Shown here in pieces: positions 1 to 64,000 of a DNA stretch of 64,000 nucleotides. A program made the position numbers and the translations under genes. Source of the DNA: Octopus sinensis (lineage: Eukaryota); the NCBI RefSeq assembly GCF_006345805.1, contig NC_042999.1, forward strand, positions 167,090,001 to 167,154,000. The letters run 5' to 3'. Each line of letters opens with the position of its first letter. Position 1 is the stretch's first letter. A model generated the notes under the pieces. It was not told the DNA's origin. It did no database searches and was given only the letters and a program-made list of their open reading frames with translations.

Positions 1-270
1 AAGAAGCCTGTCGTATATATGTATATATATATATGTGTGTGTGTGTGTTTGTGTTTGTCCCCCTAGCATTACTTGACAACGATGCTGGTGTGTTTACGTC
101 CCCGTCACTTAGCGGTTCGGCAAAAGAGACCGATAGAATAAGTACTGGGCTTACAAAGAATAAGTCCCAGGGTCGATTTGCTCGATTAAAGGCGGTGCTC
201 CAGCATGGCCGCAGTCAAATGACTGAAACAAGTAAAAAGAGTAAAAGAGAGAGTAAAGAGTACAAAATGA
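1..270 (+). mobile_element. SINE family S1, 3' part (cut by window start)
   Basis: Body and tail (gtgtttacgtccccgtcacttagcggttcggcaaaagagaccgatagaataagtactggg...gactgaaacaagtaaaa) match the full-length copy at 52236-52650. Confidence 0.8.
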
Positions 271-1199
271 AAATCTAGAGAGTAAGCCTAGCATCGGTTT
301 TAATACCACAGTAGTCCATACTAAAACAGATTTAAAGCTGATATATTTTTGTTTGTAGAGATAAGAGGGTTGAAGCCATAGATTAAATCAAAGCTGAAGT
401 GTTTTCAATCTCAACGGAAACAACTACCTATATGGCACTTTCAAAGTTTACACACCATTTAAATATATCCCTATTCAACTGAAATTTAGTCTTCGATATT
501 CTGTTGCTGTGTAGGAGTATGAATGTAGATATATTTTGGTTAGTAATTTATATGGTACTGTCTAACCGAAAATATTCTGTATGTAACTGCCAAACATTGG
601 AGATTACACCAGTCAAATCTTTCTGGGGAAAAATCCATAAGAATATGTAAAATAAATATATCAACACACAATGTGTTTAGCAGTCCAAATTTTCTTTTAG
701 ATCTTGATGTCTTATTAAATTATGTCACGAAAATATAAACATACAAGCTATGGATCATTTCCTTCTGTACAGACGTTCAGTTTGAAGTTTTATCCTTTAT
801 TGTGTTCCATCTCTTTAACTATCTCAATTAAATTGCGTATCTGAAAGTAATTATTTTAAGAAAATATCAAATTTATCTCTAACACAAATACCTAAAATAA
901 AATAAAATAAAACACAAACGAAAGAATATAACACAAATAAAAACGAACATCTTATATATATTATCTTCTTTCTTATATCATGACTTGCTACAAAAATAGC
1001 CGTTAGACCAAAGATGCTAGGAGAGTTTTTGATGAAGTAAGACTACTCTGTATCATTAACGGAAGTTGCTATTTTGGCAATACTTCAAAAGAATGGTGCG
1101 TTCTGCGAGTTTTTTGTTGATCTACAGGAGATATCTCAGCAGTAAGATAGAAAGTATATTCCGTTAATAGGAGCTGAATTTTTAAGTGAGTGTTTTAGT

Positions 1200-1252
1200 G
1201 AGGTACTGTAAGTAGTAGTAGTAGTAGTAGTAGTAGCAGCAGCAGTAGCAGC

Positions 1253-1302
<50 letters not shown>

Positions 1303-1303
1303 C

Positions 1304-1340
<37 letters not shown>

Positions 1341-1381
1341 TTATCATCATTATTATTATTATTATTAGTAGTAGTAGTAGT
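1200..1381. repeat. Compound trinucleotide microsatellite (GTA)n-(GCA)n-(TTA)n-(GTA)n
   Basis: Seen directly in the sequence. Confidence 0.95.
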
Positions 1382-1498
1382 CACATATATCTATGTGTAT
1401 CTTCATATACTTGCACTTAATATAACTATACCTAGAACAGTGTATGTACATGAATACATATTAACACTCAAACACGCACAAGCACTTACAAGTCTATG

Positions 1499-1531
<33 letters not shown>

Positions 1532-1796
1532 TGTGTGTGTGCATATATATATATATGTGTGTATATGTGTGTGTATTTATGCTTATACATACATACATGT
1601 AAACCTACAAAAATATATTTGCACGTGCTCGTACACGCAGACACACGCATTTGTAGACAGAAACACACATCGAAACAGAATAATCACACAAACATACAAC
1701 CACACGATTACACACTAATACGAACGCGCGCACACACACACACATGCATATATATAATTACATAATTACATATATATATATGTATATATACGTATG

Positions 1797-1847
<51 letters not shown>

Positions 1848-2660
1848 TTATATTTATATATATATATATTTATATATATATACATACATACGTATATATA
1901 CATATATATATATGTAAGCTGTTGGCAGGTTTTCAAAGGTTCTCGGTCTGTCTGTTGTTTTTCTTTACAACCTGAGTGCAATTAGAAACACTACCCAAAA
2001 GAAAGCTTTTCCAATTACTGTGTTAAAAAAAAGACGAAAGCAAAAACGATCTAGAACGAGATCTCTGGTTTATAAGATTTATGTTACCAATTCATTTTTA
2101 GTGTTTTCAATTTGTTTCCTATGTATATATATATATATAAATATATATGTATGTACGTACGCGCGCGTGTGTGTGTGTGTGTGTGTGCATTTAGCTGATT
2201 CGTTCTTTTGGATTTTTGCGTTACGTCTTTATCCTTGAATACAGATGTAGGAAAGCCAAAACAAAACTTTGATTTTCTTTGATTGCCCACCAGATTAATT
2301 TTATGTTTTAAATAGGTACATGGCATGTGGCATTTTGTTTATGGTCTTAACGGATGAGGGTGAAATGTAAATTCGATCTTGGTGGGATTTGAATTCAAAG
2401 CGTAGAAGTACGAAACGTAAACGGATACACCAATGCACTTGGTTCAGTGCTTTATTGTTGCTCCATTTCTCATTAACCTCGTTGAAAATATTATATGAAT
2501 TTCTGAGGTTGGGATACGGCTACAAACTTAAGTGGGTAAGGACTTGTCGCTTATTTCCTGGATCCCGGAAAAACGAAAATAGATCTCTTTGAGGTTTCGA
2601 AGTCAGTAAATGAATGTACCGCAAGTAAAATTTCGTTGGTGATCTATCGATTTTATCGTT

Positions 2661-2878
2661 TACGAGGGGTTACTGAAAAGTTCCTGGTTTTGAGGGTGTC
2701 GTGAAAGGCTTTGGTTGGAGGCGTAACCTTCCGAGCTCTTCTACAGGGCTTAGAAATGCTGAAAGACCACTGCAAAAATGTGTGAATCTGAGAGGGGAAT
2801 ATGTTTAATAAAATCATAAACTGATTCTCCTGTACTTTCTCTTATTTAAAACCAGAAATTTTTCAGTACCCAACTCGT
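2661..2878. mobile_element. Tc1/mariner-type MITE
   Basis: Starts TA-cgaggggttactgaaaagttcctggtt and ends aaccagaaatttttcagtacccaactcg, an imperfect ~27-bp TIR of the mariner-like TACGAGGG...AAAAGTT type. No ORF. Confidence 0.6.
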
Positions 2879-4289
2879 GAGTAAGAACTTGTCGCTTATT
2901 TCCTGAATCCCGAAAAGAGGAAAATAGACCCCTTTAAGATTTCGAACTCAGTAAATAAACATACACAACTATCGCAAATAAATTTCTTTGATGATCTGTC
3001 GATCATATACATTAACGGAAGTTAAAGTCGACTAATCTTAACCATTTACCTGCACTGTGTCTACCACATGTGCTACACAGGACATATTTCCCTGGCCTCC
3101 ATGCATCGTATATGACACACAATTGCAATTTTTTTCAACCGCCAGTGCAATTTAAGGCTTATGAAAAGAAAGCTTTAGATTACTTAGAATGTAGGAAGCA
3201 AGGGTTACCTAAAAGTCTGAATACAAGCATGAATGTTTACACCAAACTTATGAAAATGTTCCAATTGTAAGCTGCAGTTTTGTACTTAGCCGGAATTTTG
3301 TACAGGTGAATATATTTTGAAGGAGACGGTCAGCAGCTATGTGTCTAATGTGGTTTTCTCAGACCGGATATAAATAATATATCCCGACCGAATAACTGTT
3401 TTTATAAAGTCTTACATTTTAAAAATTAACCAGCGAATTTGGCATGAGGTATTTGCCATGTCGTTCGAGTATCGTGAAAAAATTTTTAAGGGGAAATGCT
3501 TCATATTCAATGTGTACGAAAAGTTATTTATTGCCTAGTGTAGTTGAAGCCAGCGGAAATTGAAGGTAATCATCATTAGTAGCGGCGGGCCGCAGAGGTT
3601 GTTCGAAAGCAAAATAATTATAGCATATATCTGTAAATTCAACAGTGTTTAGTAATGACATAAAGGATCATTAGTAATGTAAGTGAAGTTAGTATGAGTT
3701 GGTAACTGGAACCTAGTACTGGATACAGTTCACTGAAAAAATACACATCTCTATTAAGTACACCACATATTCTTCTTACATGTGCTGTTACGAATTAATG
3801 ATGAAGCCTTTATGTCGATACTTGAATTGCTAGAAATAGCAGCCAAATCATCGTTGAAACACACTCCGCTAGCTTTTATTTTTTAAAAAAAAGGAAAAGA
3901 AGAAAGGACACATTTAATAAATTAATTTGTATTACATTAGGCAGTATCTATGATAGCCTAACGGTACTGTTCTGGAAGAAGGTTCTGAAAATTGAGGTGA
4001 ATCCCAAAATAATTCAATGTAGCACTCAGAATTATAAGAATTATAAGAATCTGTTCAATCATACAACAAAAATGGAAGCGCTCCATCATATTTATGATAT
4101 TTGGACTAAAGCACAACGCCTAGTGTGGTTGCACAAACAGTATAGAGAATTAGAAATACTTGATTAGGGTGGTGGATCGGTGGAAACGTAAGCGTCGTAC
4201 AAAATGTGTGTGGTAGTTATTATGGTCCCCCTAAAATTGACATTATTTCGGAGTCTAAGCATAGCCAATTCTCGCTCAAATGACCTCAA

Positions 4290-4960
4290 ATTTTAACAAA
4301 ATGTATAGAAACTAAGTTTGGATCGGGCATGCCAGTGATAATGCCAATGTGCTGCTGAAATGGCCATAACATTCATCTGACTTGACACCTTGTGATTTTT
4401 TTCTATAGGGCTGTGTGAAATAACTGCTCTATATCCGTCCTCTTCCTCGCGCAGAGAATCCCTGAGGCGCTGGAGAACGTTACGCAAGACATGCTGGAGC
4501 TAGACGACCGATCTGTCGTGTATAATGTCACAGGCGGTGCATATATTGAACGTGGAGGCGCAATGGCTCAGTGGTTAGGGCAGCGGACTCGCGGTCATAG
4601 GATCGCGGTTTCGATTCCCAGACCGGGCGTTGTGAGTGTTTATTGAGCGAAAACACCTAAAAAGCTCCACGAGACTCCGGCAGGGGATGGTGGTGATCCC
4701 TGCTGTACTCTTTCACCACAACTTTCTCTCACTCTTACTTCCTGTTTCTGTTGTACCTGTATTTTAAGGGGCCGGCCTTGTCACTCTCTGTGTCACGCTG
4801 AATATCCCCGAGAACTACGTTAAGGGTGCACGTGTCTGTGGAGTGCTCAGCCACTTACACGTTAATTTCACGAGCAGGCTGTTCCATTGATTCGGATCAA
4901 CCGGAACCCTCATCGTCGTAACCGACGGAGTGCTTCCATATATTGAACATTTGTGAAGCT
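4290..4960 (+). pseudogene. Decayed Tc1/mariner-superfamily transposase C-terminus (rosa/DD41D-like), interrupted by a SINE
   Basis: Translation through stops and frameshifts gives WIGHASDNANVLLKWP*HSSDLTPCDFF...RIPEALENVTQDML..ELDDR....VTGGAYIEHL*. This matches the WPPRSPDLTPxDFFLWG...GGHIEHL pattern. The subfamily assignment is inference. Confidence 0.65.
4552..4936 (+). mobile_element. Full-length tRNA-derived SINE, family S3, with 12-bp target-site duplication
   Basis: A-box TGGCTCAGTGG and B-box GGTTTCGATTCC. Flanked by CATATATTGAAC at 4540-4551 and 4937-4948. Confidence 0.88.
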
Positions 4961-6152
4961 TTGTGAAATCAGTTACAAATCTACATCATTCTGAATCTCT
5001 TGTTCGAATTTTGATGGATAAATCCTTTATTGTTCAACATGAAGGCCATTTAATTTCTTTTGCTTAGGACATGTAGTTATTCAGATATTCACATTTCAAA
5101 TGATGCCACTTTTTTGGAGCTTTTTATGAGTTAAATCCCGTCGAGGTTAGCTTTGCTTTTCATAGTTACAGAGTCGATAATATAAAGTAACAGTCGATTA
5201 CTGGTGCCTATTTGACATTCCTATAATGGTATACTAGATACGAATGGAATTATAATAGAAAATTTACATATTTCGTTTCATATATCAGTATCAAGTCTGT
5301 TTTAACGGAAGATGATAATTGGGAATTTGAGATATTCGTCCCTTTTCACGAGGAATCTTGCAATTCATATAAGACCGTTCTAAGAATAATTTTCTGTTTT
5401 ATTTTACATAAGACACACAAGTATGATATGGTGATTTAGCAATATGCAGTATTTCAAGATTTCAAATACGTCTAATTAAACGACGAACAAAATAAAATCA
5501 TCAAATGTACAACCGCTATTGGACGTAATCTTAAATCTTTGAAATGGGTTAGATATTGGATAGATGTTATATATAGATATTATACATACATGAATATAAA
5601 TTAGGAAAATAACTTAGAGCTGTTTCAGCCAAGAGGTAAAAATACTTCATTCTATATTTATTACTAAAGTAGACTGAAGTAATAGGTAGATGAAATTGAG
5701 GTACTTGGGTGTTTCTCTAGGCTTCGTCAAAGATTATAAAGTACATAATGTTAAGCTGTAAATAAATATAAATATAAAATAAATAAACATACACACACAT
5801 TTAAATACTTGTATATATATAGATATACATATATATATATATACAAATATAGATATACACAAATACTTATATATATATACTGAAATGTACATACATATTT
5901 GCATTTATAAGCATATACAATAATCAGTTATTACTAATATTATTAATATTAGATGCATTTTGTTATTCACAATATATATAATATAGAATTTAATATATAA
6001 ACAGATATTTTTGAAAGTTATAAGGATAGTAATTTTACAATCAATATATCATAGAGTTATTACAGTTATGTCAGAAGGAATCTGCATACACACGAGGAAC
6101 GTATATATGCATATGCACACATACATATACGCATATATATATGCGTGTTCTG

Positions 6153-6405
6153 TTCTTGAACAAGACACTTTATTTCACATTGTTCCGCTTCACTCAGCTG
6201 TAGAAATGAGTTGCGACGTCACAGGTGCCAAGCTGTATCGGCCCCTTTGCCTTTCCCTTGGATAACACTGATGATGTGGAGAGGGAAGGCCGGTATGCAT
6301 GGGCGACTGCTGGTCTTCCATACAAACAACCTTGCCCAGACTTGTGCCTGGGAGGGTAACTTTCTAGGTGCAATCCTATGGTCAGTGTCTGACCGAAGGG
6401 GGTCA
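6153..6405 (+). mobile_element. 5'-truncated SINE-like element (family S4)
   Basis: ttgaacaagacactttatttcacattg...cactcagctgtagaaatgagt resembles conserved SINE central domains. It ends next to a (TA)n tract. Only one copy is in the window. Confidence 0.5.
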
Positions 6406-6409
6406 CAAC

Positions 6410-6416
<7 letters not shown>

Positions 6417-6480
<64 letters not shown>

Positions 6481-6482
6481 TA
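6417..6482. repeat. (TA)n microsatellite
   Basis: Seen directly. One of dozens of (TA)n tracts in the window. Confidence 0.95.
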
Positions 6483-6795
6483 TTTTCCATTCAAACATAC
6501 TTATATGTACATACGTATTATATGTGTATTGGAATGTAGGATAATGCGCAGACTAATTTATATTTATATATATATATATATAGAGAGAGAAACGTGGTAT
6601 GTTTTTCTCCGTTGTTTATTATTATTGCAGTAGTTTAAATCTTGCGGGAAGTGGAGATGGATTATTTATATTCATTTACTTAATCTAATTGGTTAACAAT
6701 TTTTTGAATTACTTTGTCTCAGTTACGGTTGGTTAATTGATAAACGATGAAATAAAACAAATCGTTAACAGAACAATAGTAGTTGAAAATGTGAA

Positions 6796-6831
<36 letters not shown>

Positions 6832-7403
6832 TGAATAAATAAATAAATGGAGTTGAACGAAGATGTTAAGAAAATTCCTTTACTTTCGACATATGTTTCG
6901 AAGACAGCATGGTTTTATTCCAAAGGAATAAACGGTGTAAGATGCAATCTTCTCATCCGGAAAGAAAGAGAGCCTCTCTCAACAACAAGACATTATAACA
7001 ATTACGATGGCTGCCTACATGATAAACAGAACGTTATTAAGTATTTAAAAAAACCGTTAGTAGATTCGACGTCAAAGGCAGATAGGAGGAGGAGAAGGGT
7101 TAAAGGGATAGTAATTAGGGAACAAATAGAGAGGGAGGGATACGTTGATTAAAAGAATGTTCAATGGCTTAGGAAAAGATTCCTCTATTGAAGTGAAGTG
7201 CAAGGTAAACTAACTGTTCAAACTATCAAGACTGGCGAAATCACTTATATGAGTAAAATGTATGTTTCTGCCAGAGTTTACATTTGTAAGATCTCTCTAT
7301 GAGTGTGTTTGCAAGGGGATTCTTCGAGAAGTGAATATGGAAGAGTTCAGAGTTGCAAATGTTACAAAATCTCTTGCCCTTATCGAAAGGAAAAGATACG
7401 GAA

Positions 7404-7410
<7 letters not shown>
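6832..7410 (-). mobile_element. Non-coding HHR-bearing interspersed repeat (family E), copy 1
   Basis: Aligns by eye over ~550 bp with the reverse complement of 19860-20415. Its 3' end lies next to (TA)n. Confidence 0.7.
6883..6964 (-). ncRNA. Degenerate type I hammerhead ribozyme motif (core CGGATGA)
   Basis: Minus strand reads ctttc-CGGATGA-gaaga...tcttc-GAAA-c-atat-g-TC-gaaag. Stems I, II and III pair, but core position 4 is G instead of U. Confidence 0.55.
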
Positions 7411-7435
<25 letters not shown>

Positions 7436-7443
7436 CTATATAT

Positions 7444-7777
7444 ATCACCTTGATCACATTGACCGACCAGTCCGTCAGGCGTCCATTTGACACCGCTGGT
7501 CACAGCACGCTGTTCACTCCTCTCTGGATCGCGCCTTTCTCATCTACATGATCCCAATCGTCCTCCTGAAATCGTAGCTCCACCGTCGTGGAGGTCTTCC
7601 GGGTGGTCTCTTTTCATGCGGTCAGACAACGTACCAACAGGTCGAATGATGATCGGCAGTGATGAAATAGAGGCAGTAAGGGAATATGTCTCCCTGGGAC
7701 AGGAAGTAAATATGTGCCGAGATATCGAAAAGGAGAGCTCTCGGAGAGTAAGGGCCGGATGGAAGGCGTTCAATGGC

Positions 7778-7780
<3 letters not shown>
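7444..7780. mobile_element. RTE-clade LINE fragment: minus-strand 3' end (7444-~7635) joined to a plus-strand internal piece (~7640-7780)
   Basis: Minus strand encodes KRPPGRPPRRWSYDF followed by a 3' tail. Plus strand encodes IEAVREYVSLGQEV...RRVRAGWKAF, the RTE post-RT motif YxYLG...RRxxxGWxAF. Confidence 0.7.
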
Positions 7781-7808
<28 letters not shown>

Positions 7809-8432
7809 TAAATATATATATACACGCAGACAAACATACACACACATACAGACATATGAATTAATGGTTAAAGTTATATACTAAGGGAATATTATTTTAA
7901 AATATTTTAATATAGTAGATATGAGAAGTAAGTTATTACAAGTTATTTAGAAGAAAAAAGTCAATAACAATAATAATAATAACAATAATAAAAATAATAT
8001 TATATGTATGAGTTCAACTATGTGAGTTATTAATATATTTAGTAACTTAAGTGGGTTGAAATGCATGTCGGAAATCAGTTGGATCAAACTCAAACCAGGA
8101 ATAAAATATCAAATTTATTGTATATATCTCCTCAATATATTGTTAATCGTTAAACTTACTTCCAGAATTAATTTTAGATATTCTCAATTCCCTTCTATTA
8201 TTAACTACACCTACATATCAAATTGTATTCATTACTGTTAAAAATATTTTCAAAATCTATTATATCTGACAAATTGCCTCCAATTATGTTAAAATTCTAT
8301 TGTATCTGGCAAATTGTTTCAGATGCAAGGCTCCATTTTCCAAATACCTATACTGCAAGATTCCATGTAATATTGTTAAGTCCTTTAATTAACAAACTAC
8401 TTATTTATTAATTCCTCAAAAATATCTATCTA

Positions 8433-9980
8433 ATGAATACTGCTGGAAAAATGGAGTTGATAAAGATAGACTCGTCACCGAAGGACATACCTATCCCACC
8501 TAAAGACACATATATTAAGGAATTAATCTTTAGGATAAATGAATTTATCTATACAATTCGTTGGAGAAAATATCTTCATGAAAAGAAACTTAACCAGTTG
8601 GACTCTCAAACTTACAACGAATACAGCTACGCTAGAAATAATAATAACAACGAAGAAATACTGGAACTTACTAAAGATACATTCAAATCTAGAAAAGCAC
8701 CACCAGCTACAAAACATCAGGATAACTTTGAACAAGATCTTTGGAGTACCGTAAAAAAACATCAAATTTAAGAACCACCCACTCAGACATAATCTTTACC
8801 AGAGAAAATTGAAAGAACTTATAAGAACATTTGATACCAAAAATGGTATTTTAACACATTCTGATAAAACTGGAAACATATATAATATTGACACCTACAC
8901 ATACCATGAACTATTCTATAGGGAAATAACAAAAAATGTAAGGTTGTACCTAATGCTGCACTAACAAAGATTAACTTAGAAGCAAGAAATATTATGTTAG
9001 ATTTTAATTTAGGTGAAAAAACTGAACCATTTGCTCCTATAAGACCACGCATAACAATTAAGGATCACAAGGAGAACTTGCCTAACAAAACACAGGTTAG
9101 ACTAATTTGTCCCAATAAATCAGACTTAGGTAAATTGAGTAAAATAATATTAGATAATACCTACCTATAATTAGAAATAAAGTTAAACTCAATTTATAGA
9201 AAAACATACAAGGTGCATTAGATTGGTTTTCCAGTATAAAGATAGGAAATGGGCATAACCAAAAATTAATTCAAATTGATATACAAAATTATTATGCATC
9301 TATAAACCCTGTAGTCCTTAATAGTGCTCTCATCTTCGCAAAGAGATACACTAATCTAAGTATGAGAGAAATAAAAGTAATACTTACTGCCCGCAAAACT
9401 GCTATTGAATTTGATAAACTATGGGCAAGAAAAGACACACCAGACCTCTTTGATATTACAATGTGATCGCTAGACTCAGCGGAAACGACTGACCTGGTAG
9501 GTCTTTATTTATTAGATAATATAGGTAGGGAATTCCCTGAATTAACTGGAGGTCTATATAGAGATGACGCATTATTCCTAGTTAAGAACCTTTCGAATAG
9601 ACGTCTCGAAATCCTTAGAAAAGCGTTTACATAAATTATTTAATAGATTTGGCCTATCCATAACTATTGAAAATGAAAATTATTCTATAAACTATTGAGA
9701 TGTAAATTGTAGCCTTAATATTGGAATCCATGAATCTTATGTAAAAGAAAATTCTAATCTAAGATATATAAGCAATTCTAGTAACTACCCCGCGCAAAAT
9801 AACCCTACTTTTAAATATAAGTAAAAGAATTTCAAACCTATCTTCTAATGAAGAGATATTAAATAAGCATAAAGAAAAATAAAATAAAGCATTACAAAAT
9901 GCAGGATATAAAGGTAAAATCAAATACCTCCCCAATAATATTAACTTTAATACCCAGGATGGAATAACTACCGCAAACAA
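8433..9980 (+). mobile_element. Decayed Penelope-like element reverse transcriptase (LYRDD type, probably Hydra clade)
   Basis: Motifs across stops and frameshifts: IPIPPKDTYIKELI..IRWR, SDKTGNIY, ITIKDHKENLPNKTQVRLICPNKSDLGKLSKIILD, FDITM*SLDSAETTDLVGLYLL...GLYRDDAL. The clade assignment is inference. Confidence 0.8.
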
Positions 9981-10090
9981 CTTAGTTTAGACAAATATAA
10001 CATTACCACAGACAAAAATAAATATAACAACAATAATAATAAAATATAGAAATATTATAAATAAGATAAGACAACCCATAATAAATAATG

Positions 10091-10145
<55 letters not shown>

Positions 10146-10147
<2 letters not shown>

Positions 10148-10700
10148 GCCCTGATGCAGTACCAGGCAGTGGCTCTCATGGCTTCTGATCTTAACTGACT
10201 GGAAGTGTTATCATGTACATTGTTTTGTCTTGGTATAAAAGATGGGCTACAGCAAATATTCTGCTCAATACCACAGATTTGCTTGTCAGTTGTTTGACCT
10301 TAACCAGTTGAGCATGTCCCTTAGTGGCTGACGATATGTGCATCTCTGATCACGAGCAGAAGTAGTGGGGGAGCATCATAGCCGTGTGTTGAGAGGGATT
10401 CTTTGGGGTTTGAATGATTCATCTCTGGAAACAGCTGTTTCGTTCAATATCCTTAGACAACCCTTAATCAGGGACCTTTTGAGTGGGATGGGTTACCCAA
10501 CCAGAAGAAAATTGTGACTGGGCCCCACCCGCAAGGTCATGCGCTGTTTATCTTGTTATGAGATCACCATGTCGCACACATATGGTTCTCAAGCATGTGC
10601 CTGGTGTGCCTTTATCAGATGGGTAGTCATGATGGGTATACTGGGCTTCGTATATTTTACCCCAGTGTCACTTTGATGGCATGCACTGCTCCCTCACTCA
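10146..10700. mobile_element. ~550-bp non-coding interspersed element embedded in (AAT)n
   Basis: GC-richer block starting aatgccctgatgcagtacc and ending gctccctcactc, with (AAT)n immediately on both sides. It has no ORF and no A/B box. I recall it as a recurrent octopus repeat but cannot verify that here. Confidence 0.55.
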
Positions 10701-10715
10701 ATAATAATGATAATA

Positions 10716-10746
<31 letters not shown>

Positions 10747-10924
10747 TGATGATGATAGAATAACAACAACAATTATGATAACAATAACAATAATGAAATC
10801 TTTAGTAATAATAGAAATAATTATAACAAAAAGAATACTATTAAATATAAAAATTATAAAAATAAGAATAAGATGCAATGAAAATTATAGGAAAATAAGA
10901 AATAAGTGGAAATTTTACCGGTGA

Positions 10925-13369
10925 GTGTGTTACATTATAAAGCACAAAAAGAAAATGACTCTCCCCAGACACAGCAGAATATGCTTCAACACACGAACTC
11001 ATATAAAGAACCTTGCAAACCAAATCCAAAAACGAACTATAGGTAATAATAATAACAAAAATAATAGCAGGAATAAGACTAAGCAACAAGAAGGCACCTG
11101 GGCAAGACAAGATCCCCAACTTGTGGTTGAAATATCTGACAGGAATGTACAAAAAGCTGGCTGAAAACTTTAACGACATACTGGCAGAGCCAGAGACAAT
11201 GCCTGAATGACTCACGAAAGGGAAACAATCTTAATTCCCAAATCCAATGAAACAGCAAAACCACAAAACTACAGACCTATAACCTGTCTCCCTACCATGT
11301 ACAAAGCCCTTACTGCAGTAATATCGCAAAGATTGAACAAGCACCTGGACGAAAACAACCTCGTCCCAGAAGAGCAGAAAGGATGCTGCAAGGGCTCATA
11401 TGGCTGTAAAGATCAACTAATGATCAATAAAGCCATAACTGAAGACAGCCGCAGAAAGAAGAAAGGCCTCAGTATGGCCTGGATCGACTACCGAAAGGCG
11501 TTTGATAGCATTCCCCACACATGGATCCTCGAAACAATAGCCCTTAACAAGGTAGCACCAACAATTATAAAATACATAAGACACTCCATGAATAAATGGC
11601 AGACAGTGCTACAGCTCCAAACAAAAGAGGGCCTCTTGAAAACCAAAGTCATCCCCATTAGAAGAGGAATATTCCAGGGAGACACGCTCTCTCCACTCCT
11701 TTTCTGCTTAGCACTGACACCTCTATCTGATATGCTAAATAGGACTGGATGCGGATACAAATGTTACGGCAAAACGATCAGCCACCTTTTATATATGGAT
11801 GACCTAAAACTATACGCTGCAAATGACAAACAGCTGGAAACACTATTAAAGACAGTTCATGGATTTACCAAAGAAATAGATATGAAATTTGGATTAGAAA
11901 AATGCGCCAAAGTAGCCCTGAAAAAACGGAAACTAGTTTAGAGTAGCAACATCACATTAGATAAAACCAATGAAATAAGAGAATTAGACCAAAGCCAAAC
12001 TTACAAATATTTAGGAATCCATGAACTAGGTAAGACACAACACACACAAATGGAAGAGAAAATAAAGAAAGAATATTATAGACGAGTTAGATCAATACTA
12101 AAAACAGAGCTCAATGCTAAAAACAAGATAATAGGTATTAACACTTTAGCCGTCCCAGTTATAAGTTACAGCTACAATATCCTTAACTGGACGCTAAATG
12201 AACTAACCAAAATAGATAGGAAAACAAGAAAAATAATGACAGGATCTAGGATGCATCACCCAAAATCTGACATAGAAAGGCTATATATACAACGTATAGA
12301 AGGTGGTAGAGGACTTATACAGCTGGAAAACTACTATAAAATAACCACCATAGGACTGCAAAAATATCTACTTCAGAAGCAAGGGAAACTGATACAAATA
12401 GCTGCAAAACACGAGCAAAGCAAAAAACTGTTCTCAGTATTTAAGGAAGCTGACAAATACAAACAAGAAATCATACCACCTAACAAATATGAAGAAGAAG
12501 AAGAAGAAGGGAACGATGGGAAGAAAAGCTCCTTCATGCAAATACTGGACTAAGCTAAATGCAAAAGAAATAGACAAAGAAAAATCCCAGTAATGGTTGA
12601 GAAGCTCAGGACTCAAAGCAGAGACGGGGAGATTTTTAATTGCAGCACAAGACCAAAGCCTTCCCACCAAAAACATATAATGAAAAGAAACATAACAAGT
12701 AACTGCAGAGAATATGTGGAGATGGACAAGAAACAATAAATCATATTATCTCGAGCTGCCCAGTCCTGGCTAAGAAGGAATATATTCATAGAAACGACAG
12801 AGTTGGGACCTACATACACTGGAAGCTATGCCAACATTATGGAATAACAACAGAAAAAATATGGTATAGGCACACACCAGAAAAGGTCACAGAAAATGAG
12901 AAAGCAACCATACAGTGGGATATGCCAATACACATAGATAGAGAAATTAAGGCCAACAGACCAGATATAGTTGTCAGAGATCATGAAGAAAAAAAATGCT
13001 TTCTAATTGATGCATCAATACCAGCTGATGACAACGTGTCTCTAAATGAAATGGAGAAACTTTCAAAATACAAAGACCTGGAAATAGAGGTAACTCGAAT
13101 GTGGAATCTAAAAACAGAAACAATTCCTATCATAGTAGGTGCATTAGGTATGATAAAAAAATATTCAGACAAATACATAACAAAAACACCAGGACTTACA
13201 AACACATATAACATACAGAAAATTGCACTACTAGGCACTGCACACATCCTACGCAGAACACTTTCCATACAATAACCATCAGAGCATCACAACAAATCAC
13301 AGATCATACCCAAGTCACACAGAGCTGCGCTCGGTTGTGAAGTGAAAGTACGCTATAAAAATAAAACTA

Positions 13370-13372
<3 letters not shown>
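10925..13372 (+). mobile_element. 5'-truncated, decayed Dong/R4-clade LINE (RT, CCHC zinc knuckle, restriction-like endonuclease)
   Basis: ORFs 11207-11941 (NYRPITCL, WIDYRKAFDSIPH, GIFQGDTLSPLLF, LLYMDD), 12050-12553 and 12922-13275 (RPDIVV...LID...KLSKYKDL). A CxxC-H-C knuckle lies near 12700-12770. A short 3' UTR is followed by a (TAA)n tail at 13373-13428, the known Dong-type target. Confidence 0.9.
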
Positions 13373-13430
<58 letters not shown>

Positions 13431-14620
13431 TCAGTGAAAATGCAAGTCGAAATAACAAGAATAATACTAATAGTAATGATCATAATAATATAAGCATTAA
13501 TAATATTAGTCAGATAGACAATAACCTGAGAAATAGTAATAATATACTGACTGTTAACCTCAATAACATAAACTCTGTACAACAACGTAGAAAGTGTAAT
13601 TGTAGAATAAGGAATAATTGTGTATTTAATAATGACTGCATTAGAAAGGTTTTATACCAAGACTTGCAGTTGCCCATACGTGCAAGCGAAGGAAAGGCTG
13701 CTGACTTGGGATGATACATCTTGGTACTAGTGATGTAGACATTACTGTTTGAAAGTAAAGGACCAAACAGATATCGTAAGACATCTCATCCGATTCTTAA
13801 CCGCTCTGACATTCCACCATCCTGGATTTGTACTTTTTTTATCGACCTCCGAAAGATGACAAAGTGATCTTGGCGGGTTTTGAAACCAGAGCGCAGAGTC
13901 TTAATTAATAATGTAATTCATGCTCTTCAACTTTCTAACGATACTGCCAATTCGTCACCTTTATCATTTAACTCAATACTTATCAAGACGTTCTTTACAA
14001 ATTTTATTCACGGCATCGGAATATATTTATCTTTCAAATTATGATCAAAGTTAGTTACTAATCTACGAGAATTCGTTTAGCCCTAAGTCTGCTCTGAGAG
14101 AACAGATGTATCTATGATCAAAGGTATTGCAGCCGTGACCATCTCAGCCTTCATTTAGACAAGGACTATTTAGTATTACATTATCCAGTGTCCTGTCTAT
14201 TTGATGACAATAGGATGCGATATGGGAAAAGTTTGGCGGTTGTCTCTTTCAGGTCAAGTGATCACATAAGAAACTACCTCATTTGCTCGTGCCGCTGAAA
14301 TTGTTGTTGTTAGTGTTGTTGTTTTTGTTATTGTCGTTGTTGTTATTGGTATTGTTGTCGTTGTTTAGCTCCAAGTCATTCCTGATGATCAAAGGCCTTC
14401 CGGCTGTGATAATCCCGTCTTTCATTGTCCAGCGCGTTTCTCTTTTTATTTAATGATTGTGGGTATAATTTGAGAGGGATTTTGCAACTATGTCAAGCTA
14501 TTTCTAGCAATCATGTAGAGGCTTCATTAATGTGCGTATGTCTCTGAAGTTCTTTTCATAACAGAGACAGTAAATTTGTATATCGGATGCAAACCATGGC
14601 ACAATTTGGGGGAAGGTGTG

Positions 14621-15052
14621 AAGTCGATTACATCGACCCCAGTGATCAATTGGTACTTATTTTATCCATCCCTAAAGATGACAGGTAAAGTCGACTTTGG
14701 CGGAATTTGAACTCAGAACGTAAAGACGGACGATACACCGCTAAGTACTTTGCCCTGCATGCTAACGATTCTGCCAGCTCGCCGCCTCATAGATTTATAT
14801 AATATATTTCTTTATTGCCCACAATGGGCTAAACATAGAGGGGACAAACAAGGACAGACAAAGGGATTAAGTCGATTACATTGACCCCGGTGATCAATTG
14901 GTACTTATTTTATCCATCCCTAAAAATGACAGGTAAAGTCGACCTTGGCGGAATTTGAACTCAGAACGTAAAGACGGACGATACACCGCTAAGTACTTTG
15001 CCCTGCATGCTAACGATTCTGCCAGCTCGCCGCCTCATAGATTTATATAATA
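14621..15052 (-). mobile_element. SINE family S2, locally tandem-duplicated (~248-bp period)
   Basis: Two near-identical copies start at 14621 and 14869. The minus-strand head is aggcggcgagctggcagaatcgttagc. Confidence 0.82.
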
Positions 15053-18000
15053 GTAGTTTCTTTGAAGCAACAGCCTAATATGAGCTGTGTATATTAAATG
15101 TATTACCATAATAAAAATATTTAAGTCTTGAATTATACAGTGTCTGTTATGTGTTTGGGCCTAGAATAGCAGTATAAGCTTTCTGTCAATATTTTTAGCA
15201 GACTCTGGTTTGACCTGGTGAGCTATATAAACATAAGGGTTTCTGTTCAGGATGCTATAACCGCAGATAAAACGTCCTGATTAACTGTTACCCCAGATAT
15301 TCTAATTTCCGATGTGATGTTTAAATAAGGATACTGACAGTTTTATTTCCTCTTAAAAATATATAGAAGAGAGAATGTTCAACATTTCTGCGAGTTGATT
15401 GCATCATATATATGAAGAGATATTTAGCGGAAAGGACTGCGTAAGACAATTGAATGCATACATTATCAGCTGTTTTGCTTATCTCATAACAGCATATAGC
15501 ACACACAAACATACACAGTAACATATGTAAAAATTTACGAACGCACACGTCATATGTGTATTCACGCGCGCTCAGTCTTTCGCGTATATGCATGAGTGTG
15601 TGTATAAGAGAGAAAGGGAGGCTCTGTGTGTGTGTTTGTGTGTTTGCGTGTGCTTGACAGTTGTTACGGCTTAAAGATTTTTGTTACACTCTATATCTGC
15701 TGATGTATCGTAAATTTCCAAACCAGTCAAATTCCGCTGACAGTAGTCTAATCGATAGAATTCGCTATATTGCTCCTCTCCCTATGTAATGAATAATGAG
15801 ATGCCTGGTTATAAGGCCGGAAGGAAATGCGTTCAGTGGACATATCTTAACAGAAGAAATATAATTAACAATGAAGAATATAATAGAAGCAATAAACCAT
15901 GTGCAGGAACTGACTATGACGAAAATCTACATGAATCAGCGGAAATATACAAACTAAACATAGCTCCAAGATATTCTTTTTGACAGTAGTAAATCTGATC
16001 ATAAGTACTCAACGAACCTGACTCATTGGCAGAATCGAGGAAATGGGTTCGACTCTAAAAGAATAAATCACCTCAGTTAAGCCCACCAAACAACATAGGG
16101 AAAAAATTATGAAAATACAACAAAAAGTCAAAGGCCTATCCTTATTTAACAAAATAGAAAAACAGGAGACTAATATAAGAAAAATAACATAAAATGAAAA
16201 ATTATTAAGGAAGTACAGTATTATTTTAAAAAAAAAGATATATCGTAGCATGAAAAATTAAAGTACTTATTTTAGATATGGTAACCAGATACGATCAACG
16301 AGAGCACTTCGTTTGAAACTTCTTACGTCAAAGTGAATTAAACAAATGTATTTAACGATAACTCAAGCGAATTAATTGGAACTCTCGGTATTAAGGTTTT
16401 TACATTGAAATTAGAACATTAGAACAACACCACTGATGGAAGTGGTTCTATAATTGACCCGAGCTGGATAAAAGGCAAAATGTGTACCGGTGGGATTAGC
16501 ACGAGTTAGACTGATATTAACATACAGAACTCAATGTCAGAAATAAGGTAATATATGCATTACATCGAAGATCCTAAATTTAAAAACCAGTAAACTACTC
16601 ATTAGTGCGAATCCATTTCCTAAAGAATGGTATACATTGAACTTACCAATCGACCAACCCACCTAAATTAAGTCTTTTACAAATATAGAACTGTAACAAT
16701 GGAACCATAAATGATCTACTAAAATATCAAGAAGAAAGTAAATGATAACTGATTAAAACAGGGAAACAATTTGGTTTTTCTTGCGTAAGAAAATAATTTA
16801 AGAAAGTACAAATTAGACCAGTAGCTCCCAAATATTTCACTACCAAGAACCCCTTATATTTAAATGAATTTTTCTATGACCAGCAGGTTTTAGATATATG
16901 TGTCTGTTCAATAAGCCAGTTTTATCAACTGATAACAAGCATTTTTTTCCAGTTGGTTTTATCAGTTGAAAGACACGTAAGAATAATTATACATTTTACA
17001 GTGCAGACTTTTATACTTTGAGTGTAACTCGTTCCACACCCAGTGCTACCTTTGTTGGATCCTTAAGAAACCCAGCGTCACAGATCAGGAACCAGTGAAT
17101 GAAAAGCTAAACCCAGTAAAAAGAAGATAATAGAAAAGCCAAAATAAGGAAATATAATACCGAAGCCGATTCCCAAAAGTACCACAAAAGTTAATGAGTT
17201 AAAAACGTCTCTACTTTCTTTATACTACAACTGAGCAGATGTCGGCAATATATCGAAAGCTTTAGACAAATGAATAAAAGCTATTTTCTTCCGCCAATAT
17301 AAAGCAATGTATTGCACGTTTTAGGTGTTCCAGTAACGGATGTTTTTGTCAGGAACTTATCCTTCAAATTATCGTCAGGAATGTCACAAACTGTGATGTA
17401 AAAATTCAGTCTCAGGTGTTTATAAACTCGAGTGTTTCTTACTGTATAATTTCTTTATTTTCTATTTTATACTATTTTTACCTTCAATACTTAAAAAATT
17501 AACTCCACGTTTCATATTACTTTTAGGTCGGTATCTTTTTTTCTTGATACGTATGTTCGATATTTCTACACTTTTGTATAGGTCAACAGATGTGCATTGT
17601 TTATTATGGCAGATTACTCTCAGTTTTGTTCAGCCAGCGAAGTAAAATACTTTAGAATGTAATTTAATACAAAACAGTTCACCAGACGTTTTATCTTTTT
17701 TTTCTTTTTAAATATTTATAAAAATAAACAGTAAAAAAAAAAACAGTGTGCTGTGTTCATAACCTTATTTTCCTACCACATAGTGTGGAGCATTCATATA
17801 AATGTTGAAGCGTTCGAATTATATATTTCTTGCACGAAATAATATCATTCTTCGGTTATAGACAACATTATCTTCCTCCTCATCCTCCTCCAGAATACTA
17901 ATGGTGTTATTGACCTTGACAAGCGATTGGGAAAGACTCAGTTACTAACTTTAACAACAGTGCAATTGGTTACTGGTCATTCTGAAACCTAACAGAATGG

Positions 18001-18265
18001 GTAGTGACAGCAAATGGATCTTATCGATAAAACTGCTATACATACTCGCACACACATACACAAACGTGAACATATGTATGTATGCATGTATGTAAGCATG
18101 AATAGTAATTTGTACATGCAACTTCGATGCATTGCTCTACATGCCGTAAGCTGCGATAATCGTCCTAAGAAGTCATCTCGTATAGCACAGATTATATTGG
18201 CAGAAGAAACACATCCATGTTAAGTTGGATGTGCAAATTAATATTTGTTACAAAAGTTACAATTG

Positions 18266-18318
<53 letters not shown>

Positions 18319-18321
<3 letters not shown>

Positions 18322-18440
18322 CAGTATAACTCGGCTTTGCCCGGGATTAAGTTAGGATTATTAAGCTAATCAATTTCTTTCTTTCAAACCAAACTAAATA
18401 ACATCGACGTCAAATTCAGGCGAAATCCGAAATTGGTTTA
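18319..18440 (+). mobile_element. Possible 5' end of a non-autonomous Helitron-like element
   Basis: tagcagtataactcggctttgcccggg directly after (TA)n resembles ACTAG...CCCGGC..CCGGG termini. Weak evidence. Confidence 0.3.
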
Positions 18441-18486
18441 TATATATATGTGTAAATGTAATATGTGACAATTATTCGGTAGCCAT

Positions 18487-18547
18487 GATAAAACTCCGAG
18501 TTTCGGATGCCGATGTGGAAAACCACGCCACCATCTCTTCAGCTATC
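18487..18547 (-). ncRNA. Type I hammerhead ribozyme motif (family A), intact core
   Basis: Minus strand reads gatag-CTGAAGA-gatg...catcc-GAAA-ctcggag-TT-ttatc. Stem I is 5 bp. The stem III region ACTCGGAGT is quasi-palindromic and could pair only in a dimer. Confidence 0.7.
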
Positions 18548-19416
18548 CGGCCATCGGAAAAATGTTATGAAAGATGACCGTTATACAAAGGGAAATTACT
18601 GTGTGATATATACTGTGTGATTGACCGTTATTAAGACAAAAGATCTATTCGAATGACCGCTAAGTAAGGGGGTAAAAAGTTCATAGTGTTCGCGTAAGCG
18701 CGCCTGTTCATACCTACACATGTGCGCCCGCACACTCACGTGCGTGCGCCCAAAAGTATGCATTTATCCATCCTCACTTGAAAAACGTACACATCCTCAC
18801 TCTCCTCTTTCGCCAAATGTATATGTATATACATACATACCCACAGACACGCACGCACACCATAAAGGTTCATACACACGTCTATATACGCACAAGCACA
18901 AGAAAAAACAGGGTTAAGGGTAACAATACAGAAAAAGGGCACAAGGGAGTATACAAAGAGTAAGCCACGTCTGTATACGCACATACCCTTATGCACGCAC
19001 ACACACACACACACACCTATATACGCACATACCCGCACGCATCTATATACGCTCACACACACGCACGCACGCACATAAAGGATCGTACATACGTCTATAT
19101 GTGAACAGACACAAGAAAAAACAGGGCTAAGTGCAAAAATACAGGAAAGTGTGTAAAAACACGAGTAAAATACGTCTATATACGCAGTACTCGCCTGCAC
19201 GCACACATCTATATACGCAAATACCTGCACACATGCACACATTCACACGCGTGCATAAAAGATTCCATATACACGTCTATATACGCACAGGGAAAAATGC
19301 AGGGCGGAAGGTAGAATACAGAAAAATTATATGTAAAATTATATAAGCAATAAACCTATAAACCAAAATCTCTATAAATATGTAAGAAATATATGTGACA
19401 ATTATTCGGTAGCCAT

Positions 19417-19477
19417 GATAAAACTCCGAGTTTCGGATGTCGGGGTGGAAATCCACACCGCCATCTCTTCAGCTATC
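19417..19477 (-). ncRNA. Type I hammerhead ribozyme motif (family A), intact core
   Basis: Same architecture as 18487-18547. Confidence 0.7.
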
Positions 19478-19859
19478 CGGCCATCAGAAAAATACTATGA
19501 AAAATGACCGTTATACAAAGGTAAATTACTGTGTGATCGACCGTTATTAAGACAAAAGAGCTATTTGAATGACTGCTAAGTGAGGGGAGGGAGAAAAAGT
19601 AAGGGGGTAAAAAAGTTCATTGTATTGGTATAAGCGCGCATGTTCATGCCTGCACATGCCCGCCCGCACACCCGCATGCGTGCGCCTAAAAGTATACAGA
19701 TAGAACTTGCTTTCTATATTGTGTCCACGTACAAGCTTTTTATCTCTTTATACCTTTTAGTTATATTTCTTGTATATTTTTATTTATATTTTTTGCATAT
19801 TTATAGAGATATTGGTTTGGTATGTTAAAGACAACAATAAGAATTTTAAGTTAGATTGG

Positions 19860-20415
19860 TTCATCCTGTCCATATCTTTTCCTTATGATAAGGGCAAAGG
19901 ATTTTGTAACATTTGCAGCTCTGAACACTTCCATATTCTCTTCTCTAAGAATCCCCTTGTTAACACACTTCTAGAGCGATCTTGCAAATGCAAGCACTGG
20001 CAGAAACATACCTTTAGTTCATATAAATGATTTTACCAGTCTTTATAGTTTGAAAAGTTAGTTCAACTTGCACTTTACTTCAATAGAGAAATCTACTTCC
20101 AAGTCTTTGAACATATTTTCAACCAATATATCCCTCTTTATTTGTTCTCTACTTATTATTTTTTTTATCCCTTCTCTTCCTATTGTCTGCCTTTGATGTC
20201 GAATCTACTAACGGTTTAAAAAAAATACTTAATAACGTTCTGTTTATCATTTATGCAGTCATCAAAATTGTTATAATGTCTTGTTGTTGAGATAGGCTCT
20301 CTTTCATTCCTGATGAGAAGATTGCTTTGGAATAAAACCAATGTTGTCTTCGAAACATATGTCGAAAGTAAGAGAATTTGAATAGCATCTGCGTTTAACA
20401 CCATTTATTTACTTA
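19860..20415 (+). mobile_element. HHR-bearing interspersed repeat (family E), copy 2
   Basis: Reverse-complement homologue of 6832-7410. Confidence 0.7.
20305..20368 (+). ncRNA. Type I hammerhead ribozyme motif (family E), intact core
   Basis: cattc-CTGATGA-gaaga...tcttc-GAAA-c-atat-g-TC-gaaag. GUC cleavage triplet, palindromic ACATATGT, one mismatch in stem I. Confidence 0.7.
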
Positions 20416-20589
20416 TACTACACAAATTACTGCACATTAACCCGGAGTTTCTATCTTTGAATAGGTCGCTACATCCTTGTTACTTGCGTGAATTTTGCTA
20501 CCCTGGTAACTGTTTATTGAATTTTCCAAGCTAACGGTAAACAAAGGATTATTCATTCATCCATTTATATATATATATATATATATATA

Positions 20590-20960
20590 TTTGGCGAATG
20601 GTCCGAGTGAGTATGTGTACGTTTCAAGTGAGGGTGGTTGAATGTATACTTTTAGGCGCACGCACGTGGGTGTGCGGGCGGGCATGTGCAGGTATGAACA
20701 TGCGCGCTTACGCCAATACTGTGAACTTTTTTACCGCCTTACTTTCACTCCCTCACCTCACTTAGCAGTCATGCAAATAGCTCTTTTGTCTTAATAACGG
20801 TCAATCACACAGTAACTTCCATTTGTAAAACGGTCATTTTTCATAGTATTTTTCCGGTGGTCGGATAACTGAAGAGATGGCGGCGTGGATTTCCACCTCG
20901 GCATCCGAAACTCGGAGTTTCATCATGGCAACCGAATAATTGTCACATATTACATTTACA
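20590..20960 (+). mobile_element. Family A HHR-bearing repeat, copy 3 (inverted relative to copies 1 and 2), HHR at 20864-20924
   Basis: Reverse complement of 18455-18810. Contains gataa-CTGAAGA...GAAActcggagTT and ends in (TA)n. Confidence 0.75.
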
Positions 20961-21215
20961 GATATATATATATATTATATATATATATATATATATAATA
21001 TATATATATATATATAGTAGAAATATGTTACAAAAAGAAAATATAAAATACACGTTGAAATGTAAGATTAAGAAATGAAAAATCAACGAAAATGCACATT
21101 GTAAATAAAAAAGGCTTTTTATGACAGGTAACGACAAATATATACATTTAGACTGACTAAGTCATAAAAGTCATTATTATGAGAAGATTATAAGATCATT
21201 ATAAAGTCAGAAAAC

Positions 21216-22490
21216 AAAGCGTACCATGGTTTCCGCAAATCTATTCATCGCTTTGAAAACACCGGTTAATACACGATGGTTCTGAGAAAAAAGATTATTT
21301 GTAAGGGAGGTAAGTAGTTCTGGATTTAGAGATGTGACTGGTGTAGGGAGTGTATAGGGGTTAGTGGTTTAAATTGAAGGGTTAGTGCTGTTCTGTATTG
21401 AGTTGTGTGCTCATATTTAGTTGGGGGAGATATTTATTGATGAAAAATGCCTCTTTATTCAACCTTTGTTGTATTGTGGTGTTCTGTGAACATTGATAGA
21501 AGGGGAATATTTGGAAATTGGGATTAAGATTCCTGGCACACCTTTCTATGTGTTCACTCACCTTTAACTGTCTGTATTGTGGGTGGCGGATTTGCTCTTT
21601 GTGAATAGTGGCTCTTTGACGGAGTGGAATTCCTGTTTGTCCAATATAGAGTTTACCACATCCTATGCATGTCATTACATATATTACATTTACTGAGGCG
21701 CAGGTGAAATTTGATTTGATCTTAAATATTTCTCCTTGTTTGAAGTGAAATTCTGAACCCTCCAGAAGGTGGGGGCATGTTCCACAGTTAGTACGTCCAC
21801 ATTTTGTCACTTTTGGCTCTGTTGTTAGTGGATACAGTCTTGCGCTGGTTAATATTTTTTTTTAGTGACTTCGGTTGCTTTTGATAATTTTGTATGAGCT
21901 TAAAATTTCGCTCATTGTTTTGTCTGCTGTGAGGATGGGAAGATTTTGGGTGATGATGTTGAAGGCTTCGTTGTTTTTAGGGTTATGTGTGGAAAGGTAC
22001 GGGAGTATTTTTGAGTCTGGTTTAGTATTTCGGCTAGTTTTCCTTAACATTTGTATATCTATTTCCTTAGCTCTTTTAATGCCTTTATTTATTAATGAGA
22101 TTGGGTAATGTCTTTTAGTTAGTGTAGATCTAAGTTCAAGGAGTCTTTGTTCTCGAGTTTATGTATCCGAAATTATAGTGCAGATTATTTTCGCTAGGTT
22201 AAAGGGTATGTTGATTTTTATGTGTTTGGGGTGGCAGGAGTTAAATAATAGGTATTGTTTAGAATCTGTGGGTTTATAAAAGATGTATGTTTCTATGTGG
22301 TTGTTAACTATTTAATTAAGATGTCTAGAAAAGGGATTTGTTTACTGTTGTGTTCCATAGTGAATTGTATATTGCTGTGTATGTTGTTGAGCATTCTTTT
22401 GAAATCAAGGAGTTTATCCATGCTGTCTTTCCAAAGTATGAAGCAATCATCCAAATATCTCTTCCAGTTCTCCTTTAAGTAGCAATTAAA
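21216..22490 (-). mobile_element. 5'-truncated Penelope-like element (Neptune-like): RT thumb, GIY-YIG endonuclease and 3' UTR
   Basis: Minus strand encodes KPTDSKQYLLFNSCHPKHIKINIPFNLAKIICTI, then the endonuclease ORF. A degenerate HHR lies at 21216-21254. Confidence 0.85.
21382..21810 (-). CDS. GIY-YIG endonuclease domain of a Penelope-like element (fragment of a disrupted ORF)
   Basis: KCGRTNCGTCP...FTCASVNVIYVMTCIGCGKLYIGQTGIPLRQRATIH...SEH...RLNKEAFFINKY. Confidence 0.85.
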   Translation of the reverse strand: MTKCGRTNCGTCPHLLEGSEFHFKQGEIFKIKSNFTCASVNVIYVMTCIGCGKLYIGQTGIPLRQRATIHKEQIRHPQYRQLKVSEHIERCARNLNPNFQIFPFYQCSQNTTIQQRLNKEAFFINKYLPQLNMSTQLNTEQH

Positions 22491-22996
22491 ATAGGCGTCA
22501 TATTTTTCTAGTGATGATTGGTATAACTTGAGTTATATATATATGGGCAACACACACACATACACACACGCACGTACGTACACCTGTTTCATATATGTTT
22601 TTGGTATGCATACATATTCGTGTGTGTGTGTGTGTGTGTGTTGCTCGTATGTAAACAAAACACTTTTTTCCTAGATGGAAAAAAAACAACAAGTCTTAAC
22701 AAAAACTTGCTCATCGCTAGATGGGGACTTAACTCCTGTTTGCTAGCAATGATGATTTCTCCGACTTGAAAATGGTTAAAAGTTTTGGTTGAAAATTTAT
22801 TTTTACTGCTATTCGCTTGTGCCTCTCGGAAAAATAAGTTGACGAAAATACAGCTAGGGTCATGACGCATGTCCCCCTAAAATTTGAGCGACATGCGTTC
22901 TAGTTTGTGGACGTGCATAAATTACATTCACGTACGCACACACACACACACACACACACATCCTGCCTTTTAATATATACACATATATATGTATGT

Positions 22997-23028
<32 letters not shown>

Positions 23029-23424
23029 AGAGATTACACAAATGAAACAAAGGTAATATGCGACAGACAATTGAACATATTGAGAGGAATGTAATAATTT
23101 CAAAAATGAGGCAGAAAATGTGAACACACACAACATAAGATAAAAGCTGTTGACAGTGAATTGTATGCGAAAACAAAGAAAAAGGCACAGGTAGATCAAG
23201 CTTTAGGGTGAATCCTTTATCAATGAAATATGCAAGGAAAAAAAACAAGAAAAATAACGATACCTGTTTAAAACACGTGTGTATCTTTCGACTACATAAT
23301 GTATAATAGCTTACTCCCTCGATTTCAGCACGTGTGTAATTTTGTGATGATTTAAAGTGTTTGGACGATTTAGAGCCTCTTTTCAGCATATAGGTTAGAC
23401 TTTTTCTATACCCTTAATCATAAT

Positions 23425-23425
<1 letters not shown>

Positions 23426-23477
<52 letters not shown>
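23426..23477. repeat. (TG)n microsatellite
   Basis: Seen directly. Confidence 0.95.
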
Positions 23478-23478
<1 letters not shown>

Positions 23479-24162
23479 TTGCTTGGTCTCCAGGCGTTCT
23501 GGTGCAGAAGGGCTTTGTATAGTGAATAGCATGAGGCCTGATGAACTTTGGACACAAAAAGGATTATGAAATGAGAAGCCTATTAATTTGGTGGGTATTC
23601 GAGTGACTTGGAACGAGACCAGCTAGGTACACGCAGCCGAAGCCATTGTAGTAGCAGCATTAAAGGCAGACGTGGGACGTCTGTGAGTTAGAGCCTGGCG
23701 TGTGCCTGTGAGTGGCTTCGTTCTGGCTTGATTCTAAGATATTTGTGTGTGTAATAACAGCAGCAGTAGCAGTACCGCCCCAGATGCAGCAGAAGCAATC
23801 TAGTGTGGGTTTTACTAAAGTTTTATAAAAGTCAGTTATTGTTAGAAACTCATGCTTTTTCTGATTCTGTGGTGAAAGGTGAGTGTTTGCGATGGGGTCC
23901 TAGGTGTGCGTTCGTCATGAGAGATCCTCTGTGATAATGAGGTTTAGCTATCCTCAAACCAAAAACCAAAATGAATGCAATACAATGTTTCGCACTGTTG
24001 TGTGTGCGCGAGTGTCTTTGCAAATAACTTGACAACGTATATTAACTGTATTAAGTAAACATTATATTGTTATATTTAATATTGAAATATAACAATAATG
24101 AAATAGGAGATTAATATCAGAAAAATAACATAAAATGAAAAATTAAACTACTTATTTTGGTG

Positions 24163-24220
<58 letters not shown>

Positions 24221-24298
24221 TAAAAACGGTAAGATAAAAAAAGGAAGAAGGAGACCTCAATATTATGTAAATAGAGGAAATTTATCTATTAAATAATA

Positions 24299-24462
24299 TT
24301 ACATTACTCAATAGTCAAGATAAAACTCTGAGTTTCAGATGCCGAAGTGGAAATCCACAACACCATCTCTTCGGTTATCTGGCCAACCGAAGAGATGGTG
24401 TTGTGGATTTCCACTTCGGCATCTGAAACTCAGAGTTTTATCTTGACTATTGAGTAATGTAA
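24299..24462. repeat. Perfect palindrome (78-bp arms, 8-nt spacer) made of two tail-out HHR-like motifs related to family A
   Basis: 24299-24376 is the reverse complement of 24385-24462. The spacer is atctggcc and the core reads CCGAAGA. Confidence 0.9.
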
Positions 24463-24467
24463 CATAT

Positions 24468-24520
<53 letters not shown>

Positions 24521-24622
24521 GGAGTAAACACATAAATGTGAAACAAGGTGGAAAAAAGAGTACTCAAATACCAGTGGTAGAGTAATATGCTTTATTTTAA
24601 GCAGCAGAAAATTCAACAAAAT

Positions 24623-24660
24623 CTGTTACTCTGAGTTTCTCGTTGCCGTTCATCAGACAG
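24623..24660 (-). ncRNA. Minimal type I hammerhead motif (family B)
   Basis: Reverse complement of 26212-26249. Confidence 0.65.
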
Positions 24661-26211
24661 TTTTTGCTAGAATGGAACCGATATATCAATTCAATCTAGA
24701 CTCTTACAAACGCTACACCTTTAAAAAGAAATGGACTTGTTTGATTGGCCCTTTAGAAAAAACGGTCAATCTTCGAGCGATAAACAAAAAGGTCAAAAAT
24801 ATATGTATATATATATATAAAACTTATAAAAATTATAAAATCCGAGGAAAAAACCTTACATTGAATAAAATACATATTGACGTTAATGAAGAAAGTATAA
24901 ATTAATGCATAGAAATTAAACCTGTTATAAATATTACACTGCAATACATATTTATATTAAAATGTACATATATATATCAACATACACAAAAGGATGCGCG
25001 CAAAAGCCATACATATACAGACGTATGAATATAAATCTAAATATACACATAAATGCATGTGTACATATATTCACGCAAACCATCTCGCACGCAAGTTAAA
25101 AATCATCTATGTAGCGATTCTCTTGTATATTTGATTTTTGAAATTTTGATTTTGACTCTTGAACGATGAGCGCTACGATGGATTTTGTTTCCAAGCTATG
25201 TGGATCTTAATCCGTATAGCAAAGACTTATGTTTCTACATATACATTAGGAAAAACCTTCGACCTTGTTTTCATGGTATTGTATTGTATAGGATTACCTT
25301 GATTATTTATATTACCTTGATTATTTATAAATGATCCAAAATAGGGTGTTATATTTTATTTTATATGTCTTTCGTATATATTTTTATTAATGCACCTATT
25401 TTTTTAAAAAAAGCAATGTTTTTTTAAAAAAAAGCAATGTTTTTTTAAAAAAAGCAATGTTGTCAAAATTAGAATGTGGATATAAGTATGTGTATAGCCA
25501 AAGATATGTATTTGTAAGCATGCGTATCTGTGTATGTGTAAGTGAGAGTATGTTTGTGCTTAAGCACACATATACACGACTGTATGTATATGTATCCATT
25601 CGAACTTGTGTTTGTATACTTGTCTCCATATATGCCAATAATGCCGTTACACAGCTTGTGTACATAATTTTTTCTTATTTCGTTTTTTTCCCCACCCCTC
25701 CTTCGTTCCTTTTTCTCTCTCTTCCTTTCTTTCGTTCCCCCCTTACTCAGTATATGAGAATCGCTACATAGATGATTTTTAACTTGCGTGCGAGATGGTT
25801 TGCGTGAATATATGTACACATGCATTTATGTGTATATTTAGATTTATATTCATACGTCTGTATATGTATGGCGTTTGCGCGCATCCTTTTGTGTATGTTG
25901 ATATATATATGTACATTTTAATATAAATATGTATTGCAGTGTAATATTTATAACAGGTTTAATTTCTATGCATTAACGTCTTCATTAACGTCAATATGTA
26001 TTTTATTCAATGTAAGGTTTTTTCCTCGGATTTTATAATTTTTATAAGTGATTTTATATATATATACATATATTTTTGACCTTTTTGTTTATCGCTCGAA
26101 GATTGACCGTTTTTTCTAAAGGGCCAATCAAACAAGTCCATTTCTTTTTAAAGGTGTAGCGTTTGTAAGAGTCTAGATTGAATTGATATATCGGTTCCAT
26201 TCTAGCAAAAA

Positions 26212-26249
26212 CTGTCTGATGAACGGCAACGAGAAACTCAGAGTAACAG
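26212..26249 (+). ncRNA. Minimal type I hammerhead motif (family B)
   Basis: ctgt-CTGATGA-acg-gcaa-cga-GAAA-ctcagag-TA-acag. GUA triplet, GNRA-capped stem II with an A-A mismatch at its base. Confidence 0.65.
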
Positions 26250-26309
26250 ATTTTGTTGAATTTTCTGCTGCTTAAAATAAAGTATATATATATATATATA
26301 TATATATAT

Positions 26310-26450
26310 AAGAGACCGATAGAATAAGAGACCGATAGAATATATATAAGAGACCGATAGGCTTACAAAGAATAAGTCCTGGGTCGATTTCTTCGACTAA
26401 AGGCGTGCTCCACCATGGCCGCAGTTAAATGACTGAAACAAGTAAAAGAT
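26310..26450 (+). mobile_element. SINE S1 tail fragment with stuttered agagaccgatag repeats
   Basis: Matches the S1 tail. The motif agagaccgatag occurs three times. Confidence 0.75.
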
Positions 26451-27840
26451 ATATATATATATATATAAGTTCACCAAAATTTAGATTCAGATGAATGTGG
26501 TACTTAAGTTAAAGGCACCAGAATTTTGTATGGTATTATCCATATAAATCAAGTGGGGTGATTATAATCAAAATAAGCAACAAAGATATCCAAGGTAGTG
26601 TAGTACAATTGTTTCATGCTACTTCATTTTATTAAACACTGTAAGTATTATATCAGTTTTAAAATGTTGAGCAATCTTCAGTCACATATAGATTTTTTTT
26701 AATTAAACGGACAATGCACATTCTTATACTTATTTCATTTGCCAACATTACAAAGAGGGTAGATATATAGACAGAGAGGTTAATTTCATCATTAAGAACA
26801 TGGTGGTAGTATGTTCTTCTCCTTTTGTAGATTTTATCACTGAGTTCACTTTGTTAATTAGATCTAACAGTGGGGAGGGGGTTTTCTATTCTTGGTTCAA
26901 TAGAGACAAACAAGAATTTTTTCTATTTATAGATAGAGGAAGGGGTAGTACAAATGTCAAATCCATTGTCATTTCGAGGAATTTAGTTTAGACATATATG
27001 AATGTATTATAGCAAAAGCTAGTAGGCTGAAGTTATATATCAATACCTTGTAAAAGGAATTTGACTCGCGAAAACTGTACAAAGCCCGTCAATACATGTA
27101 TATTTGTATGCGTCAGCATATTTCTACGTATCTGGATCTGTGTCGGTGTTCTGTCTATGTTTACCGGTGTAAAAGGGCGTGGAGAGTTGAATCCTTTTCA
27201 TCATATACTGATATTCGACCTGGTCTTTTCTTACAAATATCTTCACACCCAGTAACGGAGCAGAAACAGGTCTATGTTTTGATAAGATCGAAACCCACAC
27301 ATCCTGCCACTATACATTTTCAGAGACAACTTTAAAATTATCTGGCTTACGCAATTATTCTAAGGGCGTAACGCTCCTTCCACTTTTGCTTCTGTCACAA
27401 GGCACTATTTAATGGGAATATGAAATGAATATTTCCTGTGTAGAATGATGTTGATACTGTGAATGTACAATTATTTTGTAATGCATTTTAAAGGTTGAAT
27501 GCTTTGTTTTACAATTCCCTGTTCCTACGCCAGAGACCGCTGTGAGTTGTGCAAGTAAGCTAAATGGTCGCAAATCTGGTAATTTATCTGATAAGGTTGT
27601 AGCTTCTCTTTCTGATGTTACTCGTTTTATTTGAGGTCTGTTGGTTTGAGCGTGAAGACTAATACTGATAATACGTGAGGCAATCAAAATATTTTAGGCT
27701 TCAGTCATTAGAATACGGACCTTGACATTGAAATCATTACACATCCATATGCATATATTTACACGTACACTACCACCAACGCCACCAGCACCGCCACCAC
27801 CACCGCCACCGCGACAACCACCACCACCACTACCACCACT

Positions 27841-30800
27841 TGGCTGTGTGGTAAGAAGCCACAGAGGTGGTTGTGTGGCATGAAGCCAGAGAGGTGGAAG
27901 TTGGGTAAGAAGCCAGAGAGGTAGTTGTTTGGTAAGAAGCCACAGATGTGGGTGTATGGTAAGAAGCCACAGAGGTGGCTGTTTGGTAAGAAGCCACAGA
28001 GGTGGTTGTTTAGCAAGAAGCCACAGAGGTGGTTGTTTGGTAAGAAGCCACAGAGGTGGCTGTGTGGTAAGAAGCCATAGAGGTGGCTGTGTGGTAAGAA
28101 GCCACAGAGGTTGCTGTGTGATAAGAAGCCACAGAGGTGGCTGTCTAGTAAGAAGCCACAGAGGTGGCTGTGTGGTAAGAAGCCACAGAGGTGGCTGTTT
28201 AGTAAGAACCCACAGAGGTGGCTGTGTGGTAAGAAGCCACAGAGGTGGCTGTTTGGTATGAAGCCACAGAGGTGGCTGTGTGGTAAGAAGCCACAGAGGT
28301 GGTTGTGTGGTAGGAAGTCACAGAGGAGGCTGTTTGGTAAGAAGCCACAGAGGTGGCTGTTTAGTAAGAACCCACAGAGGTGGCTGTGTGGTAAGAAGCC
28401 ACAGAGGTGGCTGTTTGGTATGAAGCCACAGAGGTGGCTGTGTGGTAAGAAGCCACAGAGGTGGTTGTTGGTAAGAAGCCACAGAGGGGCTGTGTGGTAA
28501 GAAGCCATAGAGGTGGCTGTGTGGTAAGAAGCCACAGAGGTTGCTGTGTGATAAGAAGCCACAGAGGTGGCTGTCTAGTAAGAAGCCACAGAGGTGGCTG
28601 TGTGGTAAGAAGCCACAGAGGTGGCTGTTTAGTAAGAACCCACAGAGGTGGCTGTGTGTGGTAAGAAGCCACAGAGGTGGCTGTTGGTATGAAGCCACAG
28701 AGGTGGCTGTGTGGTAAGAAGCCACAGAGGTGGTTGTGTGGTAGGAAGTCACAGAGGAGGCTGTTTGGTAAGAAGCCACAGAGGTGGCTGTTTAGTAAGA
28801 ACCCACAGAGGTGGCTGTGTGGTAAGAAGCCACAGAGGTGGCTGTTTGGTATGAAGCCACAGAGGTGGCTGTGTGGTAAGAAGCCACAGAGGTGGTTGTT
28901 TGGTAAGAAGCCACAGAGGTTGCTTTTTGGTAAGAATCCACAGAGGTGGCTGTGTGGTAAGAAACCACAGAGGTGGTTGTTTGGTAAGAAGCGACAGAGG
29001 TGGTTGTTTGGTAAGAAGCGACAGAGGTGGCTGTTTGGTAAGAAGCCACAGAGGTGGCTGTTTGGTAAGAAGCCACAGGGGTGACTGTGTGGTAAGACGC
29101 CACAGAGGTGGCTGTTTGGTAAGAAGCCACAGAGGTGGCTATTTGGTAAGAAGCCACAGAGGAGGCTGTTTGGTAAGAAGCCACAGAGGTGCCTGTGTGG
29201 AAACAAGCCACAGAGGTGGCTGTTTAGTAAGAACCCACAGAGGTGGCTGTGTGGTAAGAAGCCACAGAGGAGGCTGTTTGGTAAGAAGCCACAGAGGAGG
29301 CTGTTTGGTAAGAAGCCACAGAGGTGGCTCTTTGGTAAGAAGCCACAGAGGTGGCTGTGTGGTAAGAAGCCACAGAGGTGGCTGTTTGGTAAGAAGCCAC
29401 AGAGGTGGTTGTTTGGTAAGAAGCCACAGAGGAGGCTGTTTGGTAAGAAGCCACAGAGGTGGCTGTTTAGTAAGAACCCACAGAGGTGGATGTGTGGTAA
29501 GAAGCCACAGAGGTGGCTGTTTGGTAAGAAGTCACAGAGGTGGCTGATTGGAAAGAAGCCACAGAGGAGGCTGTTTGGTAAGAAGACACAGAGGTGGTTG
29601 TTTGGTAAGAATTCACAGAGGTGGCTGTTTGGTAAGAAGCCACAGATGTGGCTGTGTGGTAAGAAGCCACAGAGGTGGCTGTGTGGTAACAAGCCACAGA
29701 GGTGGCTGTTTGGTAAGAAGTCACAGAGGTGGCTGTTTGGAAAGAAGTCACAGAGGAGGCTGTTTGGTAAGAAGCCACAGAGGTGGTTGTTTGGTAAGAA
29801 GCCACAGAGGTGGCTGTTTAGTAAGAAGTCACAGAGGTGGCTGTTTGGTAAGAAGTCACAGAGGTGGCTGTTTGGTAAGAAGCCACAGAGGTGGCTGTTT
29901 GGTAAGAAGCCACAGAGTTGGCTGTGTGGTAAGAAGCCACAGAGTTGGCTGTGTGGTAAGAAGACACAGAGGTGGCTGTGCGGTAAGAAGCCACAGAGGT
30001 GACTGTGTGGTAAGAAGACACAGAGGTGGCTGTTTGGTAAGAAGCCGTAGGGGTGGCTGTGTGGTAAGAAGCCACAGAGGTGGCTGTGAGGTAAGAAGCC
30101 ACAGAGGTGGCTGTGTGGTAAGAAGCCACAGAGGTGGCTGTGTGGTAAGAAGCCACAGAGGTGGCTGTGTGGTAGGAAGCCACAGAGGTGGCTGTGTGGT
30201 AAGAAGCCACAGAGGTGGCTGTGTGGTAAGAAGCCACAGAGGTGGATGTGTGGTAAGAAGCCACGGAGGTGGATGTGTGGTAAGAAGCCACGGAGGTGGA
30301 TGTGTGGTAAGAAGCCACGGAGGTGGCTGGGTGGTAAGAAGCCACAGAGGTGGGTGTGTGGTAAGAATCCACAGAGGTGGTTGTTTGGTAAGAAGCCACA
30401 GAGGTGGCTGTTTGGTAAGAAGCCACAGAGGTGGCTGTTTGGTAAGAAGCCACAGAGGTGGGTGTGTAGTAAGAAGCTACAGAGGTGGCTGTGTGGTAAG
30501 AAGCCACAGAGGTGGCTGTGTGGTAAGAAGCCACAGAGGTGGGCGTGTGGTAAGAAGCCACAGAGGTGGCTGTTTGGTAAGAATCCACAGAGGTGGGTGT
30601 GTGGTAAGAAGCCACAGAGGTGGCTGTGTGGTAAGAAGCCATAGAGGTGGCTGTTAGGTAAGAAGCCACAGAGGTGGTTGTGTGGTAAGAAGCCACAGAG
30701 GTGGGTGTATGGTAAGCGCCACAGAGGTGGCTGTGTGTTAAGAAGTCACAGAGGTGGCTGTTTGGTAAGAAGCCACAGAGGTGCCTGTTTGGTAAGAAGC

Positions 30801-33800
30801 CACAGAGGTGGCTGTTTGGTAAGAAGCCACAGAGGTGCCTGTGTGGAAAGAAGCCACAGAGGTGGCTGTTTGGTAAGAATCCAAAGAGGTGGCTATTTGT
30901 TAAAAAGCCACGTAGGTGGCTGTGTGGTAAGAAGCCATAGAGGTGGTTGTGTGGTAAGAAGCCACAGAGGTGGCTGTGTGGTAAGAAGACACAGAGTTGG
31001 CTGTTTGGTAAGAAGCCACAGAGGTGGCTGTGTGGAAAGAAGCCACAGAGTGGCTGTGTGGTAAGAAGCCACAGAGGTGGCTGTGTGGTAAGAAGCCACA
31101 GAGGTGGCTGTGTGGTAATAAGCCACAGAGGTGGTTGTGTGGTAATAAGCCACAGAGGAGGCTGTTTGGTAAGAAGCCACAGATGTGGCTGTTTGGTAAG
31201 AAGCCACAGAGGTGGCTGTTTGGTAAGAAGCCACAGTGGTGGCTGTTTGGTAAGAAGCCACAGCGGTGGTTGTAAGAAGCCACAGAGGTGGCTGTTTGGT
31301 AAGAAGCCACAGATGTGGCTGTCTGGTAAGAAGCCACAGAGGTGGGTGCTTGGTAAGAAGCCACAGAGGTGGCTGTTAGGTAAGAAGCCACAGAGGTGGT
31401 TGTTTGGTAAGAAGCCACAGAGGTGGCTGTTTGGTAAGAAGCCACAGAGGTGGCTGTTTGGTAAGAAGCCACAGAGGTGGCTGTTTGGTAAGAAGCCACA
31501 GAGGTGGCTGTTTGGTAAGAAGCCACAGAGGTGGCTGTTTGGTAAGAAGCCACAGAGGTAGTTGTTTGGTAAGAAGCCACAGAGGTGGCTGTGTGGTAAG
31601 AATCCACAGAGGTGGCTGTTTGGTAAGGGGCCACAGAGGTGTATGTTTGGTAAGAAGCCACAGAGGTGGCTGTTTGGTAAGAAGCCACAGAGGTGGCTGT
31701 GTGGTAAGAAGCCACAGAGGTGGCTGTTAGGTAAGAAGCCACAGAGGTGGCTGTTTGGTAAGAAGCCACAGAGGTGGCTCTTTGGTAAGAAGCCACAGAG
31801 GTTGCTTTTTGGTAAGAATCCACAGAGGTGGCTGTGTGGTAAGAAGCCACAGAGGTGGTTGTTTGGTAAGAAGCCACAGAGGTGGCTGTTTGGTAAGAAG
31901 CCACGGAGGTGGCTGTTTGGTAAGACGCCCCAGAGGTGGCTGTATGTAAGAAGCCACAGAGGTGGCTGTGTGGTAAGAAGCCACAGAGGTGGCAGTGTGG
32001 TAAGAAGCCACAGAGGTGGCTCTTTGGTAAGAATCCACAGAGGTGGGTGTGTGGTAAGAAGCCACAGAGATGGCTGTGTGGTAAGAAGCCATAGAGGTGG
32101 CTGTTAGGTAAGAAGCCACAGAGGTGGTTGTGTGGTAAGAAGCCACAGAGGTGGGTGTATGGTAAGCGCCACAGAGGTGGCTGTGTGTTAAGAAGTCACA
32201 GAGGTGGCTGTTTGGTAAGAAGCCACAGAGGTGCCTGTTTGGTAAGAAGCCACAGAGGTGGCTGTTTGGTAAGAAGCCACAGAGGTGCCTGTGTGGAAAG
32301 AAGCCACAGAGGTGGCTGTTTGGTAAGAATCCAAAGAGGTGGCTGTTTGTTAAAAAGCCACGTAGGTGGCTGTTTGGTAAGAAGCCACAGAGGTGGCTGT
32401 GTGGAAAGAAACCACAGAGGTGGCTGTGTGGTAAGAAGCCACAGAGGTGGCTGTGTGGTAAGAAGCCACAGAGGTGGCTGTGTGGTAATAAGCCACAGAG
32501 GTGGTTGTGTGGTAATAAGCCACAGAGGAGGCTGTTTGGTAAGAAGCCACAGATGTGGCTGTTTGGTAAGAAGCCACAGAGGTGGCTGTTTGGTAAGAAG
32601 CCACAGAGGTGGCTCTTGGTAAGAAGCCACAGCGGTGGTTGTAAGAAGCCACAGAGGTGGCTGTTGGTAAGAAGCCACAGATGTGGCTGTCTGGTAAGAA
32701 GCCACAGAGGTGGGTGCTTGGTAAGAAGCCACAGAGGTGGCTGTTAGGTAAGAAGCCACAGAGGTGGTTGTTTGGTAAGAAGCCACAGAGGTGGCTGTTT
32801 GGTAAGAAGCCACAGAGGTGGCTGTTTGGTAAGAAGCCGCAGAGGTGGCTGTTTGGTAAGAAGCCACAGAGGTGGCTGTTTGGTAAGAAGCCACAGAGGT
32901 AGTTGTTTGGTAAGAAGCCACAGAGGTGGCTGTGTGGTAAGAATCCACAGAGGTGGCTGTTTGGTAAGGGGCCACAGAGGTGTATGTTTGGTAAGAAGCC
33001 ACAGAGGTGGCTGTTTGGTAAGAAGCCACAGAGGTGGCTGTGTGGTAAGAAGCCACAGAGGTGGCTGTTAGGTAAGAAGCCACAGAGGTGGCTGTTTGGT
33101 AAGAAGCCACAGAGGTGGCTCTTTGGTAAGAAGCCACAGATGTTGATTTTGGTAAGAATCCACAGAGGTGGCTGTGTGGTAAGAAGCCACAGAGGTGGTT
33201 GTTTGGTAAGAAGCCACAGAGGTGGCTGTTTGGTAAGAAGCCACGGAGGTGGCTGTTTGGTAAGACGCCCCAGAGGTGGCTGTATGTAAGAAGCCACAGA
33301 GGTGGCTGTGTGGTAAGAAGCCACAGAGGTGGCTCTTTGGTAAGAAGCCACAGAAATGGCTCTGTGGTAAGAGGCCACAGAGGTGTGTGTGTGGTTAGAA
33401 GCCACAGAGGTGGTTGTTTGATAAGAAGCCACAGAGGTGGATGTTTGGTAAGAAGCCACAGAGGTGGCTGCTTGGAAAGAAGCCACAGAGCTGGCTGTGT
33501 GCTAAGTAGCCACAGAGGTGGCTGTTTGGTAAGAAGCCGCAGGGGTGGCCGTGTGGTAAGAAGCCACAGAGGTGGCTGTTTGGGAAGAAGCCACAGAGGT
33601 GGCTGTTTGGTAAGAAGCCACAGTGGTGGCTGCTTGGTATGAAGCCACAGAGGTGGCTGTGTGGTAAGAAGCCACAAAGGTGGTTGTTTGGTAAGAAGCC
33701 ACAGAGGTGGCTGTGTGGTAAGAAGTCACAGAGGAGGCTCTTTGGTAAGAGGCCACAGAGGTGTATGTTTGGTAAGAAGCCACAGAGGTGGCTGTGTGGT

Positions 33801-36800
33801 AAGAAGCCACAGATGTGGCTGAGTGGTAAGATGCCACAGAAGTGGCTGTGTGGTAAGAAGCCACAGAGGTGGCTGTTTGGTAAGAAGCCACAGAGGTGGT
33901 TGTTTGGTAAGACGCCACAGAGGTGGCTGTTTGGTAAGAAGCCACAGAGGTGGCTGTTTGGTAAGAAGCCACAGTGGTGGCTGTTTGGTAAGAAGCCACA
34001 GAGGTGGCTATTTGGTAAGAAGCCACAGAGGTAGTTGTTTGGTAAGAATCCACAGAGGTGGCTGTGTGGTAAGAATCCACAGAGGTGGCGGTGTGGTAAG
34101 AGGCCATAGAGGTGTATGTTTGGTAAGAAGCCACAGAGGTGGCTGTGTGGTAAGAAGCCACAGAGGTGGCTGTGTGGTAAGAATCCACAGAGGTGGCTGT
34201 TTGCTATGAAGCCACAGAGGTGGGTGCTTGGTAAAAAGCCACAGAGGTGGCTCTTTGGTAAGAAGCCACAGAGGTTGCTTTTTGGTAAGAATCCAAAGAG
34301 GTGGCTGTGTGGTAAGAAACCACAGAGGTGGTTGTTTGGTAAGTAGCCACAGAGGTGGCTGTTTGGTAAGAAGCCACAGAGGTGGCTGTTTGGTAAGAAG
34401 CCCCAGAGGTGGCTGTTTGTAAAAATCACAGAGGTGGCTGTGTGGTAAGAAGCCACAGGGGTGACTGTGTGGTAAGACGCCACAGAGGTGGCTGTTTGGT
34501 AACAAGCCACAGAGATGGCTCTGTGGTAAGTAGCCACAGAGGTGTCTGTGAGGTAAGAAGCCACAGAGGTGGTTGTTTGATAAGAAGCCACAGAGGTGGC
34601 TGTTTGGTAAGAAGCCACAGAGGAGGCTGTTTGGTAAGAAGCCACAGAGCTGGCTGTGTGCAAAGTAGCCACAGAGGTGGCCGTGTGGTAAGAAGCCACA
34701 GAGGTGGCTGTTTGGTAAGAAGCCACAGAGGTGGCTGTTAGGTAAGAAGCCACAGTGGTGGCTGCTTGGTATGAAGCCACAGAGGTGGCTGTGTGGTAAG
34801 AAGCCACAGAGGTGGTTGTTTGGTAAGAAGCCACAAAGGTGGCTGTGTGGAAAGAAGCCACAGAGGTGGCTGTGTGGTAACAAGTCACAGAGGAGGCTCT
34901 CTGGTAAGAAGCCACAGAGGTGGCTGTTTGGTAAGAAGCCACAGAGGTGGCTGTTTAGTAAGAAGCCACAGAGGTGGCAGTTTGGTAAGAATCCACAGAG
35001 GTGGGTGTGTGGTAAGAAGCCACAGAGGTGGCTGTGTGGTAAGAAGCCATAGAGGTGGCTGTTAGGTAAGAAGCCACAGAGGCGGTTGTGTGGTAAGAAG
35101 CCACAGAGGTGGGTGTATGGTAAGCGCCACAGAGGCGGCTGTGTGTTAAGAAGTCACAGAGGTGGCTGTTTGGTAAGAAGCCACAGAGGTGCCTGTTTGG
35201 TAAGAAGCCACAGAGGTGGCTGTTTGGTAAGAAGCCACAGAGGTGCCTGTGTGGAAAGAAGCCACAGAGGTGGCTGTTTGGTAAGAATCCAAAGAGGTGG
35301 CTGTTTGTTAAAAAGCCACTTAGGTGGCTGTGTGGTAAGAAGCCATAGAGGTGGTTGTGTGGAAAGAAGCCACAGAGGTGGCTGTGTGGTAAGAAGACAC
35401 AGAGTTGGCTGTTTGGTAAGAAGCCACAGAGGTGGCTGTGTGGAAAGAAGCCACAGAGGTGGCTGTGTGGTAAGAAGCCACAGAGGTGGCTGTGTGGTAA
35501 GAAGCCACAGAGGTGGCTGTGTGGTAATAAGCCACAGAGGTGGTTGTGTGGTAATAAGCCACAGAGGAGGCTGTTTGGTAAGAAGCCACAGTTGTGGCTG
35601 TTTGGTAAGAAGCCACAGAGGTGGCTGTTTGGTAAGAAGCCACAGAGGAGGCTGTTTGGTAAGAAGCCACAGCGGTGGTTGTAAGAAGCCACAGAGGTGG
35701 CTGTTTGGTAAGAAGCCACAGATGTGGCTGTCTGGTAAGAAGCCACAGAGGTGGCTGCTTGGTAAGAAGCCACAGAGGTGGCTGTTAGGTAAGAAGCCAC
35801 AGAGGTGGTTGTTTGGTAAGAAGCCACAGAGGTGGCTGTTTGGTAAGAAGCCACAGAGGTGGCTGTTTGGTAAGAAGCCACAGAGGTGGCTGTTTGGTAA
35901 GAAGCCACAGAGGTAGTTGTTTGGTAAGAAGCCACAGATGTGGCTGTGTGGTAAGAATCCACAGAGGTGGCTGTTTGGTAAGGGGCCACAGAGGTGTACG
36001 TTTGGTAAGAAGCCACAGAGGTGGCTGTGTGGTAAGAAGCCACAGAGGTGGCTGTGTGGTAAGAAACCACAGAGGTGGCTGTGTGGTAAGAAGCCACAGA
36101 GGTGGCTGTTTGGTAAGAAGCCACAGAGGTGGCTCTTTGGTAAGAAGCCACAGAGGTTGCTTTTTGGTAAGAATCCACAGAGGTGGCTGTGTGGTAAGAA
36201 GCCACAGAGGTGGTTGTTTGGTAAGAAGCCACAGAGGTGGCTGTTTGGTAAGAAGCCACGGAGGTGGCTGTTTGGTAAGAAGCCCCAGAGGTGGCTGTAT
36301 GTAAGAAGCCACAGAGGTGGCTGTGTGGTAAGAAGCCACAGAGGTGGCTGTGTGGTAAGATGCCACAGAAGTGGCTGTGTGGTAAGAAGCCACAGAGGTG
36401 GCTGTTTGGTAAGAAGCCACAGAGGTGGTTGTTTGGTAAGAAGCCACAGAGGTGGCTGATTGGTAAGAAGCCACAGAGGTGGCTGTTTGGTAAGAAGCCA
36501 CAGAGGTGGCTGTTTGGTAAGAAGCCACAGAGATGGCTCTGTGGTAAGAAGCCACAGAGGTGTGTGTGTGGTTAGAAGCCACAGAGGTGGTTGTTTGATA
36601 AGAAGCCACAGAGGGGGCTGTTTGGTAAGAAGCCACAGAGGTGGCTGCTTGGAAAGAAGCCACAGAGCTGGCTGTGTGCTAAGTAGCCACAGAGGTGGCT
36701 GTTTGGTAAGAAGCCGCAGGGGTGGCCGTGTGGTAAGAAGCCACAGAGGTGGCTGTTTGGGAAGAAGCCACAGAGGTGGCTGTTTGGTAAGAAGCCACAG

Positions 36801-39800
36801 TGGTGGCTGCTTGGTATGAAGCCACAGAGGTGGCTGTGTGGTAAGAAGCCACAGAGGTGGTTGTTTGGTAAGAAGCAACAGAGGTGGCTGTGTGGTAAGA
36901 AGTCACAGAGGAGGCTCTTTGGTAAGAGGCCACAGAGGTGTATGTTTGGTAAGAAGCCACAGAGGTGGCTGTGTGGTAAGAAGCCACAGATGTGGCTGTG
37001 TGGTAAGATGCCACAGAAGTGGCTGTGTGGTAAGAAGCCACAGAGGTGGCTGTTTGGTAAGAAGCCACAGAGGTGGTTGTTTGGTAAGAAGCCACAGAGG
37101 TGGCTGATTGGTAAGAAGCCACAGAGGTGGCTGTTTGGTAAGAAGCCACAGAGGTGGCTGTTTGGGAAGAAGCCACAGAGGTGGCTATTTGGTAAGAAGC
37201 CACAGAGGTAGTTGTTTGGTAAGAATCCACAGAGGTGGCTGTGTGGTAAGAATCCACAGAGGTGGCGGTGTGGTAAGAGGCCATAGAGGTGTATGTTTGG
37301 TAAGAAGCCACAGAGGTGGTTGTGTGGTAAGAAGCCACAGAGGTGGCTGTGTGGTAAGAATCCACAGAGGTGGCTGTTTGCTATGAAGCCACAGAGGTGG
37401 GTACTTGGTAAAAAGCCACAGAGGTGGCTCTTTGGTAAGAAGCCACAGAGGTTGCTTTTTGGTAAGAATCCACAGAGGTGGCTGTGTGGTAAGAAACCAC
37501 AGAGGTGGTTGTTTGGTAAGTAGCCACAGAGGTGGCTGTTTGGTAAGAAGCCACAGAGGTGGTGTTTGGTAAGAAGCCCCAGAGGTGGCTGTTTGTAAGA
37601 AGCCACAAAGGTGGCTGTGTGGTAAGAAGCCACAGGGGTGACTGTGTGGTAAGACGCCACAGAGGTGGCTGTTTGGTAACAAGCCACACAGATGGCTCTG
37701 TGGTAAGAAGCCACAGAGGTGTCTGTGAGGTAAGAAGCCACAGAGGTGGCTGTTTGGTAAGAAGCCACAGAGGTAGTTGTTTGGTAAGAAGCCACAGATG
37801 TGGCTGTGTGGTAAGAATCCACAGAGGTGGCTGTTTGGTAAGGGGCCACAGAGGTGTACGTTTGGTAAGAAGCCACAGAGGTGGCTGTGTGGTAAGAAGC
37901 CACAGAGGTGGCTGTGTGGTAAGAATCCACAGAGGTGGCTGTGTGGTAAGAAGCCACAGAGGTGGCTGTTTGGTAAGAAGCCACAGAGGTGGCTCTTTGG
38001 TAAGAAGCCACAGAGGTTGCTTTTTGGTAAGAATCCACAGAGGTGGCTGTGTGGTAAGAAGCCACAGAGGTGGTTGTTTGGTAAGAAGCCACAGAGGTGG
38101 CTGTTTGGTAAGAAGCCACGGAGGTGGCTGTTTGGTAAGAAGCCCCAGAGGTGGCTGTATGTAAGAAGCCACAGAGGTGGCTGTGTGGTAAGAAGCCACA
38201 GAGGTGGCTGTGTGGTAAGAAGCCACAGAGGTGGTTCTTTGGTAAGAAGCCACAGAGATGGCTCTGTGGTAAGAAGCCACAGAGGTGTGTGTGTGGTTAG
38301 AAGCCACAGAGGTGGTTGTTTGATAAGAAGCCACAGAGGGGGCTGTTTGGTAAGAAGCCACAGAGGTGGCTGCTTGGAAAGAAGCCACAGAGCTGGCTGT
38401 GTGCTAAGTAGCCACAGAGGTGGCTGTTTGGTAAGAAGCCGCAGGGGTGGCCGTGTGGTAAGAAGCCACAGAGGTGGCTGTTTGGGAAGAAGCCACAGAG
38501 GTGGCTGTTTGGTAAGAAGCCACAGTGGTGGCTGCTTGGTATGAAGCCACAGAGGTGGCTGTGTGGTAAGAAGCCACAGAGGTGGCTGTGTGGTAAGATG
38601 CCACAGAAGTGGCTGTGTGGTAAGAAGCCACAGAGGTGGCTGTTTGGTAAGAAGCCACAGAGGCGGTTGTTTGGTAAGAAGCCACAGAGGTGGCTGATTG
38701 GTAAGAAGCCACAGAGGTGGCTGTTTGGTAAGAAGCCACAGAGGTGGCTGTTTGGGAAGAAGCCACAGAGGTGGCTATTTGGTAAGAAGCCACAGAGGTA
38801 GTTGTTTGGTAAGAATCCACAGAGGTGGCTGTGTGGTAAGAATCCACAGAGGTGGCGGTGTAGTAAGAGGCCATAGAGGTGTATGTTTGGTAAGAAGCCA
38901 CAGAGGTGGCTGTGTGGTAAGAAGCCACAGAGGTGGCTGTGTGGTAAGAATCCACAGAGGTGGCTGTTTGCTATGAAGCCACAGAGGTGGGTACTTGGTA
39001 AAAAGCCACAGAGGTGGCTCTTTGGTAAGAAGCCACAGAGGTTGCTTTTTGGTAAGCATCCACAGAGGTGGCTGTGTGGTAAGAAACCACAGAGGTGGTT
39101 GTTTGGTAAGTAGCCACAGAGGTGGCTGTTTGGTAAGAAGCCACAGAGGTGGCTGTTTGGTAATAAACCCCAGAGGTGGCTGTTTGTAAGAAGCCACAAA
39201 GGTGGCTGTGTGGTAAGAAGCCACAGGGGTGACTGTGTGGTAAGACGCCACAGAGGTGGCTGTTTGGTAACAAGCCACAGAGATGGCTCTGTGGTAAGAA
39301 GCCACAGAGGTGTCTGTGATGTAAGAAGCCACAGAGGTGGTTGTTTGATAAGAAGCCACAGAGGTGGCTGTTTGGTAAGAAGCCACAGAGGAGGCTGTTT
39401 GGTAAGAAGCCACAGAGCTGGCTGTGTGCAAAGTAGCCACAGAGGTGGCCGTGTGGTAAGAAGCCACAGAGGTGGCTGTTTGGTAACAAGCCACAGAGGT
39501 GGCTGTTTGGTAAGAAGCCACAGTGGTGGCTGCTTGGTATGAAGCCACAGAGGTGGCTGTGTGGTAAGAAGCCACAGAGGTGGTTGTTTGGTAAGAAGCC
39601 ACAGAGGTGGCTGTGTGGAAAGAAGCCACAGAGGTGGCTGTGTGGTAAGAAGTCACAGAAGAGGCTGTTTGGTAAGAAGCCACAGAGGTGGCTGTTTGGT
39701 AAGAAGCCACAGAGGTGGTTGTTTGGTAAGAAGCCACAGAGGTGGCTGTTCGGTAAGAAGCCACAGACGTGGCTGTGTGGTAAGAAGCCACAGAAGTGGC

Positions 39801-42800
39801 TGTTTGGTAACAATCCACAGAGGTGGTTGTTTGATAAGAAGACACAGAGGTGGCTTTGTGGTAAGAAGCCACAGAGGTGGCTGTGTGGTAAGAAGCCACA
39901 GAGGTGGCTGTGTGGTAAGAAGCCACAGAGGTGGCAGTGTGGTAAGAAGCCACAGAGGTGGCTGTGTGGTAAGAAGCCACAGAGGTGGCTGTTTGTTAAG
40001 AAGCCACAGAGGTGGCTGTGTGGTAAGAAGCCACAGAGGTGGTTGTTTGTTAAGAAGACACGGAGGTGGCTGTTTTGTAAGAAGCCACAGAGGTGGCTGT
40101 TTGGTAAGAAACCACAGAGGTGGTTGTTTGGTAAGAAGCCACAGAGGTGGCTGTGTGGTAAGAAGCCAGAGAGGTGGCTGTTTGGTAAGAAGCCGCAGGG
40201 GTGGTTGTTTGGTAAGAAGGCACAGAGGTGGCTGTGTGGTAAGAAGCCACAGAGGTGGCTGTTTGGTAAGAAGCCACAGAGGTGGTTGTTTGGTAAGAAT
40301 CCGCAGAGGTGGCTGTGTGGTAACAAGACACAGAGGTGGCTGTTTCGTACGAAACCGCAGGGGTGGATGTTTGGTAAGAAACCACAGAGGTGTGTGTTTG
40401 GTAAGAAGCCACAGAGGTGGCTGCTTGGTAAGAAGCCACAGAGCTGGCTGTGTGCTAAGTAGCCACAGAGGTGGCTGTTTGGTAAGAAGCCGCAGGGGTG
40501 GCCGTGTGGTAAGAAGCCTCAGAGGTGGCTGTTTGGTAAGAAGCCACAGAGGTGGCTGTTTGGTAAGAAGCCACAGTGGTGGCTGCTTGGTATGAAGCCA
40601 CAGGGGTGGCTGTGTGGTAAGAAGCCACAGAGGTGGCTGTTTGGTAAGAAGCACAGGGGTGGTTGTTTGGTAAGAAGCCACAGAGGTGGCTGTTTGGTAA
40701 GAAGCACAGAGGTGGTTGTTTGGTAAGAAGCCACTGAGGTGGCTGTTTGGTAAGAAGCCACAGAGGTGGTTGTTTGGTAAGAATCCAAGAGGTGGCTGTG
40801 TAGTAAGAACCCACAGAGGTGGCTGTTTGGTAAGAAGCCACAGGGGTGGCTGTTTGGTAAGAAGCCGCAGGGGTGGTTGTTTGGTAAGAGGCAACAGAGG
40901 TGGCTTTTTGGTAAGAAGCCACAGAGGTGGCTGTGTGGTGAGAAGCCACAGAGGTGGCTGTTTGGTAAGAAGCTACAGAGGTGGCTGTGTGGTAAGAAGC
41001 CACAGAGGTGGTTGTTTGGTAAGAAGCCACAGAGGTGGCTGTGTGGTAAGAAACCACAGAGTTGGCTGTTTGGTAAGAAGCCACAGAGGTGGCTGTGTGG
41101 TTAGAAGCCAGAGAGGTGGTTGTTTGGTAAGAAGCCACAGAGGTGGCTCTTTGGTAAGAAGCCACAGAGGTGGCTGTGTGGTAAGAAGCCACAGAGGTGG
41201 CTGTGTGGTAAGAAGCCGCAGAGATGGTTGTTTGGTAAGAAGCCACAGAGGTAGCTGTGTGGTAAGCCACGGAGGTGGCTGTGCGGTAAAAAGCCATAGA
41301 TGTGGCTGTGTGGTAAGAAGCCACAGAGGTGGCTGTGTGGTAAGAAGCCACAGAGGTGGTTGTTTGGTAAGAAGCCACAGAGGTGGTTGTTTGGTAAGAA
41401 GCCACAGAGGTGGCTGTGTGGTATGAAGCCACAGAGGTGGTTGTTTGGTAGGAAGCCACAGAGGTGGCTGTGTGGTAAGAAGCCACAGAGGTGGCTGTTT
41501 GGTAAGAAGCCATAGAGGTGGCTGTGTGGTAAAAGCGACAGAGGTGGCTGTTTGGTAAGAAGCCACAGAGGTGGCTGTGTGGTAAGAAGACACAGAGGTG
41601 GCTGTTTGGTAAGAAGCCGCAGGGCTGGTTGTTTGGTAACAAACCACAGAGGTGGCTGTTTGGTTAGACGTCACAGAGGTGGCTGTGTGGTAAGATGCCA
41701 CAGAGGTGGCTGTGTGGTATGATGCCACAGATGTCGCTGTGTGGTAAGAAGCCACAGAGGTGGCTGTGTGTTAAGAAGCCAGAGAGGTGGCTGTTTTGTT
41801 AGAAGCCAGAGAGGTGGCTGTGTGTTAAAAAGCCACAGTTGTGGCTGTCTGGTAAGACGCCACAAAGGTGGCTGTTTGGTAAGAAGCCACAGAGGTGGCT
41901 GCGTGGTAAGAAGCACCAGAGGTTGCTGTGTGGTAAGAAGCCACAGAGGTGGCTGTTTGGTAAGAAGCCACAGAGGTGGCTGTGTGGTAAGAAGCCGCAG
42001 AGGTTACTGTGTGGTAAGAAGCCACAGAGGTGGCTGTGTGGTAAGAAGCCACAGAGGTGGCTGTGTGGTAAGAAGCCACAGAGGAGGCTGTTTGGTAAGA
42101 AGCCACAGACGTGGCTGTGTGGTAAGAAGCCACAGTGGTGGCTGTCTAGTAAGAAGCCACAGAGGTGGCTGTTTGTAATAAGCCACAGAGGTGGCTGTGT
42201 GGTAAGGATCCACAGAGGTGGCTGTTTGGTAAGAGGCCACAGAGGTGTCTGTTTGTTATGAAGCCACAGAGGTGGCTGTGTGGTAAGAAGCCATAGAGGT
42301 GGCTGTTTGGTAGGAGGCCACAGAGGTGGCTGTGTAGTAAGAAGCCACAGAGGTGGCTGTGTGGTAAGAAGCCACAGAGGTGGTTGTTTGGTAAGAAGCC
42401 ACAGAGGTGGCTGTTTGGTAAGAAGCCACAGAGGTGGCTGTTTGGTAAGAAGCCACAGAGGTGGCTGTTTGGTAAGAAGCCACAGAGGTAGTTGTTTGGT
42501 AAGAATCCACAGAGGTGGCTGTGTGGTAAGAATCCACAGAGGTGGCTGTGTGGTAAGAATCCACAGAGGTGGCTGTTTGCTATCAAGCCACAGAGGTGGC
42601 TGTTTGGTAAGAAGCCACAGAGGTTGCTCTTTGGTAAGAAGCCACAGAGGTGGCTGTGTGGTACGAAGCCACAGAGGTGGTTGTTTGGTAAGAAGCCACA
42701 GAGGTGGCTGTTTGGTAAGAAACCATAGAGGTGGCTGTTTGGTAAGAAGCCACAGAGGTGGCTGTTTGGTAAGAAGCCACAGAGGTGGCTGTTTGGTAAG

Positions 42801-43931
42801 AAGCCACAGAGGTGGCTGTGTGGTAAGAAGCCACAGAGGTGGCTGTTTGGTAAGACGCCACAGAGGTGGCTGTTTGGTAAGAAGCCACAGAGGTGGCTGT
42901 TTGTTAAGAAGCCACAGAGGTGGCTGTGTGGTAAGACGCGACAGAGGTGGCTGTTTGGTAAGAAGCCACAGAGGTGGCTGTTTGGTAAGAAGCCACAGAG
43001 GTGGCTCTGTGGTAAGAAGCCACAGAGGTGGCTGTTTGGTAAGAAGCCACAGAGGTGGCTGTGTGGTAAGAAGCCACAGAGGTGGCTGTTTGGTAAGAAA
43101 CCACAGAGGTGGCTGTGTGGTAAGAAGCCACAGAGGTGGCTGTTTGGTAAGAATCCACAGAGGTGACTGTGTGGTAAGAAGCCATAGAGGTGGTTGTTTG
43201 GCCAGAAGCCACAGAGGTTTCTCTGTGATAATAAGCCACAGAGGTGGCTGTGTGGTAAGAAGCCACAGAGGTGGCTGTTTGGTAAGAAGCCAAGAGGTGG
43301 CTGTTTGTAAGAAGCCACAGAGGTGGCTGTTTGGTAAGAAGCCACAGAGGTGGCTGTGTGGTAAGAAGCCACAGATGTGGCTGTTTGATAAGAAGCCACA
43401 GAGGTGGCTGTGTGGTAAGAAGCCACAGAGGTGGCTGTTTGGTAAGAAGCCACAGAGGTGGCTGTTTGGTAAGAAGCCACAGAGGTGGCTGTTTGTTAAG
43501 AAGCCACAGAGGTGGCTGTGTGGTAAGACGCGACAGAGGTGGCTGTTTGGTAAGAAGCCACAGAGGTGGCTGTTTGGTAAGAAGCCACAGAGGTGGCTGT
43601 GTGGTAAGAAGCCACAGAGGTGGCTGTTTGGTAAGAAGCCACAGAGGTGGCTGTGTGGTAAGAAGCCACAGAGGTGGCTGTTTGGTAAGAAACCACAGAG
43701 GTGGCTGTGTGGTAAGAAGCCACAGAGGTGGCTGTTTGGTAAGAATCCACAGAGGTGACTGTGTGGTAAGAAGCCATAGAGGTGGTTGTTTGGCCAGAAG
43801 CCACAGAGGTTTCTCTGTGATAATAAGCCACAGAGGTGGCTGTGTGATAAGAAGCCACAGAGGTGGCTGTTTGGTAAGAAGCCACAGAGGTGGCTGTTTG
43901 GTAAGAAGCCACAGAGGTGGCTGTTTGGTAA
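27841..43931. repeat. Giant 27-bp minisatellite/satellite array (~16.1 kb, ~600 units), consensus GTGGCTGT(G/T)TGGTAAGAAGCCACAGAG
   Basis: The 27-bp period is directly visible and explains the 9-aa repeats in the ORF track (GKKPQRWLF, VRSHRGGCL, ASYQTATSV). Confidence 0.98.
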
Positions 43932-44063
43932 TACAGCAATCGGCGGGCGTTGCTGTTGCCCTCATTTTCCCCCATTTCATTTGTCATTCATATCATTATG
44001 TGTGTGTGTCCAGCCCGAGACTTCCTTTCTCTGTAAATCCCTTGTGGCCAATTAAAGGAAATA

Positions 44064-44430
44064 AAGAAGCTTGCTTCCCGACCACATGTTTCCGTGTTCA
44101 GTCCCACCGTGTGACACTTGGACAAATGTCTTCTACTATAGCCTGGGGCCGACGACATCATTGTGCTTAGATTTGGTAGACGGAAACTAAAAGAAGCCCA
44201 TCGTATATATATGTATATATGTTTCTGCGTCTGTTTTTTTGTCCCCCCCCATCATCGCTTGACCTTTATTGTTGGTGTGTTTACGTTCCCGTAACCTAGC
44301 GGTTCAGCAAAAGAGACCGATAGAATAAGTACTAAGCTTACAAAGAATAAGTACTGAGGTTGTTTTGTTCGACTAAAGGCCGTACTCCAGCATGGCCACA
44401 GTCAGATTACTGAAACAAGTAAAAGAATAA
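44064..44430 (+). mobile_element. SINE S1 body lacking its first ~13-20 nt (starts aagaagcttgcttcccgaccacatg)
   Basis: Aligns with 52236-52650 and 58122-58560 from the AAGAAGC position onward. Confidence 0.85.
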
Positions 44431-44464
44431 ATTCTTTTATTCTTCCTCTTGTTTCAATGATTTG

Positions 44465-44671
44465 ACTATCACCTTGAAGGATTCTAGTCGAACAAATAGA
44501 GCCCAGGACTTTCTTTTTAAGTCTAGTACTTATTCTATCGACCTATTTTGCCGAATCGCTAAGTTACGGGGATGTAAATATACCAACACCGGTCGTCAAG
44601 CGGTGATGGGAGACAAACACAGACACAAGGACACACACATACGCACGCTCATACACATACATACAACCATG

Positions 44672-44742
<71 letters not shown>

Positions 44743-44895
44743 CATATATATATATATATAATATATATACGACTGGCTTCTTTCAGTTTCTATCTACTAA
44801 ATCCACTCACAAGGCTTTGTTCGGCTCGAGGCTATAGTAGAAGACACCTCCCGGAACTATATGGTTGGGAAGCAAGTTTCTTACCACACAGCCTC
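44465..44895 (-). mobile_element. SINE S1 copy with an internal deletion
   Basis: Minus-strand head aggctgtgtggtaagaaacttgcttccc, an internal (TA)n tract and the S1 tail. Confidence 0.75.
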
Positions 44896-45329
44896 AGCTG
44901 ATTAAAATACGTTTAATTTTCAAACCTTAATTGACTCTACAGACAGATTTCAAATTCTATGAATACCTTTATTCAAACTGAAAACATTTCTGCTCCAGGC
45001 TCTGCTCATAACGCAATAGAATCGCAAACATCAAGCAACATTTTGTCCTGTATTCATGCGCAAAATATAGATCAAAGTCTCGGAATACGATTGTCATGTA
45101 ACTTTAATTGATTAAGTATTTTGCAGAGATTTAATTCTTTAACTACTTTAGTTCCCACTTTACTATATGTTGTTTCTACAGCAGGCATAATAAAATATCC
45201 TATTGAAATAAAAAGGGCCATATAGCTCCTTGGAGCAGACATGATGCTCGCTGTGAATTTAAAAAAAAATTCCTGCCAATTTGTGAAAGATATCGTCGAA
45301 AATATGTCATCTTGAATTTGAACGCGATT

Positions 45330-45712
45330 TCCCAAAATGGCATGATTTTATCGATTTTTTCTGGTGGTAAGGTATTGCATGGAAAACTAACGTCAGAATT
45401 AAGTCTCTTAGGGTAACATTAAGCTTCACCATGAGTTTGGTGAAAATCGATTGCAAGTTGCGAAAACTACGACAGAAAATGTGTTGCATATAAAAAGCTT
45501 AGATGTTCGACCCCATGTCGTATTTATCGATTTTTTCAGAACTGGGGGAACTTTTCAAAATTTTCGCTGCGTTAGTTTTGAATTATAACATTGGGCTATG
45601 TGTGTGTCAAGTTTCATCAGAATCGGTTGAAAGCCGTGGTCAGGGTGAGGGTACAACCTGACAGACACAAAAACACACAGACAGACAAACTGCCGTTTAT
45701 ATAGAGAGAGAT
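45330..45712 (+). mobile_element. Possible 3' end of a non-autonomous Helitron-like element
   Basis: Ends aagtttcatcagaatcggttg...gacagacacaaaaacacacagacagacaaactgccgtttatatagagagagat, similar to Lep1/DINE-type right ends. Classified from recall only. Confidence 0.35.
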
Positions 45713-46074
45713 TCTTAGATACTCTAAAGTCCGATATGTACAAACAATAATGCTTTGCTGAAAAGGTCCAATATGAACGAAACATATTCGGAGTTGTTGT
45801 TCTAAGTATCTTATTGACTCCTCACAGCTTAAGCTCAGTTAATTAATTTGCGTCTCTGAGGAGTATCACAATGCTTATTCTTTTTACCACAAATGTTGTA
45901 TTAACTTATTAAATTATTTTTCGAGTGGGGTCACGACACTAAAAATATGCGTTTCTAATTCTCTTTGTGTATGCGTGTGTTTATACAAATATATACATGT
46001 ATATACATATACATACATGCATGCATACATATATGTATGTATGTATGAATATATAATCGACTCCAGTACGTTTA

Positions 46075-46216
46075 AAGCCTGGTACTTATCCTATCGGTAT
46101 CTTTTGCCGAACCGCAAGTTTAAGGGGATGTAAATACACCGACGCCGGCTGTCAAGCAGTGATGGGACACACACACATGTATATATACATACATAATACA
46201 TACATACATACATACA

Positions 46217-46230
<14 letters not shown>
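46075..46230 (-). mobile_element. SINE S1 fragment
   Basis: cctggtacttatcctatcggtatcttttgccgaaccgc...gtcaagcagtgatgggacacacacac is the reverse complement of the S1 body. Confidence 0.7.
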
Positions 46231-46247
<17 letters not shown>

Positions 46248-46249
46248 CC

Positions 46250-48780
46250 AGTCACAGTACCTGGCCCGCCTGTTCAGGCATCGAGGATACCCCTACCAAC
46301 CCTGGTCCAGAACGCACTTGCCCGCGCTCGTCGAATCGACCGCACCACCGCCCTTTCTCCTTCCTCTCACCAACCCCCTAACCGCACCCCCTTTCCCCTC
46401 CTTTTCCACCACTCCACTTTACTCCGTCGTTGTCGGATACTACGGGCCTTCCGTCGTACCCAACTCGATCCCACCACCCACCCCACATTCCCCAACCCAC
46501 CCTTGTCGTCCTTCAAACGAGCCCGGAACCTACGCGATCTCCTGGTCCGTAGCACCTTCTCCTCTTCCCCCTCAGCCCCACATGGATCCTTCTCGTGCTC
46601 CAGATCCCGCTGCAACACTTGTCCCTTCATCACCAACACCACTTCTATCACTGGTTCCAACCAACAAACTGTACTTATTAGACATTCCTTTACTTGCACT
46701 TCATCTGGCCTCATCTACTGCATTAAATGCATCTTCTGTGGGATGCTTTATGTAGGTCAGACGGGCCGCCGACTGGCCGACCAGTTCACCGAACATCTAA
46801 GGGGTGTTCGGCTACGTTCCAACATTTCCCGTCGCCCGTCACTTCCGCTTGGCCAACCATTCCCCCTCTAACATCTCTGTGTTTGGTCTCGTCCTACACA
46901 ATGGATCGCCACAATCCAGGCTTCACTTGGAACAGCGCTATATATTCAGTTTACGGACTAATATCCCGCACAGACTTAACGCAGCCCCTCCCTCTTAGAG
47001 ACTGCCCCTACACCTCCCGCAACAAGCAACTTTATTTCTTCTTTCTTTTATATTGGATCAACTTCCTTACATCTTATTGTTTTTATAATTTTTTGTTTTT
47101 TTTATTGTTTATAATTTATTGTTTTTATAAATTATTGTTTTTATACACGAACACATACACACACATACTCACGTATCCACGAACACACATATACCTCCCA
47201 CACACCACACACATACAACATACGTACATGCACATATACACACATATACTTCCAATCACATACACACACGCATACATACACATATACACACCCCACATAT
47301 ACGCACACACAGGAATGCTCAGAAACCTATCCCACACAACCCCACGCACACACAGACACACTTACCTTTAGACACACACACACATATAAACGTACACACA
47401 ACGACATACACGCACATACTCAAGCACACGCGCGTACACACAACAAAATGCACACAACCTGACACACATCTCCATGTTCATACACACATATACACACGCA
47501 CGCACATACGCATATGCACACATGCACATACACACACGCACATACATACGCACATAATACACGCACACACACATATACACACGTACATACACACGCACAC
47601 CTGCACAGGTTCGTACATTTACCTCCAACAAACAATACTTATACAGACACGCACACAATTATACACACATGGGCACAGACACACGCGCACATACACGCAT
47701 CACGCACGTAAGCACACACACGCACACAAACATATGCACACACATTACGCCTACACAAACCCCACGACCACCCCCCACACACACGCATACACAAATTCAC
47801 ATACACACCTATACATATACGTACACACACAATATATGCATACACACGCACACACACACACACACGCACACACAAACATGCGCACACACGCACACACAAA
47901 CATGCGCACACACGCACACAAATGCACACACCTAAAACTCACAACCCCACGGATACACGTATATACACCTACATACGCATACATGTACACACATAGACAT
48001 GCACATATACACGCGCACACAACTACGCGCACATATGACACGTACGCACATACACACACACACACACACACACAAATGAACCCACACATACCTCCCATAC
48101 ACTAGCGCACACTCATACATACACGCACACAATTATACATACATGTATACACACATACGCACATACAAGCACACACGCACACATACACAAATTAAAGCAC
48201 AGTTATTCCCCACACACACAACCTCTACGCATACACACACATACACTACAAACAAAACACACACACAATACATATACGTACGCACACACACACATACTTC
48301 AAACTACCACTACCTTTCACCGACTATGGGTAGATAGACACAAGAGCCACTCCTACTTCATTCTTCCTTGAACTTAAACGATACTGAGCCCAACCACACA
48401 CACACACACACGTGCTATCATTGCACACAAACACACATACACACACGCGCACACGCAGACCTGCACGCACGCACATATCTACACTTACACACGCATACCT
48501 CCTTTTGCACTCTCCTGTCTGTGAAAGAACATTTACTTCACCCATTCCCTTCCAGTCATTCAAAATGTGACCTCGTGTGTACCGTTGGCGATTTTTTTCC
48601 CTCCGTCTTCCCTTCTTTGGCTCTTTTATTTTCCTATGTTTCCGACGAAGAGCTCCGCTCGGAACGTTAACCCCTCCTTCTTTCCTTCTTTCCTGAGCGT
48701 CCAATAATACTATACTTGTTCCACGTGTTTTCTCTTTGTGTTTTCATGTTTGGATTAACTTTATATATATGTATAAAGAA
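46250..48780 (+). mobile_element. 5'-truncated Penelope-like element (Neptune-like) with a long CA-rich 3' region and a degenerate HHR at 48642-48670
   Basis: GIY-YIG remnant at 46503-46998, a CA/CACG-rich tract at ~47150-48480, then CCGACGA-a-gagc-tcc-gctc-GGAA-cgtt, and a final (TA)n. Treating these as one element is inference. Confidence 0.65.
46503..46998 (+). pseudogene. PLE GIY-YIG endonuclease, frameshifted near 46830
   Basis: FKRARNLRDLLVRS...CSRSRCNTCPFI...FTCTSSGLIYCIKCIFCGMLYVGQTGRRLADQFTEH, continuing in another frame as FPVARHFRLANHS...RLHLEQRYIFSL. Confidence 0.85.
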
Positions 48781-48789
48781 CTAGAAATG

Positions 48790-49070
48790 TAGTCTACGCA
48801 TAAAGTGCATAGAGGGTACTTGTAAAGACAAGAACATGATATACATAAGTGAAACCTCTAGAATCATTGCGGGGAGGCTGAATGAATATTTGAGACAATA
48901 TGACAACAAAAAAACAGTCCTCCATGCTCTGCCAACAGGCCAAAGACCAGCATGGAGGCAACTTGGTGAACTAGGCATCCGCATTTTATTCAAGCATGCA
49001 CAGTTATTCAAAACCAATCACATAGACACACTAAAACATGCGCCCACAAAGAGACAAAGGTACACACACA
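48790..49070 (+). pseudogene. Heavily decayed PLE GIY-YIG endonuclease remnant (Penelope/Poseidon-like)
   Basis: ...IKCIEGTCKDKNMIYISETSRIIAGRLNEY...HALPTGQRPAW resembles VYxIxC...YIGETxRxLxxRLxEH...HA..TGH...W. Confidence 0.45.
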
Positions 49071-49126
49071 CACAAACATGAACAGTCAAACAAATGAATA
49101 TGCAGAATACAAGTGTCTATCTCAAG

Positions 49127-49133
<7 letters not shown>

Positions 49134-49203
<70 letters not shown>
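49134..49203. repeat. (TATC)n microsatellite
   Basis: Seen directly. Confidence 0.95.
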
Positions 49204-49205
<2 letters not shown>

Positions 49206-49208
49206 ATA

Positions 49209-49438
49209 CTTTATTTAAAGCAGCAGAAAATTCAACAAAACCTGTTACTCTGAGTTTCCCGTTGCCGTTCATCGGACAGTTTTGGTAGTAAAAACTGCCG
49301 ATGAACGGCAACGTGAAACTCAGAGTAACAGGTTTTGTTGAATTTTCTGCTGCTTTAAATAAAGCATATTACTCTACCACTGGTATTGAGTGCTCTTTTT
49401 TCCACCTTGTTTCACATTTATGTGTTTACTCCGGTATC
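49209..49438. mobile_element. Family B short hairpin insertion: ~75-bp inverted arms (49209-49283 and 49291-49364) plus the family 3' end
   Basis: The arms differ by one substitution and one 1-nt indel. Both read CCGATGA. 49365-49438 is the reverse complement of 24519-24590. Confidence 0.85.
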
Positions 49439-49450
49439 TATCTATCTATA

Positions 49451-49487
<37 letters not shown>

Positions 49488-49493
<6 letters not shown>

Positions 49494-51017
49494 TGCCTCC
49501 TCGTTATCGAGTATGGTCATTGCACAAAGCTTAACCGTTACTGGTGCTGTGATCGAATGTCACTTTTTAGCCCAGCCAAAGATCTACAATGTCTTGTACA
49601 GAATTGACAGCTAAAACCTTTACCGGCCAATAGCCGACTGGAGTTGTAACTGGGCTTCATATACTTTTGCATGTCGTTTAAGTCCTCCTGCCGAATTACA
49701 CTCTCTTCCACATGCCTGACAGATATGAGTAGTATGGTGTGTTACACCACCACCAGTGGCCAGGTTGTCACTCATCTGTCTGCTTTATGACTACGAAGAT
49801 GACTCTTCAGTCCAGCTTTACTGAGGCAAGGTCTTGCACAGACATTGCATGTCAGCATCAAAGGAAGACCCTTCCCATCTGGAAGTGTAACAGCGATGCC
49901 CTTCCTGACATCCCTCCTTACTTTCTCATGTGCAACTCGAGATTTCTCAAAAGTGGCTGTCCCCTCGTGCACAATCCTTCTCCACTTGCTACGATCAATA
50001 GCTATGCCTTCCCATGTGTCAGGAGAGATGCAAGCATCTCTTAAGGATGCCTTCAGTAAGTCCTTATACCTCTTTTTTTGGTTTATGTGGAGGTCGTTTT
50101 CCTTTAGCTAACTCTCCATAAAAGAGTTGCTTTGGCATCCTTGAATCCTTCATCCTGACCAGATCACCACTCCATCTGAGCCTTTGCTTTAACACAAGAG
50201 CTTCTTTACTTTCACACCGAGAGCCTTCCAATATTTCAAGATCACTGATGCGGTCCTTCCATTTAATGCCATAGATCCGTCTGAGGCACATCTGATGGAA
50301 ATGTTCCAGTTGTTTAAGGTGGTATCGATATGTGACCCACGTCTCGTAGGTATAGAGAAGAGAAGGAAGCACACATGCCTTGTACACCTTTATCTTTGTC
50401 TTTCTGCATATGTCTCGCCGACTCCAGAGGCGCCTTTCTAGCCTTCCGAAAGCAACACTCGCTTTCCTAATTCTATATGAAATTTCATCATCCAAATTGC
50501 TATATCTATTAATAGTGCTTCCCAGATAGACAAGCTGATCAACTACATCAAGTCGTTTACCATACACATAGATATTTGGTACACTATACTGCTTACCAGG
50601 AGCAGGTTGATGCATGACAACAGTTTTCTTGAGATTGACTGTCAATCCTAAGGCAGTGCAAGCATCAGAGAATGCATTCAAAATGTGTTGCATATCAATC
50701 TCTGTGTGTGCTACTAGCTCACAATCATCTGCATACAAAAAGTCTCTTATGATAGAGGTAAATACCTTTGTTTTTGCAACTTGGGTGTCCTTGAAAAGTT
50801 CCTTGCTTTGGTTAGTCTTTTCATGAAAATATGAATGGTAGGGTGAATGTTAGAGAGAAAATGTCGGAGCCCATTTCAATACAAAATGGAGTGAAACAGG
50901 GGGATATTCTGGTACCGACCCTATCTTCCATATATTTTGCGATGGTGTTCTGTATTGCATTCAGAAACTGCAGATACGGTGTTTACGTCCATTATCGAAC
51001 CTCTGGTAGCATATTTA

Positions 51018-51020
<3 letters not shown>
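49488..51020 (-). mobile_element. RTE-clade LINE, 5'-truncated with an inverted 5' segment (50781-51020 on the plus strand)
   Basis: Minus ORF 50064-50738 (YADD, YLGS, YKACVLPSLLYxxETW, RLRWSG), a C-terminal CxxC..HxxxH and a 3' UTR ending in (TA)n. The plus segment encodes GCPEKFL..FHENMNGRV...NGVKQGDIL.PTL...YRTSGSIFN. Confidence 0.9.

Positions 51021-51082
<62 letters not shown>
51021..51082. repeat. (CA)n microsatellite
   Basis: Seen directly. Confidence 0.95.
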
Positions 51083-51095
<13 letters not shown>

Positions 51096-51099
51096 CGGG

Positions 51100-51477
51100 A
51101 GCTTGGTTCGCAACCACATGGTTCCGAGTCCAGTACCCCCACTGCGTGGAACCTTGGACAAGTGCCTGGGGCCGACCAATGCCTTGTGAGTGGATCTGGT
51201 GAACGGAAACTGAAAGAAGCCGTCGTGTATATATATATATATATTTATATATGTATGTATGTATGTATGTATTTGTGTGTCTGTGTTTGTCCCCCCCCAT
51301 CGCTTGACAGCTGACGTTGGTGTGCTTACGTCCCTGTAATACAGCGGTTCAGTAAACGAGAACGGTAGAATAAGTATAAAGCTTACAAAGAATAAGTCCT
51401 GGGGTCGATTTGTTCGACTAAAGGCGGTGCTCCAGCATGGCCGCAGTCAAATGACTGAAGCAAGCAAAAGAATAAAA

Positions 51478-51480
<3 letters not shown>
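51100..51480 (+). mobile_element. SINE S1 (5' end eroded)
   Basis: caaccacatggttccgagtccagt...gaaagaagccgtcg...gactgaagcaagcaaaagaataaaaga. Confidence 0.8.
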
Positions 51481-51514
<34 letters not shown>

Positions 51515-51576
51515 TGGCTTAGCATGCATAAAAAACCATAAATGTAAATAATTATTAATAAATTATAAACGATACT

Positions 51577-51980
51577 GAGGCGGCGAGCTGGCAGAATCGT
51601 TAGCACGCCGGGCGAAATGCGTAGCCGTATTTCGTCTACCGTTACGTTGTGAGTTCAAATCCCACCGAGGTCGACTTTGCCTTTCATCCTTTCGGGGTCG
51701 ATAAATTAAGTACCAGTTACGCACTGGGGTCGATGTAATCGACTTAATCCGTTTGTCTGTCCTTATTTGTCCCCTCCATATTTAGCCCCTTGTGGGTAAT
51801 AAAGAAATAGGTATTTCGTCTGCTGTTACGTTCTGAGTTCAAATTCCGCCGAGGTCGACTTTGCCTTTCATCCTTTTTTGAGGTCGATAAATTAAGTACC
51901 AGTTGCGTACTGAGGTCGATCTAATCGACTGGCCCCCTCCTCCAAAATTTGGGGCCTTGTGCCTTCAGTAGAAAAGAATA
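51577..51980 (+). mobile_element. SINE S2, composite with an internally repeated body and two different tails
   Basis: Head gaggcggcgagctggcagaatcgttagc. The segment gtcgactttgcctttcatcc...gtcgataaattaagtacc occurs twice. Confidence 0.8.
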
Positions 51981-52219
51981 ATGAAGGCTACTAGAGATAG
52001 ACACCAGCATGCTAAAATAGCAGTCAGAAACGATTTATGACCTCAAATTTACACTAATAAATTGAAAAGCTTTTCAATTTACGATCTTTTTCGTTATTTG
52101 TATGGCGTCTTATGGTTTTTTTGCCCATTTTCCCGATTTCTCCTTTGTGAAAATTTGTAGTCATAAGTCGTTTCTGACTGCTATTTTAGCATGTTGGTGC
52201 TATCTCTAGTAGCCTTCAT
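51981..52219. mobile_element. MITE-like foldback element with ~60-bp TIRs
   Basis: 51981-52041 (atgaaggctactagagatag...gatttatgac) is the near-perfect reverse complement of 52160-52219. Confidence 0.75.
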
Positions 52220-52235
52220 AATTAATATATATATA

Positions 52236-52650
52236 TGGCTGTGTGGTAAGTAGCTTGCCTACCAACCACATGGTTCTGGGTTCAGTCCCACTGCGTGGCA
52301 TCTTGGGCAAGTGTCTTCTGCTATAGCCTCGGGCCGACCAATGCTTTGTGAGTGGATTTGGTTGACGGAAACTGAAAGAAGCCTGTCGTATATATGTATA
52401 TATATATATGTATGTATGTGTATGTATATGTTTGTGTGTCTGTGTTTGTCTCCCTAGCATTGCTTGAGAACCGATGCTGGTGTGTTTACGTCCCCGTCAC
52501 CTAGCGGTTCGGCAAAACAGACCGATCGAATAAGTACTGGGCTAACAAAGAATAAGTCCCTGGGTCGATTTGATCGACTAAGGGCGGTGCTCCAGCATGG
52601 CCGCAGTCAAATGACTGAAACAAGTAAAAGAGTAAAAGAGTAAAGAGTAA
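52236..52650 (+). mobile_element. Near full-length tRNA-derived SINE S1
   Basis: A-box-like TGGCTGTGTGG, B-box-like GGTTCAGTCC, internal microsatellite and an (agtaaaag)n tail. Confidence 0.88.
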
Positions 52651-53336
52651 TATATATATACATGTTTCTCTGACTCTGTGTGTGTGTGTGTGCATATGTG
52701 TTTAAAAATGATATTCTCACATACATATTTCTCTTTTGCACGCGCACATACATCTATATGCACTGCACACATACATTTTTCAACACATATACACACATAC
52801 ACACTGAGAGACACAAACACTTACTCGTGTGTGTTAAATGAAATTGAAGTAATCTTTATGTTCATTTCTCATGGAGTGTTTTTAACCGCTTTAATCTATG
52901 GTGGTTAGTTTTAATGAGAATTTTTTTTTTTTACTTATCCTAACTAATTATTCGATCATTCATCTTAATTAACTTGTCTTACTGCAACTTGACGACTAGG
53001 TTTGTTCATATATATATGTGTGTGTATGCTCACGCACGCGAACACACACACACGCACGCACACAGACACACAAACACACTCACTCACACATAAAATATAT
53101 ATTAAATAAAGTGTTTAAAATATATTCATATTATAATTAGCATATCACTACAACACTGTTTAAACGTAGCTCGAATATATGAAAAATAAGATTACAAAAA
53201 GTTGTTAAAGAAAAAAATAAACTTCGTGAACAGAAAATCTTTTTCCTTAATTCTTTTAAATGTCAATTTTATATCTAGAGAGAGAAAGAAAGAGAGAGAG
53301 AGAGAGAGAGTGTGTGTGTGTGTGTGTGTGGTGTGT

Positions 53337-53375
<39 letters not shown>

Positions 53376-54026
53376 CGTGCGCGCGTACGTGTGAGTGTGT
53401 GATGGAGCGGTGGTGAGGAAGAGAGAGAGAGAGGAGGAGAGGAAGAGAGAAACACGGAGAGAGAAAAGGAATATCTCAAACTTGTTTTTCTGTTTTTGTT
53501 TTTACGCTTGCGACAGACTATTAAATATGAAGGACATGGATTCCGTATGATAAAAGTATTTGAAGAAAAATTAGGTCAGTTAAGAAATACGTCTGATATT
53601 TGTGCGTGTGGTCTGCAGTCTGTTTCAAGAGTTGGTACGCTATCTGGTGCCAACTTGTTGTCTAACAGCATCGCGTCTAAAAAGTAAGAGAGACTGGCAA
53701 TATAGCGGCCAGTCGTGAAAAGTTTATCTGACTCTATTGCCTCGTGATAGAAGCAGTTCTCAGCAAATCTCTATTCCTAGCTGTTATATTTGTTCGTTGA
53801 AACCCGTCAGAACATATGGTAGATATTATAAGAAAACCATGTCACTCATCGCCACTAGAAGCCTGTTTGCTTCTTCATCAAGATAGCATCTCTAAATGGC
53901 ATCCAGGTAAAATAGGAGTCAAGGTCATTTGACTGGGTGATAAATACTAGTGATAACATCCAATTATTTAACGTTTCAGTGCAATTTTAATACTGACTAG
54001 AATACCTGCACGCGTAAATATATATG

Positions 54027-54059
<33 letters not shown>

Positions 54060-54072
54060 TCATACATACATA

Positions 54073-54117
<45 letters not shown>

Positions 54118-54139
<22 letters not shown>

Positions 54140-54418
54140 GTGTGTGTGTATATATATATATATATGCACGCCGGGAGAAATGCTTAGCAGTATTTCGTCT
54201 GCGGTTACGTTCTGAGTTCAAATTCGAGGTCGACTTTGCCTTTCATCCTTTCGGGGTCGATAAATAAAGTACCAATTTCGCACTGGAGTCGATGTAATCG
54301 ACTTAATCCCTTTGTCTGTCCTTATTTGTTCCCTCTGTGTTTAGCCCCTTGTGGGTAGTAAAGAAATATATATATGTATATATATATATGTATATATATA
54401 TATTTATATATATATATT

Positions 54419-54469
<51 letters not shown>

Positions 54470-54746
54470 GTGTGTGTGTATATATATATATATGCACGCC
54501 GGGAGAAATGCTTAGCAGTATTTCGTCTGCGGTTACGTTCTGAGTTCAAATTCGAGGTCGACTTTGCCTTTCATCCTTTCGGGGTCGATAAATAAAGTAC
54601 CAATTTCGCACTGGAGTCGATGTAATCGACTTAATCCCTTTGTCTGTCCTTATTTGTTCCCTCTGTGTTTAGCCCCTTGTGGGTAGTAAAGAAATATATA
54701 TATGTATATATATATATGTATATATATATATTTATATATATATATT

Positions 54747-54775
<29 letters not shown>
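54118..54775 (+). repeat. Tandem duplication (~328-bp period) of a truncated S2 SINE plus microsatellite
   Basis: tgcacgccgggagaaatgc starts at 54165 and 54493. The copies are essentially identical. Confidence 0.9.
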
Positions 54776-54778
<3 letters not shown>

Positions 54779-54799
54779 CATATATATATATGTGTATAT

Positions 54800-54840
<41 letters not shown>

Positions 54841-54842
<2 letters not shown>

Positions 54843-55140
54843 GGGGCACAATGGTTAGGGCAGCGGACACGCGGTCGGAGGATCGCGGTTTCGATTCTCA
54901 GACCGGGCGTTGTGAGTGTTTATTGAGCGAAAACACCTAAAGAGCTCCACGAGGCCCCGGCAGGGGGTGGTGATCCCTGCTGTACTCTTTCGCCGCAACT
55001 TTCTCTCACTCTTTCTTCTGTTGGCCTGCTCGCTTAGCCAGCGGGGTGGCGTCATTTGAAGGCTAAAACAATGCGAAGCGCATTGTGGCCAGCGATGTGT
55101 AACAGCATCTGATGGTCTGGTCAGTTACGTGATCATGTGA
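54841..55140 (+). mobile_element. SINE with the S3 head and an alternative RTE-like tail (S3b)
   Basis: The first ~175 bp align with 4552-4735. The tail ttggcctgctcgcttagccagcgggg...gtgatcatgtgat differs from that copy and matches 61011-61117. Confidence 0.82.
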
Positions 55141-55511
55141 TATATATATATATATTCATTAACTCAGAAACAGTATGAAAAGTATTTCTTTTTATGTGAT
55201 CGTTTTTAGTTTCGGTTCATCTCACTTACTTTGTCATTTTGTTTTCCTCTTTACTCTACAGATATCTATCTATCTATCTATCTAACAACTTTTGTATTTC
55301 TTTTATATACAGACGCACACAGAACATTGCGCGCGGAATGGAAGCGTTGAAATACGCTTGAATCATATTCGAATCCGTAAGAAATCCATTCACTATATTT
55401 GGAGCGAGAAACTTTTCTCCATGACAAAATACAGTGAATAGCTTTCTTACGGGTTCCAATACGCTTGAAGCATATTCAAACTGGTAACAAGTTTATATAT
55501 ATATATATACA

Positions 55512-56455
55512 GGATCTTTTCGCTTTGACCGGCAGATTTTTTAAATAATTTCTTTGTAACTAAACACTTTTAAGCTTCGTATACTGGTAGAATGTGTTTA
55601 TAAAACATCTTTTTCTCTTGGCTTTCTTGAGAAAATTCTGTAGTTCGTAAGCTATTTGGTCTTTAATTTCTTGCATTTCGGCAATCAATGACGTCTATTA
55701 AGATGAAAACAATTTCTCCGGAGCGTTGTCAACAACAATAATTTCCCGTGTCATATGAATTTGTCCCTGTTATTTATGAGAAAAAAAGATACCCTGTGGC
55801 CATAAACTGAGGGGTCACTCGTAAACAGAGCTGGATAACAAAACCGTTCCCTCTTTAGTGTCCACCCATAATTATGACCCTTGCATTTCAATCTGTTTTA
55901 GGGTTTGGGTTAGGGTTAGGAGTTGGGTTAGTGTTAGGGTTAGGGTTAGGGTTTAGGTTAGGGTTAGGGGTGGGGGGAAGGGTTTCTTTTTTCTTCAGAA
56001 ATGTAAATAAACCCAATCTGTTTCTTAAACGAATATATAATATGAAATATGTGTATCTGTGCAACAGAGAGGAAAATTAAATCTGCATATGTTGTGAACT
56101 TAGAATATGTGTTTATTAATAAAAGTTTAATAACGATAATCTTTTATTCATACGAACGTAACTGATATGAAATATGTCATAAATAACAGCAACAATTTCA
56201 TATGACACCGGAAATTATTGTAGTTGACAACGCTCCGGAGAAATTGTTTTCACCTCAATAGACGTCATTGATTGGTTGAAATTGCCGAAATGCAAGAAAA
56301 TAAACAACAAATATCTTACAAACTACAGAATTTTCTCAAGAAAGCCAAGAGAAAAAGATGTTTTATAAACACATTCTACCAGTATACGAAGTTTAAAATT
56401 TTTTAGTTAAAAAGAAATTATTTAAAAAATTTGCCGGTCAAAGCGAAAAGATCTT
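55512..56455. mobile_element. Foldback/MITE element with ~260-bp TIRs in a TA context and internal telomere-like repeats
   Basis: 55512-~55770 is the reverse complement of ~56193-56455, with termini (g/a)gatcttttcgctttgaccggca. Confidence 0.85.
55897..55968 (+). repeat. Interstitial degenerate (TTAGGG)n repeats
   Basis: About 11-12 imperfect TTAGGG units, seen directly. Confidence 0.85.
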
Positions 56456-57762
56456 ATATACATATATATATACATATTAAATAAATAATTAAATAATTTA
56501 ATAAATTTAATAAATATATTAATTAATGATAGTAGTGTTGTGTTTGCAGTTCTGTATGTGGTTTGAGTATTAGTCAATAAGAGTTAGTAAAGGTTCTTTA
56601 AATACTTATAGTTAGATTATATTTTGATGTTTATTTTATTACTAAATATTTAATGGTTTTAATGAATATAGATTATATGATGGTTTATAATTTTGAATGT
56701 ATAGGATAATAATTTTTTTCTTTATGTAATACTTTTTATAATGATAATATGTACTTTATTTATTCAATTAAAGAACAATGTATTTGATCTAAATATAAAT
56801 TAGTTTACCTATATAATAAGTTTAATTTATTATTGTTTAGCATTTATTTTGAGTATTAATATGATATATAAAATATATTTATTTTATACTACAGTTGAGT
56901 TTATAGTTTGTAATAAATTTGTTAAATTAATCAATATGTATGTATTTTTTATATATTTCGAAGTAGATTTATTTAGATGTTTATTTAATTAATATTATTT
57001 AATGAATTTTATTAGAATATAGTTTTTTATATTAATTATTGGTCATATTATAGATAATGTTTGAATTACTACTGAATTAATTTTGAATGTGTCTAATAGT
57101 CATATTTTTATTTTATTTAAATTAAGATTTGACTACAACGTAACCTTTTTCATATAAAATTAATTAATTTTTACAAGATTTTTAGAGTATATACAGTAAT
57201 TTGTAGTTATATAAATTATTTAATTTATAGAGTATTGAGTATAATTTATTGTAGTTATTTTTAACTATGAATTTTATAGTATATAGTGATTTTATTCTCT
57301 AATAGTGGCTTTGTTCTCTTTATCTATTTAGCTATACTATAGCCGTATTTTCCATTGATAATATCTATTCATAATTTTCATTGATAAAATATATTCGTAG
57401 TTTTCATTGTTAAAAGAATTTTTCATCTGTTTATTCTATTTCTGTTAATAACGTAATTCCACGAGTATTCTTATAAACGCTTAAAAGACGTTTTCCGTTT
57501 TAAAATTTTAGTTAATGACACGGTTTTGAAAACTAAGTAAACCTTTTCTGTTTAAGATTTTAAAGTATTTTAATAAGTTTTATTGTATTATATTGTATAC
57601 TTTATAACTACTGATTGTTAATTTGATTCTATAATTATTTAGTTGTTGATGATATGTATTTAATTATTAGATTTATTACAGTACGTTATTTGTAAGATAT
57701 TACTTAGCCAACGAGATATATAGATCGTAAAATAGTAATACGGTTTTTAAGATAGGTTATAT

Positions 57763-58102
57763 CAGTGCGTAACTGGTACTTATTTAATCGACCCCGAAAG
57801 GATGAAAGGCAAAGTCAACTTCGGCGGAATTTGAACTCGGAACGTAACGGTAGACGAAATACCTATTTCTATATCTTTACTACCCACAAGGGGTTAAAAG
57901 CAGAGGAGACAAGCAAGGACAGACAAACGGATTAAGTCGATTTCATCGACCTCCAGTGCGTAACTGGCATTTAGTTTATCGATCCCGAAAGGATGAAAGG
58001 TAAAGTCGACCCGGCGGAATTTGAACTCAGAACGTAACGGCAGGCGAAATACCGCCAAGCATTTCGCCCGGCGTTCTAACGTTTCTGCCAGCTCGCCGCC
58101 TT
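57763..58102 (-). mobile_element. SINE S2 composite
   Basis: Reverse complement of the 51577-51980 organisation. Confidence 0.8.
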
Positions 58103-58121
58103 CATATATATATGTATATAT

Positions 58122-58285
58122 AGGCGCAGACCTGGCTGTATGGTAAGAAGACTGCTTCCCAACCACATGGTTCCAGGTTCAGTCCCACTGTGTGGCGCCT
58201 TGGGCAAGTGTCTTCTCTTATAGCCTCAAGCCGACTAAATCCTTGTGAGTGGATTTAGTCGACGGAAACTGAAAGAAGCCCGTCC

Positions 58286-58339
<54 letters not shown>

Positions 58340-58560
58340 TCTATGTGTCTGTGTTTGTCCCCACATCACCGCTTGACAGCTGGTGTTGGTATGTTTACGT
58401 CCACGTATCATAGCGGTTCGGCGAAAGAGACCGATAGGATAAGTACTAGGCTTTAACGAAACGTCCTGAGATGATTTGTTAGTCTATAACTCTTCGAAGC
58501 GGTGCTCAAGCATGACCGTAGTCAAATGACTGAAAAAAGTAAAAGAAAAGAATAAAAGAA
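58122..58560 (+). mobile_element. Full-length SINE S1
   Basis: Starts aggcgcagacctggctgtatggtaagaagactgcttcccaaccacatgg and has the S1 body and tail. Confidence 0.85.
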
Positions 58561-58573
58561 TATATATATACAT

Positions 58574-58620
<47 letters not shown>

Positions 58621-58627
58621 TATAAAT

Positions 58628-58692
<65 letters not shown>

Positions 58693-58788
58693 CTATATAT
58701 ATATAATATATATACATATATATATATGTTTAAAACACTTCATTTCATCTGTAAATGGATGACACTGCAACGGAGTGACATTTCGTTC

Positions 58789-58930
58789 GGGCTTCATGCG
58801 ATTTAAAGTTTCGTGGACCATTAATAGAAACCCGTCTTCTTCAGGCTTGGATTACCGATTCGCTAATCTAAAATCTGAGAAAAACGGGTTTGTGTTGGAG
58901 GTCTGCGAAACTTTAAGTTGCATGGAGCCG
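58789..58930. repeat. Old, diverged inverted repeat of an HHR-like motif (family D)
   Basis: 58789-58845 and 58874-58930 are roughly three-quarters identical as reverse complements. The left arm on the minus strand reads CTGAAGA...GAAACTTT. Confidence 0.55.
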
Positions 58931-59596
58931 TATCAAAACTGTTTTAAATAATGATTTCATATTTTAGCACAAGCTCAGCAATTTTGAGGGAAGTCGATTA
59001 TATCAACTGGTACTTACTTTATCGGACTCAGAACGTAAACACGGACGAAATGTCATTAAGTATCTCACCCGGCGGGCTTATGATTCTGCTAGTGTTCAGT
59101 GTCTTCTCGGTGTGCGTGTACTTATATGTGGGTGTGTATCCGCGTGCGTAAGAAGTAGCTGAATGTCTCATTCTCTTTCTTTCTTCCTCATCACTCTTAC
59201 TTTGCTTTCGACGATCCCGTATATTGTCATACGAGAGGATGAAATACGTCACTAAAAGGTTGGACGAGCATTTTGCGTTTTACTGTTATTACCATTTTTT
59301 ATTTTGCTGGCTATAGTTATTACAGTGACATGTCGGGAAACAGTCTTTCAAACATATATATTAACCTCACAAATTAGTCCAGTCCTTATCTCATCGAATT
59401 CGTAAGAATAAGAATGAGCATGGTGTGAAAATGTTTCAAACCTCAGAAGGAAAAGCTTTGTTTAAAAATAGCAGGAAAGAGGAAAGGCTTTATACACACA
59501 CACACACACACACACCACACACACACACACCATATATATATATACATATAAACTTAAGTAGATGTACATGCTCATATCTATACGTGTATATATATA

Positions 59597-59660
<64 letters not shown>

Positions 59661-59663
<3 letters not shown>

Positions 59664-60554
59664 GAAAGAAGAAGGTTTGAAAATGCAATTCAAAAGATGT
59701 TTATTTACTTTACCGGTTTCACTCTTTGGAAAAAGATTGTGAAAGGTAACATGTAGAAGTTTGTTTGCGTTTGGTTGTCACAAATTGCTACATTACATAT
59801 ATACAGTCTTTGGTAACAGGGACATGTTAAGGACATAAAAAAGTTCAACAAGTTCCTTAAAATATTGGGCACAAAAGATTACTACATAAATAATAATTCT
59901 CAAGGACATGCATAAGATAGTTTCCAGAAGGAATTGATATTGGTATTGGTATTGTATCTGTATATTCAAACATAGATAATAGATAATAGGTCAGTTTTAG
60001 CTTCACTACTATTATAATGTAAATCTTTTTGAACTCATAATATTCTGTACGTGTATACTGAACTTTTTTAATAATTCCTTCTGGAAATTATCTTGAGAAT
60101 GTATAATATATTTGTAATCTTTTGTGCCCATTATTTCAATGAGCTTGTTAAACTCTTTTATATTCTCAACATGCTCTTGTCACCAAAGAATGTATATTTA
60201 TATGGATTGTAGTACTCTGTGTCAACCAATATTCTGTGTATGTTTGAATATACAGATACAACACCAATACCAATATCAATTCCTATGGAAACTATCTTAA
60301 GCATATTCTTGAGAATGATCATTTATATAGTAATCTTTTGTGCCCAATATTTTAAGGAACTTGTTGAACTTTTTTATGTCCTTAACATGTCCCTAATACC
60401 AAAGACTGTATATATGTAATGTAGCAATTTGTAACAACCAATAATTAACGCAACCAAACTTCTACATGTTACTTTTGACAATCTTTTTCCAAAGAGTGAA
60501 ACCGGTAAAGTAAATAAACATCTTTTAAATTGCATTTTAAAACCTTCTTTCGTA
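59661..60554. repeat. Inverted repeat with ~315-bp arms (59661-59974 and 60239-60554) bounded by (TA)n
   Basis: The arms align as reverse complements. The spacer contains a third partial, more diverged copy at ~60070-60180. Confidence 0.85.
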
Positions 60555-60593
60555 TATAATTCCACTCGTGCAGTACCATACAACTCCACTTTG

Positions 60594-60662
<69 letters not shown>

Positions 60663-60914
60663 TATATGCATACGTGGGCACAGGACGTCACAAAACGTAT
60701 ACAACAAAAAATACGAAGTACGAGTGCGTGGAATATAAATATTTTTCGAACAACGTAGATACAAATGGAGAACAAGACAAGCAACATAAGGAACGACATT
60801 TCATCAGTTGTTGGCTGTTTTTCTACTCACGTATTTCGATATATGTATATATTGTGTGGTTGTGTATATATGTGTGTGTGTGTATATATGTGTGTCTGTG
60901 TATATATATGTATA

Positions 60915-60953
<39 letters not shown>

Positions 60954-60966
60954 TATATATATAATA

Positions 60967-60997
<31 letters not shown>

Positions 60998-61010
60998 CAT
61001 ATATCACCGT

Positions 61011-61117
61011 GACCACCGTGACCGAGCAGGCTATCAGATGTTGCTACACATCTCTGGTCACAATACGCTTCGCATTCAAATGATGCCACCCCGCTGGCTA
61101 GGGGAGCAGGCCAAGCT
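61011..61117 (-). mobile_element. Isolated S3b/RTE-like 3' tail in (TA)n
   Basis: Its reverse complement matches 55020-55140. Confidence 0.75.
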
Positions 61118-61119
61118 GT

Positions 61120-61164
<45 letters not shown>

Positions 61165-61500
61165 AATATATATATATATATATTTTATATATAGAGGGCA
61201 TAATTATACATACATGCCAGGAGGCATTATATATACGTGCCAAACGCTGGCATAATTATACATACATGCCTCCTGGCATGTATGTATAATTATGCCCTCT
61301 ATATATAAATTAATATGTTCAATAAGAAATAATTATTTTCGAAATTTTTTCTCTTATGAGGTTTTTACGCTATCTACCTGACAATTCTTGTTAAGTTTTC
61401 CTTATTAAGTAGTTGTCCTTAATTGCAATATTATATATATATAATATATATATATATAATATATATATTATATATATAAAATATATATATATATATATAT

Positions 61501-61699
61501 ATAGTATAGGACAATCAGTACGTGAAAATAATAGAACTCAGAGTTTCAAATGCCCGAGCTAAATGCTTCGGAGCATTTTCCTCGGCTATTTGTAGCGTCT
61601 ATCGTCAAAAATAGCCGATGAAAATGCCCCGAAGCATTTAGCTCCAGCATTTGAAACTCTGAGTTCTATTATGACAACTTACTGATTGTCCAATACTAT
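61501..61699. repeat. Hairpin of two tail-out HHR-like motifs (family C)
   Basis: Right arm 61610-61670 reads aatag-CCGATGA-aaatgc...gcattt-GAAA-ctctgag-TT-ctatt. The left arm is its reverse complement with core CCGAGGA. Confidence 0.8.
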
Positions 61700-61950
61700 G
61701 TATGTATGTATATATACATACGTAGGTATATATATACATACATACAGACATACGTCGGTATATATACATCCATATATATATACACATATATACATACATA
61801 TAAATATACAAATATAATTCATATATATATATGCATAAATATACATATAAATAAATATATACATATATATATATGCATATATATACATATATATGCGTAT
61901 GCATATCAAGATACATATATATATACATATATATATATAGGTATATATAT

Positions 61951-62029
<79 letters not shown>

Positions 62030-62200
62030 ATAAATATTAGGGAATAAATCCAAATTTACAGGGAAAAATCAGATTTAGGATTAAATCGATTTTATAGTAA
62101 AATATTATAAAATATTATTCGAGACAAAACCACTATTTTGCAAAACAAACAAGGAAAGACTTAATCAATACATAAATTTTAATAAATAGTCAAAAAACCG

Positions 62201-62243
62201 CCACTACAATCGTTTCTTGTCTTGATCGACAATCTTCAGGTGG
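62201..62243 (-). ncRNA. Minimal type I hammerhead ribozyme with a fully intact core (family F)
   Basis: Minus strand reads ccac-CTGAAGA-ttgtc-gatcaa-gacaa-GAAA-c-gatt-g-TA-gtgg. All three stems pair. It lies in a ~225-bp insert between (TA)n tracts. Confidence 0.78.
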
Positions 62244-62376
62244 ACTTCCAATAATTCAGTGTCAAATATATATATACACACACACACTAATATATATATA
62301 TACATATATGTATATGCATATATATATACACATATATATATATATATATATTACATATATATATACATACATGTAA

Positions 62377-62413
<37 letters not shown>

Positions 62414-62699
62414 TACATATAATACATATATATACATATATGTATACATAATTTATATACATATATATTCATATATATGTATACATATATATACGTATAT
62501 ATAAATAAATTTTTTGTTTATACTTCTTGCACTGAGGAGAACAGTGATATACAATTAATTAAAATTAATCAAATTAATTTAATTATTCTACCATGAAGAT
62601 GCATGTTTTAATATCGCTGTTTGAAACGATCATATGCATGAATTAGAATTCTTTTAAACTTTAACATCTTTTCTTCTTTATTTTTAACAAATTTGTGTA

Positions 62700-64000
62700 G
62701 TCATATTGGATCCCATTCCATAAATTTCCATCGCAAGAAATTTTGTATGAAGAGATAAAAAAGAGGCATCGAGATCTGCTAAGAAAACAAAGAAGGAAGA
62801 GCAGAAGAAAGGAGAGAGAAAAAAAACTATCGTAGCTTTGTGATCAATCCCTATCAATATGCGAAACATCTATTTACTGAAAGTAAAAACGGAAAATTGG
62901 ATTGCACGAAAGAAGAGCTCGAACAACATCTGAAAGAGACATACAGCGACTCTGACAGAAATGAAGTACTCCCAGAAATGCACGGACTGAAGAAAAGGGT
63001 ACCATTTGATTTGAGTGACATTAAACAGAAAGAAATGGATGAGTTCATAAGGAAAGCAAGAGCAAAAAGTTCACCAGGGAACGATGGAGTGAGCTACAAG
63101 GTATACAAATATTGCCCAAAATTACGATTGCAGCTGTTTGCACTGATAAGAGAAATGTGGAAGAAGAGAGATGTAGCGGAGCGATGGTGTATAGCCGAAG
63201 GTATCTATCTACCTACCTAAAGTAAAAGAGGCAAAATCACTAGGCCAATTTAGACCGATTTCACTACTAAATCATGTTCGGAATAATTGCTAGACGAATC
63301 ATAAGATTCGTACAGCATAACGGAAACGTTAATGAAGCGATTCAAAAAGCAGGAATCCCCGGAATCCCTGGGTACATAGAACACGCATTTGCCATCTGGG
63401 AAGCCATCATCTGTGCAAAACAAATGAAGAAAACCTACATATTGTTTGGCTAGATCTTGCCAATGCTTATGGATCTGTTCCACATGCACTAATAAAAACA
63501 GTGATGAACTTCTTTTGGATTCCTAAAGATGTTCAACGAATGCTCATGTCGTACTACGACAACCTGAGGATGGGATTTACAGCAGGAAAGTTCACCACGG
63601 AGTGGCAACGGCTTGAAATAGGTATTGCAGCCGGATGCACGATATCAGTCATCTTATTCGTGCTAGTCATGGGAATGCTACTCAGATCTACAAACTGTGA
63701 GAAAGCTGTTACAAAGACACCGTTAAGGGCTTTTATCGACGACGTTAGTGTATTATCGGAAAGTAGAGAAGCAGCAGAGGGAACGTTAGAGCGGTTGGAC
63801 GAACTGATAGGATGGGTAAGAATGAAATTCAAAGCCAAAAAATCTCGAAGCGTGGCTCTCGTGAAAGGAAGGCAAGAAGAAGTGAAATTCAGGATAGGAA
63901 GTGAAGACATACCAACGGTGAAAGAACAACCAGTAAAGAGTCTCGGCAGATGGTATAGAGATTTATTAAATGATAAGAAGCAAAGGAAAGAAACGCACGA
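62700..64000 (+). mobile_element. Decayed HERO-like (R2/NeSL group) non-LTR retrotransposon RT, cut by the window end
   Basis: ARAKSSPGNDGVSYKVYK, QFRPISLLN, QKAGIPGIPGYIEH, WLDLANAYGSVPH, GCTISVILF, FIDD, MKFKAKKSRS, VKSLGRWY. Frameshifts near 63215 and 63272. Confidence 0.85.

What the first reader, a model, noticed from the sequence alone, without database searches (positions are those of the whole stretch)
27841..43931. 16-kb satellite born from the tRNA-like head (A-box/D-arm) of a SINE
The 27-bp unit contains TGGCTGTGTGGTAAGAAGC. This is 18/19 identical to the S1 SINE start at 52236 (tggctgtgtggtaagtagc) and 17/18 identical to the one at 58133. The array begins at 27841 with exactly this head. 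GCT...AGC corresponds to a tRNA D-stem, and the added CAC extends it to a 6-bp GTGGCT/AGCCAC inverted repeat. Every unit can therefore fold in two registers (4-nt or 11-nt loop), a plausible driver of fold-back and slippage expansion. The result is ~600 tandem A-box-like motifs with a strongly G-rich strand. Satellites derived from transposons are known in general, but I do not know of this one being described.
Basis: partly seen in the sequence, partly recalled or inferred. Interest (0 to 1): 0.82.

Follow-up and report, generated by a model that had tools for sequence, protein, structure and literature searches.

The report
Satellite DNA grown from a SINE head
A 16-kb stretch of about 600 tandem 27-base units is non-coding satellite DNA that grew out of the first ~27 bases of one mobile element (a SINE) whose remaining body still sits at the end of the array; this is a clear example of a process already described in reptiles, and no function is evident.

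Summary
Window 27841-43931 is one head-to-tail array of 598 units of 27 bp at about 89% identity. It is G-rich on the + strand and has two main variants, TGGCTGT[G/T]TGGTAAGAAGCCACAGAGG.

The last unit is partial and stops at ...TGGCTGTTTGGTAA (43931). After 134 bp of unrelated DNA, a SINE copy resumes at exactly the next base, GAAGCTTGCTTCC... (44066), and runs collinear with a full-length copy to its 3' end near 44436. So the array is the amplified 5' head of this SINE copy.

Outside the array, the 19-mer matches only the three intact SINE heads in the window. The other 8 bases of the unit probably also come from the SINE's 5' end, giving a unit of about SINE positions 3-29, but the evidence for this is weak.

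The array is not coding: every frame has at least 20 stops and there is no codon periodicity. It contains no B-box, and only 168 units keep the SINE's A-box-like motif. It grew by multi-unit block duplications. Hairpin potential is real, but its role is untested.

The closest known case is the SINE-derived satellites of squamates. Genome-wide distribution and the species could not be checked.

The parts
27841..43931 (+). Satellite array: 598 units of 27 bp, consensus TGGCTGT[T/G]TGGTAAGAAGCCACAGAGG, same orientation as the SINE
   Evidence: TRF; unit split and variants; internal block duplications; not coding
43918..43931 (+). Terminal partial unit TGGCTGTTTGGTAA, which is SINE head positions up to unit position 14
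   Evidence: Sequence read; junction analysis
43932..44065 (.). 134-bp interruption with no SINE or satellite similarity. It ends in the A-rich ...GGAAATAAA. Probably a later insertion that separated the last unit from the SINE body.
   Evidence: No other copy in the window apart from a short TG run; removing it restores a collinear SINE head plus body
44066..44436 (+). Remainder of the parent SINE copy: GAAGCTTGCTTCCCGACCACATG..., B-box-like GTTCAGTCCC, CORE-like region, internal TA/TG microsatellite and 3' part
   Evidence: BLAST to the 52236 copy; multiple alignment; global alignment of the joined flanks to 58113-58560, 81% identity
27768..27839 (.). Imperfect (CAC)24 microsatellite directly abutting the 5' edge of the array. 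No SINE 5' terminus is recognisable here.
   Evidence: TRF; sequence read
58123..58560 (+). Full-length dispersed copy of the same SINE family, used as reference. Its head is GGCGCAGACCTGGCTGTATGGTAAGAAGA.
52236..52400 (+). Dispersed SINE copy whose head TGGCTGTGTGGTAAGTAGC matches the unit at 18 of 19 bases
44440..44915 (-). Dispersed SINE copy lying tail-to-tail with the parent copy. Its head is AGGCTGTGTGGTAAGAAAC at 44876-44894.

Best explanation
This is a non-coding, SINE-derived satellite caught at its birth site.

A tRNA-derived, CORE-type SINE inserted here in + orientation. A segment of about 27 bp at its 5' end was then duplicated in tandem. That segment is roughly SINE positions 3-29: the 5' acceptor-like bases plus the A-box/D-arm-like region, ending at ...GTAAGAAGC. 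The duplication then expanded to about 600 units (16 kb). Expansion went mainly by repeated duplication of multi-unit blocks of 0.3-1 kb, through unequal exchange or replication slippage/template switching. Partial homogenisation left two main variants (G8 and T8).

The last unit originally ran straight into the SINE body. A later 134-bp insertion split it after ...GGTAA.

Shown here: the array; its similarity to the SINE head; the register-exact continuation into the SINE body; the block-duplication pattern; the lack of coding capacity; the lack of B-boxes; and the hairpin potential.

Inferred: the order of events; unequal exchange as the mechanism; the hairpins (6-bp GTGGCT/AGCCAC, and TGTGGT/GCCACA in the G variant) as promoters of slippage; and the absence of function. 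With no B-box, the units are unlikely to recruit TFIIIC/Pol III.
For: - The array is real and regular.
- The 19-mer matches only the three intact SINE heads outside the array.
- Unit-versus-SINE alignment scores 17-18, against a shuffle maximum of 14-16 in 2000 shuffles per copy. The alignment extends upstream of TGGCTG into CAGAGG/CAGACC.
- The terminal unit stops at unit position 14, and the SINE at 44066 resumes at position 15 on the same strand. The joined flanks align to a full-length copy end to end, 309 of 383 bases identical.
- A rough chance estimate for this coincidence: 3 other + strand copies in 47.9 kb gives about 0.009 for a copy starting within 140 bp. A breakpoint matching within +/-1 of about 400 positions gives about 0.0075. 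The joint probability is below 1e-4.
- The parent copy carries AAGAAGC, as the units do.
- There are 13 block duplications of 12-35 units at lags of 16-182 units.
- Units near both edges are the most degenerate: the first 8 have 0,4,4,3,2,0,3,1 edits.
- Every frame has 20-296 stops, there is no 3-periodic variation, and 30 units carry indels. The array ORF has no Pfam hit and no protein homologue.
- The A-like and B-like boxes start 43 nt apart in the SINE copies, as in tRNA. There are 0 B-boxes in the array.
- The architecture (tandem units plus a longer terminal unit reaching the SINE terminus) is the one described for squamate SINE-derived satellites (PMC10702118).
Against: - The 5' edge of the array shows no SINE 5' terminus and no target-site duplication. 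It abuts a (CAC)n microsatellite, so the element's left boundary cannot be reconstructed.
- The 134-bp interruption is of unknown origin. Calling it an insertion is an inference.
- Homology of the 8-base linker to the SINE 5' end rests on two in-window copies (5 of 8 and 5 of 9 matches, p about 0.03 for the better one).
- An alternative source for the linker, the SINE's internal CCACATGG after a 12-nt deletion, fits about equally well.
- No tRNA model recognises the head.
- No other genome or locus could be examined, so it is unknown whether the satellite exists elsewhere, possibly without a SINE.
- The array length depends on the assembly.
Confidence: 0.85

Rival explanations
1. The unit is SINE-derived, but the amplification did not start here. 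A SINE master or variant copy already carrying two or more tandem head units retrotransposed to this site, and the array then expanded. The same head-repeat would then be found at many SINE 5' ends in the genome.
For: This would equally explain the register-exact continuation into the SINE body. SINEs with ~30-nt internal duplications, and squamate sSat loci present in thousands of copies, are reported (PMC10702118). The array's 5' edge lacks a recognisable SINE terminus.
Against: None of the other three SINE heads in the window shows even a 2-unit duplication. No external locus could be retrieved to test this.
Confidence: 0.1
2. The resemblance is coincidental. An unrelated 27-bp satellite happens to resemble the SINE head, and a 5'-truncated SINE happens to lie 134 bp downstream.
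For: SINEs are dense in this region: 5 copies of this family in 48 kb. The array and the SINE body are not physically contiguous.
Against: The 19-mer match is 18-19 of 19 and never reached by shuffles. The truncation point of the SINE equals the break point of the last unit to the base. The joint chance is below 1e-4.
Confidence: 0.02
3. The array is, or recently was, a protein-coding tandem repeat. An example would be a Ser/Thr-rich mucin-like exon read on the - strand (TSVASYQTA)n, starting from the ATG at 43987.
For: The period is a multiple of 3. Five of six frames are open in the consensus. A - strand ATG at 43987 opens into the S/T-rich frame for 163 aa.
Against: All frames carry at least 20 stops and the longest open stretch is 794 of 5363 codons. 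ORFs hop between frames at the 30 indel units. Variation shows no codon periodicity (0.049, 0.054 and 0.039 by unit position mod 3, leaving out position 8). There is no Pfam hit and no homologue among 5.8 billion proteins. The unit sequence is explained by the SINE.
Confidence: 0.02
4. The array is real but its size and structure are partly an assembly artefact: expansion or collapse of a shorter or longer tandem repeat.
For: Long homogeneous tandem arrays are error-prone in assemblies. The 24 units of 26 bp could be homopolymer or indel read errors.
Against: There are 223 distinct unit variants, nested non-identical block duplications and degenerate edges, which is what real, evolving sequence looks like. 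This rival does not affect the origin inference.
Confidence: 0.1

Closest known systems
SINE-derived satellites (sSats) of squamate reptiles (Vassetzky, Kosushkin & Ryskov 2023, Mob DNA; PMC10702118)
   Same: Both are tandem arrays whose unit is a portion of a tRNA-related SINE. Both have a longer terminal unit that continues to the SINE terminus. Squamate arrays reach about 1000-1200 units at 82-94% unit similarity and sometimes show alternating subvariants. The array here has 598 units, 89% similarity and G8/T8 variants.
   Different: Squamate units are 67-215 nt and usually include B-box, body or LINE-derived parts. Here the unit is only 27 bp and covers just the extreme 5' head (A-box-like region). 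The host appears to be a cephalopod, not a reptile. The number of loci and the chromosomal position are unknown here.
Mouse unstable VNTR/ESTR family expanded from SINE B1, and Alu-derived minisatellites (listed in PMC9659126)
   Same: A short internal motif of a SINE is amplified in situ into a long, unstable tandem array that remains flanked by the SINE.
   Different: Those units are 4-6 bp (mouse) or derive from A-rich or 3' regions (Alu). Here a 27-bp promoter-proximal head segment is amplified.
Amphibian tRNA-related / Pol III tandem families (Xenopus satellite 1/OAX, Hy/Pol III, PolIII/TAN, Rana/polIII)
   Same: Tandem repeats containing tRNA-like, Pol III promoter-like sequence.
   Different: Their units are 200-750 nt, often with both A and B boxes and transcribed in vitro. 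Their link to a dispersed SINE is judged inconclusive in PMC10702118. Here the link to a dispersed SINE is direct, but the units lack a B-box.
Mollusc transposon-derived satellites (CvA/pearl MITE or Helitron-like elements giving HindIII and BIV160 satellites in bivalves; listed in PMC9659126)
   Same: Same phylum and the same general route: an internal repeat of a non-autonomous mobile element becomes a satellite.
   Different: Those derive from class II elements with pre-existing internal repeats of about 160 bp. This one derives from a class I SINE head.

Membership tests
SINE-derived satellite (sSat sensu PMC10702118) | The repeat unit is similar to a portion of a dispersed SINE family | tested here: met
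   18-19 of 19 identity to three SINE heads, which are the only hits outside the array. The alignment score exceeds all 2000 shuffles for each of three copies.
SINE-derived satellite (sSat sensu PMC10702118) | Head-to-tail tandem array of many units | tested here: met
   597.5 copies by TRF; 598 units in my split.
SINE-derived satellite (sSat sensu PMC10702118) | A terminal unit extended into the SINE sequence up to the SINE terminus | tested here: met
   Met once the 134-bp interruption is removed. The last unit ...GGTAA (43931) plus GAAGCTTGC... (44066) aligns with the full-length copy to its 3' end, 81% identity.
SINE-derived satellite (sSat sensu PMC10702118) | Multiple loci per genome, with a subtelomeric preference | not testable with these tools
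   No cephalopod genome is reachable. Protein, contig and metagenome look-ups were empty.
tRNA-derived SINE (parent element) | Internal Pol III promoter: A-box and B-box at tRNA-like spacing | tested here: met
   A-like TGGCTGTGTGG and B-like GGTTCAGTCCC start 43 nt apart in copies 52236 and 58123. This is a motif-level match only.
tRNA-derived SINE (parent element) | The head is recognisable as a tRNA by a tRNA model | tested here: not met
   ARAGORN finds 0 genes. Rfam finds no tRNA hit at the gathering threshold, or at E<=10 on two SINE heads.
tRNA-derived SINE (parent element) | Dispersed copies with unrelated flanks | tested here: met
   Five copies in the window, on both strands, 77-88% identical.
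CORE-SINE / octopus OR1-type | Central CORE domain shared with MIR and OR1 | not tested
   This is a lead only. CTTGGGCAAGT... in the SINE resembles the MIR core as I recall it. PMC4824008 states that octopus OR1 is a CORE-SINE. No reference sequence was available to align.
Protein-coding tandem repeat | One frame open across the array, with codon-position bias in the variation | tested here: not met
   At least 20 stops in every frame and no 3-periodicity. No Pfam or homologue hit.
Functional Pol III / TFIIIC site array | A B-box in each unit | tested here: not met
   0 matches to GGTTCGANNCC, GWTCRANNC or GGTTCNNNNCC in the array. Only 1 unit matches the strict A-box, and 168 match the SINE's A-like motif.

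The most novel reading that the evidence does not exclude
SINE heads may be recurrent seeds of major structural satellites in this (apparently octopod) genome. This 27-bp family would then occupy many chromosomal sites, such as subtelomeric or centromeric blocks, or would act through its A-box-like/hairpin units as a chromatin boundary or small-RNA source. In that case a Pol III promoter fragment would have been turned into a chromosome-scale feature in cephalopods.
Probability: 0.07. Interest if true: 0.7.

Novelty: new member of a known kind. Interest (0 to 1): 0.35.

Why it matters
Direct links between dispersed SINEs and satellites have been called scarce. The 2023 squamate study left open whether SINE-derived satellites exist outside reptiles.

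This locus shows the same architecture in what looks like a cephalopod genome. The parent SINE body is still attached, so the origin, the unit boundaries and the later growth by block duplication can be read from a single locus.

It is also an extreme case: only 27 bp of the promoter-proximal head was amplified about 600-fold. It is useful as a worked example and for repeat annotation. It does not point to a new mechanism or function.

Tried and rejected
- Coding repeat: rejected. There are stops in all frames, the ORFs hop frames, there is no codon periodicity, and there is no Pfam or homologue hit.

- Finding the satellite or SINE elsewhere: all routes were empty.
  - A protein search with an array ORF gave 0 hits.
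  - An exact-product contig look-up was not on record.
  - A SINE-derived peptide gave 0 candidates.
  - A LINE RT ORF gave best hits of only 59% identity, so no close relative's DNA was reachable.
  - Two metagenome scans, with a 25-mer of the satellite and a 32-base SINE pattern, gave 0 hits.
  - The distribution across loci and species is therefore untested.

- tRNA identity of the head: ARAGORN and Rfam gave nothing.

- Literature: no paper in the held library describes a cephalopod satellite or contains these sequence strings.

- Regular higher-order repeat: rejected. Only irregular block duplications are present, and adjacent units are no more alike than random pairs (0.895 against 0.893).

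- Target-site duplication of the parent SINE: none recognisable by inspection of the sequence read. The 3' end abuts an inverted SINE and the 5' end abuts a (CAC)n run.

- The 134-bp interruption has no other copy in the window, so its source is unknown.
Full report
**1. Observation**

Tandem Repeats Finder reports a single array at 27841-43931: period 27, 597.5 copies, 89% matches. Splitting it against the consensus gives 598 units. Of these, 567 are exactly 27 bp and 24 are 26 bp, and there are 223 distinct variants. The two commonest differ only at unit position 8:
- TGGCTGTTTGGTAAGAAGCCACAGAGG, 82 exact copies
- TGGCTGTGTGGTAAGAAGCCACAGAGG, 75 exact copies

The array stands out compositionally. 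Its GC is 0.51-0.53 and its GC skew +0.40 to +0.47, against about 0.35 GC in the flanks.

**2. Not a gene**

The period is a multiple of three and five frames are open in the consensus, so I tested for coding.
- Every frame carries 20-296 stops, and the longest open stretch is 794 of 5363 codons.
- ORFs change frame at the 30 units that carry indels.
- Variation among units shows no codon periodicity.
- A 493-aa ORF covering all three minus-strand frames has no Pfam match and no homologue in the 5.8-billion-protein collection.

**3. Relation to the SINE**

The window holds five copies of one SINE family: 44064+, 44763-44893-, 51100+, 52216+ and 58133+. Three of them have an intact head.

In all non-array sequence, on both strands, the only matches to the unit's 19-mer at up to 4 mismatches are these three heads. 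A local alignment of the unit dimer against three SINE copies scores 17-18. In 2000 shuffles per copy, the highest score was 14-16.

In two copies the alignment runs upstream of TGGCTG into CAGAGG, matching CAGACC and CAGCTG. At a fixed, ungapped offset, the unit's remaining 8 bases CACAGAGG match the 5' end of the full-length copy (CGCAGACC) at 5 of 8 positions. One of the mismatches is a CpG-type transition. The unit is therefore probably a contiguous stretch of about 27 bp (roughly SINE positions 3-29), not a 19-mer plus added bases. This part rests on two copies and is weak (p about 0.03). Derivation of the linker from the internal CCACATGG after a deletion fits about as well.

**4. The decisive point: the array is still attached to its parent SINE**

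- The last unit is partial and ends ...GAGGTGGCTGTTTGGTAA at 43931.
- 134 bp follow that resemble nothing else in the window apart from a short TG run.
- At 44066 the sequence resumes GAAGCTTGCTTCCCGACCACATG..., which is the SINE from exactly the next head position.
- Joining the two flanks gives TGGCTGTTTGGTAAGAAGCTTGCTTCCC... This aligns end to end with the full-length copy at 58113-58560, through the B-box-like motif, the CORE-like region, the internal TA/TG microsatellite and the 3' part. Identity is 309 of 383 bases, or 81%.

By chance this needs a same-strand copy of the family starting within about 140 bp, at roughly 0.009 given the window's density. It also needs a truncation point that matches the break in the last unit within one base, at roughly 0.0075. 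The joint probability is below 1e-4.

This is the architecture reported for SINE-derived satellites in squamates: tandem units plus a longer terminal unit that reaches the SINE terminus (PMC10702118). The direction of derivation is therefore SINE to satellite, most simply at this very locus. The 134 bp are most simply a later insertion, and they end in the A-rich ...GGAAATAAA. That reading is an inference.

**5. What the head is**

The SINE copies carry an A-box-like TGGCTGTGTGG and a B-box-like GGTTCAGTCCC whose starts are 43 nt apart, the spacing seen in tRNA genes. The element is dispersed, and its central part looks CORE-like. This fits the octopus tRNA-derived SINEs of Ohshima and Okada, of which OR1 is cited as a CORE-SINE in PMC4824008.

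However, neither ARAGORN nor the Rfam tRNA model recognises the head, even at E<=10. The 'tRNA D-arm' reading is therefore at motif level only. I recognise the SINE as octopod from memory. No tool here could confirm the species.

**6. How the array grew**

There is no regular higher-order repeat. Instead there are at least 13 duplicated blocks of 12-35 units (0.3-0.9 kb) at lags of 16-182 units. Examples are 34005-34947 with 38772-39715, and 30594-31504 with 35002-35913. This points to repeated unequal exchange or template switching over multi-unit blocks, not to one-unit slippage alone.

Adjacent units are no more similar than random pairs (0.895 against 0.893). Units near both edges are more degenerate than average.

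The variant at position 8 that matches the SINE (G) is now the minority, with 229 units against 329 for T.

**7. Hairpins and Pol III motifs**

The G variant adds a TGTGGT/GCCACA stem. Four-unit single strands of either strand fold more stably than all 200 shuffles, with z from -4.0 to -6.1. This is compatible with structure-promoted slippage but does not demonstrate it.

The '600 A-boxes' idea needs tempering:
- only 1 unit fits the strict A-box consensus;
- 168 units keep the SINE's own A-like motif;
- the majority T8 variant departs further from the consensus;
- no unit has a B-box, the high-affinity TFIIIC site.

I therefore expect no Pol III/TFIIIC function. This is an inference.

**8. 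What could not be done**

All routes to related eukaryotic DNA were empty:
- protein searches;
- exact-product contig look-up;
- two metagenome scans.

Literature searches found no description of a cephalopod satellite or of these sequence strings. This does not exclude an entry in a repeat database.

**9. Verdict**

The new evidence that the parent SINE body is still attached makes it stronger.

The phenomenon belongs to a known kind. TE-derived satellites are well documented, and SINE-derived satellites were described in squamates in 2023. Mouse B1-derived and human Alu-derived minisatellites are older analogues (PMC9659126).

Three things are new here: the host group, the very short unit taken from the extreme 5' head, and the clear birth-site anatomy.

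Interest is moderate to low for a specialist. No function is indicated.

Noticed in passing
window 43932-44065: 134 bp of unique sequence splits the last satellite unit from the SINE body. It ends in the A-rich ...GGAAATAAA and has no other copy in the window. It could be a short retroposed or filler insertion.
   Followed up: partly
window 24585-25127 and 25751-26287: A large, near-perfect inverted repeat lies 1.5 kb upstream of the array. It consists of three collinear arm pieces, 99-100% complementary, about 540 bp per arm, with a 623-nt spacer. A separate 97-nt hairpin lies at 24280-24481. This may be a foldback element or a recent palindromic duplication.
   Followed up: partly
window 55898-55969: Interstitial telomere-like repeat (TTAGGG)12.
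   Followed up: no
window 14621-15045 (-), 51578-51930 (+), 54106-54822 (+), 57763-58112 (-): A second SINE family (head GGCGGCGAGCTGGCAGAA.CGTTAGCA.GCCGGGCGAAATGC...) occurs repeatedly as tandem or partial-tandem copies. One case is a 328-bp unit repeated 2.2 times at 96% identity. Tandem duplication of SINE sequence therefore seems common in this region.
   Followed up: partly
window 27768-27839: An imperfect (CAC)24 microsatellite directly abuts the 5' edge of the array and contains several GCCAC motifs like the unit. It may have replaced, or grown out of, the SINE or first-unit 5' end.
   Followed up: no
window 44066-44436 (+) and 44440-44915 (-): The parent SINE and a second copy of the same family lie tail-to-tail with almost no spacer, forming a palindromic junction (...aagaataaattcttttattctt...).
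   Followed up: no
window 47074-48071: About 1 kb of degenerate AC-rich repeats (periods 8-24) with strongly negative GC skew, -0.49 over 46-48 kb.
   Followed up: no
window 11207-13272 (+), 21385-22532 (-), 46197-46868 (+), 50067-50849 (-), 62783-63998 (+): Retroelement debris. Three ORFs hit RVT_1 and one hits GIY-YIG (possibly Penelope-like); 46197-46868 had no Pfam hit and only shows a GIY-YIG-like motif by eye. No host gene was recognised anywhere in the window. The best external relatives of the RT are only 59% identical.
   Followed up: partly
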